A stretch of DNA of 64,000 nt from the NCBI GenBank assembly GCA_040377855.1, contig JBEINY010000001.1:6814-70813 (forward strand), read 5' to 3'. Below are positions 1 to 64,000 of this stretch, piece by piece. The stretch comes from Prochloraceae cyanobacterium. Lineage in GTDB: Bacteria > Cyanobacteriota > Cyanobacteriia > PCC-6307 > Cyanobiaceae. The first letter of the stretch is position 1; every line of letters starts with the position of its first letter. The position numbers were made by a program, and so were the translations under genes. The notes beneath the pieces were generated by a model, which had not been told where the DNA came from, searched no databases, and worked only from the letters and a program-made list of their open reading frames with translations.

Positions 1-577
1 GCCCATACAGAACAATGATGTCGCAGAACTCACATTGAAACGGGCAGCCCCTCGAGAACTGAACCGACATTGAATCGTAGGCATCGAGCTGGAGCAGATC
101 GAACCGCGGCACCGGGGTGGAGGTGACATCAGGTTTTTCACCGTTGGCGCTGAAACGCCCGCCTGATTCCCCGCGCTCAATCGCTTCGATGAACATCGGA
201 AGGGTGATTTCACCCTCATCGAGAATCTTGAAATCAGCCAGATTGAGTTCTGGCGCGTCCGGGGTTGAGCTGGCGAACGGACCACCCACGGCCACGGGCA
301 ACCCCCGGGCCTTGGCGGCGGCGATCTGGACGGCCATGTCGGCGCGCTGGACAATCATCCCCGAGATGACCACAAGCTCGGCCCACTCCCATTCAGCGGC
401 TGTGACCTCGCGCACATTGCGATCCACGAGCTTCATCTCCCAGTGCTGGGGCAGAAGCGCTGCAACCGTGACCATCCCGAGGGGCGGCAGGAGCACCTTG
501 CGGTTCACCAGCTCCAGGATTTTTTCGTAGCTCCAGAAGGTCTTGGGAAACTCGGGATAGAGAAACAGAGTGCGCAT
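1..577 (-). CDS. B12-binding-domain radical SAM protein (N-terminal part; C-terminus lies beyond the window edge)
   Basis: Not in the ORF track because it runs off the edge. My reverse-strand translation from the ATG (CAT at 575-577) reads MRTLFLYPEFPKTFWSYEKILELV...VVISGMIVQ...FSRGCPFQCEFCDIIVLYG. That is a cobalamin-binding-like N-domain followed by the CxxxCxxC radical-SAM cluster motif. Confidence 0.8.
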   Translation of the reverse strand, partial: MRTLFLYPEFPKTFWSYEKILELVNRKVLLPPLGMVTVAALLPQHWEMKLVDRNVREVTAAEWEWAELVVISGMIVQRADMAVQIAAAKARGLPVAVGGPFASSTPDAPELNLADFKILDEGEITLPMFIEAIERGESGGRFSANGEKPDVTSTPVPRFDLLQLDAYDSMSVQFSRGCPFQCEFCDIIVLYG

Positions 578-643
578 GCCTAGGAGATGGAGTGCCGGAG
601 GCGCGCACGCTGCCGGTGGTGTTCATTGGTTACCGACATCACC

Positions 644-1747
644 TTAAGGGCGGTCTTCACCCCCCGGCGCCGCCAGGCGCCAGTTCAGGATCTCCCCGGC
701 ATGGAAGGGCAGCAGCCTCAGGGGGGTCCCACTGCCATCATCCAAATCAAGCTTGGCGGGAATCAGCTGGGGCTCCCGCACCAGGGTGATCGTGCCCTGA
801 TTGAGCGGCAGGCCATAGAAACGGGGGCCATGCTCCGACGCGAAGCCCTCCAGCCGGTGAAGGGCCTGCTCCTCCTCAAACACCTGGGCGTAGCTCTCGA
901 TCGCCCAGGGGGCGTTGAAGATGCCGGCACAGCCACAGGCCGATTCCTTGGCGTGGCGGGGATGGGGAGCCGAATCAGTGCCAAGGAAAAAGCAGGGCCG
1001 ACCGGAGGTGGCCGCCCGTCGCAGCGCCAGCCGGTGCCGTTCCCGCTTCGCCACCGGCAGACAGTAGAAATCGGGCCGCAGACCACCGCTGAAGAGCGCG
1101 TTGCGGTTGATGTGAAGGTGATGGGGGGTGATCGTGGCAGCGACCTGGGCCCCGGCCCCCTCCACGAACGTCACCGCCTCCTCGGTGGTGATGTGCTCGA
1201 GCACCACCTTCAGGCCCGGATGGCGCGCCGTCAGCGGTGCCAGATGCCTTTCGATGAACACGGCCTCGCGATCGAAAATGTCGACCCAGGCCTCGGTGAC
1301 CTCCCCATGCACCAGCAGGGGCATGCCGATTGCCTCCAGGGTGTCGAACACGGCCTCGAGCAGACCAAGGTCACTGATACCGGCGGCGGCATTGGTGGTG
1401 GCATGGGCCGGATAGAGCTTGCAGGCGCTGAACACCCCCGAGCGGAACCCTGCCGCCAGGTCATCGGGATCGGTGCCGTCCGTGAGATAGGCCGTCATCA
1501 AGGGCTGGAAGTCGGTATCCGGCGGCAGGCAGGCCACGATCCGCTCCCGGTAGGCGCTCGCCGCCGCCGCCGTGGTCACCGGTGGCACCAGATTGGGCAT
1601 CACGATCGCCCGGCCAAAACGGCTGGCCGTGGCGGAGGCCACCGCCTGCAGCATGGCTCCATCGCGCAGGTGGACATGCCAGTCATCCGGGCGGCGCAGG
1701 GTCAGGCGCTGGGGGCTGGGCTCGAAATCGAGGGATGACGTCGGCAT
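644..1747 (-). CDS. pyrC: dihydroorotase (homodimeric class II type)
   Basis: 367 aa with an ATG start. The N-terminus RRPDDWHVHLRDG carries the metal-binding HxH motif, and the length and later motifs (VLEHITT, HGEV) are typical of PyrC. Confidence 0.93.
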   Translation of the reverse strand: MPTSSLDFEPSPQRLTLRRPDDWHVHLRDGAMLQAVASATASRFGRAIVMPNLVPPVTTAAAASAYRERIVACLPPDTDFQPLMTAYLTDGTDPDDLAAGFRSGVFSACKLYPAHATTNAAAGISDLGLLEAVFDTLEAIGMPLLVHGEVTEAWVDIFDREAVFIERHLAPLTARHPGLKVVLEHITTEEAVTFVEGAGAQVAATITPHHLHINRNALFSGGLRPDFYCLPVAKRERHRLALRRAATSGRPCFFLGTDSAPHPRHAKESACGCAGIFNAPWAIESYAQVFEEEQALHRLEGFASEHGPRFYGLPLNQGTITLVREPQLIPAKLDLDDGSGTPLRLLPFHAGEILNWRLAAPGGEDRP

Positions 1748-1981
1748 CAGGGGGAAGGGCCCGCCGGGCGGCGATGGCGTTGGTTCCAGTTTGGTCCGCA
1801 GGGCGCTCCGTCCCCTGGCTCAGGCCTACAAAAAAGTGGAGGGCGCAGCCCTCAAGCCAGGCAGGAGACGGGGGGCGACATGATGGCGCTGCAGCCTGAT
1901 TAAGGCCGGGACGCTGCAGCCCACGACCGGCTCTGGAGACAGCACTCCTTAGCGTGATTATGGACTTTCTGGAGTTTTTCC

Positions 1982-2422
1982 ATGGCCATGATCAAGTGGG
2001 AGCCCCTCAGGGACATTGAAGATATCTTTGATCGCTACAGCCGTGCCATGGGCTTCCCGATGGCACGGTCCAGCGATCTGTCGACCAATGGCGAATGGTG
2101 TCCCAGGGTTGACATCAGTGAAAATGATGCGTCTTTCCAGGTGAGAGCAGAAATCCCTGGCGTGAACAAAAAAGATGTCAAAGTCACCCTCGAGAATGGT
2201 GTGCTGACCCTGGAGGGTGAACGCCACCAGGAGAAGGAAGAAAAGGGCCTTCGCTTCCATCGCATGGAACGGTCCTATGGCAACTTCATCCGCAGATTCA
2301 CCCTGCCCTCGGAAGTGGACCAGGAGCACCTCAAGGCCCATTTCCACGATGGTCTGCTGGAGGTGGAGATTCCCAAGACCGGTGAGGCCCGCTCCCGTTG
2401 CATCCAGGTGCCGGTGGAGTGA
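1982..2422 (+). CDS. hspA: small heat-shock protein, Hsp20/alpha-crystallin family
   Basis: 146 aa. Alpha-crystallin domain signatures are present: PRVDISENDASFQVRAEIPGVNKKDVKVTLENGVLTLEGER...FIRRFTLP...GLLEVEIPK. Confidence 0.93.
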   Translation: MAMIKWEPLRDIEDIFDRYSRAMGFPMARSSDLSTNGEWCPRVDISENDASFQVRAEIPGVNKKDVKVTLENGVLTLEGERHQEKEEKGLRFHRMERSYGNFIRRFTLPSEVDQEHLKAHFHDGLLEVEIPKTGEARSRCIQVPVE

Positions 2423-2445
2423 TCCCAGGCCTGGCGGCAAGCCCA

Positions 2446-2463
2446 GGGGGCAGGAGTGCCCCC
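2446..2463. terminator. GC-rich stem-loop between the convergent hsp20 gene and the hypothetical gene
   Basis: gggggca-ggag-tgccccc forms a 7-bp perfect stem with a 4-nt loop, 24 nt after the hsp20 stop. There is no clear U-tract. Confidence 0.4.
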
Positions 2464-2473
2464 TCCCCAGGCA

Positions 2474-3205
2474 TCACGCCCCCTGGACCGGGGGCTGGTG
2501 CCGGCGGGGCAGGTTTCCGAAATGCTCCCGGGCCACCGCCAGCAGTTTTCCATCGCTGAGCTGATCGTCATTGAGGGTGAGCACGCCCTCCACCCGGGAG
2601 AGCAGGGCTGGATGGCGACGCTCCAGGTGATCCAGCAGCAGCTTTCGAAGGTCGCTCTGGCCCGTGCCATGGCCGATCAGCAGCACCCGCTCCGCCTCCG
2701 CGATCAGACCACAGAGTCGCTCGAGCAGGTCGGTGTCGATCGGGGACCTCTGACCAGGCAGATCACGTTCCTTGCGATGGGTGGTGCTCTGGCGGGTCCC
2801 CCAGATGCCGTCACTGCGCAACTGGCTGTGCTCGACGGTGTCGCCCTCGAGTTGATAGGCCTCGCATTGCCGGTGGCTGAGCCTGAGCACGAGCCGACGG
2901 GCCTGATCACCCCGCGGTGTTCCAGGCCCCGGAGCCCCGGGATGCAGGGGATCGACGCCCGCCTCCTGCAGCAGATGCCTCAGGCGCATCACGGCGTCGG
3001 CATCCAGGGTGGCGGCGGGTTGACTGGCCCCGTGCAGCCAGGTGTGGGAGCCATCCTCCAGACGGATCTGGACCCGCCGGTCGGCCAGATGGGTGACGGC
3101 GCCACCGAGGGACTCGATCAACCCCTCCACCTCCCGCATGGTGAGGCCATGGGCAATGGGGTGGGCGAACAGAGCCCGGAGGGTGCGTTCGTGCTGGAGT
3201 GTCAT
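2474..3205 (-). CDS. conserved hypothetical protein (HicA-like N-terminal pattern, eRF1/Dom34-like C-terminal pattern)
   Basis: The track ORF 2474..3397 was trimmed to the ATG at 3203-3205 (MTLQHERTLRALF...), because the upstream 64 aa are Gly/Arg/Ser junk. The composition is good for coding. See the finding for this ORF. Confidence 0.6.
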   Translation of the reverse strand: MTLQHERTLRALFAHPIAHGLTMREVEGLIESLGGAVTHLADRRVQIRLEDGSHTWLHGASQPAATLDADAVMRLRHLLQEAGVDPLHPGAPGPGTPRGDQARRLVLRLSHRQCEAYQLEGDTVEHSQLRSDGIWGTRQSTTHRKERDLPGQRSPIDTDLLERLCGLIAEAERVLLIGHGTGQSDLRKLLLDHLERRHPALLSRVEGVLTLNDDQLSDGKLLAVAREHFGNLPRRHQPPVQGA

Positions 3206-3453
3206 CCGACTCTGGCGTGTGCCTGGAGGGTATGGATCGCAGCCGCAGACAACGGAGTGCGCTGCAGATCGACCCGCCAACAGCGGCAACGGGAGCGTTC
3301 CAGTCGTCGATCGAGACGAAAACCCCAGACCAAACCCCAGGCCCCCCCAACCCCTGCATCTGCTCAAAGCCGGTCCGCGATGCTCCCCTGTCCGCAATGG
3401 GACTGATCAGGGGGGCGAACTGCTGGCAAACTGCCGCCAACGCACTCCCATCC

Positions 3454-4515
3454 ATGGTTCGTCCCCGACAGTTGCTAGCCCTCGCCTCCCTGGGCGCGGT
3501 GCTGCTGGTATCCGGTTGCGCCTCGGAGGAGGGCGGCGTCGAGAGTCAGAAGATGGCCACGATCAAGGGCCGCGGCAGCCTGGTCTGCGGCGTGGATGGA
3601 AAACTTCCCGGTTTCAGTTTCGTCGGCAGCGACGGCAAGTATTCAGGCCTGGATGTGGATGTGTGCCAGGCGGTGGCTGCTGCCCTGCTCAGTGATCCCA
3701 CCAAGGTGGAATACCGCGACCTCAATTCCAGTGAGCGCTTTGCAGCCCTCGCCAGCGGCGAGGTGGACCTGCTGTCCCGCAACACCACTTACACCCTCAG
3801 CCGGGATGCCGCCGGCGGCAACAGCCTCAGCTTTGGACCCACCACCTTTTACGACGGTCAGGGGGTGATGACCCTCAAATCAAGCGGTATCCGCAGCCTC
3901 AAGGATCTGGCCGGCAAGCCGATCTGCGTCGAGAGCGGCACCACCACGGAGCTCAACCTGGCGGACCGCATGCGGCAGATCAATGCCACTTACACCCCCC
4001 TCAAGTTCCAGACCGGCGACCAGACCTACGCGGCCTACCTGGGTGGCCGCTGCGTCGCCGTCACCAGCGACCGCTCCCAGCTGGCCGCCAAGCGCACCAG
4101 CTTCCCCAGGCCGGACGACCACATCCTGCTCCCCGATGTCCTGAGCAAGGAGCCCCTCACCCCTGCCAGCGTCAACGCCGATCCGGCCTGGGCCGATGTG
4201 ATCCGGTGGACCGTCTATGCCCTGATGCAGGCGGAAGAATTCGGCATCACCAAGGCCAACATCGACAGCAAGCTCAGTGAAGCCAAAGCCAATTCAAACC
4301 TGGCCGAACTGCGCCGCTTCCTCGGGGTCGAGGGGGACTTCGGCAAGCAACTGGGCCTTCCCGCCGACTTCGTGGTGAGCGTGATCCGGGCCGTGGGCAA
4401 TTACGGCGAGATCTTTGATCGCAATGTCGGCCCCGCCTCAGCCCTGAAGCTCGACCGAGGACTCAACCGCCAGTGGAGCAATGGCGGCCTGATCTATTCG
4501 CCGCCCTTCCGCTGA
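3454..4515 (+). CDS. aapJ: general L-amino-acid ABC transporter, periplasmic substrate-binding lipoprotein (AapJ/BztA/NatF-like)
   Basis: Trimmed to ATG 3454 (MVRPRQLLALASLGAVLLVSGCAS), which gives a signal peptide and lipobox. The family-3 solute-binding fold runs through to the C-terminal WSNGGLIYSPPFR, typical of AapJ-type proteins. Confidence 0.88.
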   Translation: MVRPRQLLALASLGAVLLVSGCASEEGGVESQKMATIKGRGSLVCGVDGKLPGFSFVGSDGKYSGLDVDVCQAVAAALLSDPTKVEYRDLNSSERFAALASGEVDLLSRNTTYTLSRDAAGGNSLSFGPTTFYDGQGVMTLKSSGIRSLKDLAGKPICVESGTTTELNLADRMRQINATYTPLKFQTGDQTYAAYLGGRCVAVTSDRSQLAAKRTSFPRPDDHILLPDVLSKEPLTPASVNADPAWADVIRWTVYALMQAEEFGITKANIDSKLSEAKANSNLAELRRFLGVEGDFGKQLGLPADFVVSVIRAVGNYGEIFDRNVGPASALKLDRGLNRQWSNGGLIYSPPFR

Positions 4516-5501
4516 TGGCGTTCAGCAGCTCCCCGATCCCCCCAGGACCCGCCACTCCGATTCCCTGGTGGCGCAACCGACGGCTGCTGCCCTGGTTCGT
4601 CCAGGCCGCCGTAGGCCTGGTGCTGCTGGTGCTGGTGGCGTTCCTGATGTCCAATCTCGTCCGGAACCTGACGGCCAAAGGGCTGCTGCTCAGCTTCGGC
4701 TGGCTCGACAATCCAGCGGGCTTCCCGATCGCCGAGACCGTCCTCCCCTACGACCCCGGCATGCCCTACTGGCGTGGCCTGGCAGCGGGCTTGGTCAACA
4801 CCCTGCGGGTGGTGCTCGTGGGTCTTGTGCTCTCCAGCCTGCTCGGATCCGTGGCGGGGGCGGCCTCCTTCAGCAGCAACGGCCTGCTGCGCCGCCTGGC
4901 CCGCGTCTACGTCGAGGTCATCCGCAACATCCCGCTGCTCCTGCAGCTGGTGTTCTGGTACTTCGTGGTCTTCCTGGCCCTGCCCAATGGCCAGGGAGCG
5001 ATCCAGCTGCCGGGGATCGTGCTCGCCAAATCAGGGCTTTATCTCGGCGCGGCCCAGCTGGTGAATGGGGTCTGGCAGGCGCCGCTGAGCCTGTCCCTGG
5101 AGTTCGGAGCCCTGCTGACGGGGCTCGTCGTTTACACGGGTGCCTTCATTGCCGAGGTGGTCCGGGGCGGCATCGCCTCCGTCCCCCGGGGTCAGTGGGA
5201 AGCAGCCCGCTCCCTTGGCATCAGCCAGAGCCAAACCCTGGGTCGGATTGTGCTGCCCCAGGCCCTGCGGGTGATCGTGCCCGGCCTCAACAGCCAGTAC
5301 ATCTCCCTGGCCAAGAACTCGTCGCTGGCAGTGGCCTGCGGCTACCCCGATTTCTATTCCGTGGCCAGCACCACCGGCAACCAGACAGGCCGGGATGTGG
5401 AGGTGGTGTTGGTCCTGCTCGGCTCCTACCTCGTGATTGATCTGCTGATCTCCGCCGTGATGAACGGGGTGAACCGGCTCGTGCAACTGAGGGAGCGCTG
5501 A
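4515..5501 (+). CDS. aapQ: amino-acid ABC transporter permease (AapQ/BztB/NatG-like)
   Basis: Its ATG overlaps the aapJ stop (TGATG at 4513-4517). The protein is multi-TM and carries the permease EAA-type loop (FIAEVVRGGIASVPRGQWEAARSLG). Confidence 0.88.
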   Translation: MAFSSSPIPPGPATPIPWWRNRRLLPWFVQAAVGLVLLVLVAFLMSNLVRNLTAKGLLLSFGWLDNPAGFPIAETVLPYDPGMPYWRGLAAGLVNTLRVVLVGLVLSSLLGSVAGAASFSSNGLLRRLARVYVEVIRNIPLLLQLVFWYFVVFLALPNGQGAIQLPGIVLAKSGLYLGAAQLVNGVWQAPLSLSLEFGALLTGLVVYTGAFIAEVVRGGIASVPRGQWEAARSLGISQSQTLGRIVLPQALRVIVPGLNSQYISLAKNSSLAVACGYPDFYSVASTTGNQTGRDVEVVLVLLGSYLVIDLLISAVMNGVNRLVQLRER

Positions 5502-5506
5502 TCACC

Positions 5507-6733
5507 ATGGCTTCTCTTCCCTCAGCACAATCCCTGGGCCGGCGCCTGAAACGTGAACTGTTCGCCAGCCCGCTCGATGGCCTGATTTCGATCGGACTGA
5601 TCGGCTTCCTCCTGGCCGTGGCCACCAGCTTTGGCCACTGGGCCCTGGTGCAGGCCCGCTGGGAGGTGATCCATGCCAACAGCATCCTGTTGGCGATCGG
5701 GCGTTACCCGGTGTCCCAGCAATGGCGGCTCTGGCTGCTCACCAGCCTGCTGGCGGCGGCCACCGGCATCAGCTGGGGACTGCTGCGGGGCTTGCCAAGG
5801 CCCGATCGACCGGCCCGGCTCTGGCCCCGCAACGATCGCCTGGCCATCGGGCTGCTGGCAGGCCTGGCCCTGCTCAGCCCCCTGGCCCTGAAGCTCCCCC
5901 TGCTGATCCAGCTGCGCTGGTGGTTGATCGCCGGGCTGTTGGTGGGCCTGCGCTGGGTCTGCGGCCGCTGGGCCCGGATCCTGCCGGCAGGCTGGCGGCC
6001 CTGGATCGGCCTGGCCTGGCCCCTGATCTACCTGCTGGGGATGGTGCTGATCAGCGGTGGTTTCGGCCTGATCCAGGTGACCCCCTCCCAGTGGGGTGGC
6101 CTGCTGCTCACCCTGCTGGAGGCGAGTTTCGCGATTCTGCTCTGCTTCCCCCTGGGCATCCTGCTCGCCCTTGGACGCCGCAGTGAACTGCCGCTGCTGC
6201 GTTGGGGATCGGTGGTCTACATCGAGTTCATCCGCGGAGCGCCGCTGATCACCCTGCTCTTCCTCGGTCAGAACATTCTGGGTTTCATGCTGCCGGGTGG
6301 CCTGGCGCCGGAGCGGGTCTGGAGGGCCGCCTGGGTGCTCACCTTCTTCGCCGCGGCCTACGTGGCCGAAGCGGTGCGCTCGGGCCTGGCCGCCATGCCC
6401 CGCGGCCAGATGGAGGCGGCCCGTTCCCTCGGACTGCCGGTGCACCTGGCCCTGATCCATGTGGTGCTGCCCCAGGCGATGCGGGTGGCCCTGCCCGCCA
6501 CGGTGGGGCAATTCATCACCTTGCTCCAGGACACCACCCTGCTGTCGCTGATCGGCCTGATGGACCTGCTGCACATCGCCGGCACGGTGATGGCCAACCC
6601 GGACTATCTGGGCCGCAACGCCGAGGTCTATCTCACCCTGGCTGTGCTGTTCTGGTGCTGCTGCGCAGCCCTCGGGCTGGGCAGCCGGGCCCTCGAGCGT
6701 CGCCTTGATCCCAACCCCATTCCCAGCTCCTGA
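5507..6733 (+). CDS. aapM: amino-acid ABC transporter permease (AapM/BztC/NatH-like)
   Basis: 408 aa and multi-TM, with the loop [25 protein letters not shown]. It lies 5 nt after aapQ. Confidence 0.88.
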
Positions 6734-7521
6734 TGTCCTCCTCCCCGTCCTCCGCCGACTCGGTGCCTGCCGTGCCGGTCGATGAGCGCACCGTGATGAT
6801 CGAGGCCCGCGGGGTGCAGAAGTGGTACCCGAACGGGTTCCATGCCCTCCGCGGCGCCGATCTCACCGTTCGGCGCGGTGAGGTGGTGGTGATCATGGGC
6901 CCATCGGGTTCGGGCAAGAGCACCTTCATCCGCACCTTCAATGCCCTCGAGGACTTCCAGGAGGGCACCATCCAGGTGGGCGGCATCCCCCTCACCAACG
7001 ACCTCCGGCAGATTGATGCCATCCGCCGGGAGGTGGGCATGGTGTTCCAACAGTTCAACCTCTTCCCACACCTCTCGGTGCTGGCCAACCTCACCCTCGC
7101 CCCGGTGCTGGTGCGCGGTCGCCGTCGCCAGGAGGTGGAACACCAGGCCCGGCAGCTGCTGGAGCGGGTCGGCATCGCCGAGCAGGCCGACAAGTTTCCC
7201 GGCCAGCTGTCAGGGGGGCAGCAGCAGCGGGTGGCGATCGCCCGCTCCCTCTGCATGGAGCCGGAGATCCTGCTGTTCGATGAACCGACCAGCGCCCTGG
7301 ATCCGGAAATGGTGCGGGAGGTGCTGGAGGTGATGCAGACGCTGGCGGAAGGCGGCATGACCATGGTGGTCGTCACCCACGAGGTGCGCTTTGCCCAGCA
7401 GGTGGCCGACCGGGTGGTGTTGATGGCTGATGGCCATGTGGTGGAGGAGGCTCCACCGGAGACGTTCTTCAACCGGCCCTCCCATCCCCGCACCCGGCAA
7501 TTTCTCGATCAGATCCTCTGA
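6733..7521 (+). CDS. aapP: amino-acid ABC transporter ATP-binding protein
   Basis: Walker [10 protein letters not shown], signature [15 protein letters not shown], Walker [13 protein letters not shown]. Its ATG overlaps the aapM stop (6731-6735). Confidence 0.92.
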
Positions 7522-7593
7522 CAGCATCCCCGTCTCCCCACCGGTTGCACCTGTTCGAACCTTCCCCATGTAGGCCGATCAGCGATCCAAGGC

Positions 7594-8505
7594 TCAGGAG
7601 CCGGCGTGGTAACTGCTGCGGACGAGGGGACCACTGCGCACCTGCTCGAAGCCCAGCTCCCGGGCCCGGTCGGCCAGTTCGTCAAACTCCTCGGGCCGCC
7701 AGTAACGGGCCACGGGGATGTGGGCCAGGGAGGGCCGCAGATATTGGCCGAGGGTGATCCGGCGACAACCAACGGCCCGCAGATCTGAAAGGGCTGCCAG
7801 CACCTCGTCGCGGCTTTCGCCAAGCCCCAGCATCAGCCCCGATTTGGTGGGGATCGCGGGTGCCAGCGCCGCCGCCGCCGCCAGCAGGTCGAGGGAACGG
7901 CCGTAGGTGGCCCCGCGGCGCACCTCCCCCTGCAGGCGCTCCACCGTCTCCAGATTGTGGTTGAAGCAGACCGGATCAGCGGCCAGCACGGCCGCCAGCC
8001 GTTGCCGTTGCTGGGTACGGCCCACGAGGGGGTCCCGGCTCCCCCCCCAGAAATCGGGGGTGAGCACCTCGATGGCCACCGTGGGGGTGTGCCGCCGGAT
8101 CGCCGCCATGGTGGTGGTGAACAGGCTGGCGCCGTGGTCGGGCAGGTCATCGCGGGCGACCGCGGTGAGCACCACGTAGCGCAGGCCCAGGGTGGCCACC
8201 GCCAGGGCCACCCGCTCCGGCTCATCCGCATCCAACGCGGCCGGGGCCTGGCCCTTGTCCACCTGGCAGAAGGCGCAGCTGCGGGTGCAGATGGGGCCGC
8301 CCAACAGGAAGGTTGCGGTGCCGGCGGCGTAGCACTCGCCGCGGTTGGGGCAGCGGCCCTCCTCGCAGATGGTGTGCAGTCGCTGCTGCTTCACCAGGCT
8401 TTGAACCCGTTCGAGATCGGATGCCGTGCCGATCGAACGGCGCAACCAGGGGGGAAGGCGCTCCGCCGGGGGAATGGCGCTGTATCGGCTCTTCGTTGAG
8501 GACAT
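7594..8505 (-). CDS. lipA: lipoyl synthase
   Basis: Both cluster motifs are present: [12 protein letters not shown] and the radical-SAM CTRSCAFC. Length is 303 aa. Confidence 0.95.
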
Positions 8506-8526
8506 CCTGGAAACCTGACTGGCCCG

Positions 8527-9135
8527 CTAGGGATCGACCCGGCGGCGGCCCTCCAGGGCCCGGGCCAGGGTGACCTCATCGGCGTATTCCAGTTCACTGC
8601 CCACCGGGAGGCCATAGGCAATCCGGCTCACCTGGGTGAACGGGCGCAGCAACCGAGCGAGATAGAGGCTTGTGGTGTCTCCTTCGACACTAGGAGTGAG
8701 GGCCAGGATCACCTCGGTGATCGCCTCCCGGTCGACCCGGGCCACGAGGGGTTGGATCTGCAGCAGGTCGGGGCCAACCCCATCCATGGGCGAGATCAGG
8801 CCGCAGAGCACGTGATACGTGCCCTTGAACTCCCTGGTGCGCTCCATGGCCAGCAGATCGCGGGAATCAGCCACCACGCAGATCTCGCCGTTGTGGCGAT
8901 CGGGGTTGGCGCAGATCTCACAGATCGGCTCCGCCGAGAGGTGGAAGCATTCGCGGCATTGCCCCACCTGGCTGCGGGCGTTGAGCAGGGCATCGGCGAA
9001 GGCCTGGATCTGCTCGGGCGGCTGGCGCAGGAGATGCAGGGCCAGGCGCTGGGCCGTGCGGGGACCGATGCCTGGAAGACGCTCGAACTGGTCGATCAAC
9101 CGGGCCAGAGGTCGGGTGAAGCCGCTCAGGACCAT
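8527..9135 (-). CDS. recR: recombination protein RecR
   Basis: N-terminal HhH ([20 protein letters not shown]), C4 zinc finger ([16 protein letters not shown]) and Toprim region (ICVVADSRD). Confidence 0.95.
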
Positions 9136-9220
9136 GGGGCAAGTGAACGGAATCTAGGGGGGCTCCCGCCGGGAGGCGTCGGCCAGGGACAATGCGTTCA
9201 TCCGAGTGGCCGCCAGCCCC

Positions 9221-9802
9221 ATGCCTTTCCCCTCCCTCCGCGCCTGCGGCCAGCGTCTGCGCCAGGGCGGCCTCGGAGCCCTGCTCGTCCTGGTGCTGGC
9301 GATCACCCTGGCGGGCTGCAGTGCCGCCGCCGCCGGCCTCAACTCCTATGTCAGTCCGGATGGCCGCTACGTCTTTCTGTATCCCACCGGCTGGGTGCGG
9401 GCGGCGGTGAGTGGCGGACCGGAGTTGGTCTTCCACGACCTGATCAACAGCGACGAGACCCTGAGCCTGGTGATCACCGATGTGAACCCCGACCGGGATC
9501 TCTCGAGCCTGGGCAGCGCCGTGGCCGTGGGCGAAACCCTGCGCCGCACCGCCATCGCGCCTGAGGGCAGCGGCCGGGTGGCGGAGCTGATCGAAGCCCG
9601 GGAGCGCCAGGCTGGCAACCGCACCTTCTACGACCTGGAATACAGCGTCCACCTGGCCGACCGCGATCGCCATGAACTGGCCACGGTGGTGGTGGACCGG
9701 GGACGCCTCTACACCCTGGCCGCCAGCACGAACGAGGTGCGCTGGTCCCGGGTCAAGGATCTGTTCGGACGGGTGGTGACCTCGTTCACCTTCCAGATCT
9801 GA
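9221..9802 (+). CDS. psbP: PsbP-like protein (CyanoP), lipoprotein
   Basis: The track start 9206 is GTG, and I prefer ATG 9221. A lipobox (LAGCS) is followed by the PsbP-domain pattern YVSPDGRYVFLYPTGW...FHDL...LSLVITDV...YDLEY...LYTLAAS. Confidence 0.85.
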   Translation: MPFPSLRACGQRLRQGGLGALLVLVLAITLAGCSAAAAGLNSYVSPDGRYVFLYPTGWVRAAVSGGPELVFHDLINSDETLSLVITDVNPDRDLSSLGSAVAVGETLRRTAIAPEGSGRVAELIEARERQAGNRTFYDLEYSVHLADRDRHELATVVVDRGRLYTLAASTNEVRWSRVKDLFGRVVTSFTFQI

Positions 9803-9805
9803 TCG

Positions 9806-10882
9806 ATGCCCTCCGCCGGTGACGTTGTGGTGATCGGGGGAGGGCTGGCCGGATCCCTGGCGGCCCTGGCACTCGCGGAGACGGGCTGGCGGGTCAAGTT
9901 GCTGGTGAGCGACGACCCCGGCCCTGACGCCACCGCCCTCAGTTACGGAGGGGTGGCCTGGTGGGCCGGGCCCCCGGGGCCCCGGGGGGCCCTGATGCGC
10001 CAGGCCCCACGCCAGTGGAGGCAATGGCAACGGCGTCACGGCGATCTCGGCTGGCGGCGTTGCCGGCTCCAGCTCCATGGGGCCCCGACCTGGGAACGGT
10101 TCCGGCCCTGGAGGTTCTCCAGGGTGGATGGCCAGGTGCTCGCGCAACGGCTGCCCGCAGCGCTGCTGGCCATGGGTGTGGAGCGGCTGCCGATCGCCCC
10201 GCTGGGGCCCTTGCAGCTGGAGAACCCCCACACCGGGAGCGCCGACCGGGGCCTTGTGGTGGTGCTCCCCCGGGGTGAGAGGGTGCCCACGGATCGGGTG
10301 GTGCTGGCCGCCGGAGCGGGCTGCCGAACCCTCTGGCCGACGCTGACCCCGGTGCTGCGCTCCAGCTGGGCCGGGGTGCTGACGGCGAGCCAGCGGCCCC
10401 CCGGTCGGCGGGGGGATCAGGTGCGACTACCCCGCCACTGGCAGCGGCCGGCGCTGGAGCGTCGGGCTGCTTCCCTGACAACGGAGGAATGGATCGTGGA
10501 TCCCGGCCTGGCCCCCCGGGGGGCGGGGCTGCTCGCCGGTCAGATCAGCCTGGTGGCGCCAGGCCTGGCGACGATCCCGGGCCCCGACCCGGCCCTGATG
10601 GACAGACGCCTGCGGCAGGGGCTGGGGGCGTGGGATCCGGCCCTGGCCGGGCTTGAGGCCCCTTACCGCCAGACGGCGGTGGCCTTCAGCACCGACGGCC
10701 TCCCCCTGGTGGGCCCTCTGCCCGACCAGCCTCGCCTCTGGCTCTTCAGCGGGTTCAGCGGGGCCTTCAGCCAGGTGCCCGTCCTGGCCCCGATCCTGGC
10801 CAAGGCCCTGACCAGGTCCCTGCACGAACCATCCCCCTCAGGGCTGGCCCCCCTGGCAGTCCTCGGTGTGCTTCCCCGTTGA
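9806..10882 (+). CDS. FAD-dependent oxidoreductase (DAO/glycine-oxidase-like family)
   Basis: N-terminal dinucleotide fold DVVVIGGGLAGSLAALALAE. Length is 358 aa, and it starts 3 nt after the psbP stop. Confidence 0.75.
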   Translation: MPSAGDVVVIGGGLAGSLAALALAETGWRVKLLVSDDPGPDATALSYGGVAWWAGPPGPRGALMRQAPRQWRQWQRRHGDLGWRRCRLQLHGAPTWERFRPWRFSRVDGQVLAQRLPAALLAMGVERLPIAPLGPLQLENPHTGSADRGLVVVLPRGERVPTDRVVLAAGAGCRTLWPTLTPVLRSSWAGVLTASQRPPGRRGDQVRLPRHWQRPALERRAASLTTEEWIVDPGLAPRGAGLLAGQISLVAPGLATIPGPDPALMDRRLRQGLGAWDPALAGLEAPYRQTAVAFSTDGLPLVGPLPDQPRLWLFSGFSGAFSQVPVLAPILAKALTRSLHEPSPSGLAPLAVLGVLPR

Positions 10883-10956
10883 ACAGCGAGGGCCAGCAAC
10901 GGAATCCTCACCATCCACTGCAGAAAGCATCCCCACCCTCCGCCAAGCTGGCCGCC

Positions 10957-12306
10957 ATGGTTCCTTCCCCATCCGAGGCTCCAGGCCCCCAGGCCATGCC
11001 CGCCCCTGCCACCAAAGGCGCAGGCCCCCTGCGGCCATGGCACGCCCTCAGTGACCACGACCAGGTGGGGGTCTGCCTGGCAGCGGTGAGTGGTGCCCTG
11101 GTGCTCTGGGGTCTGTTCTGGCCCGTGCCCACGGAGGTGATCGGCCAGGGGGTGCTGCTCTCCGCCGACCGCGCCGGCCTGGTCAATGCCCGGTTCGGTG
11201 GCCAGGTGCGTCGCATGCTCGTGCGCACCGGGGAGCGGGTAAGCCGGGGCCAGGTGCTGATGGAGCTCGATCTGCCGGTGCAGGACAAGGAGCTGATCCA
11301 GCAACAAGCCAACCTGCTGCAGCTGGAACGGCAGAACCGGGAGCTGGATGAGCGCGACCGCCAACGGTTACGCACGGAACGGGCCACCCTCGACACCACC
11401 GTCGCCAAGCTGGCCGATGACCGACGTCGCTACCAGACCCTCCAGGCCACCTATCAGGCCAAACTGCGCAACCTTGAGTGGTTATCCCGACGCCAGGTGG
11501 TGGCGCCCCTGGCCCAGGAAGTGGTGGGTGCCGAGCAGGGCCTGACCAGCACCAGCGTCAGCCTTGACGAGGTGAAGATCAAGGAGAAAGCTGCCCTCAC
11601 GGCCTACCAGCAGGTCAAGCTCAACCTCGAGACCGAAGCCCTGCAGCGACGCTTCCGGATCTCCGACCTCCGACGTCAGATCGGAGTGACCGAGGCCCGC
11701 AACAGCTTCGAGGGGCGGATCCATGCCCAGCGGAGCGGCACGGTGCTTGATCTTCAGGTGATCGAGGGGCAGACGGTGGCCACCGGTCAGCGGCTGGGCA
11801 CAATCGGGGATCCCGACCTGGGCAGCGACCGCCGTCGCCCCCTGCAGGCCGTGGCCTACTTCCCACCGGGAGATGCCCGACGGCTGCCCCAGGGGTTGCC
11901 CCTGGAGGTGGTCCCCCTCTGGAACCAGCGCTCCCGGTTCGGAGGCATCATCGGCCGGGTACGGCGGGTGTCCACCTTGCCGGCGACCCCCGAAGACATC
12001 GCCACCAACACCGGCAACCCCCAGCTGGCCGAGGACCTGGTGCGCCAGGGGCCGGTGATGCGGGTCGACATCGACCTGCTGCGGGATGCCGGCACCAGCG
12101 ACGGCTACCGCTGGACGATTTCCTCCGGCAGCTCAGTCTTCCCCGTGCGGGAAGGGCTGACCATCACCGGTCACGCCTACGTGGAATGGCGCCCGCCGAT
12201 CAGCTATCTGCTGCCGGGCCTGCGGTCGCTCACCGGTGGGTACCGCTCTCCCAGGATCGACAGCCGCTGGAACGAACCGGCCCTGCGCCAGAGCCCACCC
12301 CCCTGA
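10957..12306 (+). CDS. HlyD-family membrane-fusion/secretion protein, resembling the NHLM-bacteriocin-system type
   Basis: The track start 10879 is TTG, and I prefer ATG 10957. One TM helix (VCLAAVSGALVLWGLFW), a lipoyl-like hairpin (GQVRRMLVRTGERVSRGQVLMELD), a long coiled coil, and a C-terminal tail (GYRWTISSGSS...GLTITGHAYVEWRPPISYLLP) as I remember for TIGR03794-type proteins. Confidence 0.8.
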   Translation: MVPSPSEAPGPQAMPAPATKGAGPLRPWHALSDHDQVGVCLAAVSGALVLWGLFWPVPTEVIGQGVLLSADRAGLVNARFGGQVRRMLVRTGERVSRGQVLMELDLPVQDKELIQQQANLLQLERQNRELDERDRQRLRTERATLDTTVAKLADDRRRYQTLQATYQAKLRNLEWLSRRQVVAPLAQEVVGAEQGLTSTSVSLDEVKIKEKAALTAYQQVKLNLETEALQRRFRISDLRRQIGVTEARNSFEGRIHAQRSGTVLDLQVIEGQTVATGQRLGTIGDPDLGSDRRRPLQAVAYFPPGDARRLPQGLPLEVVPLWNQRSRFGGIIGRVRRVSTLPATPEDIATNTGNPQLAEDLVRQGPVMRVDIDLLRDAGTSDGYRWTISSGSSVFPVREGLTITGHAYVEWRPPISYLLPGLRSLTGGYRSPRIDSRWNEPALRQSPPP

Positions 12307-12387
12307 GACCCCTCGGTCCTGGGAGGCCCCGTCCTGCGGCTCCCCAGTCCCCTCCCCCCGGCACGTCCCCCGCTTGAGCACCCGGCC

Positions 12388-12576
12388 ATGGCCCCCCGCT
12401 TCCGCCTCAACGCCAACCCCCTGCTCCGCCGGGAACTGCCCTGGTTGATCAGCGAAGTGGTGCTGCTGATTGTGCTCTGTCAGGCCAATGCGCCGGAGCT
12501 GTGGTTCTGGCTGGTGGTGCTGCTGGTGATCCTGGGGTATCGGATCGAGCGCTGGTTCAGCGCCAGGCCAGGGTGA
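12388..12576 (+). CDS. small putative membrane protein (2 TM)
   Basis: 62 aa with an ATG start and two hydrophobic helices (LISEVVLLIVLC, LWFWLVVLLVILGY). No recognisable family. Confidence 0.35.
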   Translation: MAPRFRLNANPLLRRELPWLISEVVLLIVLCQANAPELWFWLVVLLVILGYRIERWFSARPG

Positions 12577-12588
12577 ATCGAGGCCGAA

Positions 12589-14382
12589 TCAAGGCCCTGA
12601 CGGCAACTGCAGGGTGGGGGCCAGGGGGGCCTGGGGATCGGTGGGCATCGGCAGCAGCTCCCGCAGCAGCTGGGCGTAGGTGAGGTTCACCGAGACGGTG
12701 GCGTTGAGCCGTTGCACCAGGCTGGTGATCAACCGCTCCTGGGTGTTCGAGAGATCGAGTTCGGAGGAGAGCCCCGTGGCATAGCGGAGCCTCACATCAC
12801 GGAAGGCCTCGAGGGATGCGGCCACTCCGCGCCGCGCCGCGGCCAGACGGGCCAGGCTGGCTTCGTGCTGAAGGAAAGCGCGCTCCAGCCGCACCCTGAT
12901 CCGGTTGCGCTGGTCGGCGAACTGCTGGGTCGTGGCCGCCTCGCGCCGGCTCACCGCTGCTGCCTGCGCGCTGGTGCTGCCCCAGTCGAAGAGCAACCAG
13001 CGCACCGCCAGCCCCACCGACCAGTCGCTGCCGCCGGTTGTGGTGTAAGGCACCACCGTGGAGCCGCAGCAGCCGCCAGCCCAGACGTTGATGTTGTCGT
13101 TGCCGGTGGTGCCGCCGCTGAACCCCGCACTGGCGAACAGCGACAACCGCGGCAACAGGGCCGCCACCACGGCATCCCGCTGGCGGGCGAGGGCGTCGCG
13201 GGTGGCCAGGATCGCCTCCAGCTCGGGATTGCCCTTGTAGGCCGCCAGCAGACTGGCCTCGAGGTTCAGGGGCCAGCGGGGCTGGAGCCGCACCGGATCG
13301 CTGGCTCTCGGGATCCGATTGGCGGGCAGATTGAGCAGGGCTGCCAGTTGGAGGCGGGCCACCTTCTGGTCGGCGATCGCCTGGATCAGGGCCTCCTGAT
13401 CACCGGCCTCGATGGCGCGGCGGCGCAACACATCCAGGCGAGGTCGAAGACCCGCTGCCTGCAGATCGAGGGTGTCCTGGAGGATCAGCACGTCGTTCCG
13501 CACGGCGGCGTCCCGGATGAGGACCAGCTGGTCGGCCTGCTGCAGCTGGTAGTAAGCCTCGCTGATCTCGAGCTGCAGCAGACGCAACTGGCTTCCGTAG
13601 CTCTGGCGGGATTCACGCAACAGCGCCCGGGCCTGCTGGATCCGAGCTTCCCGGACCGGCTCCAACACGGCCAGATCCAGCAGCAGGCCGGCGTCGTAGC
13701 TGTTGGTGGTGGTGATCAGGCTGGCGGATCCACCACTGGGCACATAGAAGGCACCGGGAGTGGGTACGGGGAGGCCACCGTTTAACCCGGGGGCCAGCAG
13801 GCCATTGGCGGAGAACTGGGGTCCAAGGCCGAGGGCACCGTTGCCGATCGGGGCGGTCAACACCTGGAACGACTGGCCGGTGCCGGCATCGGCGAAGGCC
13901 CTGAGGGTGGGCCACCGGGTTGCCAGCAGCGCCTTCAGCTCGTCGAAGGCGGCAGCCACCCGTTCCCGCTGGGCCTGAACGGCAGGATTGGCGGCGAAGC
14001 CGAGGGCCAGAGCCTGCTCCAGGCTGATCGGCAGCGCCTGCCGCGATGACAGGTCCGGAGCCGTTGGCAGGCTGAGGGGCGGTGGCGCCAGGATCCCCGG
14101 CGCAGCGGCTGCGGGGCTACGGGGCGCGGAACCCGGCTGGGACGGCGGCTGCAGGGCCTCCTCCGGCAGCAGTCGATCCAGCTCCGCCAACTGACGATCC
14201 AGCTCACTCCATCGGCGCTGCAACCGGTCGACCCCCGGCTCGGACAGGGGGTTGGCGAGCGGGGCAGGCAGCAAGGGTGCCGGGGTGATCGAAGGCTGGG
14301 GCCTGACCTGGGCGAGGGTTCCACCCTGGAGCAGGAGGCTGCCGGCCAGCACGATCAGCAGGGGCCGACGAGGTTCAACCAT
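12589..14382 (-). CDS. TolC-family outer-membrane efflux protein
   Basis: The track start 14418 is TTG, and I prefer ATG 14382 (MVEPRRPLLIVLAGSLLLQGG, a signal peptide). Two repeated OEP-type halves with long helical segments and Gly/Ser/Thr-rich beta segments. Confidence 0.85.
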   Translation of the reverse strand: MVEPRRPLLIVLAGSLLLQGGTLAQVRPQPSITPAPLLPAPLANPLSEPGVDRLQRRWSELDRQLAELDRLLPEEALQPPSQPGSAPRSPAAAAPGILAPPPLSLPTAPDLSSRQALPISLEQALALGFAANPAVQAQRERVAAAFDELKALLATRWPTLRAFADAGTGQSFQVLTAPIGNGALGLGPQFSANGLLAPGLNGGLPVPTPGAFYVPSGGSASLITTTNSYDAGLLLDLAVLEPVREARIQQARALLRESRQSYGSQLRLLQLEISEAYYQLQQADQLVLIRDAAVRNDVLILQDTLDLQAAGLRPRLDVLRRRAIEAGDQEALIQAIADQKVARLQLAALLNLPANRIPRASDPVRLQPRWPLNLEASLLAAYKGNPELEAILATRDALARQRDAVVAALLPRLSLFASAGFSGGTTGNDNINVWAGGCCGSTVVPYTTTGGSDWSVGLAVRWLLFDWGSTSAQAAAVSRREAATTQQFADQRNRIRVRLERAFLQHEASLARLAAARRGVAASLEAFRDVRLRYATGLSSELDLSNTQERLITSLVQRLNATVSVNLTYAQLLRELLPMPTDPQAPLAPTLQLPSGP

Positions 14383-15457
14383 GGTGCCGCTCCCGCCAGT
14401 GGTCTTCAGTGTGTGCAATCACCAGCTGGGCCTGACGGCAGAGCACGAGGCGAGAGGCCAGGTGCTGGAGTGGCTCCAGGGGCAAGGCCTCGACCACCGA
14501 GCTCTGGAGCCAGGGTTCCAGGGCGAGCCAGGGGTCGGGCCAGGGAGGCCCAGCGGACGGGGCCGGCGGCGGCAACGGTGAGCCTTCAGGATTCTGCTGC
14601 AGCTGATTTCGCCAGAGCCGAAGACGAGCGGCCACGGCAGTGAGCAGGGCAGCTTCAGCCGCCGGCAGGGCGGCCTGGGCCTCCGACACGGCTTCCATCG
14701 TTCGCCCCCGGCGGTCGGCCGAGCCGAACCCCTGCACGACCCCGATCAGCTGCGAGCAGGAGGCATCGAAGCGATCCAGCAGTCGATCGATGGGGTGATC
14801 CTGGGGCAGGCTGCCGAGTTCCTCCCGCACCTGGGGGCGCAGGGCCCGCAGGCTGGCCAGCCTGGTGCGCAGGTCGACGATCGTGCGGCGGTGCTGAAGC
14901 CGATCGTGGCCGGGGCCAGCGCTGCCGGACTGCAGACCATCCGCCTGCTTCTGGATGCTGACGGCCAGGTGCTCGAGCAGATCGCCCAGCTCACGCCAGG
15001 AGGTGATCACGGCCGACGACGGCCACAGCAGGCGGAGGCTGATCAGCGACACGAGAATGCCGAGGGCGGTCCAGAACAGGCGCAGGTGCAGCCACTCGCC
15101 GAGTTGATCGTCATGGACGAGCCAGCCCATGACCAGGATCAGACCGCCGACCTTGTAGCCCACCTTCAGGTTCAACAGGCCACCCAGCAGGCGCAGGCTC
15201 GCCATGGCGATGGCCAGACCAAGGGGCATCGGCAGGTTCTGAAGGCCCCGCAGACCGATCGTCAACACGACAGTGCCCAGCAGGGAGCCCAGCAATCGCT
15301 GACGTCCGAGACCGAGGGCGCCGCCATAGGAACCGGTGCTGACCGCCAGCACCGTGATGCCGAGGTAGTAGTTGAACGGCAGAGCGGTGATCGCACCGAA
15401 GCCGGTGGCCAGCCCGGCGGTGAGCGCAAGGCGAAGGTCCTGACGGGTGATCAGCAT
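14375..15457 (-). CDS. half-size FUSC/ArAE (aromatic-acid exporter) family membrane protein
   Basis: 360 aa. An N-terminal ~150-aa multi-TM domain (LRLALTAGLATGFGAITALP...) is followed by a helical cytoplasmic domain. Its stop overlaps the TolC ATG (ATGGTTGA at 14375-14382). Confidence 0.75.
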   Translation of the reverse strand: MLITRQDLRLALTAGLATGFGAITALPFNYYLGITVLAVSTGSYGGALGLGRQRLLGSLLGTVVLTIGLRGLQNLPMPLGLAIAMASLRLLGGLLNLKVGYKVGGLILVMGWLVHDDQLGEWLHLRLFWTALGILVSLISLRLLWPSSAVITSWRELGDLLEHLAVSIQKQADGLQSGSAGPGHDRLQHRRTIVDLRTRLASLRALRPQVREELGSLPQDHPIDRLLDRFDASCSQLIGVVQGFGSADRRGRTMEAVSEAQAALPAAEAALLTAVAARLRLWRNQLQQNPEGSPLPPPAPSAGPPWPDPWLALEPWLQSSVVEALPLEPLQHLASRLVLCRQAQLVIAHTEDHWRERHHG

Positions 15458-16500
15458 GGAGACCGCCGCCAGAGATGCTGCAGGCTCACCAGATTCGCCT
15501 CCAGGGGTTTCTGCTCTTCGGCCAGGGCCAGGAGCAACAGCAGGGGGAGGCGCCGCTCCTCGGCCAGGCTCCGCCAGCCTTGGGGAGCGACCAAAGCGGG
15601 GGCAGGCGAGGCCGGAGCGGGGGGCCCCTGGAGCAGAAACGCCAGGCGATCAAGGGATTCCGGCAACGGCTGGAGGGGACCCTCCAGGGGCCAGGGAACA
15701 CCGGCCAGGAGGCTTTCCCAATGCAGCCAGTGGGCCTGCACCTGCTGCCACAGCAACAGTTTCTGACGCCAGCGCTGGCGCCGGATGGTCCGGCCGTGGG
15801 GTCCCCGCGACTCCCGACGCACCAGACCGTCGATCGCCTGCAGGCGGGCCGCCATCGGGGCGGCAGCCAACGGGACCGGTGGCGGCCCCTGGCGCCGGGT
15901 CAGCCAGTGGCGGTAGGCCTCCAGCTGCCGCTGCAGGGTCTGGCGGCTGGCCGTTTCCAGGTCCTGCAGCTGGGCCAGGACATCCAGGGGCCAGAAGAGG
16001 CGACCGACGGCGATGGCGATCAGGCAGCCCACGGCGGTGTCGACGCTGCGGTTGAAGACGTAATCCCAGTTCAGGGCCACATGGCTGGGAATCATCAGAA
16101 ACATGATCGCGATCAGGGTGGCGGTGCCCGTGGCCGACTGCCAGCCCAGCCGCCTGAGCAGGGGCAACATCACCAGAAACGAAACCAGCACTCCGATCCA
16201 GCCGACGAGAATCGTATGCAACACGAAGGTGACCAGGCCACCGAGGAGCGTGCCGCCGATCCGGGCCGTCGCCTGACCAAGGGTCTGGTCGGTGTTGTCG
16301 TCAAGCACCACGACGACCGCCAGCAGCGGATACCAGACAAAGGCAATGCGCTCACACCAGGTGGCCACCGCTGCCGTGATCAGGATGGCCGCGCCCAGCC
16401 TCAGGCTGTTCCGCAGTAGCTGGGACTCCAAGCGGCGCCGCAACAGATCGTGCCGATTGTGGCGCGTTCCTGCAGCGATGCTGACGATTGGGGCATGCAA
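15451..16500 (-). CDS. half-size FUSC/ArAE family membrane protein (paralogue of the downstream gene)
   Basis: 349 aa with the same architecture (LRLGAAILITAAVATW...ARIGGTLLGGLVTFVL). The start is uncertain because the track start is TTG. Its stop overlaps the next ATG (ATGCTGA at 15451-15457). Confidence 0.72.
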   Translation of the reverse strand: MHAPIVSIAAGTRHNRHDLLRRRLESQLLRNSLRLGAAILITAAVATWCERIAFVWYPLLAVVVVLDDNTDQTLGQATARIGGTLLGGLVTFVLHTILVGWIGVLVSFLVMLPLLRRLGWQSATGTATLIAIMFLMIPSHVALNWDYVFNRSVDTAVGCLIAIAVGRLFWPLDVLAQLQDLETASRQTLQRQLEAYRHWLTRRQGPPPVPLAAAPMAARLQAIDGLVRRESRGPHGRTIRRQRWRQKLLLWQQVQAHWLHWESLLAGVPWPLEGPLQPLPESLDRLAFLLQGPPAPASPAPALVAPQGWRSLAEERRLPLLLLLALAEEQKPLEANLVSLQHLWRRSPC

Positions 16501-16511
16501 ACGATGGCGTG

Positions 16512-17021
16512 ATGACGATCAACGATCTGAACCCCGACCTGGATGCCCTGATGCGCATGGGCATGTCGGTGCTCTGTGCGCTGGCGGTGGGGCTCAACCG
16601 GGCCCACCACGGCACCACACCCCATCCGAACCGATTGCGGGTGCATGTGCTGGTGGGCCTGAGCGCCTGTCTTCTGGTGCTGGCCGCCGGGCATGATCCC
16701 AATTCCCGCAGCCGGGCCATCCAGGGCGTGGCCACCGGCGTGGGCTTTCTGGGGGCCGGGGAAATCCTGGTGCCCCCCGGCAATGGCCGTGATCGAGCAC
16801 CCGAGGTGCGAGGGCTGACCAGTGCGGCATCGATCTGGTTCACGGCCGCCCTGGGAGTGAGTGTGGCGGCCTCCACCCCGTCCCTGGCCTTCCTGGCCCT
16901 GGCCCTGGTCACCCTCACCAGCACCCAGGGGGCCGGCGGCAAGCTGATGCCGGCCATCGATCCGAGCCTGGCCGGCCAGGCCGAGGTTCAGGACCCCAGG
17001 GACGCCACGCCCCCTTCCTGA
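16512..17021 (+). CDS. MgtC/SapB family membrane protein
   Basis: I prefer ATG 16512 over the TTG at 16488. MgtC-type motifs are present: LAVGLNR...R..VLVGLSACL...IQGVATGVGFLGAG...GLTSAASIWFTAALGV. Confidence 0.8.
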   Translation: MTINDLNPDLDALMRMGMSVLCALAVGLNRAHHGTTPHPNRLRVHVLVGLSACLLVLAAGHDPNSRSRAIQGVATGVGFLGAGEILVPPGNGRDRAPEVRGLTSAASIWFTAALGVSVAASTPSLAFLALALVTLTSTQGAGGKLMPAIDPSLAGQAEVQDPRDATPPS

Positions 17022-17035
17022 GCGCAATGATCCGC

Positions 17036-17120
17036 CATTGAGGCCTTCAGGGCATTGAGGCGTTCAGGGCATTGAGGCCTTCAGGACATTGAGGCCTTCA
17101 GGACATTGAAACGTTCAGGG
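17036..17120. repeat. 17-bp tandem repeat, 5 full copies plus a 5-nt partial copy
   Basis: The copies are cattgaggccttcaggg / cattgaggcgttcaggg / cattgaggccttcagga / cattgaggccttcagga / cattgaaacgttcaggg, followed by attgg. The repeat sits in the 165-bp convergent intergenic region and starts 15 nt after the mgtC-like stop. Confidence 0.92.
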
Positions 17121-17186
17121 ATTGGACCCTCAGCCGGTCTGGCCTGAGGACATCAGCTGCTCGGCCACGGATGGCCATGGATGGCC

Positions 17187-18155
17187 TCAGAAGAGGAAGC
17201 GATACCTTTTGTCGTTGGCCTCGGAAGGAGTTGGCTGGGCCTTGTCCCCCGAGCCCCGGGGAGGGGTTTCGCCAAGCTCGGCCGAGGTCTGGTCTGGGGC
17301 ATCAGGCTCGGGCCACACCGCCTCCCAGTAGCTGATGCCATCGCGGTAGGTGGGGCGGCCCTCGAGGCGATGGGTCTGCAGACGGGTGCCGCTGATGGCC
17401 GTCACCAGACCCCCGATTTCCATCGGCCCCAGGTCGGTGCTCAGATCCTTGCCTGCGGCCGAAAGCAACATCGGCAACTTCACCAGCTCCGAGGGCTGGG
17501 AGAGCTTCTTCACCAGGGCCTGGATCGCCAACTTCTGGCGCTCCAGGCGACCGATGTCGCCGAGTTCATCGTGGCGGAAGCGCAGGAAGCCTTCCAGATC
17601 CTTCCCCTTCAGCAGCTGGGGGCCGGGCTGCAGGTCGATGTAAAGGCCCTGGGTGCGATCGGTGTAGACCATCCGCTTGGGCACGTTGACCACAATCCCG
17701 CCCAGGGCATCGGCCATGCGCCTGATCGCGGCCAGGTTGATGAGGACATGGTGTTGCACTGGACGGCCGAGGTGCCGCGACAACTCCTCCTTGACGGCCT
17801 CAGGCCCCCCGAGGCTGTAAAGCGCATTGGCCTTCAAGGGGCCAAAACGGCGGGATTCGATGTAGGTGTCGCGGGGAACCTGGGTCACCTCGGTGACGCC
17901 ATTGCGAACCCTCAGCACCGTCATCACGTCAGTGTTGCCACCTCCGACATCGGTGCCGAGCACAACCACGTCCTGGCTGGCGATGCTGGCCCAGCGGCTG
18001 AAGGGATTCACCAGCTGATCAGCCGCTCCAAACCCCTCCCCCTGCAACAGGCGGGCCAGGGGAGCGGAGAGGAGCAGGCCACCACCGAGACCAGCCAGAA
18101 CGGCCAGCAAGATCGAAGGGCGGCGCCGACGCCGGGGGGCTTCTGTTGGGGTCAT
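17187..18155 (-). CDS. LCP (LytR-CpsA-Psr) family protein
   Basis: The track start 18203 is TTG, and I prefer ATG 18155 (MTPTEAPRRRRRPSILLAVLAGLGG, a TM anchor). The LCP core reads TDVMTVLRV...VPRDTYI...KANALY...V..HVLINLAAIRRMADALGGIVVNVP...FLRFRHDELGDIGRLERQ. Confidence 0.85.
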   Translation of the reverse strand: MTPTEAPRRRRRPSILLAVLAGLGGGLLLSAPLARLLQGEGFGAADQLVNPFSRWASIASQDVVVLGTDVGGGNTDVMTVLRVRNGVTEVTQVPRDTYIESRRFGPLKANALYSLGGPEAVKEELSRHLGRPVQHHVLINLAAIRRMADALGGIVVNVPKRMVYTDRTQGLYIDLQPGPQLLKGKDLEGFLRFRHDELGDIGRLERQKLAIQALVKKLSQPSELVKLPMLLSAAGKDLSTDLGPMEIGGLVTAISGTRLQTHRLEGRPTYRDGISYWEAVWPEPDAPDQTSAELGETPPRGSGDKAQPTPSEANDKRYRFLF

Positions 18156-18248
18156 CGGGCTCAACTTATGGCATGCCCTCCGCCTTGACGGATGCAACCG
18201 CAACCCCTTTGCCGAAGAACCCCGGCACCGTGCGGCAGATCCGTCGAC

Positions 18249-18590
18249 CTAACGCCGGCTGGCCGCGAGGGCCTGGAGTCCCAGGCGAAGGTGGGCCGCC
18301 AGGGCACCGAGGGCCATCAGCTGGGGGGCGGTGTAAGCGACCTGCAGGGTCTCTTCCTGGCTGGCAAGCTCCTCCAGCAAAGCCTGGGTGAGGCTTTCGT
18401 GCTGGTGCAGGAGCTCCTGCAGCCGGCCCATGGGATCGGCCGCAGCCTGACCCAGGGCCCCAGGAGAGGCATTCGGATGTTCCAGCTCCCGGGGAGCCTG
18501 CTGCAGCCAGGCGCTCAGCTGTCTGTGGCTGAGGGCATCAGGGGTGGACCAGGACTCGGAGGCCTGATCGGTGGCGTGGTGCCTGTCCAT
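18249..18590 (-). CDS. hypothetical protein
   Basis: 113 aa with an ATG start, helical and Leu/Gln/Ala-rich. It lies co-directionally between the ABC exporter and the LCP gene. No family recognised. Confidence 0.4.
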   Translation of the reverse strand: MDRHHATDQASESWSTPDALSHRQLSAWLQQAPRELEHPNASPGALGQAAADPMGRLQELLHQHESLTQALLEELASQEETLQVAYTAPQLMALGALAAHLRLGLQALAASRR

Positions 18591-18735
18591 GGGGAAGGCG
18601 ATGGAATGGACTTCAAGTTATGGAAGGCCGGATGGGGATGCCAGGGGGATCGATGGAGGGATGACCGCTCCGGGGGAGACGGTCGGCCAAGGGGAGCTCC
18701 ATGATCCCGGCCTTCAGCATGGTTCGAGGTTGGCC

Positions 18736-20628
18736 TTAGATCTGAAGGGGTTCGTCGATCCGCAGGCCGGCCTGAACCCTCCAGAGGGCGGCGTAGGCCC
18801 CATTGGCGGCAATCAGGGCATCGTGGCGACCACTTTCGACGATCCGACCGTGATCAAGCACCACGATCCGATCGGCATGGCGCACCGTGCTGAGGCGATG
18901 GGCGATCACCAGGGTGGTGCGATCGGCGGTGATCAGTTCAAGGGAGCGCTGAATCGCCGCCTCGGTTTCGTTGTCGACGGCAGCCGTGGCCTCATCCAGG
19001 ATCAGGATCGGCGGATTCCTGAGAATGGCGCGGGCCAGGGCCAGGCGCTGGCGCTGGCCGCCAGAGAGACGGATGCCCCGCTCCCCCACCACCGTGTCGT
19101 AGCGCTGCGGCAGGGCTTCGATGAAGCCATCGGCTTCCGCCTGTCGGGCGGCGGCTGCAATCTCATCGGCGCTGGCCTGAAAACTGCCGTAGGCAATGTT
19201 CTCGGCGACGGTGCCATGGAAGAGGAACACCTCCTGGCTCACCAGACCGATGGCACGCCGGAGATCATCGAGCCGGAGGCTGTCGATCGGTAGGCCATCC
19301 AGCCTGATGGTGCCGGCATCGAGGGCATAGAGGCGCAGCAGCAGCTTGACGATCGTGCTCTTGCCCGAACCGGTGGCTCCCACCAGGCCCAGGGTGCTGC
19401 CGGCCGGCACCTCGAGGTTGAACTGCTCCAGGAGCGGTTCCCGGCCTGGATAGCGAAAGCGAACCCCCTCGAAGCGCAACGCACCGCGAACCCGCTCCCC
19501 GGCCAGGGGCCGACCACCCCCCGCAATCGTGATCGGGGTGTCCAGCAGGTCGAGCACCCGGCTGGTGGACGCCATGGCCCGCTGGTAATCGTCGAGGGTG
19601 CGACCGAGGGAGGTGAGGGGCCAGAGCAGACGCTGGGTGATGAACACCAGAAAGCTGTAGGTGCCCACGGCGATCTGATCCTGGGAAGCCTGCAACCCTC
19701 CGATCACCAGAATCGCCAGGAAGGCGAACAGAATGGCGAAACGAATCAGGGGAATGAACGCCGCCGAGAGGCGAATCGCCCGGGCATTGCTGTCTCGGTA
19801 GGCCTGGCTGCTGTCGCGCAGACGGGCGGTTTCCCAGGCTTCGGCGGTGAAGCTCTTGATCGTGAGCATGCCGCCGAGGTTGTTGGCGAGTCGACTGGCG
19901 ATGTCACCGGCCCGTTCCCGCACCTCCCGGTAGCGGGGAGCGAGACGGCGCTGAAAGACCAGGGACCCCCAGAGAATCACCGGGATCGGCAGGAAGGCCA
20001 CGCCGGCCACCCCGGGGGAGAGCCAGGCCATCGTGCCGCCGACGGCCACAACCGTGGTGATCAACTGCAAGATCTCATTGGCCCCCTGATCAAGGAAGCG
20101 CTCCAGCTGATTGATGTCATCACCGAGGATCGCGAGCAGTCGACCGCTGCTCCCGGCCTCAAAAAAGGCCATGTCCAGGTTCTGGAGGTGGTCGTAGGCC
20201 TCGATCCTCAGGTCGTGCTGGACGGTCTGGGCCAGGTTGCGCCAGAGGAGCGCGTAGAGGTATTCGAACAGCGATTCGGCGCTCCAGATCAGGAAGGAGA
20301 GCGCCGCCAGCACCCCGAGCTGGCCAGGGATGCCCTGCACCCCCAACCCCCCGAGCCAGGATCCCTGCCGTTGAACCACCACATCAACGGCGAGGCCGAT
20401 CAGCACCGGCGGGGCGAGGTCGAAGAGCTTGTTGAGCACCGAACACAGACTCGCCAACCACACCTGACGGCGGTAAGGCTTCAAGGTGGCGAGCAGCCGT
20501 CGGAGCGGTGGTCGGGGTGCAGACCTGGAACGCAAGGAGCCCACGGAGACAGAGCCGGCTGGGAGCCATTCAAGAGGTTGCCCGAATCCTGACGGCCCTG
20601 GTCGGGGGCCCAGGAGGCTGCAAGACAT
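18736..20628 (-). CDS. ABC exporter, fused permease and ATPase (MsbA/MdlB-like), with no C39 peptidase domain
   Basis: 630 aa. A six-TM domain is followed by Walker A GATGSGKST, signature LSGGQRQRLALARA and Walker B ILILDEATAAVD. Confidence 0.9.
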   Translation of the reverse strand: MSCSLLGPRPGPSGFGQPLEWLPAGSVSVGSLRSRSAPRPPLRRLLATLKPYRRQVWLASLCSVLNKLFDLAPPVLIGLAVDVVVQRQGSWLGGLGVQGIPGQLGVLAALSFLIWSAESLFEYLYALLWRNLAQTVQHDLRIEAYDHLQNLDMAFFEAGSSGRLLAILGDDINQLERFLDQGANEILQLITTVVAVGGTMAWLSPGVAGVAFLPIPVILWGSLVFQRRLAPRYREVRERAGDIASRLANNLGGMLTIKSFTAEAWETARLRDSSQAYRDSNARAIRLSAAFIPLIRFAILFAFLAILVIGGLQASQDQIAVGTYSFLVFITQRLLWPLTSLGRTLDDYQRAMASTSRVLDLLDTPITIAGGGRPLAGERVRGALRFEGVRFRYPGREPLLEQFNLEVPAGSTLGLVGATGSGKSTIVKLLLRLYALDAGTIRLDGLPIDSLRLDDLRRAIGLVSQEVFLFHGTVAENIAYGSFQASADEIAAAARQAEADGFIEALPQRYDTVVGERGIRLSGGQRQRLALARAILRNPPILILDEATAAVDNETEAAIQRSLELITADRTTLVIAHRLSTVRHADRIVVLDHGRIVESGRHDALIAANGAYAALWRVQAGLRIDEPLQI

Positions 20629-20735
20629 CGGGGCGCCGCAGCCAAGAACTGCGGCGTCCCCGGGGCGATCGATGTCCTTGGGAGTTCGTCAGGTCACCAA
20701 CGGCCTAGACCGGACCCATCTCCCTTGGGGGTGCC

Positions 20736-20954
20736 ATGACCCGTTCGAGAGCGTTCAATCGATTTCATCGCTGGACCGCCAAGGTGCGGCGTCGCCATCT
20801 GAAGGCCTGGCTGCCCGCAGGCCGCCAAGGCGAACCGATCGAGGCCGTGGTGATCCCGGATCGTCGCCGGGAGGAAGCCCGGATGCACGCCCTGGAGGAG
20901 CTGAACGATCCCCAGGCGATCCAGGAGAGCTTGCAGATGCAGCAAGAGGGCTGA
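20736..20954 (+). CDS. small basic hypothetical protein
   Basis: 72 aa with an ATG start, followed 24 nt downstream by a strong stem-loop. No family recognised. Confidence 0.45.
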   Translation: MTRSRAFNRFHRWTAKVRRRHLKAWLPAGRQGEPIEAVVIPDRRREEARMHALEELNDPQAIQESLQMQQEG

Positions 20955-20978
20955 TCAGCTGAACCGCTGGTGACGAAT

Positions 20979-21011
20979 CGCTGGTGATGGGGCAAGCCCC
21001 CGTCACCAGCG
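20979..21011. terminator. bidirectional intrinsic-terminator-like hairpin between the small ORF and rbp
   Basis: cgctggtgatgggg-caagc-ccccgtcaccagcg forms a 14-bp stem (one G-U pair) with a 5-nt loop, followed by ggtgatttgt. A third copy of cgctggtga lies just upstream at 20964-20972. Confidence 0.6.
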
Positions 21012-21055
21012 GGTGATTTGTCAGGCAGTTCGGGAATCAGGCCGTCAGGCCGTGA

Positions 21056-21463
21056 TCACCAACGGTTGCCACCGCCGCCGCCATAACCGCCGCGATCGCC
21101 ACCACCGCCGCCATAGCCACCCCGGTCGCCACCGCCGCCGTAGCCGCCGCGATCACCACCACGGCCGCCACCGCCACCGCCGTAACCACCACCGCCACCA
21201 CCACCACCACCACGATTGTTCTCGCGGGGGGTGGCCTTGTTGACGCGGATCATCCGGCCCATCCACTCCACGTTCTGGAGATCGTCGATGGCTTTCTGTT
21301 CATCAGCATCGTTTTCCATCTCGACGAAGGCGAAACCGCGCTTACGGCCGGTTTCGCGGTCGAGGGGAAGGCTGCATTTGGCTACGGCGCCGTACTGGGC
21401 GAAAAGATCCTGCAGATCCTCCTGTTCAGCCTGAAACGAGAGGTTGCCGACGTAAATGGTCAT
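21056..21463 (-). CDS. RRM-type RNA-binding protein with a glycine-rich C-terminal tail
   Basis: RNP2 IYVGNL, RNP1 KRGFAFVEM, then about 50 aa of GGGG/YGGG/DRGG repeats. This is typical of cyanobacterial cold-inducible Rbp proteins. Confidence 0.93.
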   Translation of the reverse strand: MTIYVGNLSFQAEQEDLQDLFAQYGAVAKCSLPLDRETGRKRGFAFVEMENDADEQKAIDDLQNVEWMGRMIRVNKATPRENNRGGGGGGGGGYGGGGGGRGGDRGGYGGGGDRGGYGGGGGDRGGYGGGGGNRW

Positions 21464-21735
21464 TCCTTGATTGGAACCTGGAACTGATTCGTGGATGCTG
21501 GGGTTCCTTGGGAAAAGCCAGTGAAAAACAGAGTGCCGATGAAGCGCGTCGTCCTGCTGAGCGAACCGAAAGGAGCCTGATTACCAGGGAATCGCCCCAA
21601 GCATACAAGGCGGCGCCGGTTCACCCTCGGTCATGGAGAAACGTGAAGCGAATCCGAAGCCATCCCTGCCTTTCAAGCCCGAGCCCACCTAGGGTCCCAT
21701 TGTCAGCAAATCCTCATCGTGGAGCTCGGCCACTG

Positions 21736-21936
21736 ATGGTTGCCCCCGCCCCCTGGAGCCTCGCCTGGCATGACGACGGCGAACTTGCTACGCAGGACCG
21801 TTTTGATCTGCTCCAGACCCTTGTGAGCAGCGAACAGGCCTCGATCCAGCCCGGGCTGATCATGGCCATCGAGAGTCTGCCGCTGGACCAGGTCACCCTG
21901 CTGTCCACGGGCGACGTGACCGGACTCTGCATCTGA
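21736..21936 (+). CDS. possible small protein (66 aa), weak call
   Basis: This is the distal ATG within track ORF 21508..21936 (MVAPAPWSLAWHDDGELATQDRFDLLQTLV...). Its composition is more protein-like than the Arg/Pro/Ser-rich upstream part. No family recognised. Confidence 0.25.
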   Translation: MVAPAPWSLAWHDDGELATQDRFDLLQTLVSSEQASIQPGLIMAIESLPLDQVTLLSTGDVTGLCI

Positions 21937-22252
21937 CATCCGTGCGCCCGGGCCTGCAATCCCAAGCCCAGGCTGCAGGTCTCCATCAGCACTCCCCGCG
22001 ACGAAGGGAGCCGCCGCGAGCCCTGGGGGTCAGCTCTAACGGCGCGCGCTGCGGCCACCGATCCCAAGGCCCGTCTTCGATGGTCAAGTCCTGACAAGAG
22101 GACCCTGGGGGGGCCTTGGAAACCCATGCGCCAAGGCCCATGGGTCACCGGCACCACGATGGGGGGTGATGAAGCCGCTGACGCTGGCTGGCTGCCTGGC
22201 TGGCTGGCTGAACAGGGAACCACCCTTGAGAGCCCGCCCCCTGAAGAAAGGA

Positions 22253-22285
22253 CCTCAAGGAGCAATCGGGTTCGCATCCTTGAGG
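22253..22285 (-). terminator. stem-loop downstream of the DEAD-box helicase gene
   Basis: cctcaagga (22253-22261) pairs with tccttgagg (22277-22285), a 9-bp perfect stem with a 15-nt loop. On the minus strand it is followed by tcctttcttc, and it lies 25 nt past the stop. Confidence 0.5.
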
Positions 22286-22309
22286 CGGCCACCCCTGAGG
22301 GGAAGTTGA

Positions 22310-24343
22310 TCAGGCGTTCAAGCGGCTGATCTGCAACTCCTTGTTCATCACCCTCAGTCGGCGCAGACCCTGGAAGACCTCATCCGGCATGCCGCTGGGG
22401 AGATCCACGGTGCTGTGGGTGTCGAAGATCTGGATCCTGCCGATGCTGCGTCCGTTCAGGCCCGCTTCATTGGCGATCGCCCCAACGATGTTCCCGGGCT
22501 TGACCCGATCACGCCAGCCCACTTCGATCCGGTAACGGTCCATGTCCGCCTCGGGGGGGGCGGAAGGACCATCGGCCCTGGGCCCAGGCCGGCGGCGGTT
22601 GGATCCAGCCGGATCGGGCAAGCGACGACGGTCACCGGATTCCCGGTCATTGCGCTGGGCAGGCTGGCGCAACCACTGCTCCTCACCGTGCACCAGCAGG
22701 GCCTGTTGACCGATCGACATCCGCAGGGCCGCCAGGGCGAGCTGATCCGGGGTGGTCTCCAGCTCCTGGGAGACGCGCTGGAGGATTTCGGCGAGCAGGG
22801 CCCTTTCCTCATCAGTGCCGGTGGGGGTGCTGATCTCGGCGGTGAGCTTTTCCCTGAGCCGATCCAGACGGTTCTGGTTGATGGTGGCATTGCTGGGAAC
22901 GTCCATCGCTTCGATCGGACGGCCGACAGCCCGTTCCATCCCCCCAAGGAAACGGCGTTCGCGCGGAGTCAGGAACAGAATCGCGTCTCCGGTGCGACCG
23001 GCACGGCCGGTGCGTCCGATGCGATGCACATAGGCCTCGCTGTCGAACGGGATGTCGTAATTGATCACGAGGGTGATCCGCTCGACATCCAGACCCCGAG
23101 CCGCCACATCGGTGGCCACCAGCACATCGACACTGCCACTGCGCAGGCGCTCGATCGTGCGCTCCCGCTGGGCCTGGGGAACGTCGCCGTTGAGAACAGC
23201 CACGTCGTAACCGTTCTGCTCCAGGGATTCAGCCACGGTGAGGGTGATGGCCTTGGTGCGGGCGAAAATGATCACTCCCTCCCGGCGCTCCGCTTCAAGC
23301 ACCCGCTTCAGGGCCTCGAGTTTGTGCGGAGCATTCACCGTCAGATAGCGCTGACGAATGCGGGTTGAATCGGCCTGCTTCTGGCGGATTGTGATCTCAG
23401 CCGGGTTGCGCAGGTGGGTGTGCGCGATCCGACGGATCTCGGACGGCATGGTGGCCGAGAAGAGCACCACCTGGCGCTGCTCCGGCAGTTGGGTCAGCAC
23501 CCACTCGACATCGTCGATGAAGCCCATGCGCAGCATTTCATCGGCTTCATCGAGCACCAGGCTGCGCAGGCCCGTGAGATTGAGGGTGCCCTGGCGCATG
23601 TGGTCCATCACCCGACCAGGGGTGCCGACCACGATCTGCACACCGCGGCGCAGCTGGTGGATCTGATCGCGGAAATCGGCGCCGCCATAGAGGGCCAGAA
23701 CCCGCACCTGGGGCATCCGTGAGGCGTAGGTGCTGAAGGCTTCAGCCACCTGCAGGGCCAGCTCCCGGGTGGGAGCCAGCACCAGCACCTGGGGGGTGCG
23801 CTGTTCAGGATCGAGGGCCGCCAGCATCGGCAGGGCGAAGGCGGCCGTCTTGCCGGTGCCCGTCTGGGCCTGGCCCACCAGGTCGCGACCCAGCAGCAGT
23901 TCCGGGATGGCGGCCTTCTGGATTGGCGATGGCGACTCGTAGCCGCACAGGCTCAGGGCTTCCAGCAACTGGGCATCAAAGCCGAAGCTGGCAAAACCGG
24001 AGGCAGGCGCCTCGGCGGCCTGGGCGTTGCCGGCAGCAGCACCATCGACAAGCGGGGGCTCGGAGGCGGAGCTGGTCTCGCCGATCAACTCGGAATCCAC
24101 CTCGGCCTCGGCAGGCTCTTGAGCCTGGTCAGGAACCCCTGCAGGGGCAAGGCCAGAGGCGGCCTCAAGGGAGGAGGGGACCGATGCAGAGTCGGTCGGG
24201 GACTCGATTGGGGCCAGCTCGGCCTCAGGGTTGCTGGCCAGGGGGGTCGTCGCGCTCAGCTCGGAGGCTTCCTCGATCAGCCGATCCACGGCGCCGAGCT
24301 CGACAGAGCAGCTGAAAGCACTGCCCAGGGTGGGTTGGGTCAC
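22310..24343 (-). CDS. deaD: DEAD-box ATP-dependent RNA helicase (DeaD/CsdA-like, with a DbpA-type C-terminal RNA-binding domain)
   Basis: Motifs found: Q-motif FGF...PSPIQ, AQTGTGKT, PTRELA, DEAD (VLDEADEML), SAT, HRIGRTGRAG. The C-terminal stretch reads YRIEVGWRDRVKPGNIVGAIANEAG. The start is uncertain because the track start is GTG. Confidence 0.92.
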   Translation of the reverse strand: MTQPTLGSAFSCSVELGAVDRLIEEASELSATTPLASNPEAELAPIESPTDSASVPSSLEAASGLAPAGVPDQAQEPAEAEVDSELIGETSSASEPPLVDGAAAGNAQAAEAPASGFASFGFDAQLLEALSLCGYESPSPIQKAAIPELLLGRDLVGQAQTGTGKTAAFALPMLAALDPEQRTPQVLVLAPTRELALQVAEAFSTYASRMPQVRVLALYGGADFRDQIHQLRRGVQIVVGTPGRVMDHMRQGTLNLTGLRSLVLDEADEMLRMGFIDDVEWVLTQLPEQRQVVLFSATMPSEIRRIAHTHLRNPAEITIRQKQADSTRIRQRYLTVNAPHKLEALKRVLEAERREGVIIFARTKAITLTVAESLEQNGYDVAVLNGDVPQAQRERTIERLRSGSVDVLVATDVAARGLDVERITLVINYDIPFDSEAYVHRIGRTGRAGRTGDAILFLTPRERRFLGGMERAVGRPIEAMDVPSNATINQNRLDRLREKLTAEISTPTGTDEERALLAEILQRVSQELETTPDQLALAALRMSIGQQALLVHGEEQWLRQPAQRNDRESGDRRRLPDPAGSNRRRPGPRADGPSAPPEADMDRYRIEVGWRDRVKPGNIVGAIANEAGLNGRSIGRIQIFDTHSTVDLPSGMPDEVFQGLRRLRVMNKELQISRLNA

Positions 24344-24473
24344 AGAAAAGATGGGGCCTGTAAATCCTTCAACGGAGGCCGGCAGGTACCCATCGGAATC
24401 TGGGAAAGGCCGGAGAGCGAGGATCCCGCGCCGAACACCCCTTGTCTGCCCTGCCCTTTATCAAAGGCTGAAT

Positions 24474-24923
24474 TTAAATCCTAACACTTCGTGACGGGAC
24501 CCTTCCGAAATCGTCCTCAAAGCGCTCGATGTCTTCCTCCTGCAGCACCGCCCCTCGCTGCACCTCGATGATCTGCAGCCCCTCCAGGCCGGCGCTGGCG
24601 CGATGGATGGCCCCAGGGGCGATGAAGAACGTGGTTCCCGCCACCGCCTCAACCCGCTGACCGTCGCTCTCAAGCACCCCGGCGCCAGCGACCACCACCC
24701 AGTGCTCGACGCGGTGGGCATGCCGTTGAAGACTGATCCGAGCTCCGGGGCGGATCCAGAGGCGTTTGACCAGATGCCCTTCTCCGCTTCCCAGGCATTC
24801 GTACCAACCCCAGGGCCGCTCCGTCCGGCCGGCCGCACCATGGGGGCCCCGATCGCGGGGGTCCCCATGGCCAGTGCTCTCGGGTTTGGTGCTCTCCTCG
24901 CTGGAGGCAGGGATGATCCGCAC
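24474..24923 (-). CDS. cupin-domain protein (mannose-6-phosphate isomerase type II C-terminal-like)
   Basis: The core RPWGWYECLG...GHLVKRLWIRPGARISLQRHAHRVEHWVVVAGAG...FFIAPGAIHR matches the PMI type II cupin pattern. The start is uncertain (GTG). Confidence 0.7.
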   Translation of the reverse strand: MRIIPASSEESTKPESTGHGDPRDRGPHGAAGRTERPWGWYECLGSGEGHLVKRLWIRPGARISLQRHAHRVEHWVVVAGAGVLESDGQRVEAVAGTTFFIAPGAIHRASAGLEGLQIIEVQRGAVLQEEDIERFEDDFGRVPSRSVRI

Positions 24924-25009
24924 GGCCAGGTCTGCAGAACACTCCCAGGATGGGCAGAAAGCCGCGGATCTGGGGCCTCGGGGAAGCGTTGCCGGCCGCT
25001 TGAACCGCC

Positions 25010-26692
25010 TCAGTCGGCCGGAGTGATCAACACGGCCCTCCGCCGGGCCCGGGTGAGGGCTGTGTACAGCAACCGCCGTTGATCTCGGATCCGATCGGGC
25101 AGCAGCACGATCACCGTCTCCATCTCACTGCCCTGGGCCTTGTGCACGGTCAGGGCATGGGCAGGGCGCGCATCGCCTAGAAGCCCCGCCGGAATCAGCC
25201 GGGCCGGCTCGCCCACGGCACCGGCGAACAGCACCTGGCGACCGCCCGCCAGCTCCAGGAGCACCCCCACATCCCCATTGGCGAGATCCAGATCGCAGCG
25301 ATTGCGTTCGCAGAGCACAGGAGTACCGGCAGGCCATCCCACCGGGCCCCGATCAAGCGCAGCGCCCAGCAGGGCGCGATGGATCGCCTCCAGGCCCCAG
25401 CGCCCCCGCCGCAGGGGTGTCAGCACAGCGAGGGATTCCTGGGCAGCCAGCAACCGGGTGGCCCGGTCGGCCGCCAGGAGGGCGGGGAAGGCCTTCGGAT
25501 CGGCCCGATCCAATCCAGCCGCCAGATCGGCCGCCAGCGCCGCCAGGTGATCACGCTGCTCCCTGAGGGTCTCCAGCACCAGGGGCGGCAGGGTGCCCAT
25601 GGAAGCGCGCAGCCACTGGAGGTTGTCGCCCGGCTCAAGCTGGTCCAGGCCCGCCCCAAGCAGCAGGTCGGTGGGATCCGGCAACTCCCGCAGCCGCTGG
25701 GCCACCGCCGCGATCGCCCCCTCGTTGCGGTAGGTGGTGGTCAGGGTGATCGCCGCCGGGCCAAGGGCCTGATGGCGGAGGCCCAGCTCCTCGAGCACCG
25801 CGCCCGGACCAACGGGGGGCAACTGGGCCCCATCACCCACCAGCACAAGCCTGCTTGCGTTTGGGAGGGCAGCCAGCAGGGCCGCCATCAACGGCAGATC
25901 CACCATCGACAACTCATCAACCACCAGCAGATCAAGGCTGAGGGGATGGGCACGATCGCGGCCGAACCGTTCACCCCGGCTCTCGAGCAGGCGGTGAAGA
26001 GTGGTGCAGGGCAAGCCACCGATGGCGGCGGCCAGCTCCGGCGCCAGGTCGCGGCAGCCCCGCTGGATCGCCTGGCGCAGGCGGGCGGCGGCCTTGCCGG
26101 TCGGTGCCGCCAGGTGCAGCCTCGAACCCGGGTGGTGGCGCAGCCATGCAGCGAGCATCTGCACCACCGTGCTCGTCTTGCCGGTGCCAGGCCCCCCTTC
26201 CAGCAGCACCAGGGGGCCCTGCAGCAGGACCCGCACCGCCTCCTGCTGACGGGAATCGAGACCGGCCTCAGCGGCCTGGCGGCAGGCCAGCTCCAGGGCC
26301 GCCTCCGGCAGCGGTTCAGCGAGGGGCGTGCGGGTTCGTGCGATCAGGGTGTCGATCACCTGCTCCCGCAGCTGATGCCAGCGGCGCCAGTGGAGCCGAT
26401 CGGCCTCGAGCACCAACGGACCGTGATCACCACCCACCAGCGCCGCTGCCTGGAGGGCCCGGCGATACCCATCGGGCCAGAGATCCGGATCCAGTCCGTC
26501 GGGGCGTGGACCCTGCAGATCCAGGCTCACCTCTCCCTGGGCCAGGGCACGGGTTAGGGCCGTGATTAGCGCCCCCACCAGGGGATCGTCGTCCGTGCCA
26601 TAGAGCCGGGGCAAGGCCTCCACCAGGGCTGCGGAGAGGGACTCCAGCCAGGCCGGACGCGGGCCCCTGGGCTCCTGGGGCCCCATGGTCAT
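25010..26692 (-). CDS. recD: exodeoxyribonuclease V alpha subunit
   Basis: 560 aa. Walker A GGPGTGKTS, DELSMVD, and the C-terminal helicase motif TVHKAQGSE. Its ATG overlaps the recB stop (ATGA at 26689-26692). Confidence 0.92.
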   Translation of the reverse strand: MTMGPQEPRGPRPAWLESLSAALVEALPRLYGTDDDPLVGALITALTRALAQGEVSLDLQGPRPDGLDPDLWPDGYRRALQAAALVGGDHGPLVLEADRLHWRRWHQLREQVIDTLIARTRTPLAEPLPEAALELACRQAAEAGLDSRQQEAVRVLLQGPLVLLEGGPGTGKTSTVVQMLAAWLRHHPGSRLHLAAPTGKAAARLRQAIQRGCRDLAPELAAAIGGLPCTTLHRLLESRGERFGRDRAHPLSLDLLVVDELSMVDLPLMAALLAALPNASRLVLVGDGAQLPPVGPGAVLEELGLRHQALGPAAITLTTTYRNEGAIAAVAQRLRELPDPTDLLLGAGLDQLEPGDNLQWLRASMGTLPPLVLETLREQRDHLAALAADLAAGLDRADPKAFPALLAADRATRLLAAQESLAVLTPLRRGRWGLEAIHRALLGAALDRGPVGWPAGTPVLCERNRCDLDLANGDVGVLLELAGGRQVLFAGAVGEPARLIPAGLLGDARPAHALTVHKAQGSEMETVIVLLPDRIRDQRRLLYTALTRARRRAVLITPAD

Positions 26693-29600
26693 GGCGCACC
26701 CTCCCGCAGCAGGGCATCGAGGGCAAGAATCCGATCAAGGGGCGGACGCTCCAGCACCAGCCCGGGAATGGCCCCGCCGGCCCCAGTCATGGGCAGGGGC
26801 CCGGGCAAGCCCCGCAGGAATAGGTAGCCGTAACCGCCAAGATCGCGCTCGGGGATGTACCCCGGCAGGCGCCAGTTCAGGTAGCGATGCAGGGCCACCA
26901 GGTAAAGGTGAGCCTGCAGGGGGTAGTGGTGCTCGGCCATGGCACGCTCCAACGCCGCCTGGTGATAGTGGCGGGGTGCACAGGCCAACGGCTGGCCCTG
27001 GCCATCCCGTTCACCGATCCAATTGCTCTTCCAGTCGACCACCCACCAGCGGTCCTGGCCCTCGGGATCAGCAGCGCGAAACACCAGATCGATCGACCCG
27101 GTGAGGAAGCCACGGCTAGCCACCGGCAGGCCCTCCAGGCTGCTGGCGTAGGCAGCACCGAACGCTCCCCCGGGATGCTCCCGGAACACCTTGGCGAGGT
27201 CGCGGGCACGCACCAGCTGGCCGCTGGATGCCGCCAGGGGCAGATCGAAGGTCAGCTCCGCCAGCCGTTGAACAGGGCTGAGGCAGGCCAGGTGAAACGC
27301 CCCAAGCCCCCCGCCGAAGGGGGTCAGCCGCACCCGATCGAGGCCCTCCCCCACGGCGTTCACAAGATCGGACGCGACCCCGGCCCGTTGCAGTTCCCGT
27401 TCCACAACCCGACGGGTGTCGGGATGGTCGCCCGGGAGCTGGAAATCAATTCGCTCGAGGATGCGATGCAGGCAATCCCCTGCCGCCGCCCCCCTCGGGA
27501 ACGACGCCAGGGGACCATCCACCTGGAGCAGGGGAGGAAGCTCCGCCTCGCCGGCAGGCGGGCCATCAGGGTCCTCCTCAGCTGTCAGGGCGAGGGGGCC
27601 GACCTGGGCATCCCGATCCCGACCTTCCTCGAGGGCATCCGGTGCCGGCGCCGGTCCCTGACGATGGGTCCAGCCGCTGTAGCTGCTCCGTCCCCAGCTG
27701 CAATCCAGGGGCCAGGAGGGCACCGGTCCGCAGGCCAGCTCCGGCCGAGGATCCAACTCAGGCAGGGGGGAGGGGGCGGGGGGCTGCAACGCAGCCGCGG
27801 ACTCCTGGTCCGCAGCTGCTGGCAACAGGGTGAGCGTCAGATCGAGTTCCAGGCGCTGCGCACGAAGCTCCCGGCACCCGCGCCAGCCGGCCGAACCGTC
27901 GGCCACCTGCCCCTCGCTGCCCCGGCCGGGCCCATCACCGGCACCGACACAGGAGTCGGGGCCGAACAGCCAGGGCAGCAGAGGGTTGCAGTCGTGGCCA
28001 GCCACCTGGGCATAACAAAACACCAGCAGCACCTGGGCGCGGGTGGCTGCCACATAGGCCAGCCTCTCCCGTTCCTGCTCCTGGGCGTCAAGGTCCTGCT
28101 CAGCAGCCTGACGGCCGTGGCCCCAGTGGGCGGAAAAATGGAGATCGAGGCGGGGGCCTGCGGATCCAGGCGGCATCCAGCGAATGCCGAGGCCGCGGGA
28201 GCGCTGGCTGGGGGCCTGCCAAAGGTACGGGCAGATCACCACGGGATACTCCAGCCCCTTGCTGCGGTGGACCGTCACCACCGAGATCGCCTCATCGACG
28301 GCATCACTGTTGGGCTGGTGGGTGTCAGGCGGATCCAGGTCAGGATCCAGGCGCCGACGTCGCAACCAATCGGCCGCGGCCCGGGGGCCCAGGGTCTCGC
28401 CATGAATCCGCTCCTGCACCAGGGCGGCCGCCTGCTGCAGGTCGGCCAGCAACCGACCCCGCAGGGTGAGCCGGGCCAGGCCATCCATCTGCAGCATCTG
28501 GTTAAGGGCGCCCAGCAAGCCGAGGGACGCCAGCTGAGAGGCCAGCCCCCCCAGCCGTCCCGCCATGGCATTCCACTCGAGCGGGGTCGTGGCCGCAATC
28601 CGGGAGGCACTCCAGGCCAGCAGCGGAGAGGCGGCCAGGAGCCGCAACCGGTTGCCATCCCCCGGATCCGCCAGGACATCCAGGAACCGCTGCAATGCCG
28701 TGGCTCCCTCACTGGTGAGCACATCGCCCGTGCTCACCAGCCGGCTTGCCAGGCCCCGACGCTCAAGGGCCTGGCGCAGGGCATCGGCCTGCTGATGACG
28801 GCTCACCAACAGGCAGAGATCCCCAGGGCCAAGGCAACGGCCCTTGGACTCCAGGACAAGCCGACGGGCAAGCAAGCCATCCACCCAGCCCGCCAGGGCA
28901 TCGGGCAGGTCGGCCTCGATGCTGCTCAGGGAGGGCAGGGGGTCACCGGCAGCTCGCTCGGGCCCGAACCAGAGCAGCTGCAGGGGGGATTCACCGGCGG
29001 GAAGCCCCAGGCTGGGTCGGGAACCGGGGGCCTCGGGCGGAGGGCTCACGGCGGGGACCTCCAGGCGCGAGCGCCTCAGGCCCGGATCCATCAACCGGTT
29101 GAGCTGGCTGAGCAGGACAGCACTGCTGCGGAAATTGACATCCAGACCGACGATGGTGTCGCAAAGGGCGCGGGCGGCGCGGTAAGTGGCGAGATCGCCA
29201 CCGCGGAAGCGGTAGATGGCCTGCTTGGGATCACCCACCATCACCAGCAGGTGCTCCCCACCCTGGAAGAAGCTGCGCTTGAGGATGCGCCACTGGATCG
29301 GATCGGTGTCCTGGAATTCGTCGATCAGGGCCACCGCATAACGGCGACCGACGGCCTCCAGCAGGGCCTCGGCCTGGGGATTGGCTGGTGGATGCTCCCC
29401 ATCCCCGGGATCGAGGGCCTCGAGCAACTGGGAGAAGCCGATGCTGCCCCGCTGCTCCCGACGCCGGGCCAGCTCCGGCATCGCCCAGTGGCAGAAATGA
29501 AGGAGCAACCGCTCGGCGGGGCCATCGACCACATCGGCGACGGCCGCCATCAGGGCCGGGTCGGGCAGGGAGGGATCACCGCGATCCGGTTGTTCGATCG

Positions 29601-30678
29601 GGCGGGCCACCTTGCAGAAACCGCCGGGATGGAAATAGGTGCCCAGGAGCTTGTCCTGCTCCAGCACCGCTGCATAGCTGCCCTCAAGGGGTTGCTGGCT
29701 GAGCCACTGGCTGAGCAGGGCCTGGCGATCGCTGCGGGGGGCAGCGGCATAGGGTGCCGTCTCCTTGGCCGGTACCCCCTCCTGACGCCAGCGCTTCGCG
29801 ATCTGGCGAAGGCTTTGCTCGAGCGCCGCCCCCTGCTCCTGCCAGAGGGCCACGAACCGACGCCAGGGGGTCAGCCAGAGGGCCTCAAGCTGCTCCGCCA
29901 GGGGGCCATCGATTCGTAGCCCCTCGGGCAGGGGGTCGACCGTGAGGGCTGGATCGGCATCGAGGCTTCTGAGCACGTCGGCCAGACGGTCGGCGTTGAG
30001 GCCGCGCTTCTGCAGCCCCGCCAGCAGATGGGGCGGCAGCGAGAGCACCTGGCCATGCCAGTAGTCGTGACAGAGCTCCTGGCGCAGGGTGCCGGCATCG
30101 GTCTCAAGCCGGAGATCGGGGGCCTGGGCGGCCTCCAGGGCCTGGCGCTGCAGGGTGCGGCTGCAGAAGCCGTGGATCGTGGTGATATCGGCGCTATCGA
30201 GGTCCTCCAGGGCCAGCAGGAGCTGCCCCCGCAGCCGATCCCGCTGCTCCAGATCCTCGGGAAGACCAGCCAGCCAGCCAGCCAGGGCCGCATCAGGAGC
30301 GGTTGCCGGCCGATCGGAGTCGGAAGCGGCGACGGCGACGGCGACGGCGGTGGGGTCTGGCACGGGCAGCAGGGCTGGAGCGAGGCAGCGCAGTCCCTGC
30401 TGCAGGCGGCGGGCAATGCGATCGCGCAGTTCCGCAGCCGCCGCATTGGTGAAGGTCACCACCAGCAGCTGGCCCAAACGCAGATAGCCCCCCTGTCGTG
30501 GCTCGGTGATCAGCCGCAACACCAGATGGGCCAGGGCGAAGGTCTTGCCGGTGCCGGCGCTGGCCTCCAGCAGCCGCACCCCGGGCTCCAGGGGAAAGCG
30601 ATTGGCGTCGAAGGCTGGCAAGGGGCCTTCGGACACCTGCCCAGGAAGGGGCGCAAACCGATCAGGCATCGCGGTCAT
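26689..30678 (-). CDS. recB: exodeoxyribonuclease V beta subunit (UvrD-type helicase plus PD-(D/E)XK nuclease)
   Basis: 1329 aa. N-terminal EASAGTGKTFALAHL, helicase motifs (DEFQDTD, VTVHRSKGLEYPVV), and the C-terminal nuclease motif GSIDLVFR...WWVVDWKSN. Confidence 0.93.
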   Translation of the reverse strand: MTAMPDRFAPLPGQVSEGPLPAFDANRFPLEPGVRLLEASAGTGKTFALAHLVLRLITEPRQGGYLRLGQLLVVTFTNAAAAELRDRIARRLQQGLRCLAPALLPVPDPTAVAVAVAASDSDRPATAPDAALAGWLAGLPEDLEQRDRLRGQLLLALEDLDSADITTIHGFCSRTLQRQALEAAQAPDLRLETDAGTLRQELCHDYWHGQVLSLPPHLLAGLQKRGLNADRLADVLRSLDADPALTVDPLPEGLRIDGPLAEQLEALWLTPWRRFVALWQEQGAALEQSLRQIAKRWRQEGVPAKETAPYAAAPRSDRQALLSQWLSQQPLEGSYAAVLEQDKLLGTYFHPGGFCKVARPIEQPDRGDPSLPDPALMAAVADVVDGPAERLLLHFCHWAMPELARRREQRGSIGFSQLLEALDPGDGEHPPANPQAEALLEAVGRRYAVALIDEFQDTDPIQWRILKRSFFQGGEHLLVMVGDPKQAIYRFRGGDLATYRAARALCDTIVGLDVNFRSSAVLLSQLNRLMDPGLRRSRLEVPAVSPPPEAPGSRPSLGLPAGESPLQLLWFGPERAAGDPLPSLSSIEADLPDALAGWVDGLLARRLVLESKGRCLGPGDLCLLVSRHQQADALRQALERRGLASRLVSTGDVLTSEGATALQRFLDVLADPGDGNRLRLLAASPLLAWSASRIAATTPLEWNAMAGRLGGLASQLASLGLLGALNQMLQMDGLARLTLRGRLLADLQQAAALVQERIHGETLGPRAAADWLRRRRLDPDLDPPDTHQPNSDAVDEAISVVTVHRSKGLEYPVVICPYLWQAPSQRSRGLGIRWMPPGSAGPRLDLHFSAHWGHGRQAAEQDLDAQEQERERLAYVAATRAQVLLVFCYAQVAGHDCNPLLPWLFGPDSCVGAGDGPGRGSEGQVADGSAGWRGCRELRAQRLELDLTLTLLPAAADQESAAALQPPAPSPLPELDPRPELACGPVPSWPLDCSWGRSSYSGWTHRQGPAPAPDALEEGRDRDAQVGPLALTAEEDPDGPPAGEAELPPLLQVDGPLASFPRGAAAGDCLHRILERIDFQLPGDHPDTRRVVERELQRAGVASDLVNAVGEGLDRVRLTPFGGGLGAFHLACLSPVQRLAELTFDLPLAASSGQLVRARDLAKVFREHPGGAFGAAYASSLEGLPVASRGFLTGSIDLVFRAADPEGQDRWWVVDWKSNWIGERDGQGQPLACAPRHYHQAALERAMAEHHYPLQAHLYLVALHRYLNWRLPGYIPERDLGGYGYLFLRGLPGPLPMTGAGGAIPGLVLERPPLDRILALDALLREGAP

Positions 30679-33600
30679 CCCATCCAGGTGAGGTGATCCA
30701 GCAGGGGCCCGAACAGTTCCCTGGCCAAGGCCTGCCGCTGGTCATCGAACAACACCCGCCCCGGCAGGCTGCTGCCGAAACAAAGGGCGTGGGCCTCCTC
30801 CTCCCGTTCACCCCGGCCGAAAAAACCACCCTCCCAGGTCTGGATCGCCTTGGCCAGGCCGGTGCCTGCGCGGGTGTGTTCGTTCTGCGCGTAGGTCCAA
30901 CCGCTCCGGGGAGGCACCGGCCAGCACGTCGTGCGCCAGCACGCGAGCAAGGTCAGGAGTCGTTCCAGCTCAGCCTCGGCCAGGGCAGGCGGCGGCACCT
31001 GGATCGTGGCGCAGACAGTGAACTGATCGCCTTTGCGAGCCACCAGCGCCGCCTGCCCAGGGGGCTGACCGGCAGCCACCGCCAGCAGCAGCTGCAGCCA
31101 GAGCTCGAGGGCATGGCGTCCATGGGCCTGGGCTGTCTGCAGCAGCACCAGGGTGTCCCCCTGCCAGGGCAGGGCTGCTTCCAGGTGCCGCCAGCGGTGC
31201 TGTCGGGTCGAGGCCTCGGCGCCCAGGGCGATCAAGGAATCCTGCAGGCTCTGCCAGCGGCGTTGCAGCAGGGACGCCTCCAGCAGGGCGCCACTGCGGG
31301 CCGGCAACAGGCCACGGCCATGGCTGAGCTGAACCCAGGGGGCGCTGTCATCGACCCCATCAGCCACCTGGGGATCCTGGGAAGTCCAGACATCCGGCTC
31401 GGCGGTGAGCCGTTCCCGCAGCAGGGCACTGCGCTGGCGTTCATCAAGGGCCAAGGCTTCCAGATCCAGAACGGCGCGGCTCCATTCCCGCGGCCGAAGG
31501 CCGAGGGCGGCCAGCCAGTGTTCCTGGGGCGCCCGCAACCAGCGCAGCAGGTCGTCATAGGGGTCTGCCGGCGGCCCGATCGCCGCAGGGGCTTCGGAGG
31601 GCATCGCACCGAAGGCCAGCGGTGGTGCCTGCAGCGGTAGCCGCCCCCGAGCCGCCTGCTCCAGCTCGATCAGCCGGCGGGCGTGCAGCAGCCGTTGATC
31701 ACAACTGGGGGCCGGCCGCTCGCGCTGGGGGAGAAAGTTGCGGCGTTCGAGCGGATTGGCGGCATGGTCCACCAGCAGGCCCTCGGCCTGGCCCTTGCCC
31801 AGGCTGGACTCCAGCAGCTCCAGCCACTGGCGCACGGGGGTGGCCGGAGGGAGAGCATCCCCACTGCGGGGATCACGGTTGCTCCAGGTGATCAGCAGAT
31901 GGTCCCGGGCAGAGAGCAGGGCCTCCAGCAGCACGTACCGATCCTGATCGGCTGGCTGGGGATCGCCGAGTTGGCGGCTCTGGTCGATCAGATGGAAACC
32001 GGGGCGGGTCTGGCGCCGGGGGAAGACCTCGGCATCGAGCCCCATCAGCACCACCACCCGATGCGGAATCGCCCGCATCGGCTCCAGGGCACTGATCGTG
32101 AGGGAACCGCTGCGGTGGCCGAAGCGGCCGCTGTCGACCGCCAGTCGCTCCTGGAGCACAGCCGCGACCACCGGAGCCTCCAGCAGGGGCTCCGCTCCCT
32201 CCGCTGAGAGCAGCCACTCCTCGATCACCGCCAGCAGGGCCTGGCTCTCCCAGTCGCCCGTTTCAGGGTCGGGCCCGAGGGCTTCCAGAAGCCTGCGCAG
32301 CTCCGCACCCCAGCCCTGGCAGGTCCGGGGCTGGCGCAGCCGCCGGATCCACTGCCGCAGCCAGGTGAGCAGATGCAGAGCCCGGCCCCGGTCCTCAAGA
32401 CTGCCGGCCTGGGCGAAGGGGGCACAGCCACCGATCGCCCCGGGCGGTTGCTCCGGCAGCACCAGGCCCAGCAGCAGCCGATCCAGGGCCCAGCCAAAGC
32501 TGTGGGCGGGATCACCATCGCGATCGTCGGCATCGAGACCCCAGCGAAAACCACAGGCCTGAAGGGTTTCACTGATCCGCAGACCCGCTTCCCCCTCCAG
32601 CTGAAAGCGCCGCCTGAGGCTGGGACTGTCGAGCAGGGGCTCCAGCGCCGTCGCGGTGAGCCTCTCGCCGGAGAGGGTGAGGAGATGGAGGAGGGTCCGG
32701 GCCAGGCCGGCTTCCCCCTGCTGACTGCGATCGGTGAGGCGCCAGGGAAGGCTCACCCCCGTGGCCGCCCCATCCCCGAACACCGAGGCCAGCACGGAGG
32801 CAAAGCGGTCCACCTGGGGCGTCATCACCAGGATGTCGCGGGGGGCCAGGGTGGGATCGGCCTGGAGGAGCTGCAGCACCCGATCGCGCACCACCTGGGC
32901 CTGGCGCAGCAGACCGGAGCAGGCATGGAATTCGAGGGAGCTGTCGCCGGAGCCGCGGTCCAGCCGGGGCCAGGCCTCGGGATCCACCAGCTGCTGCTGC
33001 AGCTGGGCGAGCAGCGGTACCGGGCGGTCGGGATGGCGCTGGCGGGCCACGTCCGCCGCCGGGAAGAAGAGATCGTGCTCCTGCCAGCTGCCGAGGGTGG
33101 CCTCCCCGGTGCCCTCCAGAAGCTGCTGAAATTCCCCTCCCAGCCGACCGAACCGGGCCTCCAGGGGTGGAGCGCTCAAGAGCCACTCCAGGTCGAGGGG
33201 CTGGCGCAGGGCCAGGCTGTCCTGCAGCTGACGGCGGCGATCGACGCAGCGCTGCCAGAGATCCCGGCAAGGGGTGAGCAGGTAGAGCTCCACCGGCAGG
33301 GCTCCGGAGAGGGCCTGCAACAGCTGGATCTGCACCGGCGCCATGCTGCTGAGGCCAAACAGCCGCAAGGGAGCGGCGGCCTGGCGGGGGATGGTCGCCC
33401 CGGCCCGCAGCAGCTCCGTGGCCGCAAGCACCTTCAGGCCGAACGGCTGCACCGCCAGGCGAGCGGCTAGCCGCCGCAGCAGCAGGGGTTGCCAGCGCTG
33501 GGCGTGGGGCAGCGGGTGGCCGAAACCGTCGTGATCGTCGCCCCGCCACCAGGCCGCCACCATCGTGGGGCGGTAAAGGGTGTAGTCGTCGAGGGCATCG

Positions 33601-34019
33601 GCGATCGCCCGACCCAGCTGCCAGGTGGAACGATCGATCCGGCGGGTCGGGTCATGGCCATCGAGCCAGTGGCGCAACGCCGCCGCCTCGGGCTCCTGAC
33701 TGAAGGCCGGCAGCTCCTGCAGCACAGGCCAGACCAGATTCTGGGCTCGCCAGGGATCGGCGGCGGTGGCATCGTCCGAACCGTCCTCCCCGAGCAGTTG
33801 GTTGACGATGCTCCGCAACCGGGCGCCGGGGAAAGGAAAGCGCAGATGGCCCGCGATCCCGATGGTGAGGGCCAGCTGTTCGCCAAGCCAGCGGCTGGTG
33901 GGCCAGGTGTTGACCACCACGGCCACCTCTTCAAACGGATCCGGAGGTTCGAGGCCCAGGCGTTCCGCCAGGATCTGGGCCAGGAATTCGGCCCGATTGC
34001 TGCGATAGACCGTGAGCAC
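30675..34019 (-). CDS. recC: exodeoxyribonuclease V gamma subunit
   Basis: 1114 aa with an N-terminus MLTVYRSNRAEFLAQILAERL typical of RecC. The GTG start sits immediately after the upstream stop, and the recC stop overlaps the recB ATG (ATGA). Confidence 0.9.
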   Translation of the reverse strand: MLTVYRSNRAEFLAQILAERLGLEPPDPFEEVAVVVNTWPTSRWLGEQLALTIGIAGHLRFPFPGARLRSIVNQLLGEDGSDDATAADPWRAQNLVWPVLQELPAFSQEPEAAALRHWLDGHDPTRRIDRSTWQLGRAIADALDDYTLYRPTMVAAWWRGDDHDGFGHPLPHAQRWQPLLLRRLAARLAVQPFGLKVLAATELLRAGATIPRQAAAPLRLFGLSSMAPVQIQLLQALSGALPVELYLLTPCRDLWQRCVDRRRQLQDSLALRQPLDLEWLLSAPPLEARFGRLGGEFQQLLEGTGEATLGSWQEHDLFFPAADVARQRHPDRPVPLLAQLQQQLVDPEAWPRLDRGSGDSSLEFHACSGLLRQAQVVRDRVLQLLQADPTLAPRDILVMTPQVDRFASVLASVFGDGAATGVSLPWRLTDRSQQGEAGLARTLLHLLTLSGERLTATALEPLLDSPSLRRRFQLEGEAGLRISETLQACGFRWGLDADDRDGDPAHSFGWALDRLLLGLVLPEQPPGAIGGCAPFAQAGSLEDRGRALHLLTWLRQWIRRLRQPRTCQGWGAELRRLLEALGPDPETGDWESQALLAVIEEWLLSAEGAEPLLEAPVVAAVLQERLAVDSGRFGHRSGSLTISALEPMRAIPHRVVVLMGLDAEVFPRRQTRPGFHLIDQSRQLGDPQPADQDRYVLLEALLSARDHLLITWSNRDPRSGDALPPATPVRQWLELLESSLGKGQAEGLLVDHAANPLERRNFLPQRERPAPSCDQRLLHARRLIELEQAARGRLPLQAPPLAFGAMPSEAPAAIGPPADPYDDLLRWLRAPQEHWLAALGLRPREWSRAVLDLEALALDERQRSALLRERLTAEPDVWTSQDPQVADGVDDSAPWVQLSHGRGLLPARSGALLEASLLQRRWQSLQDSLIALGAEASTRQHRWRHLEAALPWQGDTLVLLQTAQAHGRHALELWLQLLLAVAAGQPPGQAALVARKGDQFTVCATIQVPPPALAEAELERLLTLLACWRTTCWPVPPRSGWTYAQNEHTRAGTGLAKAIQTWEGGFFGRGEREEEAHALCFGSSLPGRVLFDDQRQALARELFGPLLDHLTWMG

Positions 34020-34748
34020 TCAGGCCAGGCCGACCGTCTGCAGGGTCGGCCGAAAAACGGTGGGAGCGGGTTGTCGCTGTTGGGCCCCGGGCACCTGGCG
34101 TACCTCCCTGGTTTCCGGGCAGTAGGCCGTCAGGGGGCCGCCGTAGCAGGCGCCGGTGTCAACAATCACCACCGAGCCGTAGCGCCGAAGGGATTGGTCG
34201 GGAGTGTGGCCGACGATCACCTCCCCGAAGCGACCGTCGTAGCCACGCCAAAACGGTTGGCGGATGGTCAGATCCGGCAGCCAGGTGGTGAGGTCGAAGC
34301 CTGCATGGGTGGCGACCCAGCCATCTCCCCAGTAGGCCAGGGGGAGCTGCCGCAGGCGATCGAGCCAGGCCAAGCAGCCCTCTTCCCCGAGCTGACGCAG
34401 GGTTTCGACATAGGACAGCGAGAGCGCAGGCCGGGGCAGGCCCGAGCTGAGGGCCTGCAGCAACGCCCATTCGTGGTTACCCATCAACCAGGTGGCACGA
34501 CCCTGCTCCACCAGCTCCCAGACCCGTTCCATGGCCTGCTCGATGGCAGGGCCTCGGTTGATCACATCACCACAGAAGATCAGGTGATCGTCGGCAGGCA
34601 AACGGGCCAGCAGGGCCCCGAGGGAGGCCGCGCAACCATGGACATCCCCGATCACCCAGTGGCGCCGGGGGGAGATATGGGGAGCGACAAGGCTTGGACT
34701 GAGCGGAAGGCTGCCGGGGCAGGGTCTCTCAGTCGATTCGGACGTCAT
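34020..34748 (-). CDS. metallophosphoesterase (PPP-family Ser/Thr phosphatase / ApaH-like diadenosine tetraphosphatase family)
   Basis: PPP motifs are present: GDVHG (WVIGDVHGC), GDVINRG, GNHE. Length is 242 aa. Its stop codon abuts the recC start directly (TGA-GTG at 34017-34022). Confidence 0.85.
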   Translation of the reverse strand: MTSESTERPCPGSLPLSPSLVAPHISPRRHWVIGDVHGCAASLGALLARLPADDHLIFCGDVINRGPAIEQAMERVWELVEQGRATWLMGNHEWALLQALSSGLPRPALSLSYVETLRQLGEEGCLAWLDRLRQLPLAYWGDGWVATHAGFDLTTWLPDLTIRQPFWRGYDGRFGEVIVGHTPDQSLRRYGSVVIVDTGACYGGPLTAYCPETREVRQVPGAQQRQPAPTVFRPTLQTVGLA

Positions 34749-34920
34749 GGGGACGACGCATTGGAGTCATTCTGACGGTTGACAGGTCAATCGAGCCAAA
34801 CGTCGCCCGAACAACCTGACTCGATCGTCCCTTCGCCCAGGCCCCAGGAGCCTTCCCCTGGCCCCGAATAGACGGCACCGAACAGCACTGATACGGTTCG
34901 CACCACCCCTGACCCGCGGC

Positions 34921-35316
34921 ATGGACGCGAACGATCAGCCGTCCGGCAACCGCATCGCCGCCGAACGGCAAGACGCCGGCAGCACCGTCGATCCGAGGAG
35001 CCTGCCGGTGTCCCAGCGGATCAACCTGCTGGTACGCGCCCTGAATGGGGCTGAACGGACCAATGAAGCCCTGGCCCGATGCAGCGATGGGGAAGCGATG
35101 CTGGATGTGCTGCTCACGGCCTCATCAAAGCTCGGGCTGGGTCTGACCCGAGAGCAGCTGGCCAACACCCCGCCGATCCGCGACTGGGTGTGGTGGAAGA
35201 ACAAGGAGGCCCTGCTGACGATTGGCGACAACAAGCCGCGCTACCAGCAGGACGGCGGCCAGGGCCGAAGCGAAGCCTCCGGGCCCGGCCGCCGGCGGTT
35301 TTTCGGGCTCTTCTGA
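34921..35316 (+). CDS. hypothetical protein with a Nif11-like central segment
   Basis: 131 aa with an ATG start. RINLLVRALNGAERTNEALARCSDGEAMLDVLLTASSKLGLGLTREQL follows the Nif11 N-domain spacing. The tail is Trp-rich and basic (RDWVWWKNK...DGGQGRSEASGPGRRRFFGLF). Confidence 0.45.
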   Translation: MDANDQPSGNRIAAERQDAGSTVDPRSLPVSQRINLLVRALNGAERTNEALARCSDGEAMLDVLLTASSKLGLGLTREQLANTPPIRDWVWWKNKEALLTIGDNKPRYQQDGGQGRSEASGPGRRRFFGLF

Positions 35317-35335
35317 CGATCCCCCGATCGGGTCG

Positions 35336-35662
35336 TCAGCCCAGACTGGCGAGGGGATCGGCGAGGCCCAGCTCAGCCGGATCAAAGCTGCCGGTGGCCA
35401 CGAATTCGAGCCGAAGCTTCAGAAAGGTGATGAAGGTGGGATCGGTGGACAGCACCGCCGCCGCCGGCCTTGGCACCGCTGCTGCCCCTGAGACCAGGGC
35501 CGGAGCGTCCAGGAAGGCGGGACGTCGCACCAACCAGAAATCAATCGCCTTGCCCTGCTCGCCGTAATGGCGGGTGCGCTCCCGCAAGACCTCCTCAAGG
35601 GGTTCCTCTTCGGTGAGAAAGCGTTCGCTGGCGGCCACGAAGTGCAACGTGCTGGAGGTCAT
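35336..35662 (-). CDS. ycf54: Ycf54-like protein (DUF2488; Mg-protoporphyrin monomethyl ester cyclase accessory factor)
   Basis: [37 protein letters not shown] ... [15 protein letters not shown]......ADPLASL matches my memory of Synechocystis Slr1780/Ycf54 along its whole length. Confidence 0.75.
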
Positions 35663-36408
35663 GGAGTGGTGCTGCCGAAAAGGGGATCGCGGCGGGGATT
35701 CTGGATCAGGGCCTTCATCTGGCGCACGGCCACCTCCAAACCGACGGCCAGGGCGCGGGCCACGATCGTGTGGCCGATGTTGAGCTCCTCGATGCCGGGG
35801 ATGGCCGCCACGGGCTCAACGTTCTGATAGGTGAGGCCATGGCCAGCGTTGACCCGCAGGCCGAGCTGGCGGGCGAAGGCCGTGCCCTCGATCAGGCGGG
35901 CCAGCTCCCGGGGTTGGTCGACGGCGGCGGCATCGGCGTACCGGCCGGTGTGCAACTCGATCCAACGGGCCCCGGTGCGAGCGCAAGCCTCCAACTGGGA
36001 TCGTTCCGCATCCACGAAGAGGCTGACCCCGATGCCCGCCTCCTGCAGGTGGTCGACGACCGCCTTGAGGGGGGCCTCCTGGCCGAGCACATCGAGCCCG
36101 CCCTCGGTGGTCACTTCCTGGCGGTTTTCGGGCACGAGGGTGACCATCGCCGGCTGGAGCCGCAGGGCAATCGCCTCCATGGCGGTGGTGGCCGCCATCT
36201 CAAGATTGAGGCGGCTGCGCACGGTCTGCCGCAGCAGGGCCACATCCCGCTCCTGGATGTGGCGACGATCCTCGCGCAGATGCACGGTGATGCCATCAGC
36301 ACCGCCGAGTTCCGCCAGCAAGGCATAGGTGACGGGATCCGGTTCCACGGTGCGCCGGGCCTGGCGCACCGTGGCGATGTGATCGAGGTTGACCCCAAGG
36401 CTGGCCAT
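35659..36408 (-). CDS. pdxJ: pyridoxine 5'-phosphate synthase
   Basis: [31 protein letters not shown] and the 249-aa length fit PdxJ. Its stop overlaps the ycf54 ATG (ATGA at 35659-35662). Confidence 0.95.
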
Positions 36409-36437
36409 GGAGGAAAGCGGGCGCAGGGGTTGATCCT

Positions 36438-37247
36438 ATGGATCTGGGCCGAACGATCAACTGCCCGTACCCTCCGCCCCGGAGCGGGTCTTCGCTTTTA
36501 AGTTTCAGAAATCAGATCAGCCATGGCGGGGTTTTCGTGCAGGTGACGGCGCAGATCGCTCTGGTCGAACGACAGCGCACGCTCTCCAACGGCATCAGCC
36601 CCTGGCTGGGGCCGGTGGCGATGGTGGTCACCCAGGATCTGGTCCTTCCCTCCTATTTCAGGAATCTGGAGGTGCGGGGCCAGGAGCACCTTCCCCAGCG
36701 GGGGCCGGTGCTGCTGGCACCCACCCACAGGGCCCGGTGGGATGCCCTGATGCTGCCTTTCGGTGCTGGCCGCCGGGTCACCGGTCGCCATTGCCGCTTC
36801 ATGGTCAGCAGCGACGAGATGACAGGACTGCAGGGATGGTGCCTGCACCGCCTGGGCTGTTTTCCGGTGGACACCCGCCGGGCCGGCCCGGCCTCCCTGC
36901 GGTATGCCCTCGATCTCCTCCATCAGGGGGAGCAGCTGGTGATGTTCCCGGAAGGTCGGATTCAACAGAGCGATGATCCGATCAGCCTCCGCCCTGGCCT
37001 TTCACGGCTGGTGCAGCTTGCAGCCAGCCAGGGGGTGGCCGTGCCGGTGATCCCCGTGGGCATCGCCTATGCCCATGCCAGGCCCCGGTGGAGGGATCGG
37101 GCCGCGATCTGCTTCGGAGAGGCCCACCACCTCACGCAACCGGACCGGGAAGCGGCCCGGTCGTTCAACCAATCAGCGGCCAGCGCCATGCGGGCAGCCG
37201 AAAAGGTGGCTCGCACCCTGGTGGGACGCCCCCTGCCTGGCCCCTAG
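36438..37247 (+). CDS. 1-acyl-sn-glycerol-3-phosphate acyltransferase family protein
   Basis: Acyltransferase motif I HRARWD (HX4D) and motif III FPEGR are present. Length is 269 aa, and the N-terminus may be shorter than called. Confidence 0.85.
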   Translation: MDLGRTINCPYPPPRSGSSLLSFRNQISHGGVFVQVTAQIALVERQRTLSNGISPWLGPVAMVVTQDLVLPSYFRNLEVRGQEHLPQRGPVLLAPTHRARWDALMLPFGAGRRVTGRHCRFMVSSDEMTGLQGWCLHRLGCFPVDTRRAGPASLRYALDLLHQGEQLVMFPEGRIQQSDDPISLRPGLSRLVQLAASQGVAVPVIPVGIAYAHARPRWRDRAAICFGEAHHLTQPDREAARSFNQSAASAMRAAEKVARTLVGRPLPGP

Positions 37248-37272
37248 AGTTCCGGTCCCTTGACCGACTGCC

Positions 37273-37809
37273 GTGTCCCGGCCCCTCGTCGCCCTCGGCC
37301 TTTCCCTGACGGCCCTGGCCGCCCCCCTGCTGAGCGCCGGTGCAGTCGGCGCCCAGGCCACTGCGCCCGTCAAGACCCTGGAGGCTCCCGGAGCCGCCTT
37401 CAACATCGGCTCCGTCAAGGCGCTCCTGGCCAAGGGTGATGCCGCAGCGGCCGCCGGCAACCTCACCCAGGCCAATGCGTCCTACGACCAGGCCCGAGAC
37501 CTCTGCCGCAAGCTCCTTCCCTGGTTTGTGGGGCTGGCCAGTTCCTTCCGGGGTCTGGATGCCCGGATCCCCAGGGAGATGGATGCCAAAGGCCGGGAGG
37601 TGCTGGAGCTTCAGGTGATGGCCAACCTGAGGCTGGCCGCGATCTATCGCCGCCTGAACCAGCCGGAAGTGGCGGTGCCCCTGCTGGTGGAAGTGGTGAA
37701 GCTGGTCACCCCAGCCTCCCCCGATGGCATCAAGGCCTACCAGACCCTGGTTGAACTCGGCTTCGTGTCCACCCCCTACGCCGGCGCCACCTCGGAAGGC
37801 ACCAAATGA
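37273..37809 (+). CDS. secreted hypothetical protein (signal peptide, helical/TPR-like)
   Basis: GTG start. The signal peptide SRPLVALGLSLTALAAPLLSAGAVGAQA is followed by an Ala/Leu-rich helical protein. No family recognised. Confidence 0.55.
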   Translation: MSRPLVALGLSLTALAAPLLSAGAVGAQATAPVKTLEAPGAAFNIGSVKALLAKGDAAAAAGNLTQANASYDQARDLCRKLLPWFVGLASSFRGLDARIPREMDAKGREVLELQVMANLRLAAIYRRLNQPEVAVPLLVEVVKLVTPASPDGIKAYQTLVELGFVSTPYAGATSEGTK

Positions 37810-37878
37810 GCCTGGCGATGGGCCGGGCCTGTCCCTGTCTGCCTAAAGTCTGAATTCCTCTGCTGTTGCCATTCATCC

Positions 37879-38112
37879 ATGGTTCATCCCGATCAGGTCA
37901 AGGCAGCGATCGTTGCGGCCCTGCCCGACGCATCGGTGAGCGTGGAGGATCTCACCGGCGGTGGTGATCATCTCCAGGTGAGCGTGGTATCCACGGCCTT
38001 CAATGGCCTCAGCCGTGTCAAGCAGCACCAGCTTGTCTATGGGGCCCTGCGTCAGGAGCTGGCCACCGAAGCCATCCACGCCCTGGCCCTGCAGACCTCC
38101 CTTCCAACCTGA
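37879..38112 (+). CDS. BolA-family protein
   Basis: 77 aa. [32 protein letters not shown]......IHAL is the BolA signature, and the gene lies directly upstream of a monothiol glutaredoxin. Confidence 0.88.
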
Positions 38113-38132
38113 GTCGTTTCCCATTTCCCGCC

Positions 38133-38456
38133 ATGGACTCCGCCACCAAGCAACGCATCGAAACCCTGATCGGCAGCAGCCAGGTTTTCGTGTTCATGAA
38201 GGGCAACAAGCTCATGCCCCAGTGCGGCTTCTCCAACAACGTCGTCCAGATTCTCAACTCCCTCGGCGTTCCCTTTGAAACCTTTGACGTGCTCTCCGAC
38301 ATGGTGATCCGCCAGGGAATCAAGGATTATTCCGAATGGCCAACGATTCCCCAGGTTTACGTCAATGGAGAGTTCATGGGCGGCTCCGATATTCTGATCG
38401 AGCTCTATAACTCGGGCGAATTACGGGAAACCCTGACCGTCGCCCTCGGATCCTGA
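38133..38456 (+). CDS. grxD: monothiol glutaredoxin (Grx4 family, CGFS active site)
   Basis: VFVFMKGNKLMPQCGFSNNVVQIL...WPTIPQVYVNGEFMGGSDI. Confidence 0.95.
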   Translation: MDSATKQRIETLIGSSQVFVFMKGNKLMPQCGFSNNVVQILNSLGVPFETFDVLSDMVIRQGIKDYSEWPTIPQVYVNGEFMGGSDILIELYNSGELRETLTVALGS

Positions 38457-38560
38457 GCCGTCAGCGAGGCTAGCTCGTCAGGCGTTCGGTTTCCTTTCGC
38501 TGACAGGACATCAGAGGCGTGGTGTCGACCGATCCCTGGCGGGACCCGTAGACACCCCGA

Positions 38561-38827
38561 TCAGTTCCGGCCTGTCTCGTAGAGGGTGCTCACGTCGCCG
38601 CCGGGCCCAATGAAGCTGGAAGGATCAAGGATCCAGCGGTCCACCAGTTCCTCCAACCGTCGCTGGGCGATCGGGTCGAGCAATTCAGTACGCCTGAGGG
38701 CATGGAGATAGCCGTCGGCGTAGAGACGAAGCTCGGAGGGCCCGTGATAGCGACTGGCCAGGTCCTGGCAGGCGTCGCACACCGATTGGAAGTGGCGGAT
38801 GGCGGTGGGATCCTGAAGGGCGGTCAT
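38561..38827 (-). CDS. conserved hypothetical protein
   Basis: 88 aa with an ATG start and balanced composition (MTALQDPTAIRHFQSVCDACQDLASRYHG...). No family assigned with confidence. Confidence 0.5.
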   Translation of the reverse strand: MTALQDPTAIRHFQSVCDACQDLASRYHGPSELRLYADGYLHALRRTELLDPIAQRRLEELVDRWILDPSSFIGPGGDVSTLYETGRN

Positions 38828-39020
38828 GAACGGTGGTGGAGCAGGGAACTGGGCCCGGGAGCCGGTTGACTGGCGGCAGCGCCTCGGCAGCTCCGGCGAC
38901 AGGCGTAAGGGCGGAGTCCTATAGGACCGTGAGAGGATGGGGTTGGATCAGGAGGGGACAGAACGAAAGGCATCGCCTGATACCAGCCTCCATCATGAAT
39001 GCTCATTAGCGTAGGAACAA

Positions 39021-39812
39021 TTGCCAGATCGAGTGGATCTCCCCCTGAGCCCTCAGACCAACACCAGCGGCTCCGGCACATCGGCCCTGCCAAGGCGGGT
39101 GCTGGTGGTGGAGCCCCACCCCACCCTGCGCACGGTGCTGGCCCAGAGGCTTCGTCAGGATGGGCACTTGGCTGCTGCTGTGGCCACGGCGCGGGAGGCC
39201 CTTGAGCTCTGCGACGAACAGGCCCCTGATCTGCTGGTGAGCGCTGAACTGCTTGAAGAAAGCAGTGCCCTGAGGCTGGCGGATCAACTGCGAGCCCCCG
39301 TGATGGTGCTCACGGCCCGCACGGGATCTGAACCGGTCGTGTCCCTCCTGGATGCCGGTGCCGCCGATGTGCTGCGCAAACCGTTCGGCCTCGAGGAAAT
39401 GGCTGCCCGTTGTCGCACCCTGTTGCGACGGGGCCACGGCAGTGGCCTTCAGGAGCGGGTCTGCGTCGGCCCCCTGGAAGTGCAGGTGCTGCTGCGCCAG
39501 GTGACCCTCCGGGATCAGCCGGTGGAACTCAGTCCCCGGGAATTCGCCCTGCTCTGTGCCCTGCTGATGCCGCCAGGCATGGTGCGCTCGAGGCAGGAGT
39601 TGCTGCGAATGGCCTGGCCTCCCTTCAGTGGTGGGCCCCGCTCCGTGGACACCCAGGTGCTCACCCTGCGGCGCAAGCTGGAGCAGGCCGGCCTGGGGGA
39701 AGGTGGCGGCATCGAAACCGTTCGGCAGCAGGGCTACCGCTTCAGCCTCGACACCCTGCCGGAATCCCCTGAACCAACCCCCGCCTCCCAGGCCCTGTTG
39801 GGCATGGGCTGA
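39021..39812 (+). CDS. OmpR-family winged-helix response regulator with a degenerate receiver acid pocket
   Basis: Receiver fold (VLVVEPHP...PDLLVSAELL...VMVLTAR...LRKPF) plus the C-terminal trans_reg_C domain (GPLEV...ELSPREFALLCALL...VDTQVLTLRRKL...IETVRQQGYRF). The start is uncertain because the track start is TTG. Confidence 0.85.
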   Translation: MPDRVDLPLSPQTNTSGSGTSALPRRVLVVEPHPTLRTVLAQRLRQDGHLAAAVATAREALELCDEQAPDLLVSAELLEESSALRLADQLRAPVMVLTARTGSEPVVSLLDAGAADVLRKPFGLEEMAARCRTLLRRGHGSGLQERVCVGPLEVQVLLRQVTLRDQPVELSPREFALLCALLMPPGMVRSRQELLRMAWPPFSGGPRSVDTQVLTLRRKLEQAGLGEGGGIETVRQQGYRFSLDTLPESPEPTPASQALLGMG

Positions 39813-39815
39813 CGA

Positions 39816-40340
39816 TCACGTCCCAGCCAACCCGGACCAGCCGATCAGCTTCAGGGGCAGCACAGCGGCTTCACCCGCCAACATCAGGCCGCACAGCACC
39901 GCCAGCAGTTGGTAGGTCCAAGGGGGCGTCAACCGGCCGATCGGACCTGTATGCAGGCCGGTGGCCCGGGTGATCTGAGCGAGGAAACCCTCCAAATCGG
40001 TCATCCGCTGGGGCAGAAGCCACGCCTCGCCATGGCGACAGCGGAGGTAATACACCCGGCCACCCTGGCTGGTGGCGACCGGCACGATGGAGGTGATCGT
40101 CTCCCAGTCGAGCTGCCAGCCCCGGCGCCCAAGCAACCAGCGACACCATGGAGCCGGCCCCACCTGGAGGGTGCGGCTGTCCCAGCGCACCTGCTCACTG
40201 GTGATCGCCAGCACCAGCAGCCCGCCCAAGGGCAGCGCCAGGGCCAGGGGCAGCTTCAGAGCAGCCGGCGCCAACACGGGGAGGGGAAGCACCAGGGCGA
40301 GATACAGGGCCACCAGGGTGCCGCGGATCAGGGGCTCCAT
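39816..40340 (-). CDS. hypothetical membrane protein
   Basis: The track start 40418 is TTG, and I prefer ATG 40340 (MEPLIRGTLVALYLALVLPLPVLAPAAL...). The protein has 2 N-terminal and 1-2 C-terminal TM helices. Confidence 0.5.
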   Translation of the reverse strand: MEPLIRGTLVALYLALVLPLPVLAPAALKLPLALALPLGGLLVLAITSEQVRWDSRTLQVGPAPWCRWLLGRRGWQLDWETITSIVPVATSQGGRVYYLRCRHGEAWLLPQRMTDLEGFLAQITRATGLHTGPIGRLTPPWTYQLLAVLCGLMLAGEAAVLPLKLIGWSGLAGT

Positions 40341-40414
40341 CCGGTGAAGCCCGCTGGGGGCGGTGCAATCCTGGGGCCGATCGTTTCCAGGGACTGGGTT
40401 GGAGGAGGAAAGGC

Positions 40415-40699
40415 TCAACGGTCTTCGGGGGAACCGGGCAAGGGTTCAACCAAGGATGGAGGCTGGTAGCGCCCCGTGAACACCTCCTGTTCGCGCCCCT
40501 TCCAGAACTCTCCAAGGCGCATCAGATCGGTGTGGGCCTCCTGCACCAGGCTCAGGTAGGCCTCCGGATCCATGGTGTCCTTGGCCTCCTTCAGCTTGGT
40601 GAGACGCAGCAGGTGCCACATCCAGGGCTTGCCGAGTTCACCCCGCTGCTCGAGGTAGCGGGCCAGATCGGCGGAGCTGGGGGTGGGGGTGGAGCTCAT
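40415..40699 (-). CDS. conserved hypothetical protein
   Basis: 94 aa with an ATG start and coding-like composition (…LARYLEQRGELGKPWMWHLLRLTKLKEAKD…). No family assigned. Confidence 0.5.
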   Translation of the reverse strand: MSSTPTPSSADLARYLEQRGELGKPWMWHLLRLTKLKEAKDTMDPEAYLSLVQEAHTDLMRLGEFWKGREQEVFTGRYQPPSLVEPLPGSPEDR

Positions 40700-40770
40700 C
40701 GCAAGGACAGCGTGGAGCCCAGCCTATGGAGGCCATCAGGTCGGTTGTGGTCGCCCGGCGAGGCCGGCCC

Positions 40771-42375
40771 TCAGGCGGGCAGGGCCCAGGGATTGAGCCC
40801 CAGGTCGGCACCGATCCGATGGGAGCAGGCATAGCCACTGAACGCCACCGCATTGAGACCTTGGCCGGGGAAACAGGAATCCCCCACGCAATAAAGACCG
40901 GCAATGCCGGTGCGGTTGAAGGGCATCGGCAGCAGACCGGGCAGCCGCTGGGAGGGAATCGGCCCATAGCTGCCGCCCATGCGACCCAGGAACCGGCGAT
41001 GGCTGCGGGGAGTGCCCACTTCCCGGTGCTCAATGGCCGCCCCGAGGCCCGGAAGGATCGCCTCAAGCCTGGCGATCAGGCGATCGGCCGCCTCCTGCTT
41101 GGCCGCCCTGTAGGCGGATGGACTGAGGCCCTCCCAAAAGCCCATGCGGGAAGGGGTGAAGGTGTGCACGATCTGGCGACCGGCCGGTGCCAGGTCGGGA
41201 TCCAGCAGGGTCGGGATCGACACAAAAATCGTGCCCTGCTCAGCCTCCATCTCCTCCCAGCGCTCCAGCAGCAGGTGATGGCAATGGGTGCCGGGCGGCA
41301 CGACCTCGGCCCGCACCCCGAGATGCAGGGATAAAAACGAGGGTGAGGGCCCATAGCGGCGGCGCCAGCGGGTCTCGGAGCCAGGGGTCTGGGCTGGCGC
41401 CACCAGGGGCCTCGCCACCGCCCCTTCCCCATCCGGGGCACCGGCAAAGGTGTCCCAGCGGGTGGCATTGCTCACCACGCGCCTGGCATGGATCGTTTCC
41501 CCACCAGCAAGGCGTACCCCCACGGCCCGTCCACCGTCGAGCAGCACCTCCGTCACCCGGGCCCGATAGCGGATGGCACCGCCATGGCGCTCCAGGCCGG
41601 AGACCAACTTGCGGGCGATCACCCCGACACCGCCGCGGGGGTAGTTGATGCCTCCGGCATGACGGTCGGAGAAGACCATGCCGGCATTGATCATCGGCGT
41701 CAGATCAGCCGGCACCACCGACCAGCAGTAGCACTCCATGTCGATCAGCTTCAGGAGCTGCGGATCCCGGAGGTGACGGCGCGCCACCTCCCCCACATTC
41801 ACCGGCAGCCAGCGGGCGAGGCCAAGGCAGGCCAGGGGAGCGCGCAGGAACACCTTCGCCAGGTACGCCGGATCCTCTAGCGAGAGAAGCGGCATCGCAT
41901 CGAGACAGCGGAAAACGCTCCAGCAGGTTTCGTAGAAGGCGCGAATGCCCCTGGCTTCATGGGGGAAGAGGGCCGAGAGCCGGGCCACGAAACTCTCGTA
42001 ATCACGATCCACGGCCAGCTGCAGGCCGCCGGGCAGGTGGTACTCCAGCTGCACCGGATCGGGGATGGTGTCGCAGTGCTCCCCCACATCGGCGAGGGCA
42101 CGGGTGAGCAGGTTGGTGTGGCCCCGATCCCCGAAGCCAAAGATCATCGAGGCGCCCACATCAAAGGTGTAGCCCCCCCGCTCGAAGCTGCCGCCACTGC
42201 CCCCCGGGATCAGGTATCGCTCCAGCACCAGCACCTTCGCGCCCTTGGCAGCCAGTTGGCTGGCGGTCACCAGGCCGCCGATCCCGGCACCGATCACCAC
42301 CACATCCCAAGGGGACGGTCCGGAACCGGCACCCTCGGTGGCGGTGGGGGCAGGGGACGGAGAGGAGACGATCAA
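40771..42375 (-). CDS. crtH: carotenoid (prolycopene) isomerase, phytoene-desaturase superfamily
   Basis: DVVVIGAGIGGLVTASQLAAKGAKVLVLERYLIPGGSGGSFERGGYTFDVGASMIFGFG, then the C-terminal GLYCVGDSCFPGQGLNAVAFSG. The ~530-aa length is typical of CrtH/CRTISO. Confidence 0.88.
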   Translation of the reverse strand: MIVSSPSPAPTATEGAGSGPSPWDVVVIGAGIGGLVTASQLAAKGAKVLVLERYLIPGGSGGSFERGGYTFDVGASMIFGFGDRGHTNLLTRALADVGEHCDTIPDPVQLEYHLPGGLQLAVDRDYESFVARLSALFPHEARGIRAFYETCWSVFRCLDAMPLLSLEDPAYLAKVFLRAPLACLGLARWLPVNVGEVARRHLRDPQLLKLIDMECYCWSVVPADLTPMINAGMVFSDRHAGGINYPRGGVGVIARKLVSGLERHGGAIRYRARVTEVLLDGGRAVGVRLAGGETIHARRVVSNATRWDTFAGAPDGEGAVARPLVAPAQTPGSETRWRRRYGPSPSFLSLHLGVRAEVVPPGTHCHHLLLERWEEMEAEQGTIFVSIPTLLDPDLAPAGRQIVHTFTPSRMGFWEGLSPSAYRAAKQEAADRLIARLEAILPGLGAAIEHREVGTPRSHRRFLGRMGGSYGPIPSQRLPGLLPMPFNRTGIAGLYCVGDSCFPGQGLNAVAFSGYACSHRIGADLGLNPWALPA

Positions 42376-42401
42376 CGGAGGCAGGCTCGCTGGCGCTGAC
42401 C

Positions 42402-43793
42402 CTAGGAAGCCACCAGGGCAGGGGCAGGCGCCGTTGGGCTGAGAAACGGCTCCAGGTGGACCAGGGCCCGATCCCGGTAGGCGCCGTAGCGCTCCCGCTT
42501 GCCCTTGATCCGCTCGGGAAGCTCCGGCATCAGACCGAAGTTGGGGGGCATCGGCTGGAATTTCTGGGTGGGGGCGCTGGCGATGAAATGGGTGAGGGCA
42601 CCGATCATCGTGGTGGGCGGCAGGCTGATCGGCTCCAGACCCCGCACCAGGCGAGCCGCATTGGTGCCCGCCAGCCAGCCTCCAGCGACGGCGGCGGCGT
42701 ACCCCTCGGTTCCCGTGATCTGACCTGCGGCCAGGAGGCTCGGACGACGGCGGAACTGGAGGGTCGGATCGAGCAGCTGGGGCGACTCGAGGAAGGTGTT
42801 GCGGTGCATCACCCCGAAGCGCACGAATTCAGCGTTCTCCAACCCGGGAATCAGACGCAGCACCCGTTTCTGTTCACCCCAGCGGAGATTGGTCTGGAAG
42901 CCGACCAGATTCCAGAGGCGGCCATCCCTGTCCTCCTGGCGGAGCTGCACCACCGCGTGGGCGCGGTGGGCGCGGCGCACGTCCCGGTCATTGACATCAC
43001 CCCAGCGGGGATCCCAGAGCCCGATCGGCTTCAGCGGGCCGTAGCGCATGGTGTCCTCACCGCGCCGGGCAAGCTCCTCAATCGGCAGGCAGCCCTCGAA
43101 GAAGGTTGCCTGACCGGTCTCGAAGTCCTTGAGCTCGGCCTGCTCGGCCTCCAGCAGGGCATCGCGGAAGAGGCGGTATTGCGCCTCCGTCATCGGGCAA
43201 TTGATGTAGTCGGCGTCGCCCTTGTCGTAGCGGGAGGCGCGGAAGGCGACGGTGAGGTCGATGCTCTCCCCCTCGACGATCGGGCTGGCGGCATCGAAGA
43301 AATGGCAGTCGGCCAGCCCGGTGAAGGCACGAAGCTGGTCAGCAAGGGGCTCACTGGTGAGGGGGCCCGTGGCGAGCACGGCGATCTGGCCAGCGCCAGG
43401 AAGCTCCGTGGCCTCCAGGCGCTCCACCGTCACCAGGGGATGCTGCTCCAGGATGGCGGTGAGGGCAGCGCTGTATCGGCCACGATCGACAGCCAAGGCC
43501 CCACCGGCGGGCACGGCATGGCTGTCAGCGGTGCGGATCACCAGGGAGCCAAGGCGCCGAAGCTCTTCCTGAAGCAGGCCGGCCGCCCGATCGCTGGAGA
43601 GGGCTCCAAAGCTGTTGCTGCAGACCAGTTCCGCGAAATCGGGGCTGTGATGGGCTGGAGAGCGACGCAAAGGGCGCATCTCCAGCAACTTCACGGGAAT
43701 GCCTGCTTCAGCGATCTGCCAGGCAGCCTCCGTACCAGCCAATCCGGCCCCGATGACGAGCACCGGCGCCGGTCCTGATCCTGTTTCCGACAC
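42402..43793 (-). CDS. trmFO: methylenetetrahydrofolate--tRNA-(uracil54-C5)-methyltransferase
   Basis: [19 protein letters not shown]...ELVCSNSFG...[12 protein letters not shown]-type motifs (here [13 protein letters not shown]). GTG start, 463 aa. Confidence 0.95.
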
Positions 43794-43832
43794 TGCCTGC
43801 TGCCCCGTTGCCAGCCCTCAGGCTATGGGCCT

Positions 43833-43857
43833 GCCATGCCCCGAGGGGCTGCATGGC
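43833..43857 (-). terminator. stem-loop downstream of psbY
   Basis: gccatgc (43833-43839) pairs with gcatggc (43851-43857), with extra inner ccc/ggg pairing. It lies 14 nt past the psbY stop and has no obvious U-tract. Confidence 0.35.
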
Positions 43858-43870
43858 AAAGGCGAGATGC

Positions 43871-43993
43871 TCAGGCGCGGGCGCGCTTGATCAGCAGCTG
43901 CAGTTGCCCCACGGCAGCACGGCCGATGTTGAAGGCGGCCCAGGCCACCGCCAGCAGGACAGGGGTGGCAACAAGCAGAAGCCGAGCGTCCAT
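43871..43993 (-). CDS. psbY: photosystem II protein Y
   Basis: The track ORF 43871..44092 was trimmed to ATG 43993, giving MDARLLLVATPVLLAVAWAAFNIGRAAVGQLQLLIKRARA. That is 40 aa with a single TM helix and the PsbY AAFNIG motif. Confidence 0.8.
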   Translation of the reverse strand: MDARLLLVATPVLLAVAWAAFNIGRAAVGQLQLLIKRARA

Positions 43994-44116
43994 GGCTGGA
44001 TCAAAACAAGCGTTTGTGGATCTTAAGGACCCCTGCGCCATCTCCGCCCCCAAAAGGGAAACCTCGATGGGTTTTGCAGCAAACCAGGGCAAGTCCCGGG
44101 GAACTGGGGGCAGGGA

Positions 44117-44674
44117 TCACGGCACCCGGAAACCGATGTCCTGGCTGCGGCCGGCATGGGCATCGGCCAACTGGCGATACCGGCGGGCGTGCTGACGCTG
44201 CTCAAGCACGGCCTCAGCACTCAGTTCACGGCGCACCGTGGCTGGCGCCCCCATCACCACGGCGGCCGCGGGCACATCCCGGGTGACCACCGAGCCTGCC
44301 CCCACCAGGGCCCCGGCGCCGACGGTGACCCCATTGAGCACGATCGCACCGATGCCGATCAGGCAGCCCTCCTCCAGGGTGGCGCCATGGATGACGGCCC
44401 GGTGGCCGACCGTCACATCCCCATGAATCAGCACCGGATGGCCTGGATCGCCATGGAGGATGGCGCCGTCCTGCACATTGCTGCCGGCACCGATGTGAAC
44501 CGGGCAGACATCACCGCGGGCCACGGCCGTGGGCCAGAGACTCGCTCCCGCCTCGAGGGTCACATCGCCGATCAGCACCGCCGATGGCGCCACCCAGGCG
44601 TCGGCATGGATCCTGGGCTCCGGCCAGGGAGTGGCAGGGGAGGTCACGGGATCCGGCAGCGATGGTGGAGCCAT
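44117..44674 (-). CDS. gamma-carbonic-anhydrase-like hexapeptide-repeat protein
   Basis: A left-handed beta-helix repeat run (VAPSAVLIGDVTLEAGASLWPTAVARGD...IGAGSNVQDGAILHG...VGHRAVIHGATLEEGCLIGIGAIVLNGVTVG) of 185 aa. Confidence 0.88.
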   Translation of the reverse strand: MAPPSLPDPVTSPATPWPEPRIHADAWVAPSAVLIGDVTLEAGASLWPTAVARGDVCPVHIGAGSNVQDGAILHGDPGHPVLIHGDVTVGHRAVIHGATLEEGCLIGIGAIVLNGVTVGAGALVGAGSVVTRDVPAAAVVMGAPATVRRELSAEAVLEQRQHARRYRQLADAHAGRSQDIGFRVP

Positions 44675-44776
44675 CCATTCTCGTCCTGCGGCCCCCCTGA
44701 CCAGGGATCTGGCCGCCGGCTGGGGCCCCCCTGGGTGATAAGTTTCTGAAAGCCCGACAGGGCTGCCCAGATGGGC

Positions 44777-44848
44777 GGGTCGCTAGCTCAGCGGTAGAGC
44801 ACTCGGCTTTTAACCGATTGGTCCTGAGTTCGAATCTCAGGCGACCCA
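44777..44848 (+). tRNA. tRNA-Lys (anticodon UUU)
   Basis: I folded a manual cloverleaf. The acceptor gggtcgc pairs with gcgaccc. The D arm is gctc-agcggta-gagc. The anticodon arm is ctcgg-cTTTTaa-ccgat, with TTT at positions 34-36. The T arm is ctgag-ttcgaat-ctcag. The discriminator is A and there is no encoded CCA. Confidence 0.93.
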
Positions 44849-44911
44849 TGTTCAACCATTCATGCCTGCAATCAGCTGGGCAGGATGTTCAGGTTTGGCT
44901 TGATTCATGGC

Positions 44912-44938
44912 GGCCTGGCTTGATGCAAAAGCCAGGCC
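44912..44938 (+). terminator. hairpin downstream of tRNA-Lys
   Basis: ggcctggctt-gatgcaa-aagccaggcc forms a 10-bp perfect stem with a 7-nt loop, followed by attt. Confidence 0.45.
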
Positions 44939-45234
44939 ATTTCGATGGAGCCACCCGACGCACTCCATCCAGCTGACGGGCTTCGACCGGCCCCTCAGGC
45001 AACACGCTGACTGAGAACCTCAGCCGAGCGAATCAATTGGCGAACCCCATCAGAGCCACACCTTTGTTGGCTTACCGGAAAACCAGATGGATGGCCACCT
45101 CCTCCAGCAACAAGGCACCAAGATCCAAGCTCATGGCACCTGGATTTTGGTGCCCCCATTCATCATCAGACGTCTTGAGTAGGTCATCAGCATCGGGGCA
45201 TCACAATCGGGGCATGAGCCTCCGATGATCAGGT

Positions 45235-46263
45235 TCAGAATCCTGGGAGCTGGGGCAGCTTCATGACCCGCAGGCCATCGGGGGAGCAGACAGTGTCGGC
45301 AGTGCGGTAGTGCCGTGGCGAGGCGAGCAGCAGTCGCCACGCTTCCCGGCCAGGCAACAACTGAAACCGATCAGCATGGTGACGCTGCAGAAGCCGGCGC
45401 ACTTCGGGGTAGTAGCTGCTGTTGAGACCGGGGAAGATGTGGTGCTCGGTGTGGTGCGAGAAATTGAGATGGAGCAGATCCAACCACCGCGGCAACTTCA
45501 ACGAGAGGGTGTTGAGCAGGGGATCGTTGGTTTCGTCGAGGGGAGCGAGCAGATGGTTGGTGAAGATGTAAGCCATCGCCCCGGCATAGCCCAGCCAGAT
45601 CGGCAGGAAATAGCCCAGCAGCAGGTTGCGAGGATCCAGACCCAGCCAACCGATCACGCCGGCATGCAGCCCCACGATCGCCAGCAGTTCGAAGGCGATA
45701 CGACGGCGGTCGCGGGGCGACACCCGAAAGGCGGACGGAGGGAAGGCAGCACTGCCATCGGGTACAAGCAGCACCGACGAAAGGGTGCGGAAATTGTGAA
45801 CCCCCCAGGCACTGGCGAGGCCGAGCATCAACCCCACCGGGCCGATCTCATCGGAAGGGGTGAAGCGGTGCTGGATCCACTTGCCCCAGCTGGCCGGCTG
45901 GCTTTCCAGGTAGCTGCGATCAGGATCCTGAAGGCTGTTGGTATGGCTGTGATGCTCGCGGTTGTGCACCGCCAGCCAGAGCGTCGGTGGCATCCAGAGC
46001 AACGCCAGGGCCAGCAACGCCAGCCAACGCCTTGCCCAGCTCCAGCCCACACTCCGCCCATGCAGCAGGTCGTGGGTGGAGAACAGCAGCACGACCACGG
46101 CGTTGCCCATCACCAGCGTGAAGGGCAGAAACAGGGGCAGGGCCACGAAGGCCCAGCGATCGAGGGAGCGGGCCATCGTCCAGCCCAGTCCAAGGATCGC
46201 CAGGTTGATCAGGACCAGCGCCAGCCTGCTCGGATCGGTGCGAAAGGCCTGGGGCGGCAGCAT
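45235..46263 (-). CDS. membrane fatty-acid-desaturase-family protein (di-iron, three His boxes)
   Basis: His boxes HDLLHG, HNREHH and HTEHH sit among 4 or more TM helices. Length is 342 aa, and the substrate cannot be assigned from sequence. Confidence 0.85.
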   Translation of the reverse strand: MLPPQAFRTDPSRLALVLINLAILGLGWTMARSLDRWAFVALPLFLPFTLVMGNAVVVLLFSTHDLLHGRSVGWSWARRWLALLALALLWMPPTLWLAVHNREHHSHTNSLQDPDRSYLESQPASWGKWIQHRFTPSDEIGPVGLMLGLASAWGVHNFRTLSSVLLVPDGSAAFPPSAFRVSPRDRRRIAFELLAIVGLHAGVIGWLGLDPRNLLLGYFLPIWLGYAGAMAYIFTNHLLAPLDETNDPLLNTLSLKLPRWLDLLHLNFSHHTEHHIFPGLNSSYYPEVRRLLQRHHADRFQLLPGREAWRLLLASPRHYRTADTVCSPDGLRVMKLPQLPGF

Positions 46264-46449
46264 CGGCCTGAGGCTGCGGGCCAGGCTCTCAGCAGTGGTG
46301 GTCGTGGCTCGAGGGAAGGGGGGCGAAATGGCGGTGGTGATGGAACGGTCAGCGAATCAGCCCCGTAGTCGAACACATTGGCATGCAGATTGCGGCAGCC
46401 CGGCGGCGTGCCCGCAGCAGGGTGCTCGGGCTGATTGCCCCATGAAGCA

Positions 46450-49400
46450 TCAGCCCAGGGCCGTGCGGCAAACGGTGGCGCGGGATCCCTTCTCGGCGGC
46501 GGTGATCGCGATGCCAGCCCGGATCCGTTCCTTCAGGGCGCCCACGTGGCTGATCACCCCAATCATGCGGCCACCGTCCCGCAGGCGATCCAGCTCATCC
46601 ATCGCCAGCTGCAGGTTGTCGGGATCCAGGGTGCCGAACCCCTCATCAATGAACAGCGCCTCCAGATGGACGCCGCCGGCATGGGCCTGCACGGTGTCGG
46701 CCACCCCCAGGGCCAGGGCCAGGGAAGCCTGGAAGGTTTCGCCCCCCGAGAGGCTGCTCACCTCCCGCTCCTCCCCGGTATAGGCATCCAGCACCCTCAG
46801 GCCGAGACCGGCATGGCGCCCCCCCCGGCCCCCCTCATCCGTGAGACGGAGCTGGTAGCGCCCGGAGGTCATCAGTTCAAGCCGCTGGTTGGCGTAGCGG
46901 CAGATGTCCGCGAGATAGGCCGAGAGCACCCACCGCTGCAGGGAAATGAACGGGGCCGTGCGGCCGAGGCAACGATCCGCCACCGCATTGAGCAGCCGGG
47001 CCTGCTCCTGCCGCTGCCCCAGCACCCGGTCCCCCTGGCGGTGTTCCTCCGCCAGTCGGGTGATTTCGGCGTTGGCATGACGTGCCTCGCTCTGGCGTTC
47101 CAGGGCAACATTGCGACCGGCATCGGCGCTGGCCAGCGCGTCCAGGGCCGCGGCGGTATCGGGCCGCTGCTCCGGCAGATCCGCCAGATCCTCAGAAGCC
47201 AACAGGCCCCGCCCCTGGATGAGCTCGCGGTCGTAGGTGTCGATCCGCTTCTGCAGCTCCTGCCGCCAGCTCTCATCCTTCAGGGCGGCCCTGACGGCGG
47301 CGCCGTCGCTGAAGTTGGTGCCGGCGAGCTCCTGGAGCAGCCGCCCAGTCGCCTGCTGCAGCCTGGCCTGGGCACCACTGCTGGCCTCCGCCCCGGCGGC
47401 CAGCTGCTTCAGGGCCGCCCCGAGGGGGTCCAACCCAAGCTGGGCCTGCTGCGGATCAACCCCCTCACCGAGCACCCGCACGATCTCCGCGTGCAGGGTC
47501 AGGGCCCGTTGGCCGGCAGCCGCGGCGGCCTGGCGGTGCAGGGCCTGATCCGTGGTTGCGGTCTGCAGGACCTGCTGCAGCGCCTGCAGCTCCCGGTCGT
47601 GGGTCTCAATCGCCGCCTGCAGGGTGTTGGCTTCGGCGGCCTGGGCGCGGGCCAGCTTCAAGGCCAGGGCAGCGTTGTCCATGGCCGCGGCGGCGGCCGG
47701 CGGATCCAGGGCCGCCGCGCCGGCCTGCTCCAGCAGCGCCTTCAGCTCAGCCTCAACGGTGGCGAGGGCAGCGGCCCCACGGCGGGCCCCCTCCGTGGCC
47801 ACCGCCAGCTGGCGCTCCGCCTCCCGGATCGCCGAATCGGCCACGGCCCCATCGGCGCCCTGGGCGGGGGTCGGATGATCCGTTGAACCGCAGACCGGAC
47901 AGGGATCCCCAGCCACCAGGTTGCCCGCCAGCCGGGATGCCATGCCGGCCATCTGCTCCTGACGCAGCGCCCCAAGGGCGGCCTGGCAACGGTGGAGCTC
48001 GCCATCGGCCCTCTGCTGGGCGGCCATGGCGGTCGCCCTCGAAGCGGAGGCAGCCCTGATCGCCACCACAGCGTCCAGACGCTGCTGGGCCTCGCGGGCA
48101 GCGCGCTCCAGACCATCGAGCTGGTCGCGGGCCGTGCAGGCCCGCTGGAGAGCCTCGCTGGCCTGCTGCCGTTGTTGCTGCCGATGCTCCCGGGTGGCAG
48201 CGCCACGGGCCAGGGAGCCCTCCGCGGCCGTGGCCAAACGGATCGCCTGGTCAGCGGCCGCGCGGGCCTGGGCCGCCTCCAGGGCCTGACGGACCAGGAC
48301 CGCCAGCTCCGCCCGCCAGGCCGCCAGGGCACTGCGGGCCTCCACCAGCTGCTCCTGGCTGGGCAGGGTGCCCAGATCCAGGCGCGTCAGCGGAGCCGGC
48401 AGGGCCAGGGCATCGTCACGGGCCCGTTCCGCATCGCGGAGCCCCTGCTCGAGTCGTTGCTGCAGCTGGGTCAGTTCGAGGCGAGCAGCGGCCTCCGCGT
48501 CCAGGCTCCCCCGCAGCACCTCAGCCCGCTCAGCCCGCTGCAGCCGCTGGCGGAAGTCGGCCACGACGGCCGCCTTGCCCTCCAGCTCCATCAGGCGGGC
48601 GATCGCCGCCGCGCGCCGGTCCCAGCGATCCGCCTCACGATCGATCCTGGTCCGGGCCCCCTGGGCCGCCTCCATGGCAGCGCTGGCCTGCTGATAGCGG
48701 GCGGCCGCCGCCGCAACCACAGCCCCCATCCGCTCCTGGAGCCGATCCAGATCCTGCTGATCGGCGGGTGCCTCCGGTGCGCCCTCCTCCCCCAGCGGCG
48801 TCCCTGCCATGGCAAAGGGCGTCCAGGCCTGGGCCACCTGGCGGCGCAGCACCTCCTGGCCCCGGGTCTGCTCCGCCAGTGCGATGCGAGCGGCCTTGGC
48901 CTTCTCCTCGAGCCAGAGCCCCGCCTGCTCGAAGATCAGGGTGTTGAAAAGGGTTTTCAGCAGGGCCTCCCGCTCCTCCGCCCGGGCCCTCAGCACCTCA
49001 GCGAACTTCCCCTGGGGCAGGAGAATCACCTGGCGGAACTGGGCGGCATTGAGGCCCACGAGCTGCTCCACCTCCCGACTCACCTCAGTGCTGCGGCTGG
49101 CGAGCGGCTCCAGCTCGGCACCGTTGCGCCGGAAGAGCACCGCCTGGGCCGCCTTTTCGGTGAACCCCTGGCCGCGGGCCTTGGGGGCGCTGTAGGCCGG
49201 CGAGCGCTCCACCCGATAACGGAGACCGCCACAGGAAAAGTCGAGACCGACCCGCGGCACCGCTCCCGGCTCTGCGTGATCCGACTTCAGCCCCTTGAGA
49301 TTCCGATCCCCCGACACCTCGCCGTAAAGCGCGAAGCAGAGGGCATCGAGAAGAAACGTCTTCCCGGCCCCGGTGGTGCCGTGGATCAGGAACAAGCCCT

Positions 49401-49482
49401 CATCGCTGAGGGCATCGAAATCGATCTCCGTGGGCTCGACATAGGGACCGAAGGCCTCGATCCTCAGCAGGTGTGGCTTCAA
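46450..49482 (-). CDS. sbcC: SbcC-type SMC-like ATPase (exonuclease SbcCD, C subunit)
   Basis: N-terminal Walker A (LIHGTTGAGKTFLLDA), a very long Ala/Gln/Leu coiled coil with a central CxxC zinc hook (DPCPVCGS), C-terminal signature LSGGETFQASLALAL and Walker B FIDEGFGTLD. The TTG start overlaps the sbcD stop. Confidence 0.9.
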   Translation of the reverse strand: MKPHLLRIEAFGPYVEPTEIDFDALSDEGLFLIHGTTGAGKTFLLDALCFALYGEVSGDRNLKGLKSDHAEPGAVPRVGLDFSCGGLRYRVERSPAYSAPKARGQGFTEKAAQAVLFRRNGAELEPLASRSTEVSREVEQLVGLNAAQFRQVILLPQGKFAEVLRARAEEREALLKTLFNTLIFEQAGLWLEEKAKAARIALAEQTRGQEVLRRQVAQAWTPFAMAGTPLGEEGAPEAPADQQDLDRLQERMGAVVAAAAARYQQASAAMEAAQGARTRIDREADRWDRRAAAIARLMELEGKAAVVADFRQRLQRAERAEVLRGSLDAEAAARLELTQLQQRLEQGLRDAERARDDALALPAPLTRLDLGTLPSQEQLVEARSALAAWRAELAVLVRQALEAAQARAAADQAIRLATAAEGSLARGAATREHRQQQRQQASEALQRACTARDQLDGLERAAREAQQRLDAVVAIRAASASRATAMAAQQRADGELHRCQAALGALRQEQMAGMASRLAGNLVAGDPCPVCGSTDHPTPAQGADGAVADSAIREAERQLAVATEGARRGAAALATVEAELKALLEQAGAAALDPPAAAAAMDNAALALKLARAQAAEANTLQAAIETHDRELQALQQVLQTATTDQALHRQAAAAAGQRALTLHAEIVRVLGEGVDPQQAQLGLDPLGAALKQLAAGAEASSGAQARLQQATGRLLQELAGTNFSDGAAVRAALKDESWRQELQKRIDTYDRELIQGRGLLASEDLADLPEQRPDTAAALDALASADAGRNVALERQSEARHANAEITRLAEEHRQGDRVLGQRQEQARLLNAVADRCLGRTAPFISLQRWVLSAYLADICRYANQRLELMTSGRYQLRLTDEGGRGGRHAGLGLRVLDAYTGEEREVSSLSGGETFQASLALALGVADTVQAHAGGVHLEALFIDEGFGTLDPDNLQLAMDELDRLRDGGRMIGVISHVGALKERIRAGIAITAAEKGSRATVCRTALG

Positions 49483-50666
49483 CGGTCCCCTCCGCCGCTG
49501 GCCGCCTGCAGGGCCTGCCGCAGCAACGCCGCCTCGGCGGGAGCCGCCGGTCGCCCCTGCTGATCCGCGAAGAACGACAGGCCCAGATCCAGGGGTGAGG
49601 TGGCTGCGCGCACCTGCTGGTTGCGCTCGATCGCCGTGGCCTGCAGCCCCTGGGGGGGCCGGTGCCGCAACTCGGCCACGTGGGGAAAGCGTCGGCGCAG
49701 GCGAGCCATGGCCTGCAGGGGCAGCACCTCATCGGTGAGGATCACCCGCACCCAGGCATCCACCGCCCCCTCGAACTGCGAATCCGTGCAGAGGGCCTCG
49801 ATGCCTGCCTCGAGGGTCCGCAACGGACGACCCACCTGCAGGGGCACGATCTCCACCGTGGGCGTGCCGGCCTGATCGAGTTCCACGAGCCGCACCGACT
49901 TGGTGTGGTGCTGCTCCGAAAAGGAATAGGCCAGGGGGGTGCCGGAATAGGCCACCCGCGGCCCATCGAGCTGCTGGGAGCCATGCAGGTGTCCGAGGGC
50001 CACGTAGTCGAAGCCAGCGAAGGTGTCGACCCTGACCCGATCGACCTGGCCGACCGTGAGCTCCCGTTCGGATTCGCAGGATTCCCCTCCAGCGGCAAAG
50101 GTGTGGGCCACCAGGATCGAGCGGTGGCCGGATCGCCGACGCTGATCGAGCCGGATCCGCTCCAGGGCCAGCTGCGTCACCTCCTGATGACTGATGCGGG
50201 TGGAGGCGGCTGCGCTGATCCGGTCCGGGGCCTCCAGCAGAAACGGACCATCAACCGCGGGGTCGAGGTACGGCAGGGGGTAGATCGCCACCGGCCCGCC
50301 GCCGGAACGGGGCGTCACGACCACCGGCTCATCGGAGCGGCGGACATCACCGCGGATGGTGACCCCGAAGGCCGACAGCAGCGAGTCGTAGATGGAGACG
50401 CGCACATGGGAATCGTGGTTACCGGCGATGGCCACCACAGAAGCTCCGCCGCGGCTGAGCCGGGCCAGGGTGTCGTTGAACAGCTGCACCGCTTCCGCTG
50501 GCGGGATGGCGCGGTCGTAAAGATCACCGGCGATCAGCACCGCATCCACCTCGGCCTCGGCGGCCAGCGCCACGATGCGGTCCATGGCGGCCGCCTGTTC
50601 CTGCAGCAGGGAAGCCCCATGGAACTGCCGGCCCAGGTGCCAATCGGAGGTATGTAGAAACCGCAT
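49479..50666 (-). CDS. sbcD: SbcD/Mre11-type nuclease
   Basis: Phosphoesterase motifs MRFLHTSDWHLG, GDLYD, GNHD and GHLH are present. Length is 395 aa. Confidence 0.93.
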   Translation of the reverse strand: MRFLHTSDWHLGRQFHGASLLQEQAAAMDRIVALAAEAEVDAVLIAGDLYDRAIPPAEAVQLFNDTLARLSRGGASVVAIAGNHDSHVRVSIYDSLLSAFGVTIRGDVRRSDEPVVVTPRSGGGPVAIYPLPYLDPAVDGPFLLEAPDRISAAASTRISHQEVTQLALERIRLDQRRRSGHRSILVAHTFAAGGESCESERELTVGQVDRVRVDTFAGFDYVALGHLHGSQQLDGPRVAYSGTPLAYSFSEQHHTKSVRLVELDQAGTPTVEIVPLQVGRPLRTLEAGIEALCTDSQFEGAVDAWVRVILTDEVLPLQAMARLRRRFPHVAELRHRPPQGLQATAIERNQQVRAATSPLDLGLSFFADQQGRPAAPAEAALLRQALQAASGGGDR

Positions 50667-50743
50667 GGAAATCGGAGTCGCCGCTGACCTGGTGGATCCT
50701 CCTAGGGTCGTCCCGTTCGAGCCCTGAGGCCCCCAGCCAGCCC

Positions 50744-50962
50744 ATGAACCAGACCCTCAAAGGTGTCATGTACGTGAGCGCCTGGGTGGTGCTCTGGGGC
50801 ACGGCCGCCTCCCTCGCCGACTTTGTCCTCCTGGAGCGGAGCATCTATCCCACGGGCAGCATCGGCCAGGGGATCACCTTCCTGACCTGGGGGATGGCCA
50901 GTGCTGCGCTGGCTGTGCGCCTGTCCAGCCGCTTCCTGAAGCAGGGCGACTGCGACTTGTGA
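50744..50962 (+). CDS. small putative membrane protein
   Basis: 72 aa with an ATG start and two hydrophobic helices (VMYVSAWVVLWGTAASLADFVLL, ITFLTWGMASAALAV). It is divergent from sbcD. No family recognised. Confidence 0.4.
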   Translation: MNQTLKGVMYVSAWVVLWGTAASLADFVLLERSIYPTGSIGQGITFLTWGMASAALAVRLSSRFLKQGDCDL

Positions 50963-51310
50963 CCCAGCCCCCCAAAACAAAGTCTCAGCTTGCCGATCCA
51001 ATTCGAGCACTGACCTGAAGAGAATTCAAGTCGAAGAGATTGAGCAATTCAGCAATCTATGGCTAGCAGCACCCCTATCCACTGACGGGATTCATACAAA
51101 CAAACATTAGGAGCCAGGTCTCCCCTGGACGAGAGGGGACGTCGCCCCTATCTGTCTTAAAGATTGCCCTACAGAAAGCCCCCTATCCTCCCTTTGGCGC
51201 TATCAACGTCAACGACGCTCCAAGTCCCTCTGTTCCGATACCAGAATCCAACCAGGCCCTGAATCTCCAAGGGCGCAAACGCCTCTTTCCAGAACCCCCC
51301 CGGTTTCAGC

Positions 51311-51353
51311 CCCAGGGTCGCTGATGGATCTGGGGCTGAACAGCGACCCTGGG
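51311..51353 (-). terminator. 13-bp perfect inverted repeat immediately after the glucose dehydrogenase stop
   Basis: cccagggtcgctg (51311-51323) pairs with cagcgaccctggg (51341-51353) around a 17-nt loop. It lies 1 nt from the stop codon at 51355-51357 and has no U-tract. Confidence 0.45.
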
Positions 51354-51354
51354 C

Positions 51355-52161
51355 TCAGAGCCCGGGGCTGCTCTGCATGATGCCGCCGTCGGCAAAGATC
51401 GAGGTGGCGGTGATGTAGCTGGCGGCATCACTGGCGAGGAACGCCACCACCGACGCCACCTCATCCGGCTGGGCCATGCGACCCATCGGGATGGCGGCAT
51501 TGAGCTTGGCCAGAAGCTCGGGGTTGTTCATCGTTGAATCATTGATCGGCGTGGCCACGGCACCCGGACCCACATTCACGATCGTCACCCCATGGGCGGC
51601 CAGCTCAACCCCGGCGGTACGGGTGAGCATGCGCACGCCACCTTTCGCCACGCAGTAAGGGGTGTTGTTGGGCATCGGCCAGTCTTCATGCACCGAGGAG
51701 ATGTTGATGATCCTGCCGCCACCGCCCTGGGCGATCATCTGCTTGGCGGCATACTGCGTCGCAAAAAAGACGCCCCTGAGATTGATATTGAGAACCTTGT
51801 CGTAGTCCTCAGGAGTGGTGTCGAGGATCGAGGTGCGGGTTTCGATGCCTGCATTGTTGACCATCACATCAAGACGCCCAAAACGATCGACCGCTGCATC
51901 AATCAGACGCTGAAGATCTTCGAGTTTGCCCACATCGGCCTGGAACCCGAAACTGCAACCGCCGAGTTCGCCGATTTCCTGCTCGATCGCCTCGGTGGCC
52001 TCGGGATGGGAGCGGTAGTCGATCACCACCTTGGCGCCCAGCCGGGCGATGCGCTCAACGATCGCCTTGCCGATGCCACTGTTTCCGCCGGTCACGATGA
52101 TCACCTTGTCCTGGAGCAAGGTGGCCAGGGTGGCGTTGGCGTAGGGATTGGTGCCAGTCAT
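51355..52161 (-). CDS. SDR-family glucose 1-dehydrogenase-like oxidoreductase
   Basis: TGGNSGIGKA cofactor motif, NNAG, the catalytic S...YCVAK, and the tail GRMAQPDEVASVVAFLASDAASYITATSIFADGG. The overall pattern is close to Bacillus-type Gdh. Confidence 0.85.
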   Translation of the reverse strand: MTGTNPYANATLATLLQDKVIIVTGGNSGIGKAIVERIARLGAKVVIDYRSHPEATEAIEQEIGELGGCSFGFQADVGKLEDLQRLIDAAVDRFGRLDVMVNNAGIETRTSILDTTPEDYDKVLNINLRGVFFATQYAAKQMIAQGGGGRIINISSVHEDWPMPNNTPYCVAKGGVRMLTRTAGVELAAHGVTIVNVGPGAVATPINDSTMNNPELLAKLNAAIPMGRMAQPDEVASVVAFLASDAASYITATSIFADGGIMQSSPGL

Positions 52162-52340
52162 GGAAGAACGCCTTGATCAGGAGGCAATGGTCAAACCCTA
52201 GACAAACCGCCCTGATCTGACATCACCCCCCAAAGCCCAGATCCATCAACCGTGATCTCAGACCCCTCGATGGCGACGAAGACCCTCGGCGGGGATGACA
52301 CCTCGGCAGATCTCACTAGGTTGCCAACGAGGCTTTCACC

Positions 52341-52754
52341 ATGATGTCCGCGATACTTCCCCGCCACGCCCTTCACAGCGACCGCTGCTCAGCGCCTGTG
52401 GCTGGCTATAGCCAAGGATTCCAGGTGGGATCCATGGTGTTTGTCTCCGGGCAGATTCCCTTCGATCCGAACACCAACACCAAGGTCGGAGATGGAGACA
52501 TCGTGCTCGAAGCCCGCCAGGTGTTGCGCAATGTGATGGCAGTGCTGGAGGCCGCCGGCTGCAGCGCCCGCGAGGTGGCCAGTGCCGTGATCTATCTCAC
52601 GGACATCAACCAGCTGGAAACCGTTGACCACGTCTGGCGCGAATTCTTCACCGATGCCAGCGCCTTCCCCTCCAGGGCCGTGGTGGAAGTGGCCGCCCTC
52701 GTGGAGGGCATCCAGGTGGAGATCTCCGCGATCGCCATCAAGGATCCGGACTGA
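52341..52754 (+). CDS. ridA: RidA/YjgF/endoribonuclease L-PSP family protein
   Basis: APVAGYSQGFQVGSMVFVSGQIPFDP...EARQVLRNVMAVLEAAGCS...V.YLTD......V...W.EFF...FPSRAVVEVAAL..G..VEI. Confidence 0.9.
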   Translation: MMSAILPRHALHSDRCSAPVAGYSQGFQVGSMVFVSGQIPFDPNTNTKVGDGDIVLEARQVLRNVMAVLEAAGCSAREVASAVIYLTDINQLETVDHVWREFFTDASAFPSRAVVEVAALVEGIQVEISAIAIKDPD

Positions 52755-52789
52755 CCGACCTTCGCTGCCCCACCACCACCCATTCCCCC

Positions 52790-53251
52790 ATGGACACCGC
52801 TGCGCTGACACCGCCGAGCTCGCTCGAGTACTGGCATCTGTTCACCGATGCCGAGGGCATCAGCCGCCAGACCCTCTGCACCATGGCCCCGTATCACCTG
52901 GGGGTTCTCGGCCCCGGTGATGCCCCGCAGTGGAACCTGGATCTGTTCAAGGACGGCAACGCCTTCCTCACCCTCCTGCCGGTGGGCTGGCGCGCCGACT
53001 GGCATGAAAATCACATTCCCAAATGGATCTTCGTGCTCCAGGGCAGCTGGTCGGTGCAGAGCATGGATGGCCAGCTGCAGGTGTTCGGCCCCGGGGAGTT
53101 TTCCTTCGGTGGCGACCAGGACTGCATCACCACCGCCGATGGGGCCAAGGGCCACCTCTCGGCCCAGGTGGGGGACGAACCCTGCCTGCAGCTGGTGGTG
53201 CAACGCAACGACGAGGCCTGGCGCTCTGCACCGCCTGGCTTCTTCGCCTGA
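52790..53251 (+). CDS. cupin-like hypothetical protein
   Basis: 153 aa with a beta-rich pattern (WHENHIPKWIFVLQGSWSVQSMDGQLQVFGPGEFSFGGD...GHLS) consistent with a cupin barrel. The family is not certain. Confidence 0.6.
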   Translation: MDTAALTPPSSLEYWHLFTDAEGISRQTLCTMAPYHLGVLGPGDAPQWNLDLFKDGNAFLTLLPVGWRADWHENHIPKWIFVLQGSWSVQSMDGQLQVFGPGEFSFGGDQDCITTADGAKGHLSAQVGDEPCLQLVVQRNDEAWRSAPPGFFA

Positions 53252-53286
53252 ACCCCCATGAGCCCTGACCCTTCGCCGCCCTGCCT

Positions 53287-54210
53287 GTGGTGATTGCCAA
53301 TCCATCCGCCTGCACCGAGAGCTACGACCCTCGGTTTGAGCCGCTGGTTCTCTTCAATGCCGAGCTCGAGCTGCTGGCCGAAGGCTTTCGCTGGCTGGAG
53401 GGCCCGGTCTGGTTCGGCGACCACGACTGCCTGCTCTTCAACGACATCCCCTCCAACCGCACCTTGCGCTGGAGTGAGCGCCATGGCGTCACCACCTTCC
53501 GGGAGCCATCGGATTTCGCCAACGGCCAGACCCGTGACCGGCAGGGCCGCCTGATCAGCTGCCACCACCGCAGCCGCTGCCTGCGCCGCCGTGAACACGA
53601 CGGCAGTGACACCACCCTGGTGAGCCACGCCCAGGGCCACCGCCTCAATGCCCCCAACGATGTGGTGGTCAAGAGCGACGGCTCGATCTGGTTCAGCGAT
53701 CCGCTGTACGGCCTGTTGAACGACTACGAAGGGGGCCGCCAGAGCTCTGAGCAGGGTCCAGCTCTCTATCGCCTCAACCCCGGCAGCGGGGAGGTCACCA
53801 TGGTGGCCAATGATTTCGATGGTCCCAACGGGCTGGCCTTCTCCCCCGATGAGCGCCTGCTCTATGTGGCGGAGTCCGGGGCCGCCGGGGTGGCTGAACC
53901 CCACCAGTTTCTGCGGGTGTTTGAGGTCGGCGACGACGGCCGCTCCCTCAGTGGCGGTAGGCACTTTCACACCGTTCAGCCCGGCTGGGCCGATGGCTTC
54001 CGGGTCGATGAGCACGGCAACCTGTGGTGCGGAGCGGCCGATGGCGTCCATTGCATCGCCCCGGATGGCACCTTGATCGGCAAGGTGATCGTGCCGCAAC
54101 GGGTCTCGAACCTCTGCTTCGGCGATCGCTTCCATAGCCGCCTGTTTCTCTGCGCCTCCACCCGGCTCTACGCCCTGTTCACCAACACCCGCGGCGTTCA
54201 GCGACCCTGA
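53287..54210 (+). CDS. SMP-30/gluconolactonase/LRE-family lactonase
   Basis: LAEGFRWLEGPVWFGD...LLFNDIPSNR...ANGQTRDRQGRLISC...NAPNDVVVKSDGSIWFSDP...GPNGLAFSPDE..LYVAES...ADGFRVDEHGNLW. GTG start. Confidence 0.88.
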   Translation: MVIANPSACTESYDPRFEPLVLFNAELELLAEGFRWLEGPVWFGDHDCLLFNDIPSNRTLRWSERHGVTTFREPSDFANGQTRDRQGRLISCHHRSRCLRRREHDGSDTTLVSHAQGHRLNAPNDVVVKSDGSIWFSDPLYGLLNDYEGGRQSSEQGPALYRLNPGSGEVTMVANDFDGPNGLAFSPDERLLYVAESGAAGVAEPHQFLRVFEVGDDGRSLSGGRHFHTVQPGWADGFRVDEHGNLWCGAADGVHCIAPDGTLIGKVIVPQRVSNLCFGDRFHSRLFLCASTRLYALFTNTRGVQRP

Positions 54211-54255
54211 TCCCCCGCCCCATCACCCCCCACCGCAATCCCCCTCCCCCAGACC

Positions 54256-54513
54256 ATGGCCCGCGAGCAACTGGAAACCTTCCTCAAGGCCGTCAAAGCC
54301 GATCCGCAGCTACGGCAGAAGCTCGCCGACTGCCCGAATCTGAATGGGATTGCCGACCTCGGCGCCGGCCTCGGCTATTCCTTCAGCGGCGTCGATCTGG
54401 TGCGCCACCAGGCGGAGGCCACCCTGCGGCTCTCGGAGGAGGAGCTGGAGGCGGCCGCCGCAGCGGTGGAGCTCGAAGGTCACCTCTGGCTGGCCCGCAT
54501 CGTCTGGAGCTGA
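54256..54513 (+). CDS. Nif11-like leader-peptide-family protein (85 aa)
   Basis: MAREQLETFLKAVKADPQLRQKLADCPNLNGIADLGAGLGYSFSGVDL...LSEEELEAAAAA follows the Nif11 N-terminal leader pattern. The 15-aa tail VELEGHLWLARIVWS has no GG site and no Cys. Confidence 0.75.
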   Translation: MAREQLETFLKAVKADPQLRQKLADCPNLNGIADLGAGLGYSFSGVDLVRHQAEATLRLSEEELEAAAAAVELEGHLWLARIVWS

Positions 54514-54519
54514 CCTCCC

Positions 54520-55926
54520 ATGCGCCTTGATCCCTGCCTGGAGCTCGCCGACTGCCAGGCCATCGCCGATGCCGCGCTGAACGTGGCCAGGCGCCTTGGC
54601 GGCGGCGTCAGCCTGGCGGTGGTGGATGGTGGCGGCCAGCTGCTGCTGGCCCTGCGGCTGGATGGGGCCTCGCCGGTGAGCGCCGAAGCGGCCCTGGCCA
54701 AGGCCCGTCTGGCGGCCCTCAGTGGCAAGAGCAGCGCCAGCTTCGAGGACGCGATCAACGGCCCGAGGCCAGCCCTGGCCCAGCTGACGGCAGCGATCAG
54801 CCAACCGGCTGCCGCCATGGCCGGTGGTCTCCCCCTGGTCACGGCCGGCCGCTGCATCGGAGCGATCGGCATCTCCGGCCGCACGCCTACGGAGGATGGC
54901 GCCATTGCCGCCGCCGGCGTTGAGGCCTTTGGGGCCCTGATCCAAAACGGCCCGCGCCCAAGGATCCTGGGCTTCGGCTTCACCTGCCAGGACGCGAAGG
55001 CCAGCGCCAGCTTCTATCAGCAGCACCTCGGCTTTCGCCTGCTGGCGGAAGAGACCCTCGATCCCGGCGGCTATGGGGTCCTGCTCGGTCTGCCCCACGC
55101 CCGCCTGAGGCGCGTCCAACTGGCCCTCGGCCAGGAACATTTGGAGCTGCTGGAGGTGGTGGATCCCGGCCAGGGCCAGCGCGCGGGCCGGCCCCTGCCC
55201 ACCGATTCCCGCAGCTGCGATCTTTGGTTTCAGCACCTGTGCCTGGTGGTGTCCTCCATGGATGCCGCCGCCGCCGGGATCGAGGCATTGATTCAGGACG
55301 GCCAGCTCAGCCCGATTTCCCAGGCACCGCAGCGACTGCCGGACAGCAACCCATCGGCAGGCGGGATCGTGGCGTTCAAGTTCCGCGATCCCGACGGCCA
55401 TGCCCTGGAATTGCTTCAATTCCCCGAAGGCCGCGGTGAGCCTCGCTGGCACGCCCCGGCCGCGGGGGGCATCCCCCAGCTCGGCATTGACCACAGCGCC
55501 ATCAGCATCAGTGATCCGGCCCGCAGTGGCAGCTTCTATGGCGAACTCCTCGGCCTGAGGCTCGCCCCGCCCGGCCTGAACGTCGGCCCTGAGCAGGATC
55601 GCCTCGACGGGCTTGACGACACCAAGGTGAGCATCAATCCCTACCGCTGTGGGGTGGGTCCGGGGCTGGAGGGCCTGGCCTACCGGCCCCCGACCACGGG
55701 CCGGGCGATGCCGATCGATCACAGCAGTCAGGACCTCAGCCACTGGCGCACGCGGCTGGCGATCACCGATCTTGAGCGCACCATGGACCAGGTGGCCTCC
55801 TATGGCGGGCAGGTGGTTGGGGAAGCGGTGACCCTGGGGGCAGGGGAGGCCGCCTCCCTGGGATTCCGACGCGGGGTGACGGTGCTCGATCCTGACGGCC
55901 ACAGCCTGCAGCTGGTGGAAACCTGA
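54520..55926 (+). CDS. three-domain fusion protein: GlcG/DUF336 (heme-binding-like) plus two VOC (glyoxalase/extradiol-dioxygenase fold) modules
   Basis: The N-terminus (AIADAALNVARRLGGGVSLAVVDGGGQLLLALRLDGA...GGLPLV.AGRCIGAIGISG.T...D) is GlcG-like. Two VOC-like units follow, ending ...FKFRDPDGHALELLQFPEG and ...VTVLDPDGHSLQLVE. The gene starts 6 nt after the Nif11-like stop. Confidence 0.8.
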   Translation: MRLDPCLELADCQAIADAALNVARRLGGGVSLAVVDGGGQLLLALRLDGASPVSAEAALAKARLAALSGKSSASFEDAINGPRPALAQLTAAISQPAAAMAGGLPLVTAGRCIGAIGISGRTPTEDGAIAAAGVEAFGALIQNGPRPRILGFGFTCQDAKASASFYQQHLGFRLLAEETLDPGGYGVLLGLPHARLRRVQLALGQEHLELLEVVDPGQGQRAGRPLPTDSRSCDLWFQHLCLVVSSMDAAAAGIEALIQDGQLSPISQAPQRLPDSNPSAGGIVAFKFRDPDGHALELLQFPEGRGEPRWHAPAAGGIPQLGIDHSAISISDPARSGSFYGELLGLRLAPPGLNVGPEQDRLDGLDDTKVSINPYRCGVGPGLEGLAYRPPTTGRAMPIDHSSQDLSHWRTRLAITDLERTMDQVASYGGQVVGEAVTLGAGEAASLGFRRGVTVLDPDGHSLQLVET

Positions 55927-56046
55927 AGGCCTGCAGGCCCTGAAGGCATGGAGGGCCCGATGGCATCAAGACGACAACAGACGAACGGAGGTCGATGACG
56001 GTCAGGGAGAGCCTGCCTACCTTGACTCCAGATTAAACCCCCCTGG

Positions 56047-56544
56047 ATGACGATCACAATCGTTGAGCTGCTGGTGCCATCCGGGCCATCACCCTTGGCC
56101 CAGGGCAGCCTGCTGGGGTTGCGGGTGTTTCTTGGGATCTGCTTCATCCGCCACGGCTGGCCGAAACTGCGCAACCTCGACACCTGGGCCACGGCGATGA
56201 AAACGCCGAAATGGCTCTGCTTCCTTTCCGCCTTCTCGATGTGGGGCGCTGGCATCGCCCTGATTCCAGGCCTTCTCACCCCTCTGGCCGCCCTGGCGAT
56301 CCTGGTGTCGATGGCCTATGCCTGCGTGGTTGAGATCCTGGCCGGTTTCCCCTTCATCGCCCCTGACCCCTACCAGATTCCCAAAGGTGATTACGTCGGA
56401 CCGATGGGGATCGGGGAACCACCCAGCTGGGAGAAAGCGGCGATGTATGTGGTCATGTGCCTGGTGCTTGCCACCTGCGGCGGCGGGGCCTTCTCCGTTG
56501 ACACACTGCTGCTCAATGATCTGCTGAACTCCCTGCTGAGCTGA
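56047..56544 (+). CDS. DoxX-family membrane protein
   Basis: LLGLRVFLGICFIRHGWPKL...four TM helices...GGGAFSVDTLL is the DoxX pattern. Length is 165 aa. Confidence 0.8.
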   Translation: MTITIVELLVPSGPSPLAQGSLLGLRVFLGICFIRHGWPKLRNLDTWATAMKTPKWLCFLSAFSMWGAGIALIPGLLTPLAALAILVSMAYACVVEILAGFPFIAPDPYQIPKGDYVGPMGIGEPPSWEKAAMYVVMCLVLATCGGGAFSVDTLLLNDLLNSLLS

Positions 56545-56690
56545 GCCGAGAATTGAACAATCGACGATAGATCAATCGGTGATGGATCAATCGAAGAAGG
56601 GCGAGATCTGAACAGGGGAAGCCAGGTTGGGAACAGTCCAAGACTGATGCACCCACCTGGCTCCTGGGGTGCCACTCGACCCCCGGATGA

Positions 56691-58346
56691 TCAGACCCCG
56701 AGGCGCTCCTTCAGGTGATCGCCGACCCTGAGGGCATTGGCAATCGCCGTGAGGGAAGGATTAACAGCGCCAATCGTGGGCATGAAGCTCGTATCAACCA
56801 CATAGAGGTTATCGAGCTCGTGGGCCTTGCAATTGAGATCGAGCACAGAGCTGGAGGGATCGCCACCGAAACGGCAGGTGCCGGCCTGGTGACCCACTGC
56901 GGCAATCGACATCGTGTTCTTAAAGTAGATCTGACGCTCCACAAGATGGTTGCGTAGATAAAGGCGATCCAGCAGTGACGTCAGCCTTCCGGTCAGACGC
57001 TCAATGGCAGTCTGGTTGTTGGGGGTATAGCTGAGGTGGATGTGACCGTCGCGATCCACCGTAACCCGGTTGGCAGGATCGGGAAGGTCCTCGGACGAAA
57101 TCCAGAAATCAAGGGCGTGCTCGGCGATCTTGTCCATCGACCAGCCGGGCATCAGGAAGGTCTCCAGGGGAGCATATCCCTTCATGATCTGACCATTGGT
57201 CTTGCCGGTCATTTGGATGTTGCCCATCGGGTAGTCGAAGTCCGCATCTCCGAGATACCAGTCGTTGATGGAAATGGTTTTCTGAAAGACGGTGGTGTTC
57301 GGCTCGTGGGCTAGGGCCACCATCGCCTTGCTGTTGTGAAACATGTAATTTCGGCCAACCTGGTCGGAGCCATTCGCCAGGCCGCGAGGATGCCTGTCAT
57401 TGGCAGACATGAGCAGCAGACGGGCTGAATTGGCGGCCCCACAGCTGACCACCACCACATCACCGCCAACCCGCATCGGCACCCCATCCCGTTCCAGTTC
57501 GATGGCGGTGACGGTGCGACCGTCTGCATCGGTGTGCAGTCGCAGCACCTGGGCCCGGGTCAGCAGCGAAACGGAACCTGCCGCCAGCGCCGGACGCATG
57601 CCGAGCACCTCCGCGTCACTCTTGGCATGCACCAGGCAAGGGAAACCATCACAGCAATTGCACTTCCGGCAGCGACTGAAGGCCATGTTGGCCTCATCCA
57701 GCATCACGCCACTCGGCGCATGGAAGGGGTGCAGACCCGCAGAGCGCAGGTCGTCCACCATCTTCTGAATGCGAGGCTCGTGGGCGATCGGCGGATGGGG
57801 ATAGGGACCACTGCAGGGGGGTTCGGTGGGATCCTCGCCCCGCTGCCCATGGACGTGATACATCTCCTCGGCCCGTTGATACCAGGGCTCGAAATCGGAA
57901 TAGCGCAGGGGCCAGGCAGGAGAGATGCCGTCGAAATGGCTCAGCTCCTCAAAGTCCTGTTGCCGCAACCGAAAGTGGGCCGCCCCGTACATCTTCGTGG
58001 CGCCGCCGACGAAGTAATGGCTTCCGGGCTGAAATGACTTGCCGTGTTGATCGAACCAGGTGTCGCTGGAAACGTAGCGTCCCTTCTGGAACACCTCCTC
58101 CGCATTCCAATTCTGGGGTTCCTGCGGGAGCCAGTCGCCCCGCTCCAGCACCAGAACACGCAGCCCGGTAGGGGCCAGATGGCGAGCCAAGGTGCCACCA
58201 CCAGCACCGCTGCCAATAATCACCACATCGAAATGCTGGCCATCCACGCTCTCCGGCTGAGCCGTGCGAGGCATGGAGGCATTGTGAAACGGAGGCCCGG
58301 CCGTGGCGACAAAGGACGTCGCAGCGGCGTGATCAGACTGGGACAT
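56691..58346 (-). CDS. GMC-family FAD-dependent oxidoreductase (copy 2)
   Basis: The track start 58439 is TTG. I prefer ATG 58346, with ATG 58274 as an alternative. FDVVIIGSGAGGGTLARHLA (ADP-binding) and a GMC C-terminal region (...GTCRFG.DP..SVLD..CKAHELDNLYVVDTSFMP..GAVNPSLTIAA). Confidence 0.88.
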   Translation of the reverse strand: MSQSDHAAATSFVATAGPPFHNASMPRTAQPESVDGQHFDVVIIGSGAGGGTLARHLAPTGLRVLVLERGDWLPQEPQNWNAEEVFQKGRYVSSDTWFDQHGKSFQPGSHYFVGGATKMYGAAHFRLRQQDFEELSHFDGISPAWPLRYSDFEPWYQRAEEMYHVHGQRGEDPTEPPCSGPYPHPPIAHEPRIQKMVDDLRSAGLHPFHAPSGVMLDEANMAFSRCRKCNCCDGFPCLVHAKSDAEVLGMRPALAAGSVSLLTRAQVLRLHTDADGRTVTAIELERDGVPMRVGGDVVVVSCGAANSARLLLMSANDRHPRGLANGSDQVGRNYMFHNSKAMVALAHEPNTTVFQKTISINDWYLGDADFDYPMGNIQMTGKTNGQIMKGYAPLETFLMPGWSMDKIAEHALDFWISSEDLPDPANRVTVDRDGHIHLSYTPNNQTAIERLTGRLTSLLDRLYLRNHLVERQIYFKNTMSIAAVGHQAGTCRFGGDPSSSVLDLNCKAHELDNLYVVDTSFMPTIGAVNPSLTAIANALRVGDHLKERLGV

Positions 58347-58464
58347 GGCAGTGGAACGAGAGTTGTGAAAAGGGAAACAACAACGGAGGCCAGGCCCGGA
58401 CTGGCGAAACTGGGGAGCCTGGGGGATTCCAGGTGGCAATCGTGATCAGACCTGGCGATCGTGA

Positions 58465-61158
58465 TCAGGCCTGGGGATAACGGCTCAGCTGCTGGATCAA
58501 CTTGGCGACCATGGCGCTCCAGCCGGTCTGGTGGGATGCACCGATACCGGAACCGTTATCGCCATGGAAGTACTCGTTGAACAGGATCAGGTCCCGCCAG
58601 TGGGGATCGTTGTGGAACAGATCGACGGAACCGTTGAAAGGCCTGCGGCCATCGTCATCGCGACGGAAGAGAGCCACCAATCGCTTTTCGAGCTCCAACG
58701 AAGCCTCCCAAAGGGTGATCCAGTGACCCGAGCGGGTCGGGAATTCAACCAGAAAACTATCGCCATAGAAGTGGGCAAACTTCTGCAATGACTCAATCAA
58801 GAGGAAATTGATCGGCATCCAGACAGGGCCACGCCAGTTGGAATTACCTCCAAACATCGCCACAGGGCTGTCCGCTGGGCTATAGGCAAGGCTCTGACTT
58901 TGATCACCCTCGGTGTAGCTATAAGGCTGCTCACCGTAGACCTTCGAAAGGGAACGGATGCCATAGGGCGAGAGGAATTCATCCTCATCAAACAGGCGTT
59001 CGCAGATGCGCCGCAGATAGCTCTCGGGTACAAGACTGAAGAGGATGCGGTCGTTGTGCCAGCGGCCCAGGTTGGCCTGCAACCAGGTGGGAGTGGTGCG
59101 CTCATGCACAAACCAGGACATGCTCTTGAGCACGTCTAGCACCGGCACTCGCAGGACCGTTTCAACGTCAAAACTGGCCACCGCAAGCAGGGGAACCAAA
59201 CCAGTCAGGGAACGGGTTCTCAGGAAGTCAGTGCTGCCATCTGGACGCTTGATAACGTCGTAATAAAAACCATCCTCCTCATCCCAATTCACATAGTTGC
59301 GGTCGCCCTTGCAATTGAGAGTGATGGCAAGCTGCACAAAGTCATGTACAAAGCGCTCACAGAGATCCTCGTACTCCGGCTCCTCAACACTGAGCTCCGT
59401 ACAGATTGTGAGCAGATTGAGGCTCAGGGAAGCCATCCAGGCAGTGCCATCGCACTGCTCGATCCGGCTGCCATCATGCAGGGGGAAACGACGATCAAAA
59501 ATCGCAATGTTGTCGAGGCCAAGGAACCCTCCCTCAAACACATTGTCACCGGAACGGTCGTTGCGATTGGCCCACCAGCCGTATTCAAGCAGCAGCTTGC
59601 GAAGGGCAGCCCTCAGGAAGGGGCGATCCGACTGGTCGGTCTGTTTGCGATGGATCTGATAAATGCGCATCGCCGCCCAGGCGCCGATCGGAGGATTAGG
59701 GTCAGACAGGGCCCATTCATAGGCTGGTGTCTGGGCATTGGGGGCGGTGAAATGGGGTGAGCGCAGCAGCATCGCCTGCTCCTTGGCGGTCGCTGGATCA
59801 AAGGTGGCAAAGGCCACCGCATGGAACATCAGATCCCACTGACAGAAGTAGGGATATTCCCAGCTGTCGGGCATCACGATCACATCGTGGGCATGCAATC
59901 GCTTCCAATAAGCATTTTCTGTTTCCCAACGCTGCCTGGGGGGCTCCGGTTGGGTCGGATCTCCCTCAAGCCAACGAAGCACACTCCAGCCGTAATACTT
60001 CTTGCACCAGAGCAAGCCGGCGGTGGCCGCCGTATGAATCAGACGGTCGTCGTCCGACAGTCCCGGCGCAATGTGGTCGAAATAATGACCCCATTCGTGT
60101 TCGCGGGCAGCAAAGATCTCAGCAAAAGGCTCTCCAAACGGCTCCGGAGCGGAGATGGAGCTGCGCTCCCGCAGCCGGAGCTCCACCACCCACTCTTCCC
60201 CCGCTGCCACCTCCCTGCGGACCACCTGGGCTGCCTTGGTCCCGACCGCTGCAGGATTGACAGCATCCATCTCACCGTCGATCACATAACGATGGAAGGC
60301 ATCCTTTTGATAAGGGGCGGCATTGGGCAGTCCATAGAGACGTTGATTGTTGGTCTCGTTCTCTGTAAACAGCCAGGCACCCTCTTCAGCACTGAGAAAT
60401 TCGTAGGACGGCAGGGATGAAAGGGTGGGGGTGATCACCCGATCACCCTCCAGCCGCATCGGCTGGTGCTGCTCATCCGGATAGCCCCACGACCAGGTGT
60501 TGCGAAGCCAGAGGGTGGGCAACAACACCAGGGGAGCGGGCTTGTCGCCACGGTTGATGATTCGAACTCGAATCAGGAGATCGGAGGGTGAAGCCTTGGC
60601 GTATTCGATGAAAACGTCAAAATAGGCATTGTCATCAAAAATACCCGTATCCACCAATTCGTATTCAGGCTCCTCCCGAGTACGGCGACCGTTTTCCTCC
60701 ACCAGGTGCTCATAGGGGAAGCGACCCTGGGGATACTTGTAGAGCCCCCGCATGAAGCTGTGGGTGGGCGTATTGGCGAGGTGGAAGGTGTAATCCTTGA
60801 TGTCCTCGCCGTGGTTTCCCTCAGGATTACCAAGACCGAAGGGACGCTCCTTCAGGATCCGATCCTCACCGTTCCAGAGCGCCAGCGAAAAGCAGAGACG
60901 GCATTGGTCATCGCAGATGCCAAGCAGGCCATCTTCCCCCCAGCGGTAGGTGCGGGAGCGGGCGTGGTCATGGGGGAAGGAGACCCAGGCGTTGCCATCG
61001 GCGGAATAGTCCTCCCGCACGGTTCCCCACTGGCGGTCACTGAGGTAGCTGCCCCACAACGACCAGGGCTCCAGGCCCTGGTCGCGCTCCGCCAGGCGAC
61101 GCATCTCAGACGGTTCAAGGTGCTGGAGATTCGTGCTTCCAGATGCGTCGAGGGTCAT
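58465..61158 (-). CDS. large GH63-like (MGH1-like, (alpha/alpha)6 barrel) glycoside hydrolase, the 'glucosidase' family of about 890 aa
   Basis: 897 aa. The N-terminal conserved run WSLWGSYLSDRQWGTVREDYSADGNAWVSFPHDHARSRTYRWGEDGLLGICD and the C-terminal catalytic-domain pattern (…FGGNSNWRGPVWMPINFLLIESL…) match how I remember this bacterial family. Much lower GC than the upstream 56 kb. Confidence 0.82.
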   Translation of the reverse strand: MTLDASGSTNLQHLEPSEMRRLAERDQGLEPWSLWGSYLSDRQWGTVREDYSADGNAWVSFPHDHARSRTYRWGEDGLLGICDDQCRLCFSLALWNGEDRILKERPFGLGNPEGNHGEDIKDYTFHLANTPTHSFMRGLYKYPQGRFPYEHLVEENGRRTREEPEYELVDTGIFDDNAYFDVFIEYAKASPSDLLIRVRIINRGDKPAPLVLLPTLWLRNTWSWGYPDEQHQPMRLEGDRVITPTLSSLPSYEFLSAEEGAWLFTENETNNQRLYGLPNAAPYQKDAFHRYVIDGEMDAVNPAAVGTKAAQVVRREVAAGEEWVVELRLRERSSISAPEPFGEPFAEIFAAREHEWGHYFDHIAPGLSDDDRLIHTAATAGLLWCKKYYGWSVLRWLEGDPTQPEPPRQRWETENAYWKRLHAHDVIVMPDSWEYPYFCQWDLMFHAVAFATFDPATAKEQAMLLRSPHFTAPNAQTPAYEWALSDPNPPIGAWAAMRIYQIHRKQTDQSDRPFLRAALRKLLLEYGWWANRNDRSGDNVFEGGFLGLDNIAIFDRRFPLHDGSRIEQCDGTAWMASLSLNLLTICTELSVEEPEYEDLCERFVHDFVQLAITLNCKGDRNYVNWDEEDGFYYDVIKRPDGSTDFLRTRSLTGLVPLLAVASFDVETVLRVPVLDVLKSMSWFVHERTTPTWLQANLGRWHNDRILFSLVPESYLRRICERLFDEDEFLSPYGIRSLSKVYGEQPYSYTEGDQSQSLAYSPADSPVAMFGGNSNWRGPVWMPINFLLIESLQKFAHFYGDSFLVEFPTRSGHWITLWEASLELEKRLVALFRRDDDGRRPFNGSVDLFHNDPHWRDLILFNEYFHGDNGSGIGASHQTGWSAMVAKLIQQLSRYPQA

Positions 61159-62672
61159 CAGAACTCACCCTCCAGGACAGCGGCGATACGCAGAGAGTTG
61201 GCAATCACGGTGAGGCCAAACCCCATCAAGGGACAGGAGGGCAGAACACTGGCGTCGGCAATGGTGAGGTTGGCCACCTCGTGGCTGCGGCCCTGCAGGT
61301 TCACCACGGAGGTGGCAGGGTTCTCACCCATGCGACAGGTGCCGCAGCTGTAACCCATCACGGAAAGGGGAGCCTCACCCCGGGGATGGGTGGGCGCCTT
61401 CTGGACCACCAGGGTTTCCGGGTCGGCCTCCACCTCCTTGAGGGTGTCGAGCCACCGGTAGACGAGCCGGTCGTGGGCCTCCCGGTTGTTGGGCAGGTAC
61501 TGGACCTGGAGGCGATCCCCCCGCAGGCTGACGCGGTTGTGGGGATCGGGCCTGACCGGACTCATGGCCCACCAGCTCACCGAACGGGAGGCCAGTTGTT
61601 CCAGGCCGAGGTTGGGCAAAAGCTTGGTGACCAGCGACAGCACGGGGGGAGACTCCGCAAAGAGGGCGTCCTGGAGCACGCCGCCACCGCTCTGGATCGC
61701 ACCGAGGGGGAAGGACACGTTGCGATCGCCCCAGAGGAAGTCGTTGATGCCAAGACCCCGCGCATAGCGGCCCCGATTGGGGGCTCCGGCCAGCTGAAGG
61801 ATGGAGGTCATCTGCAGCTTCATCAGATTCCGGCCGACCTGGTCGGATCCATTGGCCAGCCCGCGGGGATGCTGGTCGGAACTGGAGCGCAGCAGGATGG
61901 CGGCGCTGTTGATGGCACCGGCAGCAAGCACCACGTGGTGGCCGAAGAACATCCAGGGCTGGCCATCGATGCTTGCCTCCACCCCACGAATCTCCCGCCC
62001 GCTGGGGCTGACATGCAGGGCCTGAACCCGGGCACCGCCGCGCACCACCGCCGTCGGGCGGGTCCGCATCGGTTCGACACCGAAGATCTCGGCGTCTCCA
62101 CTGGCATCAACCCGGGATTCCGACCAGCTCAACGGCAGGTCGTAGGGGCGGACGCCGTGACGTTGAAGGTCGTGACGAAGGGCCTCGAGGAAGGGCTCCA
62201 GGGGACGGGGCTCGAGGCCGTATTCGCCCTGACGAGGAGGTTCGGTGGGATCGATTCCGGCCCGGCCGTGCACACGGAACAGGGTTTCGGCCTGCTCGTA
62301 CCAGGGGGCCAGGGCGTCATAGCCCAGGCCCCAGGACGGCGTCGATCCCTCCTGCAGGGTGAGGCCATTGAACTCCTGCTCCCGCATGCGCTCAAGCACC
62401 CCGCCCCAGATTTTGGTATTGCCACCGTGGGCATAGACCATCTGGGGGGCAAAGGGGTCCCCATCGGTGCCGATCCATGGCTCCGGAGGGTGATAGCGAT
62501 TCTTACGGAACAGATCAACATCGGCCACATTCTGGTCCTCCTGCGGCAATACCCCACCACGCTCCAGCAACAGAACAGAACGGCCCTTGGCCGACAGTTC
62601 AGAGGCCAGGGTGGCTCCAGCCGCACCACTGCCGATCACAATGATGTCGTAATGGCGGTCGTCGATGATCAT
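61158..62672 (-). CDS. GMC-family FAD-dependent oxidoreductase (copy 1)
   Basis: YDIIVIGSGAAGATLASELS, ...GTCRMGENPATSVVNLQGRSHEVANLTIADASVLPS. Length is 504 aa. Its ATG lies 2 nt after the ctaE stop, and its stop overlaps the hydrolase ATG (TGATG). Confidence 0.9.
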   Translation of the reverse strand: MIIDDRHYDIIVIGSGAAGATLASELSAKGRSVLLLERGGVLPQEDQNVADVDLFRKNRYHPPEPWIGTDGDPFAPQMVYAHGGNTKIWGGVLERMREQEFNGLTLQEGSTPSWGLGYDALAPWYEQAETLFRVHGRAGIDPTEPPRQGEYGLEPRPLEPFLEALRHDLQRHGVRPYDLPLSWSESRVDASGDAEIFGVEPMRTRPTAVVRGGARVQALHVSPSGREIRGVEASIDGQPWMFFGHHVVLAAGAINSAAILLRSSSDQHPRGLANGSDQVGRNLMKLQMTSILQLAGAPNRGRYARGLGINDFLWGDRNVSFPLGAIQSGGGVLQDALFAESPPVLSLVTKLLPNLGLEQLASRSVSWWAMSPVRPDPHNRVSLRGDRLQVQYLPNNREAHDRLVYRWLDTLKEVEADPETLVVQKAPTHPRGEAPLSVMGYSCGTCRMGENPATSVVNLQGRSHEVANLTIADASVLPSCPLMGFGLTVIANSLRIAAVLEGEF

Positions 62673-62674
62673 GG

Positions 62675-63274
62675 CTAGGCCCAGAGATAGAGCAGGACAA
62701 ACAGGAGGATCCAGATCACATCCACGAAGTGCCAGAACAACGATGTGGCCTGCACTCCCTGCTCACCACCATCGTAGTTACCAGGGATGAATGAGCGGAT
62801 CAGCATGATCGTCATCAAAAGAATGCCCGTGGCGACATGGAGACCATGGAAACCGGTGAGGAGGTAGAACATCCCCCCAAAACTGCCGGAATCAAAACCA
62901 AAGCGAAGCCCACTCCACTCCACGGCCTGGCCGTAGAGGAAATAAAGACCCATCAGCATGCTCAGGAACCAGAACCCCCGGAACAAAGCCATGTTCTCCC
63001 GGGCCTTGAAATGTTCTGCCAGAGCAATTGTGCCGCTACTGGAAACAAGCACAACCGTGTTGATCAATGGTTTGCCGATCTCGAGCCCCTCAACACCGGG
63101 CGGGTACCAGTCGAGAGCGTTGAGCTTGAGAATGGCATAACCGCTGAAAAAAGCCAGAAAGATTACGCTTTCAGAGCAGAGAAAAATGATGAACCCGGTG
63201 AGGTTGTGCTTGGGATGGGATTCGTGTTCCCCAGGCATCACTTCCAGGGTTTCCCTTGAATTGGCTTGGGTCAT
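62675..63274 (-). CDS. ctaE: cytochrome c oxidase subunit III
   Basis: 199 aa, the short 5-TM cyanobacterial type, with FFSGYA..., GFHGLHVATGILLM and WHFVDVIWILLFVLLY. Confidence 0.93.
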   Translation of the reverse strand: MTQANSRETLEVMPGEHESHPKHNLTGFIIFLCSESVIFLAFFSGYAILKLNALDWYPPGVEGLEIGKPLINTVVLVSSSGTIALAEHFKARENMALFRGFWFLSMLMGLYFLYGQAVEWSGLRFGFDSGSFGGMFYLLTGFHGLHVATGILLMTIMLIRSFIPGNYDGGEQGVQATSLFWHFVDVIWILLFVLLYLWA

Positions 63275-64000
63275 GGCTTCACCTCCATGGCAAGCAGTGC
63301 CTGTTCAATCTCCACCTGGTGCTCCACCAGAGGCTCCCCGGTGCCATAGCCATAGGGACCACGGATCACCGTGGGCACGTGCTCCTCGAAATTCTCGGCG
63401 GGAGGCGGCGATGGCAGCAGCCATTCCAGCCCGATCGCCTGCCAGGGATTGGAAGAGGCCTTCGGTCCCCGCAACCAGGAACTGATCATGTTGAGAAGAA
63501 ACGGAATGATCGAAACCCCAAGCAGGAAGGCCCCAAGACTGGCGAGCACGTTCCAGAAGGCGAACTGAGGGTCGTAGGAAGAAACCCGGCGGGGCATGCC
63601 CATCAACCCGAGGGGGTGCATGGGCAGGAAGTTGAGATTGGCACCAAGGAAGGTGAGGGCAAAATGAAGCTTGCCCAAACCTTCATAGGTCATGTGACCG
63701 GTAAACTTCGGGAACCAGTGATAGATCGCTGCGAAGATTCCCATCACGGCCGCGCCATAAATCACATAGTGAAAATGGCCAACCACGAAGTAGGTGTTGC
63801 TGACATGAAGATCAATCGGCACGGTGGCAAGCATCACGCCGGTGATGCCCGCGAACACAAAATTGAACAGGCCACCGATGCAGAAGAGCATCGCCGTTGT
63901 CAGGCGGATCTTTCCTCCCCACATGGTGGCCAGCCAGGCAAACACCTTCACCCCCGTAGGCACCGCAATCAGCATGGTGGTGACCATGTAGAGGTTGCGC
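63271..64000 (-). CDS. ctaD: cytochrome c oxidase subunit I (C-terminal part; N-terminus lies beyond the window edge)
   Basis: …HVSNTYFVVGHFHYVIYGAAV…GMPRR…PFLLNMISS… The frame stays open to position 64000, and the track lists only the part from an internal Met. The stop overlaps the ctaE ATG (ATGA at 63271-63274). Confidence 0.93.
   Translation of the reverse strand, partial: RNLYMVTTMLIAVPTGVKVFAWLATMWGGKIRLTTAMLFCIGGLFNFVFAGITGVMLATVPIDLHVSNTYFVVGHFHYVIYGAAVMGIFAAIYHWFPKFTGHMTYEGLGKLHFALTFLGANLNFLPMHPLGLMGMPRRVSSYDPQFAFWNVLASLGAFLLGVSIIPFLLNMISSWLRGPKASSNPWQAIGLEWLLPSPPPAENFEEHVPTVIRGPYGYGTGEPLVEHQVEIEQALLAMEVKP

What the first reader, a model, noticed from the sequence alone, without database searches (positions are those of the whole stretch)
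54256..55926. Nif11-type leader peptide with an atypical tail (no GG, no Cys) positioned 6 nt upstream of a GlcG-VOC-VOC enzyme
Seen: the 85-aa ORF has the Nif11 leader pattern up to LSEEELEAAAAA. Prochlorosin-type precursors have LS(D/E)xxLEGVAGG at that position. Here it is followed by VELEGHLWLARIVWS, which is rich in Trp, His, Leu and Ile and has no Cys and a single terminal Ser. Its stop (54511-54513) lies 6 nt before the ATG of the three-domain GlcG/VOC/VOC gene.

Established: Nif11-like leaders guide RiPP precursors (lanthipeptides and others) to modifying enzymes and C39-peptidase exporters. The known partners are LanM, cyclodehydratases and radical SAM enzymes, not VOC proteins.

Inference: this may be a stand-alone Nif11-domain protein of unknown role. 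It may instead be a precursor whose aromatic core is modified by a dioxygenase-fold enzyme, which would be a new RiPP chemistry. An NHLM-type HlyD protein exists 42 kb upstream, but no peptidase-ABC transporter is in the window.
Basis: partly seen in the sequence, partly recalled or inferred. Interest (0 to 1): 0.6.

Follow-up and report, generated by a model that had tools for sequence, protein, structure and literature searches.

The report
Small Nif11 protein paired with GlcG
The 85-residue gene is real and looks like an antibiotic-peptide precursor, but across picocyanobacteria it behaves as a conserved small protein inherited as a two-gene unit with the sensor-like GlcG (DUF336) protein next to it, so it is probably that protein's partner and not a substrate of the neighbouring VOC enzyme.

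Summary
ORF 54256-54513 encodes an 85-aa protein that scores above cut-off for Pfam Nif11 and TIGR03798. It ends LSEEELEAAAAA-VELEGHLWLARIVWS, with no GG and no Cys in the tail. Its stop lies 6 nt before a GlcG/DUF336-VOC-VOC gene.

It fails the other defining features of Nif11-type RiPP precursors:
- It is single-copy.
- The tail is not hypervariable. G75-H-L-W-L79 and W84 are invariant in 65 orthologs despite saturated synonymous change (dN/dS 0.10 for residues 75-84, against 0.29 for the helical bundle).
- No protease or exporter is linked to it.

The real partner is GlcG, not VOC. In a 401-genome family sample, 66 of 68 genomes with the small gene have the GlcG ortholog, always adjacent, and 0 of 333 without it do. 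VOC-VOC is present in all 68 and in 59 further genomes that lack both. In two genomes of one genus the operon runs lactonase-VOC-VOC, with exactly the Nif11+GlcG pair missing. Rearrangements separate VOC from GlcG but never GlcG from Nif11.

Best reading (about 0.5): an unprocessed accessory protein whose disordered His/Trp tail docks on GlcG. A conserved-core RiPP or cofactor precursor remains possible (about 0.12).

The scan holds earlier notes only on this same window, none on other DNA.

The parts
54256..54513 (+). Gene for the 85-aa Nif11-domain small protein (stop included)
   Evidence: ORF. Pfam Nif11 52.9 bits. TIGR03798 59.2 bits. 194 homologs, nearly all 85 aa. dN/dS 0.24 overall at dS about 0.8.
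54256..54426 (+). Residues 1-57: four-helix Nif11 bundle, with invariant C26 and the invariant H51-QAEATL57 at its end
   Evidence: AF2 gives helices 2-15, 17-24, 29-38 and 45-57 with pLDDT 85-95. The A1 profile matches the MppE Nif11 leader 9zn4 at E 3.8e-6. HQAEATL has dN/dS 0.002.
54430..54465 (+). Residues 59-70: L59-x4-L64 motif and the Ala run that occupies the Gly-Gly position (A69-A70)
   Evidence: L59 and L64 are kept in 98% of 65 orthologs. Position 70 is Gly in 95%; the window has Ala. The TIGR03798 alignment ends at residue 69 = model position 67 of 68. The L(X)4L motif is described in bioRxiv 10.64898/2026.10.04.756588.
54466..54510 (+). Residues 71-85: invariant hydrophobic His/Trp tail VELEGHLWLARIVWS
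   Evidence: G75, H76, L77, W78, L79 and W84 are invariant in 65 orthologs; the degenerate codons (G, H, L) occur as 2-4 synonymous forms. I82 and V83 are kept in 94-98%. dN/dS is 0.095 for residues 75-84. pLDDT is below 50 in the monomer model. The motif was found in no other protein family among 1.84 billion representatives.
54520..54945 (+). GlcG/DUF336 (HbpS-like) domain, the conserved partner. It is fused here to VOC-VOC and is a separate gene in most species.
   Evidence: Pfam PF03928 93.4 bits. PDB sequence hits to EfgA, ORFY, NahX, HbpS and PduO-C. Fold TM 0.82-0.88 to the same proteins. Always 0-30 nt after the Nif11 stop. Phyletic match 66/68 against 0/333.
54955..55926 (+). Two VOC (glyoxalase/dioxygenase-fold) domains, the catalytic part. 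Orthologs also exist without Nif11 and GlcG.
   Evidence: Pfam Glyoxalase and Glyoxalase_6. Fold matches to GLOD4, maize glyoxalase I, PcpA and 3oaj at 13-17% identity. Invariant H239, E297, H325, E384, H408 and H461. Present in 127 of 401 family genomes, including 59 without Nif11.
52341..54210 (+). Upstream operon genes: RidA (52341-52754), cupin-like (52790-53251), SMP-30/gluconolactonase-like SGL (53287-54210)
   Evidence: Pfam and NCBIfam Rid family. SGL lies directly upstream of Nif11 in the large majority of loci; in some marine g8 genomes and L079 RidA sits between them. Intergenic gaps are 35, 35 and 45 nt.
56047..56544 (+). DoxX membrane protein, last gene of the + strand run
   Evidence: Pfam DoxX 46.9 bits. 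Conserved downstream of VOC-VOC.
51355..52161 (-). Divergent SDR (glucose-1-dehydrogenase-like)
   Evidence: Pfam adh_short_C2 217 bits. NCBIfam glucose 1-dehydrogenase subfamily 230.8 bits against cut-off 215. In marine genus g8 this gene sits between GlcG and VOC-VOC.

Best explanation
The 85-aa ORF encodes a full-length, unprocessed small protein. It is built like a Nif11 leader peptide: a four-helix bundle, then a flexible arm carrying HQAEATL and L-x4-L, then a 15-residue hydrophobic His/Trp tail. It has been fixed as the obligate partner of the DUF336/GlcG protein encoded immediately downstream.

Nif11 + GlcG form a two-gene accessory cassette. The cassette is present or absent as a unit between the lactonase (SGL) and the VOC-VOC metalloenzyme of a sugar-oxidation / reactive-carbonyl operon in freshwater, brackish and some marine picocyanobacteria.

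Proposed mechanism, all inferred: the bundle and arm provide the kind of protein-protein recognition that Nif11 leaders use on RiPP enzymes. The tail, disordered on its own, docks into or over the ligand pocket or oligomer interface of GlcG. DUF336 pockets bind haem, cobalamin, iron or aldehydes. His76, and perhaps Cys26 and His51, could help ligate a cofactor or gate ligand access. This would tune what GlcG senses or delivers to the VOC-VOC enzyme, to which GlcG is covalently fused in roughly a quarter of species.

Shown: the gene is real and under protein-level selection; the tail and HQAEATL are its most constrained parts; there is strict co-occurrence and adjacency with GlcG; the VOC enzyme exists independently of the pair. 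Inferred: physical binding, tail docking, and a regulatory or cofactor role.
For: 1. Protein-level selection. In 65 orthologs dS is about 0.8 in every segment. dN/dS is 0.002 for HQAEATL, 0.095 for tail residues 75-84, and 0.29-0.30 for the bundle and linker. Conservation is therefore not due to a DNA or RNA element.
2. Not prochlorosin-like. There is one copy per genome. The tail is invariant, not hypervariable. The window has AA and orthologs AG where GG should be.
3. The tail has pLDDT below 50 while the bundle has 85-95, as expected for a segment that folds only on a partner.
4. Adjacency. GlcG starts 0-30 nt after the Nif11 stop, sometimes overlapping it, in nearly all of 73 species loci whose DNA reaches that far. 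The exceptions are L037 and L065, where VOC-VOC follows directly. This holds whether GlcG is fused to VOC-VOC or is a separate gene.
5. Rearrangements keep the pair. In marine genus g8 the SDR gene lies between GlcG and VOC-VOC, and RidA may lie between SGL and Nif11, yet Nif11-GlcG stay 7-8 nt apart where the alignment reaches the GlcG start. In L061/L125 VOC-VOC is inverted and the pair is kept.
6. Phyletic pattern in one 401-genome family sample. Nif11 is in 68 genomes. The GlcG ortholog is in 66 of those and in 0 of the other 333. VOC-VOC is in all 68 plus 59 others.
7. G282 and G709 have cupin-SGL-VOC-VOC-DoxX with about 5 nt between SGL and VOC. Exactly the pair is missing.
8. Where GlcG is lost, Nif11 is broken in 2 of 4 independent cases (G528 in-frame TGA; G354/G647 N-terminal deletion), against 1 of 78 where GlcG is kept (Fisher p = 0.005).
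9. Specificity. 34 other Nif11-like loci have no GlcG nearby.
10. Precedents. Other conserved N11P-family small proteins of unknown function sit in non-RiPP contexts in Synechococcus: Unk9, Unk10 and the GEYH/N family. DUF336 proteins act as ligand sensors (EfgA, HbpS).
Against: - There is no direct evidence of binding.
- The pairing is seen only inside one family. Twelve DUF336 loci in other cyanobacteria have no Nif11 gene next to them. Co-inheritance of adjacent genes can come from linkage alone, and related genomes are not independent.
- Two genomes (L037; G546/L065) keep an intact 85-aa gene with no GlcG.
- The G354 and G647 remnants keep the tail ...GHLWKMxIQWT with neither the bundle nor GlcG. 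This hints that the tail could act on its own.
- The protein retains every leader-like feature: bundle, L-x4-L, small residues at the cleavage position, then a short disordered C-terminal peptide. A true precursor would look the same.
Confidence: 0.5

Rival explanations
1. Conserved-core RiPP or peptide-derived cofactor/signal. The Nif11 bundle and L-x4-L act as a leader. The peptide is cut near A69-G70, and the invariant 15-mer (His, two Trp, Lys/Arg) is oxidised or cross-linked by GlcG and/or the VOC-VOC metalloenzyme. The product would be a single conserved molecule, in the manner of PqqA or MftA.
For: - TIGR03798 score above cut-off.
- L59 and L64 conserved in 98%, and A-G at the cleavage position in 95% of orthologs.
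- The tail is disordered and is, with HQAEATL, one of the two most constrained segments.
- Truncated remnants keep the tail.
- A non-haem iron hydroxylase is now known as a Nif11-leader-dependent enzyme (MppG).
- The top fold match of the VOC part is GLOD4, for which a 2026 paper title reports protein nitration (paper not read).
- A C39 peptidase-ABC exporter exists in the genome.
Against: - VOC-VOC orthologs occur in 59 sampled genomes with no precursor, in the same operon position. The VOC enzyme is therefore not a dedicated peptide-modifying enzyme.
- GlcG/DUF336 has no known peptide-modifying activity.
- No RRE, peptidase, radical SAM, P450 or exporter is in the cluster.
- The genome's only C39 exporter has its own four short GG-leader peptides beside it.
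- The window's own copy has Ala-Ala at the putative site.
- The HQAEATL segment inside the putative leader is even more constrained than the core.
Confidence: 0.12
2. An independent small protein with its own role, for example a regulator or a binder of a metal or cofactor. It merely sits next to GlcG by descent, and the co-occurrence reflects linkage of neighbouring genes, not a functional pair.
For: - Adjacent genes are gained and lost together by single events.
- All occurrences lie in one family.
- Two genomes keep the gene without GlcG.
- Other single-copy Nif11 proteins in this genome sit in unrelated contexts.
Against: - Adjacency with near-zero spacing survives several independent rearrangements of the surrounding genes, and survives GlcG/VOC fusion and fission.
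- The pair is absent precisely as a unit in G282 and G709.
- Nif11 decays more often where GlcG is lost.
Confidence: 0.15
3. Metallochaperone or haem-handling variant of the best explanation. Together with GlcG, the small protein loads or repairs the metal centre of the VOC-VOC enzyme using C26, H51 and H76. This would parallel accessory proteins of extradiol dioxygenase operons.
For: - Invariant C26, H51 and H76.
- DUF336 members bind haem or iron (HbpS, PduO-C).
- A DUF336 protein, NahX, carries the name of the nah naphthalene-degradation genes.
- GlcG is fused to VOC-VOC in part of the species.
Against: No metal- or haem-binding motif was tested. P27 of the C-P dipeptide is only 82% conserved. 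The VOC enzyme works without the cassette in 59 genomes.
Confidence: 0.1

Closest known systems
Nif11-derived RiPP precursors (N11P, TIGR03798; prochlorosin ProcA/SyncA type; Haft et al. 2010, PMC2887384)
   Same: The N-terminal 69 residues match the leader model above cut-off. The acidic L-S-x-E-E-L-E-A segment is present, and a short C-terminal peptide follows.
   Different: No Gly-Gly. The tail is invariant, not hypervariable, and lacks Cys/Ser/Thr. One copy per genome. No LanM, cyclodehydratase or exporter linkage. The partner is a DUF336 protein.
MppE/MppG (Moorena producens; Nif11 leader recognised as a folded domain by an alpha-KG/Fe hydroxylase; bioRxiv 10.64898/2026.10.04.756588; PDB 9zn4)
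   Same: Tetrahelical bundle followed by a flexible region with L(X)4L. The profile matches 9zn4 at E 3.8e-6. The idea that the bundle mediates protein-protein contact with an enzyme is shared.
   Different: MppG carries an RRE domain and acts on a macrocyclised core. Here no RRE is present, the neighbour is DUF336 (plus VOC), and there is no evidence of modification.
Conserved N11P-family small proteins of unknown function in picocyanobacteria (Unk9, Unk8/7 and Unk10 of the phycobilisome rod/CA4 regions, PMC8995045 and PMC3877281; the GEYH/N family, PMC10783134)
   Same: Single-copy Nif11-domain proteins with conserved C-terminal parts, embedded in conserved non-RiPP gene neighbourhoods. This genome has a GEYN-type protein and a Nif11-cupin protein too.
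   Different: Different tail (GHLWL..IVW), different context (sugar-oxidation/VOC operon), and a specific two-gene coupling to DUF336 that I did not find described.
Conserved-core RiPP cofactor precursors (PqqA, MftA)
   Same: A small gene with a strongly conserved C-terminal peptide containing aromatic residues, placed first in line before enzymes.
   Different: Those systems have a radical SAM enzyme, an RRE protein and a peptidase. None is present here, and the candidate enzyme (VOC-VOC) also occurs without the peptide.
DUF336 ligand sensors and accessory proteins (EfgA formaldehyde sensor, HbpS, PduO C-terminal domain, GlcG, NahX)
   Same: The partner domain has this fold (TM 0.82-0.88) and the GG.P...GA.GVSG motif. 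These proteins are non-catalytic ligand binders encoded in aldehyde-producing or aromatic-cleavage pathways.
   Different: None of them is known to need a small Nif11-type partner protein.

Membership tests
N11P / TIGR03798 Nif11-like leader peptide RiPP precursors | N-terminal region homologous to the Nif11 leader, above the curated cut-off | tested here: met
   59.2 bits against cut-off 32.3; residues 1-69 align to model positions 1-67 of 68.
N11P / TIGR03798 Nif11-like leader peptide RiPP precursors | Classic Gly-Gly (GG/GA) cleavage motif at the end of the leader | tested here: not met
   The window has A69-A70. 95% of 65 orthologs have A-G and none has G-G.
N11P / TIGR03798 Nif11-like leader peptide RiPP precursors | Family-wide similarity ends at the motif and is followed by a hypervariable core rich in Cys/Ser/Thr/Gly | tested here: not met
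   The tail is one of the two most conserved parts (dN/dS 0.095; six invariant residues) and has no Cys or Thr.
N11P / TIGR03798 Nif11-like leader peptide RiPP precursors | Paralogous expansion of precursors in a genome | tested here: not met
   One match per genome in all 68 positive genomes. The other five Nif11 hits of this genome are different families without GG motifs or Cys-rich cores.
N11P / TIGR03798 Nif11-like leader peptide RiPP precursors | Linkage or co-occurrence with LanM/cyclodehydratase and a C39-peptidase ABC exporter with HlyD | tested here: inconclusive
   None is in the cluster. LanM was not found, but the genome is 87% complete and the control search rang nowhere. One C39-ABC + HlyD lies on another contig with its own four GG-leader peptides. 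The NHLM-type HlyD is 42 kb away.
N11P / TIGR03798 Nif11-like leader peptide RiPP precursors | Leader removal and modification of the core in vivo | not testable with these tools
   This needs mass spectrometry.
Pfam Nif11 domain (PF07862) | Match above the gathering score; four-helix bundle fold | tested here: met
   52.9 bits against 23.8. The AF2 model has four helices at pLDDT 85-95. The profile hits 9zn4 at E 3.8e-6. The Foldseek match to 9zn4 ranks first but is not significant (E 4, TM 0.43-0.46).
Enzyme-recognised Nif11 leaders of the MppE type | L(X)4L motif in a flexible region after the bundle | tested here: met
   L59-SEEE-L64; both Leu are 98% conserved. The helix at 61-69 has pLDDT 74-80.
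Enzyme-recognised Nif11 leaders of the MppE type | Partner enzyme with a RiPP recognition element (RRE/PqqD-like) | tested here: not met
   No RRE/PqqD domain is found by Pfam in any of the eight neighbouring proteins.
Conserved-core RiPP cofactor precursors (PqqA/MftA type) | Conserved core peptide together with a dedicated radical SAM enzyme, RRE protein and peptidase in the cluster | tested here: not met
   The core is conserved, but none of these enzymes is in the cluster. The VOC enzyme also occurs without the peptide gene.
DUF336 / GlcG / HbpS-like (partner protein) | Pfam PF03928 match and DUF336 fold | tested here: met
   93.4 bits. TM 0.82-0.88 to NahX, EfgA, PduO-C, HbpS and ORFY.
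Two-domain VOC metalloenzymes (glyoxalase I / extradiol or hydroquinone dioxygenase types) | Paired beta-alpha-beta-beta-beta modules with His/Glu metal ligands; an assignable subfamily | tested here: inconclusive
   The fold is met (GLOD4, maize GlxI, PcpA, 3oaj at 13-17% identity). H239, E297, H325, E384, H408 and H461 are invariant. No NCBIfam equivalog is reached, so substrate and reaction are not assignable.

The most novel reading that the evidence does not exclude
The invariant 15-residue His/Trp tail is the business end of a new kind of conserved-core ribosomal peptide. The Nif11 bundle presents it to a DUF336 protein, with or without the fused VOC metalloenzyme. There it is oxidised, cross-linked or loaded with a cofactor, and it acts as a peptide-derived cofactor or signal of the sugar-oxidation/alternative-oxidase gene region. 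This would be the first RiPP-like system to use a DUF336 or VOC enzyme.
Probability: 0.12. Interest if true: 0.8.

Novelty: new variant of a known kind. Interest (0 to 1): 0.42.

Why it matters
- Annotation. Public annotation calls this ortholog group a [quoted passage not shown] (names). The evidence here suggests that label is probably wrong for this group. A TIGR03798 score above cut-off does not suffice to call a RiPP precursor in picocyanobacteria.
- Two families of unknown function. Both the non-RiPP Nif11 proteins and DUF336/GlcG are widespread families whose functions are largely unknown. A strictly co-inherited, translationally coupled pair with an invariant disordered docking tail gives a concrete and cheap experiment for both: co-expression, pull-down, spectroscopy and intact-mass MS.
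- Evolution. If the pair binds as proposed, it would show a leader-peptide architecture used as a stable protein-protein adaptor. That bears on how Nif11 leaders evolved between proteins and RiPP precursors (Haft et al. 2010).

Tried and rejected
- Promoter/terminator scan and Rfam search of 50.5-57 kb: nothing informative.
- Rosetta-stone link between the cluster's cupin and the genome's Nif11-cupin protein: only a weak local match (22.7 bits, E 0.002 for the pair). Not used as evidence.
- Foldseek of the 85-aa model: 9zn4 ranks first but is not significant.
- Tail motif in other protein families: a profile of the C-terminal half against 1.84 billion representatives found only this family, fragments of it, two Nif11::GlcG deletion chimeras and low-complexity repeat proteins.
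- Nif11-DUF336 adjacency outside the family: none at 34 other Nif11 loci, and none at 12 DUF336 loci of other cyanobacteria.
- Programmed read-through of the TGA: the two ORFs are in frame in the window, but spacing and frame differ among orthologs. Rejected.
- The 530-aa antisense ORF: no Pfam match. Rejected as a gene.
- The DoxX hit to the HvfX RiPP-maturation family: 31.6 bits against cut-off 80, over 27 residues only. Not used.
- Link to the genome's C39 exporter: that exporter has its own canonical GG peptides.
Full report
**1. What is there**

- The + strand ORF 54256-54513 (ATG to TGA) encodes 85 aa.
- It matches Pfam Nif11 (52.9 bits, cut-off 23.8).
- It also matches the RiPP-precursor model TIGR03798 (59.2 bits, cut-off 32.3).
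- The TIGR03798 alignment stops at residue 69 = model position 67 of 68. The model's Gly-Gly therefore corresponds to A69-A70.
- The remaining 15 residues are VELEGHLWLARIVWS.
- Six nucleotides after the stop, a 468-aa gene begins. It consists of a DUF336/GlcG (HbpS-like) domain followed by two VOC domains.
- The gene sits in a tightly spaced + strand run: RidA, cupin-like, SMP-30/gluconolactonase-like (SGL), Nif11, GlcG-VOC-VOC, DoxX. A divergent glucose-1-dehydrogenase-like SDR lies upstream and convergent GMC and GH63-like genes lie downstream.
- The long antisense ORF has no family match.

**2. The gene is real, and its tail is not a variable core**

- A search of 5.8 billion protein clusters returned 194 relatives. 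Nearly all are exactly 85 aa, 67-86% identical over the full length, and come from Cyanobium, Vulcanococcus and freshwater Synechococcus.
- 73 species loci were fetched.
- In 65 full-length orthologs, synonymous divergence is the same in all segments (dS about 0.8). Non-synonymous change is almost absent in H51-QAEATL57 (dN/dS 0.002) and in tail residues 75-84 (0.095). The helical bundle and the linker show 0.29-0.30.
- G75, H76, L77, W78, L79 and W84 are invariant. G75, H76, L77 and L79 are each encoded by two to four different codons (Trp has only one).
- Selection therefore acts on the peptide, not on an overlapping nucleic-acid signal.
- This is the opposite of prochlorosin-type precursors, where similarity ends at Gly-Gly and the core is hypervariable (Haft et al. 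2010, PMC2887384).
- Position 70 is Gly in 95% of orthologs, so the family consensus is AAAAG-V. The window's Ala is a rare exception.
- L59 and L64, the L(X)4L motif of Nif11 leaders (bioRxiv 10.64898/2026.10.04.756588), are 98% conserved.

**3. Structure**

- With the ortholog alignment, AlphaFold2 gives four helices (2-15, 17-24, 29-38, 45-57) at pLDDT 85-95, a fifth helix at 61-69 at about 75-80, and a tail (73-85) below 50.
- The family profile hits the NMR structure of the MppE Nif11 leader (9zn4) at E 3.8e-6. The Foldseek comparison ranks 9zn4 first but without significance.
- An invariant segment that is not packed on its own domain is best explained as a site that binds, or is acted on by, something else.

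**4. Which neighbour matters**

- In the loci whose DNA reaches past the small gene, a GlcG-domain coding region starts 0-30 nt after the Nif11 stop, sometimes overlapping it. The exceptions are L037 and L065, where VOC-VOC follows directly.
- GlcG is fused to VOC-VOC, as in the window, in roughly a quarter of species. It is a separate gene of about 150 aa in the rest (open-frame lengths; protein lengths).
- In marine genus g8 the SDR gene lies between GlcG and VOC-VOC, and RidA may lie between SGL and Nif11. Nif11 and GlcG nevertheless remain 7-8 nt apart where the alignment reaches the GlcG start.
- In L061/L125 the VOC-VOC gene is inverted and the pair is intact.

The same 401-genome sample of the family gave these counts:

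| Feature | Genomes |
|---|---|
| Nif11 ortholog | 68 |
| GlcG ortholog among the 68 Nif11-positive genomes | 66, always adjacent |
| GlcG ortholog among the 333 Nif11-negative genomes | 0 |
| VOC-VOC ortholog | 127 (all 68 Nif11-positive plus 59 others) |

- In G282 and G709, from a genus in which many species carry the pair, the operon reads cupin-SGL-VOC-VOC-DoxX with about 5 nt between SGL and VOC-VOC. Exactly the two genes are missing.
- The VOC enzyme therefore does not depend on the small protein. This argues strongly against it being a dedicated peptide-modifying enzyme.
- Nif11 + GlcG behave as a two-gene accessory cassette.

**5. Decay pattern**

- GlcG is missing next to Nif11 in four independent cases.
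  - In two, the small gene is intact (L037; G546/L065, where the L(X)4L is also broken).
  - In two, it is damaged. G528 has an in-frame TGA. G354 and G647 have lost the bundle and keep only a 36-40-codon remnant ending ...GHLWKMxIQWT.
- Where GlcG is kept, 1 of 78 loci has a damaged small gene (L060). Fisher p = 0.005.
- Two database proteins (P0253, P0257) are deletion chimeras that join the Nif11 C-terminal part to the GlcG C-terminal part.
- The numbers are small and related genomes are not independent. The direction still fits a functional pair.

**6. Specificity and range**

- The tail motif occurs in no other protein family among 1.84 billion representatives.
- A phylum-wide sample of 401 cyanobacterial genomes gave a full-length match only in the window's own genome.
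- Within the family, the gene was found in 11 of 64 genera sampled, including 12 of 46 genomes of marine genus g8.
- 34 other Nif11-like loci have no GlcG or VOC nearby.
- 12 DUF336 loci of other cyanobacteria have no Nif11 gene nearby.
- The pairing is thus a lineage-specific invention. That limits the independent evidence for it.

**7. RiPP machinery in this genome**

- LanM was not found. The genome is 87% complete and the control search did not ring, so this is weak evidence.
- The single C39-peptidase ABC exporter, with an HlyD partner, lies on another contig. Directly upstream are four short peptides with canonical ...GG leaders, so it has its own substrates.
- The other five Nif11-domain proteins of the genome also lack GG motifs and Cys-rich cores. 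They include a GEYN-type protein and a Nif11-cupin fusion.
- Conserved N11P-family proteins of unknown function in non-RiPP contexts are already on record for marine Synechococcus: Unk9, Unk8/7 and Unk10 (PMC8995045, PMC3877281) and the GEYH/N family (PMC10783134).

**8. The partner and the enzyme**

- The 468-aa model is confident (mean pLDDT 89.5).
- Its N-terminal domain superposes on NahX, EfgA, PduO-C, HbpS and ORFY (TM 0.82-0.88).
  - These are non-catalytic binders or sensors of haem, iron, cobalamin or formaldehyde.
  - They are often encoded in pathways that make aldehydes (PMC8153426).
- The VOC-VOC part resembles two-domain glyoxalase-I-like proteins and hydroquinone dioxygenases (GLOD4, maize GlxI, PcpA, 3oaj) at 13-17% identity. 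It keeps invariant His/Glu candidates for metal binding.
- No equivalog model is reached, so the reaction is not assignable.
- Together with RidA, the lactonase, the glucose-dehydrogenase-like SDR and the adjacent GMC/GH63/alternative-oxidase genes, a role in handling reactive products of sugar oxidation is plausible. That reading comes from earlier notes e1-3880942 and e1-3880944, taken as context and not tested here beyond family assignments.

**9. Most likely mechanism**

I commit, at about 0.5, to the following.
- The 85-aa product is an intact small protein and the dedicated partner of GlcG.
- Its bundle and arm supply protein-protein recognition of the kind shown for MppE-MppG.
- Its disordered, invariant His/Trp tail docks into or over the DUF336 ligand pocket or oligomer interface.
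- In doing so it tunes what GlcG binds or passes to the VOC-VOC enzyme.

Shown:
- The gene is real and under selection.
- The tail and HQAEATL are the constrained parts.
- There is strict adjacency and co-occurrence with GlcG.
- The VOC enzyme is independent of the pair.

Inferred:
- Physical binding.
- Tail docking.
- A regulatory or cofactor role.

Rivals:
- A conserved-core RiPP or cofactor precursor (0.12).
- An independent small protein linked to GlcG only by position (0.15).
- A metallochaperone or haem-handling variant of the best explanation (0.10).

**10. Novelty and verdict**

- No paper in the library mentions Nif11 together with DUF336 or GlcG.
- The finding is a new variant of a known kind: a conserved, non-RiPP-like Nif11-family small protein, here with a defined partner.
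- The scan's earlier notes concern only this same window.
- Interest is moderate at 0.42. It is a clean, testable handle on two families of unknown function and a caution for automated RiPP annotation, but it shows no new mechanism yet.

Noticed in passing
L111 (G000 contig C25, about 6354-11423); peptides at L111 3620-3868, 3934-4110, 4370-4570, 4607-4789 (minus strand): The genome's only C39-peptidase ABC exporter (730 aa) lies with an HlyD gene on one side. On the other side, directly upstream, are four short ORFs with canonical double-glycine leaders (...ETLSGG, ...EALSGG, ...ETLQGG, ...EAIKGG). This looks like a bacteriocin-like cluster unrelated to the Nif11 gene.
   Followed up: partly
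L002-L006 (G000 contigs C32, C131, C61, C29, C79): Five further Nif11-domain ORFs occur in the same genome, none with a GG motif or a Cys-rich core. One ends ...DIPGEYN (the GEYH/N family of PMC10783134). One is a 187-aa Nif11-cupin fusion.
   Followed up: partly
window 54520-55926 compared with L007-L079: GlcG and VOC-VOC are one fused gene in some species, including the window, and two genes in most. This is a fusion/fission polymorphism within one family. In four loci (L008, L020, L070, L073) no VOC-VOC match follows GlcG; in L070 it lies on the opposite strand about 5 kb upstream.
   Followed up: partly
L137 (G647) and L138/L126 (G354), about 1495-1650 minus strand: Two marine genomes keep only a 36-40-codon remnant (...HQ.SA.L...AAG.EL.GHLWKM.IQWT) between SGL and the SDR gene. 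The Nif11 bundle and GlcG are both deleted. Similar short ORFs (P0243, P0247) form their own clusters in metagenomes.
   Followed up: partly
P0253 (128 aa) and P0257 (151 aa), from the representative library: These are deletion chimeras in which the Nif11 C-terminal part runs into the C-terminal half of GlcG. They are probably decaying copies of the pair.
   Followed up: no
window 56047-56544: The C-terminal 27 residues of the DoxX protein give a sub-threshold hit (31.6 bits, cut-off 80) to the HvfX family, annotated as a Cu-binding RiPP maturation protein. This is probably general DoxX similarity.
   Followed up: no
L140 (G522) and L142 (G623): In several genomes of genus g10 the VOC-VOC gene lies about 1.1 kb from the SDR gene, and no RidA, cupin, SGL, Nif11 or GlcG matched anywhere in the fetched 13 kb. 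The left half of the operon is thus also dispensable as a block.
   Followed up: no
window 54511-54522: In the window the Nif11 stop (TGA), two codons (cct ccc) and the GlcG ATG are in one reading frame. Spacing and frame differ in orthologs, so this looks accidental.
   Followed up: yes

Follow-up and report, generated by a model that had tools for sequence, protein, structure and literature searches.

Gene order at the locus

The DNA analysed, referred to as the window, is a stretch of 64,000 nt from a Prochloraceae cyanobacterium (GCA_040377855.1 JBEINY010000001.1:6814-70813). Of an eight-gene cluster with the order DUF2231a, DUF2231b, ctaC2, ctaD2, ctaE2, GMC1, GH63-like, GMC2, it contains the 3' portion. 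The window edge cuts the operon; the rest of ctaD, ctaC and the two genes for DUF2231 membrane proteins lie upstream, as seen at locus L001. Five open reading frames of the cluster are present in the window, all on the minus strand: the C-terminal part of ctaD2 for ARTO subunit I (63271..64000; Pfam COX1, E=1.4e-58), which runs past the window end; ctaE2 for ARTO subunit III (62675..63274; 199 aa; COX3, E=6e-31); GMC1 for a GMC-fold flavoprotein (61158..62672; 504 aa; GMC_oxred_C/N); the gene for a GH63-like glycoside hydrolase (58465..61158; 897 aa; MGH1-like_GH, E=3.6e-21, and Glyco_hydro_63, E=6e-8); and GMC2 for a candidate FAD and Fe-S sugar dehydrogenase (56691..58346; 551 aa; GMC_oxred_C/N). 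All of these Pfam matches, including those of both GMC proteins, exceeded the gathering scores.

The stop codon of ctaD overlaps the start codon of ctaE (ATGA), the ctaE stop codon TAG is separated from the GMC1 ATG by two nucleotides (cc), and the TGA of GMC1 has one A in common with the ATG of the GH63-like gene (TGATG). Between the GH63-like gene and GMC2, the spacer is 118 nt (58347..58464, minus strand) with the ATG at 58346 as GMC2 start, and only 25 nt if translation begins at an in-frame TTG at 58439; a 19-nt tandem duplication extends across the GH63 stop codon. These reading frames, their junctions and the 118-nt gap had been listed in a first-pass annotation of the DNA, and all its coordinates proved correct. 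Scans for terminator-like and promoter-like sequences yielded sites no more common than in shuffled sequence, none of them at any junction. The region between GMC2 and the convergent DoxX gene (56545..56690, minus strand) is predicted to fold with -62.5 kcal/mol (z = -2.4 relative to shuffles) and does not contain a U-tract. The operon probably has its 3' end here, and the region may serve as its terminator.

Next to this region, genes were found for a DoxX-family membrane protein (56047..56544, plus strand; 165 aa; Pfam DoxX, E=4.5e-12), a protein with an HbpS/GlcG-like domain and two VOC/glyoxalase domains according to Pfam (54520..55926, plus strand; 468 aa), an SMP-30/gluconolactonase-like protein (53287..54210, plus strand; 307 aa; Pfam SGL, E=9.5e-44) and a glucose 1-dehydrogenase-like SDR (51355..52161, minus strand; 268 aa; NCBIfam NF005559, 230.8 bits, cut-off 215). 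Within 10 kb of the cluster, the HbpS/VOC gene is located in 27 of 45 species, the SDR gene in 28 and a close orthologue of the SMP-30 lactonase gene in nine. In RCC307, MIT S9452 and locus L045, the HbpS/VOC gene directly follows GMC2 on the same strand, while in RCC307-type loci DoxX is included in the same-strand run of GMC2 and the SDR gene ends that run. These four accessory genes thus stay near the cluster despite rearrangement, and are joined in one strand run in RCC307-type genomes. A DoxX homologue is also encoded directly 3' of a distant GMC2-like gene at two loci (L170 and L171), and GMC2 may have its membrane or quinone partner in DoxX.

Conservation of the cluster and its oxidase

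DUF2231a, DUF2231b, ctaC and the GH63-like gene were detected in all 45 fully flanked species-level genome loci, and GMC2 in 43 of them. An arrangement unique to this strain, with pseudogenised partners, which the first-pass annotation had named as an argument against its reading, was not encountered: the cluster occurs in all 45 loci and no pseudogenes were found. Medians of the gaps, computed over 64-79 species, are 3 nt from ctaE to GMC1 and -4 nt from GMC1 to the GH63-like gene; ctaD and ctaE overlap with a median of -4 nt (78 species). The gap preceding GMC2 has a median of 45 nt, ranging from -4 to 265 nt across species, and the spacer sequence varies between species and is not conserved. 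The spacing of the cluster, kept in over 100 genomes and contigs of picocyanobacteria, is consistent with co-transcription and translational coupling.

In 140 of 143 independent loci, GMC1 is preceded on its own strand by ctaE at a distance of at most 300 nt, and so this arrangement is not due to chance. Marine Synechococcus-like and Prochlorococcus-like contigs are among these loci, and in them the GH63-like gene and GMC2 are absent at the ARTO-GMC1 locus. Both genes are an add-on of the Cyanobium (5.2), RCC307 (5.3) and low-GC freshwater lineages. The first-pass annotation had asked whether related genomes carry the same GMC1-GH63-GMC2 tail; most fully flanked loci do, and the marine contigs do not. 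The deep link is between ARTO and GMC1, with GMC1 and not the glycosidase as the universal downstream partner of ARTO, and the GH63-GMC2 sugar module is an addition restricted to certain lineages. Since the marine lineages possess ARTO and GMC1 without this module, a general role of the operon in sugar oxidation is excluded. Lineages of the marine Synechococcus/Prochlorococcus type accumulate glucosylglycerate, and the absence of GH63 and GMC2 from their locus therefore also weakens the idea of a compatible solute as substrate.

The type of the cta copy, a question raised by the first-pass annotation, can be assigned. Full-length CtaD of L001 (568 aa; Pfam COX1, E=1.7e-152) has intact heme and CuB histidines in the motifs TMHG, SHPAVY (as WFYSHPAVY), VHHMF and GHFHY, and the six metal-ligand histidines and the cross-linked Tyr expected of a heme-copper subunit I are all present. 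In subunit II, the CuA ligand motif (H...CxExCGxxHxxM) is replaced by LRDSQFSGTWFAANQ, and none of 69 orthologues has a Cys after residue 150. Because subunit II lacks the CuA ligands, the cta copy is classed as ARTO type, and an oxidase without CuA cannot accept electrons from cytochrome c6 or plastocyanin. A second cta set was not found within the window or the 27-kb contig. It had also been noted that no cytochrome subunit is visible, which is true of the window, but the operon as a whole opens with two DUF2231 membrane proteins carrying invariant sets of histidines. ARTO is generally viewed as a quinol oxidase, and whether it has more than three subunits is not settled (PMC6616624).

Comparable operons are known. 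ARTO of Synechocystis (CtaCII-CtaDII-CtaEII) is likewise a three-subunit heme-copper oxidase with a subunit II devoid of CuA, and in Anabaena PCC 7120 (alr2729-alr2730-coxB3-coxA3-coxC3) two small ORFs precede the oxidase genes, matching the arrangement here by position (PMC6616624). In contrast to these model strains, the operon described here runs unbroken into GMC1 and, in this lineage, also into the genes for the glycosidase and the second flavoprotein; for ARTO operons of model strains, no description of such a continuation was found. In marine strains, Dore et al. 2023 (ISME J, PMC10119275) defined Pro-eCAG_016 and Syn-eCAG_015, which contain a six-gene core equivalent to the genes here: two DUF2231 genes, the orthologous ctaC2, ctaD2 and ctaE2, so named by these authors, and a 'choline dehydrogenase-like flavoprotein' (CK_00001536). 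The six genes are co-located, and the flavoprotein co-varies with ctaC2D2E2 in Tara Oceans data (PMC10119275 supplement). The cluster was read as an iron-limitation trait, and the flavoprotein appears in a supplementary table only, without functional comment. Neither a GH63-like gene, nor a second flavoprotein, nor the missing catalytic residues of GMC1, nor the Fe-S motif of GMC2 is mentioned in the searchable text and supplements of PMC10119275. The earlier statement that no described cta operon of such content was known needs correction, as the arrangement of the six-gene core is already on record (PMC10119275 supplement).

The two flavoproteins and the GH63-like protein

The solved structures closest to GMC2 are the alpha subunit of Burkholderia cepacia FAD-GDH (6a2u_B, E=4e-43), followed by the large subunit of Gluconobacter FDH (7w2j_A, E=8e-33). 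These complexes deliver electrons to the respiratory chain. GMC2 can be aligned over its full length with the catalytic subunits of both and possesses the N-terminal FAD-binding GxGxxG...E. The equivalent of His476 of the B. cepacia enzyme is contained in the motif GHQ[AVS]GTCRFG in 59 of 63 GMC2 orthologues, that of Asn519 in AVNPSLT in at least 45 of 63 when a strict pattern is applied. A C-x2-C-x2-C-x4-C loop, detected in all orthologues inspected, aligns with the Cys-rich region holding the 3Fe-4S ligands of FAD-GDH and FDH, the spacing there being different (CC-x4-C-x3-C). These features, the intact catalytic dyad and a Cys motif of the Fe-S type, support a grouping of GMC2 with the FAD sugar dehydrogenases linked to the respiratory chain. 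There are also clear differences to the known complexes: their partners, a small 'hitch-hiker' subunit with a Tat signal and a multi-heme cytochrome c, are encoded neither in the operon nor in the flanks of any locus, FAD-GDH and FDH are periplasmic whereas GMC2 has no export signal, and a terminal oxidase is encoded in the same operon here.

The GMC proteins are labelled 'choline dehydrogenase-like flavoprotein' in the source databases, and they could be H2O2-forming oxidases or ordinary oxidoreductases acting on alcohols, choline or amino alcohols, with the GH63-like protein acting in the turnover of glycogen or compatible solutes and the adjacency to cta being irrelevant to respiration. Some distant GMC2-like relatives indeed adjoin amino-alcohol or aldehyde genes, among them aldehyde dehydrogenase, aminotransferase and B12-dependent mutase-like genes, and the GMC2-like family is therefore not uniformly sugar-specific. 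However, models for choline dehydrogenase (BetA) yielded only about 50 bits (TIGR01810, 43-51 bits, cut-off 732; PRK02106, 55-56 bits, cut-off 605), and this identity was rejected. Among characterised proteins, respiratory sugar dehydrogenases are the nearest relatives, the Fe-S-type motif of GMC2 is typical of electron-passing dehydrogenases and not of oxidases, and the same gene order is found in more than 100 loci. We regard this explanation as very improbable.

GMC1 is specified by a full-length ORF of 504-509 aa in all 83 loci, with 60-95% conservation and the FAD-binding motifs retained (VIGSGAAG...LLERG). The catalytic His is missing, the equivalent position being occupied by Y, F, S, G, Q, V, A or L and by H in only four of 83 sequences; the catalytic Asn is replaced by G or P, and a deletion of 11 residues removes the Fe-S Cys loop. 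GMC1 and GMC2 are paralogues (36% identity, E=3e-110), GMC2 being the closest paralogue of GMC1. As His, Asn and Cys are kept across the wider GMC2-like family, GMC1 is the derived form. Of the two flavoproteins, only GMC2 looks like a working sugar dehydrogenase. A role as respiratory sugar dehydrogenase agrees with the dyad and Cys motif of GMC2 but not with GMC1, which, without the dyad and with a freely variable His position, is possibly unconnected with sugar oxidation.

GMC1 might instead be an accessory or assembly subunit of ARTO or a flavoprotein admitting electrons from another donor, for example in ARTO-dependent Fe(III) reduction, as has been proposed for iron-poor oceans, and the GH63-GMC2 pair an unrelated later insertion. 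Its universal position beside ctaE, Prochlorococcus-like contigs included, would fit such a role, as would the loss of the dyad in a protein that is still full-length and conserved. Furthermore, the distribution of the six-gene core follows waters poor in iron (PMC10119275), and an ARTO subunit number above three is unsettled (PMC6616624). On the other hand, GMC2, as the nearest paralogue, was inserted into this very operon with junctions that overlap, which suggests related roles. This possibility is considered improbable.

For the third protein, identification as a GH63-like hydrolase was borne out, with 76.6 bits for PF22422 (MGH1-like; cut-off 27) and 32.4 bits for PF03200 (GH63; cut-off 22.4). 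Both domains are shared with GH63 members such as glucosidase I (4j5t, 5mhf), E. coli YgjK and the mannosylglycerate/glucosylglycerate hydrolases. The orthologue profile matches glucosidase I at WRGPVW and E-x-F-x-G...HxTGW; the best PDB matches are to short C-terminal motifs only, and phmmer gave no match. GLDN is found in all 72 orthologues and NEYFHGD in 65 of them. The motifs G-L-D-N and N-E-Y-F-H-G...H-Q-T-G-W are predicted to correspond to the regions of the acid Asp and base Glu: E862 aligns with a Glu-containing motif of 4j5t, while D549 is within the invariant GLDN and its assignment is taken from the G180-x-D182 pattern of MhGgH, not from a structural alignment (PMC6608630). At the sequence level, retention of the GH63 catalytic motifs is thus supported. 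Of two structure predictions, both of insufficient quality for use, the AlphaFold model of the GH63-like protein has a mean pLDDT of 45; its order of strands (180-331) followed by helices, of low reliability, is compatible with the N-terminal beta-sandwich and (alpha/alpha)6 barrel of GH63. Size and N-terminal extension are nearer to oligosaccharide-acting members than to the 450-aa glucosylglycerate/mannosylglycerate hydrolases. The cyanobacterial glucosylglycerol hydrolase GghA belongs to GHL5 and is unrelated to the GH63-like protein (PMC5002435).

By inspection and a hydropathy scan, no N-terminal hydrophobic or twin-arginine segment was detected in GMC1, GMC2 or the GH63-like protein, in agreement with the earlier remark that neither GMC protein has an obvious signal peptide. 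Lack of an export signal points to a cytoplasmic location of GMC2.

A plausible route from sugar to oxygen

A short respiratory branch at the cytoplasmic membrane, leading from a sugar to O2 and formed by GH63, GMC2, GMC1 and ARTO, is plausible, and its chances are judged to be about even; beyond the anatomy of the cluster, the reading draws on gene association. The cytoplasmic GH63-like enzyme would cut an intracellular alpha-glycoside and release a hexose, and this hexose or a close sugar would be oxidised by GMC2 on FAD. Oxidation at C1 to a lactone is suggested, since genes for a lactonase and a glucose-1-dehydrogenase-like SDR adjoin. From the putative Fe-S cluster of GMC2, electrons could pass to a membrane acceptor, with plastoquinone, reached via DoxX, and the two histidine-rich DUF2231 proteins as candidates, and would reach O2 through ARTO. 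GMC1 may be a non-catalytic or specialised flavoprotein subunit docking soluble donors, GMC2 where present, to ARTO.

It also has to be considered that the genes are only co-regulated, sharing a transcript with ARTO since all are required in one situation, for instance darkness, stress or low iron, and that GMC2, as other dehydrogenases do, donates electrons to the plastoquinone pool at large or to a different acceptor, with ARTO as one of several sinks. That ARTO, devoid of CuA, is generally taken as a quinol oxidase (PMC6616624) would be in line with this, as would the lack of a cytochrome c or small subunit tying GMC2 to a specific partner in operon and flanks, and the dispensability of the GH63-GMC2 module in marine lineages. 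Yet the junctions that flank GMC1, with ctaE on one side and the GH63-like gene on the other, are of the coupling type (2-4 nt or overlaps) and persist over deep divergence. Merely co-regulated, stoichiometrically unrelated genes seldom keep such junctions. DoxX, SDR and HbpS/VOC genes, moreover, re-associate with the cluster after rearrangements, and co-regulation alone appears rather unlikely. ARTO is a poorly understood respiratory oxidase, and the operon in small freshwater and brackish cyanobacteria provides a concrete lead on its electron source.

Distant relatives show sugar and respiratory gene contexts, which are regarded as independent recurrence and counted in favour of the sugar-to-O2 reading. 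In one case, genes for GH57, GMC, DoxX, ABM, a sugar MFS, Zn-ADH (Pfam Glu_dehyd_C) and GH15 are arranged on one strand; in another, a GMC-G6PD pair is divergent from cytochrome bd oxidase genes, and in a third, SDR-GMC is found with G6PD and Pgl close by.

Organisation and oxidase type of the operon

Re-inspection of the sequence between 56691 and 64000 confirmed all gene coordinates and junctions of the first-pass annotation. Five genes are located here on the minus strand: the C-terminal part of ctaD (63271-64000; Pfam COX1), overlapping by ATGA with ctaE (62675-63274; COX3); the gene for a first GMC-fold flavoprotein of 504 aa, GMC1 (61158-62672; GMC_oxred_C/N), whose ATG is separated from the ctaE stop codon TAG by 'cc'; an 897-aa glycoside hydrolase gene, GH63-like (58465-61158; MGH1-like_GH and Glyco_hydro_63), with an ATG sharing a base with the GMC1 TGA; and the gene for a second GMC-fold flavoprotein, GMC2 (56691-58346; GMC_oxred_C/N), starting 118 nt after GH63-like (25 nt with a TTG further upstream as start codon). 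The Pfam matches of all five exceeded the curated thresholds. The GMC proteins, as described before, and also the GH63-like protein are devoid of signal peptides, and none of these three soluble proteins contains a twin-arginine motif. Scans for promoter and terminator consensus sequences produced no more matches than shuffled sequence and none at gene junctions.

The operon is cut by the window end, and its upstream part was read from metagenomic contig L001, which has an identical GMC1 and the same neighbouring genes. On this contig, DUF2231a (165 aa), DUF2231b (207 aa), ctaC (321 aa), ctaD (568 aa), ctaE, GMC1, GH63-like, and GMC2 follow each other on one strand with overlaps of 1-4 nt. The complete ctaD is found at L001:7696-9402, and the two DUF2231 genes at L001:5617-6737, upstream of the window end, have orthologues in the retrieved loci L004-L163.

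Scanning one genome per species revealed a GMC1 relative in 272 species, the best 80 of which were analysed by tblastn with all cluster proteins. DUF2231a, DUF2231b, ctaC, and GH63-like were present in all 45 loci from this set with 10 kb on both sides, and GMC2 in 43 of the 45. Among these 45 are Cyanobium usitatum, Synechococcus RCC307, MIT S9452, and Aphanothece cf. minutissima. Junctions were deduced from gene models built on the tblastn matches, with start codons picked heuristically. The median gaps were -1 nt between DUF2231a and DUF2231b, -4 nt from there to ctaC, 4 nt between ctaC and ctaD, -4 nt between ctaD and ctaE, 3 nt between ctaE and GMC1 (at most 30 nt in 75 of 79), -4 nt between GMC1 and GH63-like (overlapping in 68 of 79), and 45 nt between GH63-like and GMC2 (range -4 to 265). 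The GMC1 reading frame was full length, 504-509 aa, in 83 of 83 loci. Since DUF2231a, DUF2231b, ctaC, and GH63-like recur in 45/45 loci and GMC1 is intact across species, the objection that the arrangement is unique to one strain, with pseudogenised partners, fails; the operon is conserved.

The oxidase belongs to the alternative respiratory terminal oxidases (ARTO). Its subunit II contains LRDSQFSGTWFAANQ in place of the CuA motif, with no cysteine after residue 150 in any of 69 orthologues, and all metal-ligand histidines are kept in subunit I. WFYSHPAVY is present in 69/69 CtaD orthologues, and its Tyr-Ser, replacing the helix-VI Glu, is what we take to be the A2-type signature of heme-copper oxidases in the Pereira classification. 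A subunit II without CuA motif is the defining pattern of ARTO (PMC6616624), which answers the earlier question of which cta copy is present, and marine orthologues carry the names ctaC2D2E2 (PMC10119275).

The first two genes of the operon specify paralogous membrane proteins. For DUF2231a, four helices are predicted and H20, H25, H91, and H152 are invariant; in DUF2231b, these are H31, H36, H75, H124, H175, and H189, located at predicted helix ends. Judging from this pattern, the invariant histidines of both may be heme or metal ligands of a 'missing' membrane redox partner. A literature search on DUF2231 function returned only an unrelated database paper.

Core operon and downstream extension

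In a second scan, metagenomes were searched with RCC307 GMC1 as seed, and 80 further contigs were retrieved. On marine-type contigs (GC 0.47-0.64), the operon consists of DUF2231a-DUF2231b-ctaC-ctaD-ctaE-GMC1 and ends at GMC1. The same six genes with the same end were found on Prochlorococcus-like contigs (GC 0.30-0.37). On one contig, L117, a convergent disulfide-reductase-like gene comes next after GMC1. Where at least 3 kb of sequence followed GMC1 (48 contigs), GH63-like was present on 17 contigs and absent from 31. Pooling both scans, GMC1 directly follows ctaE in 140 of 143 loci. The GH63-GMC2 tail was detected in Cyanobium-type, RCC307-type, and low-GC freshwater lineages. In several lineages (L066:15875-18514, L070, L087, L089, L090, L092, L093, L096), GMC2 is directly followed by another GH63-like gene, a paralogue with about 50% identity.

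The marine lineages lacking the tail accumulate glucosylglycerate. The earlier idea of a compatible-solute link is weakened, because GH63-like and GMC2 are missing at this locus in just these accumulators, and glycoside oxidation is therefore not what ARTO paired with GMC1 does in general. It could also be that GMC1 is an accessory of ARTO and the later insertion unrelated to it. Operons ending at GMC1 are consistent with this explanation; where the tail is present, it mostly overlaps GMC1, and the explanation is regarded as unlikely.

Part of this arrangement has been catalogued. In Dore et al. (2023; PMC10119275), two DUF2231 genes, ctaC2, ctaD2, ctaE2, and a 'choline dehydrogenase-like flavoprotein' make up a single cluster whose genes are co-located, co-vary, and are enriched in low-iron waters; the text of that study treats the oxidase alone. 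The finding is therefore not categorically new. Glycosidase, lactonase, or DoxX were not found in the searched supplements of that study, and beyond its supplement the searchable literature contains no functional link of a GMC protein, choline dehydrogenase, or flavoprotein to ARTO. Not described in the searchable literature are the extended operon, the asymmetry of its two flavoproteins, the putative Fe-S motif, and the recurrent association with DoxX and sugar genes.

Features of the flavoproteins and the glycosidase

GMC1 and GMC2 are paralogues (36% identity, E=3e-110). The nearest solved structures of both are those of two catalytic subunits, from Burkholderia cepacia FAD-glucose dehydrogenase and from Gluconobacter fructose dehydrogenase, matched by GMC2 with E=4e-43 and by GMC1 with E=1e-20. 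In GMC2, the equivalents of the catalytic residues H476 and N519 of the Burkholderia enzyme are kept, the His within GHQ[AVS]GTCRFG in 59 of 63 sequences. All GMC2 orthologues inspected contain C-x2-C-x2-C-x4-C at the same site as the Cys-rich 3Fe-4S-cluster loop of that enzyme. GMC1 has an 11-residue deletion where GMC2 carries this loop and shows Gly or Pro instead of the Asn. At the His site the residue differs between clades, being Y or F on marine and Prochlorococcus-like contigs and, in Cyanobium, one of S, G, Q, V, A, and H; the FAD-binding motifs are retained. An exhaustive search among 1.84 billion cluster representatives placed the GMC1 orthologues in one tight clade. The next relatives (at most 40% identity) are all of the GMC2 type with His and Asn, and the Cys motif is found in most and absent from some, for example the distant relative P0249. 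Since all next relatives are of this type, GMC1 is, by sequence comparison, a derived form predicted to be catalytically degenerate.

A new flavin-disulfide chemistry at the CxxC in G[YF]xCGTCRMG of GMC1 was considered and dropped, as distant relatives with the His carry Cys at the same sites (HQCGTCRMG in P0249). The GMC1 proteins of Prochlorococcus-like contigs (L150:7001-8581; L153, L155-L159, L162; GC 0.30-0.37) are 525-526 aa long, with an insertion of about 20 residues including one Cys (...PSCSFFPRGDA) at the site of the GMC2 Cys cluster. For distant members of the family, the source databases gave generic names.

The GH63-like protein keeps the motifs GLDN and NEYFHG...HQTGW; the roles of the GH63 Asp and Glu were taken from PMC6608630. 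A PDB search with the single sequence gave no match, and a profile search only short GH63 motifs. AlphaFold2 models of GMC1 (pLDDT 44.6, 13-sequence alignment) and the GH63-like protein (mean pLDDT 45, 16 sequences) scored low because the alignments were shallow and restricted to close orthologues, all at least 70% identical. Identity with the known cyanobacterial glucosylglycerol hydrolase GghA/Slr1670 was rejected, GghA belonging to GHL5 and not to GH63.

Neighbouring sugar genes and possible electron routes

Convergent genes downstream of GMC2 specify a DoxX membrane protein, a fusion of an HbpS/GlcG-like and two VOC domains, a Nif11 peptide, an SMP-30/gluconolactonase-like protein, a cupin-like protein, RidA, and an SDR exceeding the cut-off of the NCBIfam 'glucose 1-dehydrogenase' subfamily. 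Within 10 kb of the cluster, SDR was detected in 28, HbpS/VOC in 27, and DoxX in 22 of 45 species (from the best 80 of 272), upstream in some genomes and downstream in others. In RCC307-type genomes, GMC2, HbpS/VOC, DoxX, and SDR are consecutive on the same strand.

In unrelated organisms, distant GMC2-like genes also have sugar-related neighbours. At L170:3775-11572, genes for GH57, GMC, DoxX, ABM, a sugar MFS transporter, Zn-ADH (Pfam Glu_dehyd_C), and GH15 are arranged on one strand; at L169:2442-7986, GMC-G6PD is divergent from adjoining cytochrome bd oxidase genes; elsewhere, SDR-GMC has G6PD and Pgl nearby. Other distant relatives are found among aldehyde dehydrogenase, aminotransferase, and B12-mutase-like genes, and the GMC2-like family is therefore not uniformly sugar-specific. 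Non-sugar or oxidase chemistry of the operon's flavoproteins would suit these latter contexts; next to the glucose dehydrogenase-like residues of GMC2, it appears highly improbable. On L176, an 894-aa neighbour of a distant GMC relative was rejected as GH63-like counterpart for want of homology.

A dedicated branch from sugar to O2 is the preferred reading, with about even chances of being correct. The GH63-like enzyme would supply the substrate of GMC2, and GMC2 would act as a sugar dehydrogenase with an Fe-S relay; both steps are well motivated. From there, as gene linkage would suggest, the electrons might take one of two paths to ARTO, through plastoquinone and DoxX or through the DUF2231 proteins, GMC1 acting as adaptor. 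Another possible explanation, if a rather unlikely one, is co-regulation only. A very doubtful, further-reaching reading is that picocyanobacterial ARTO is not a free-standing plastoquinol oxidase, and would form the terminal unit within a self-contained substrate:O2 oxidoreductase. The histidine-rich DUF2231 pair, as candidate b-heme carriers, and the degenerate GMC1 would then be integral subunits replacing the lost CuA entry, and electrons from cytoplasmic dehydrogenases such as GMC2 (FAD, then Fe-S) would pass to heme a/CuB, bypassing the plastoquinone pool.

Most cyanobacteria have ARTO; among marine Synechococcus it is encoded by 85% of the reference genomes, and it also occurs in the Prochlorococcus populations of iron-poor oceans (PMC10119275). 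The new features bear on its electron donor and subunit composition, and the ctaE-GMC1 adjacency and the glycosidase/dehydrogenase module reduce these to two specific points, the proteins co-purifying with ARTO and the substrate behind ARTO-dependent O2 uptake. If true, the sugar route would be a dedicated dark pathway burning stored or imported glycosides, relevant to the mixotrophy of globally abundant picocyanobacteria and to their survival in the dark, and would include the first cytoplasm-facing relative of biosensor-type FAD-glucose dehydrogenases.

Several minor observations were made in the window. Between the convergent genes GMC2 and DoxX, the intergenic sequence (56545-56690) has an unusually stable predicted fold (-62.5 kcal/mol, z = -2.4) and may be a bidirectional terminator, though it has no U-tract. 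A 19-nt tandem duplication, TGGC[AG]ATCGTGATCAG[AG]CC (58434-58471), spans the GH63-like stop codon, and a third copy, 11 nt long, is found at 58328-58338; the repeat lacks conservation in other species and resembles local slippage. Across the oxidase/flavoprotein cluster (56001-64000), G+C drops to 0.58-0.62, most of the window being at 0.64-0.71; the cluster's counterpart in Prochlorococcus has been placed in genomic island Pro_GI032 (Dore et al., PMC10119275). The remaining window (22310-50666) contains ordinary housekeeping genes, among them a DeaD helicase gene, a TrmFO-like gene, RecBCD-like genes (25010-34019), an amine-oxidase-family flavoprotein gene (40771-42375), one tRNA gene (44777-44848), and SbcCD (46450-50666).
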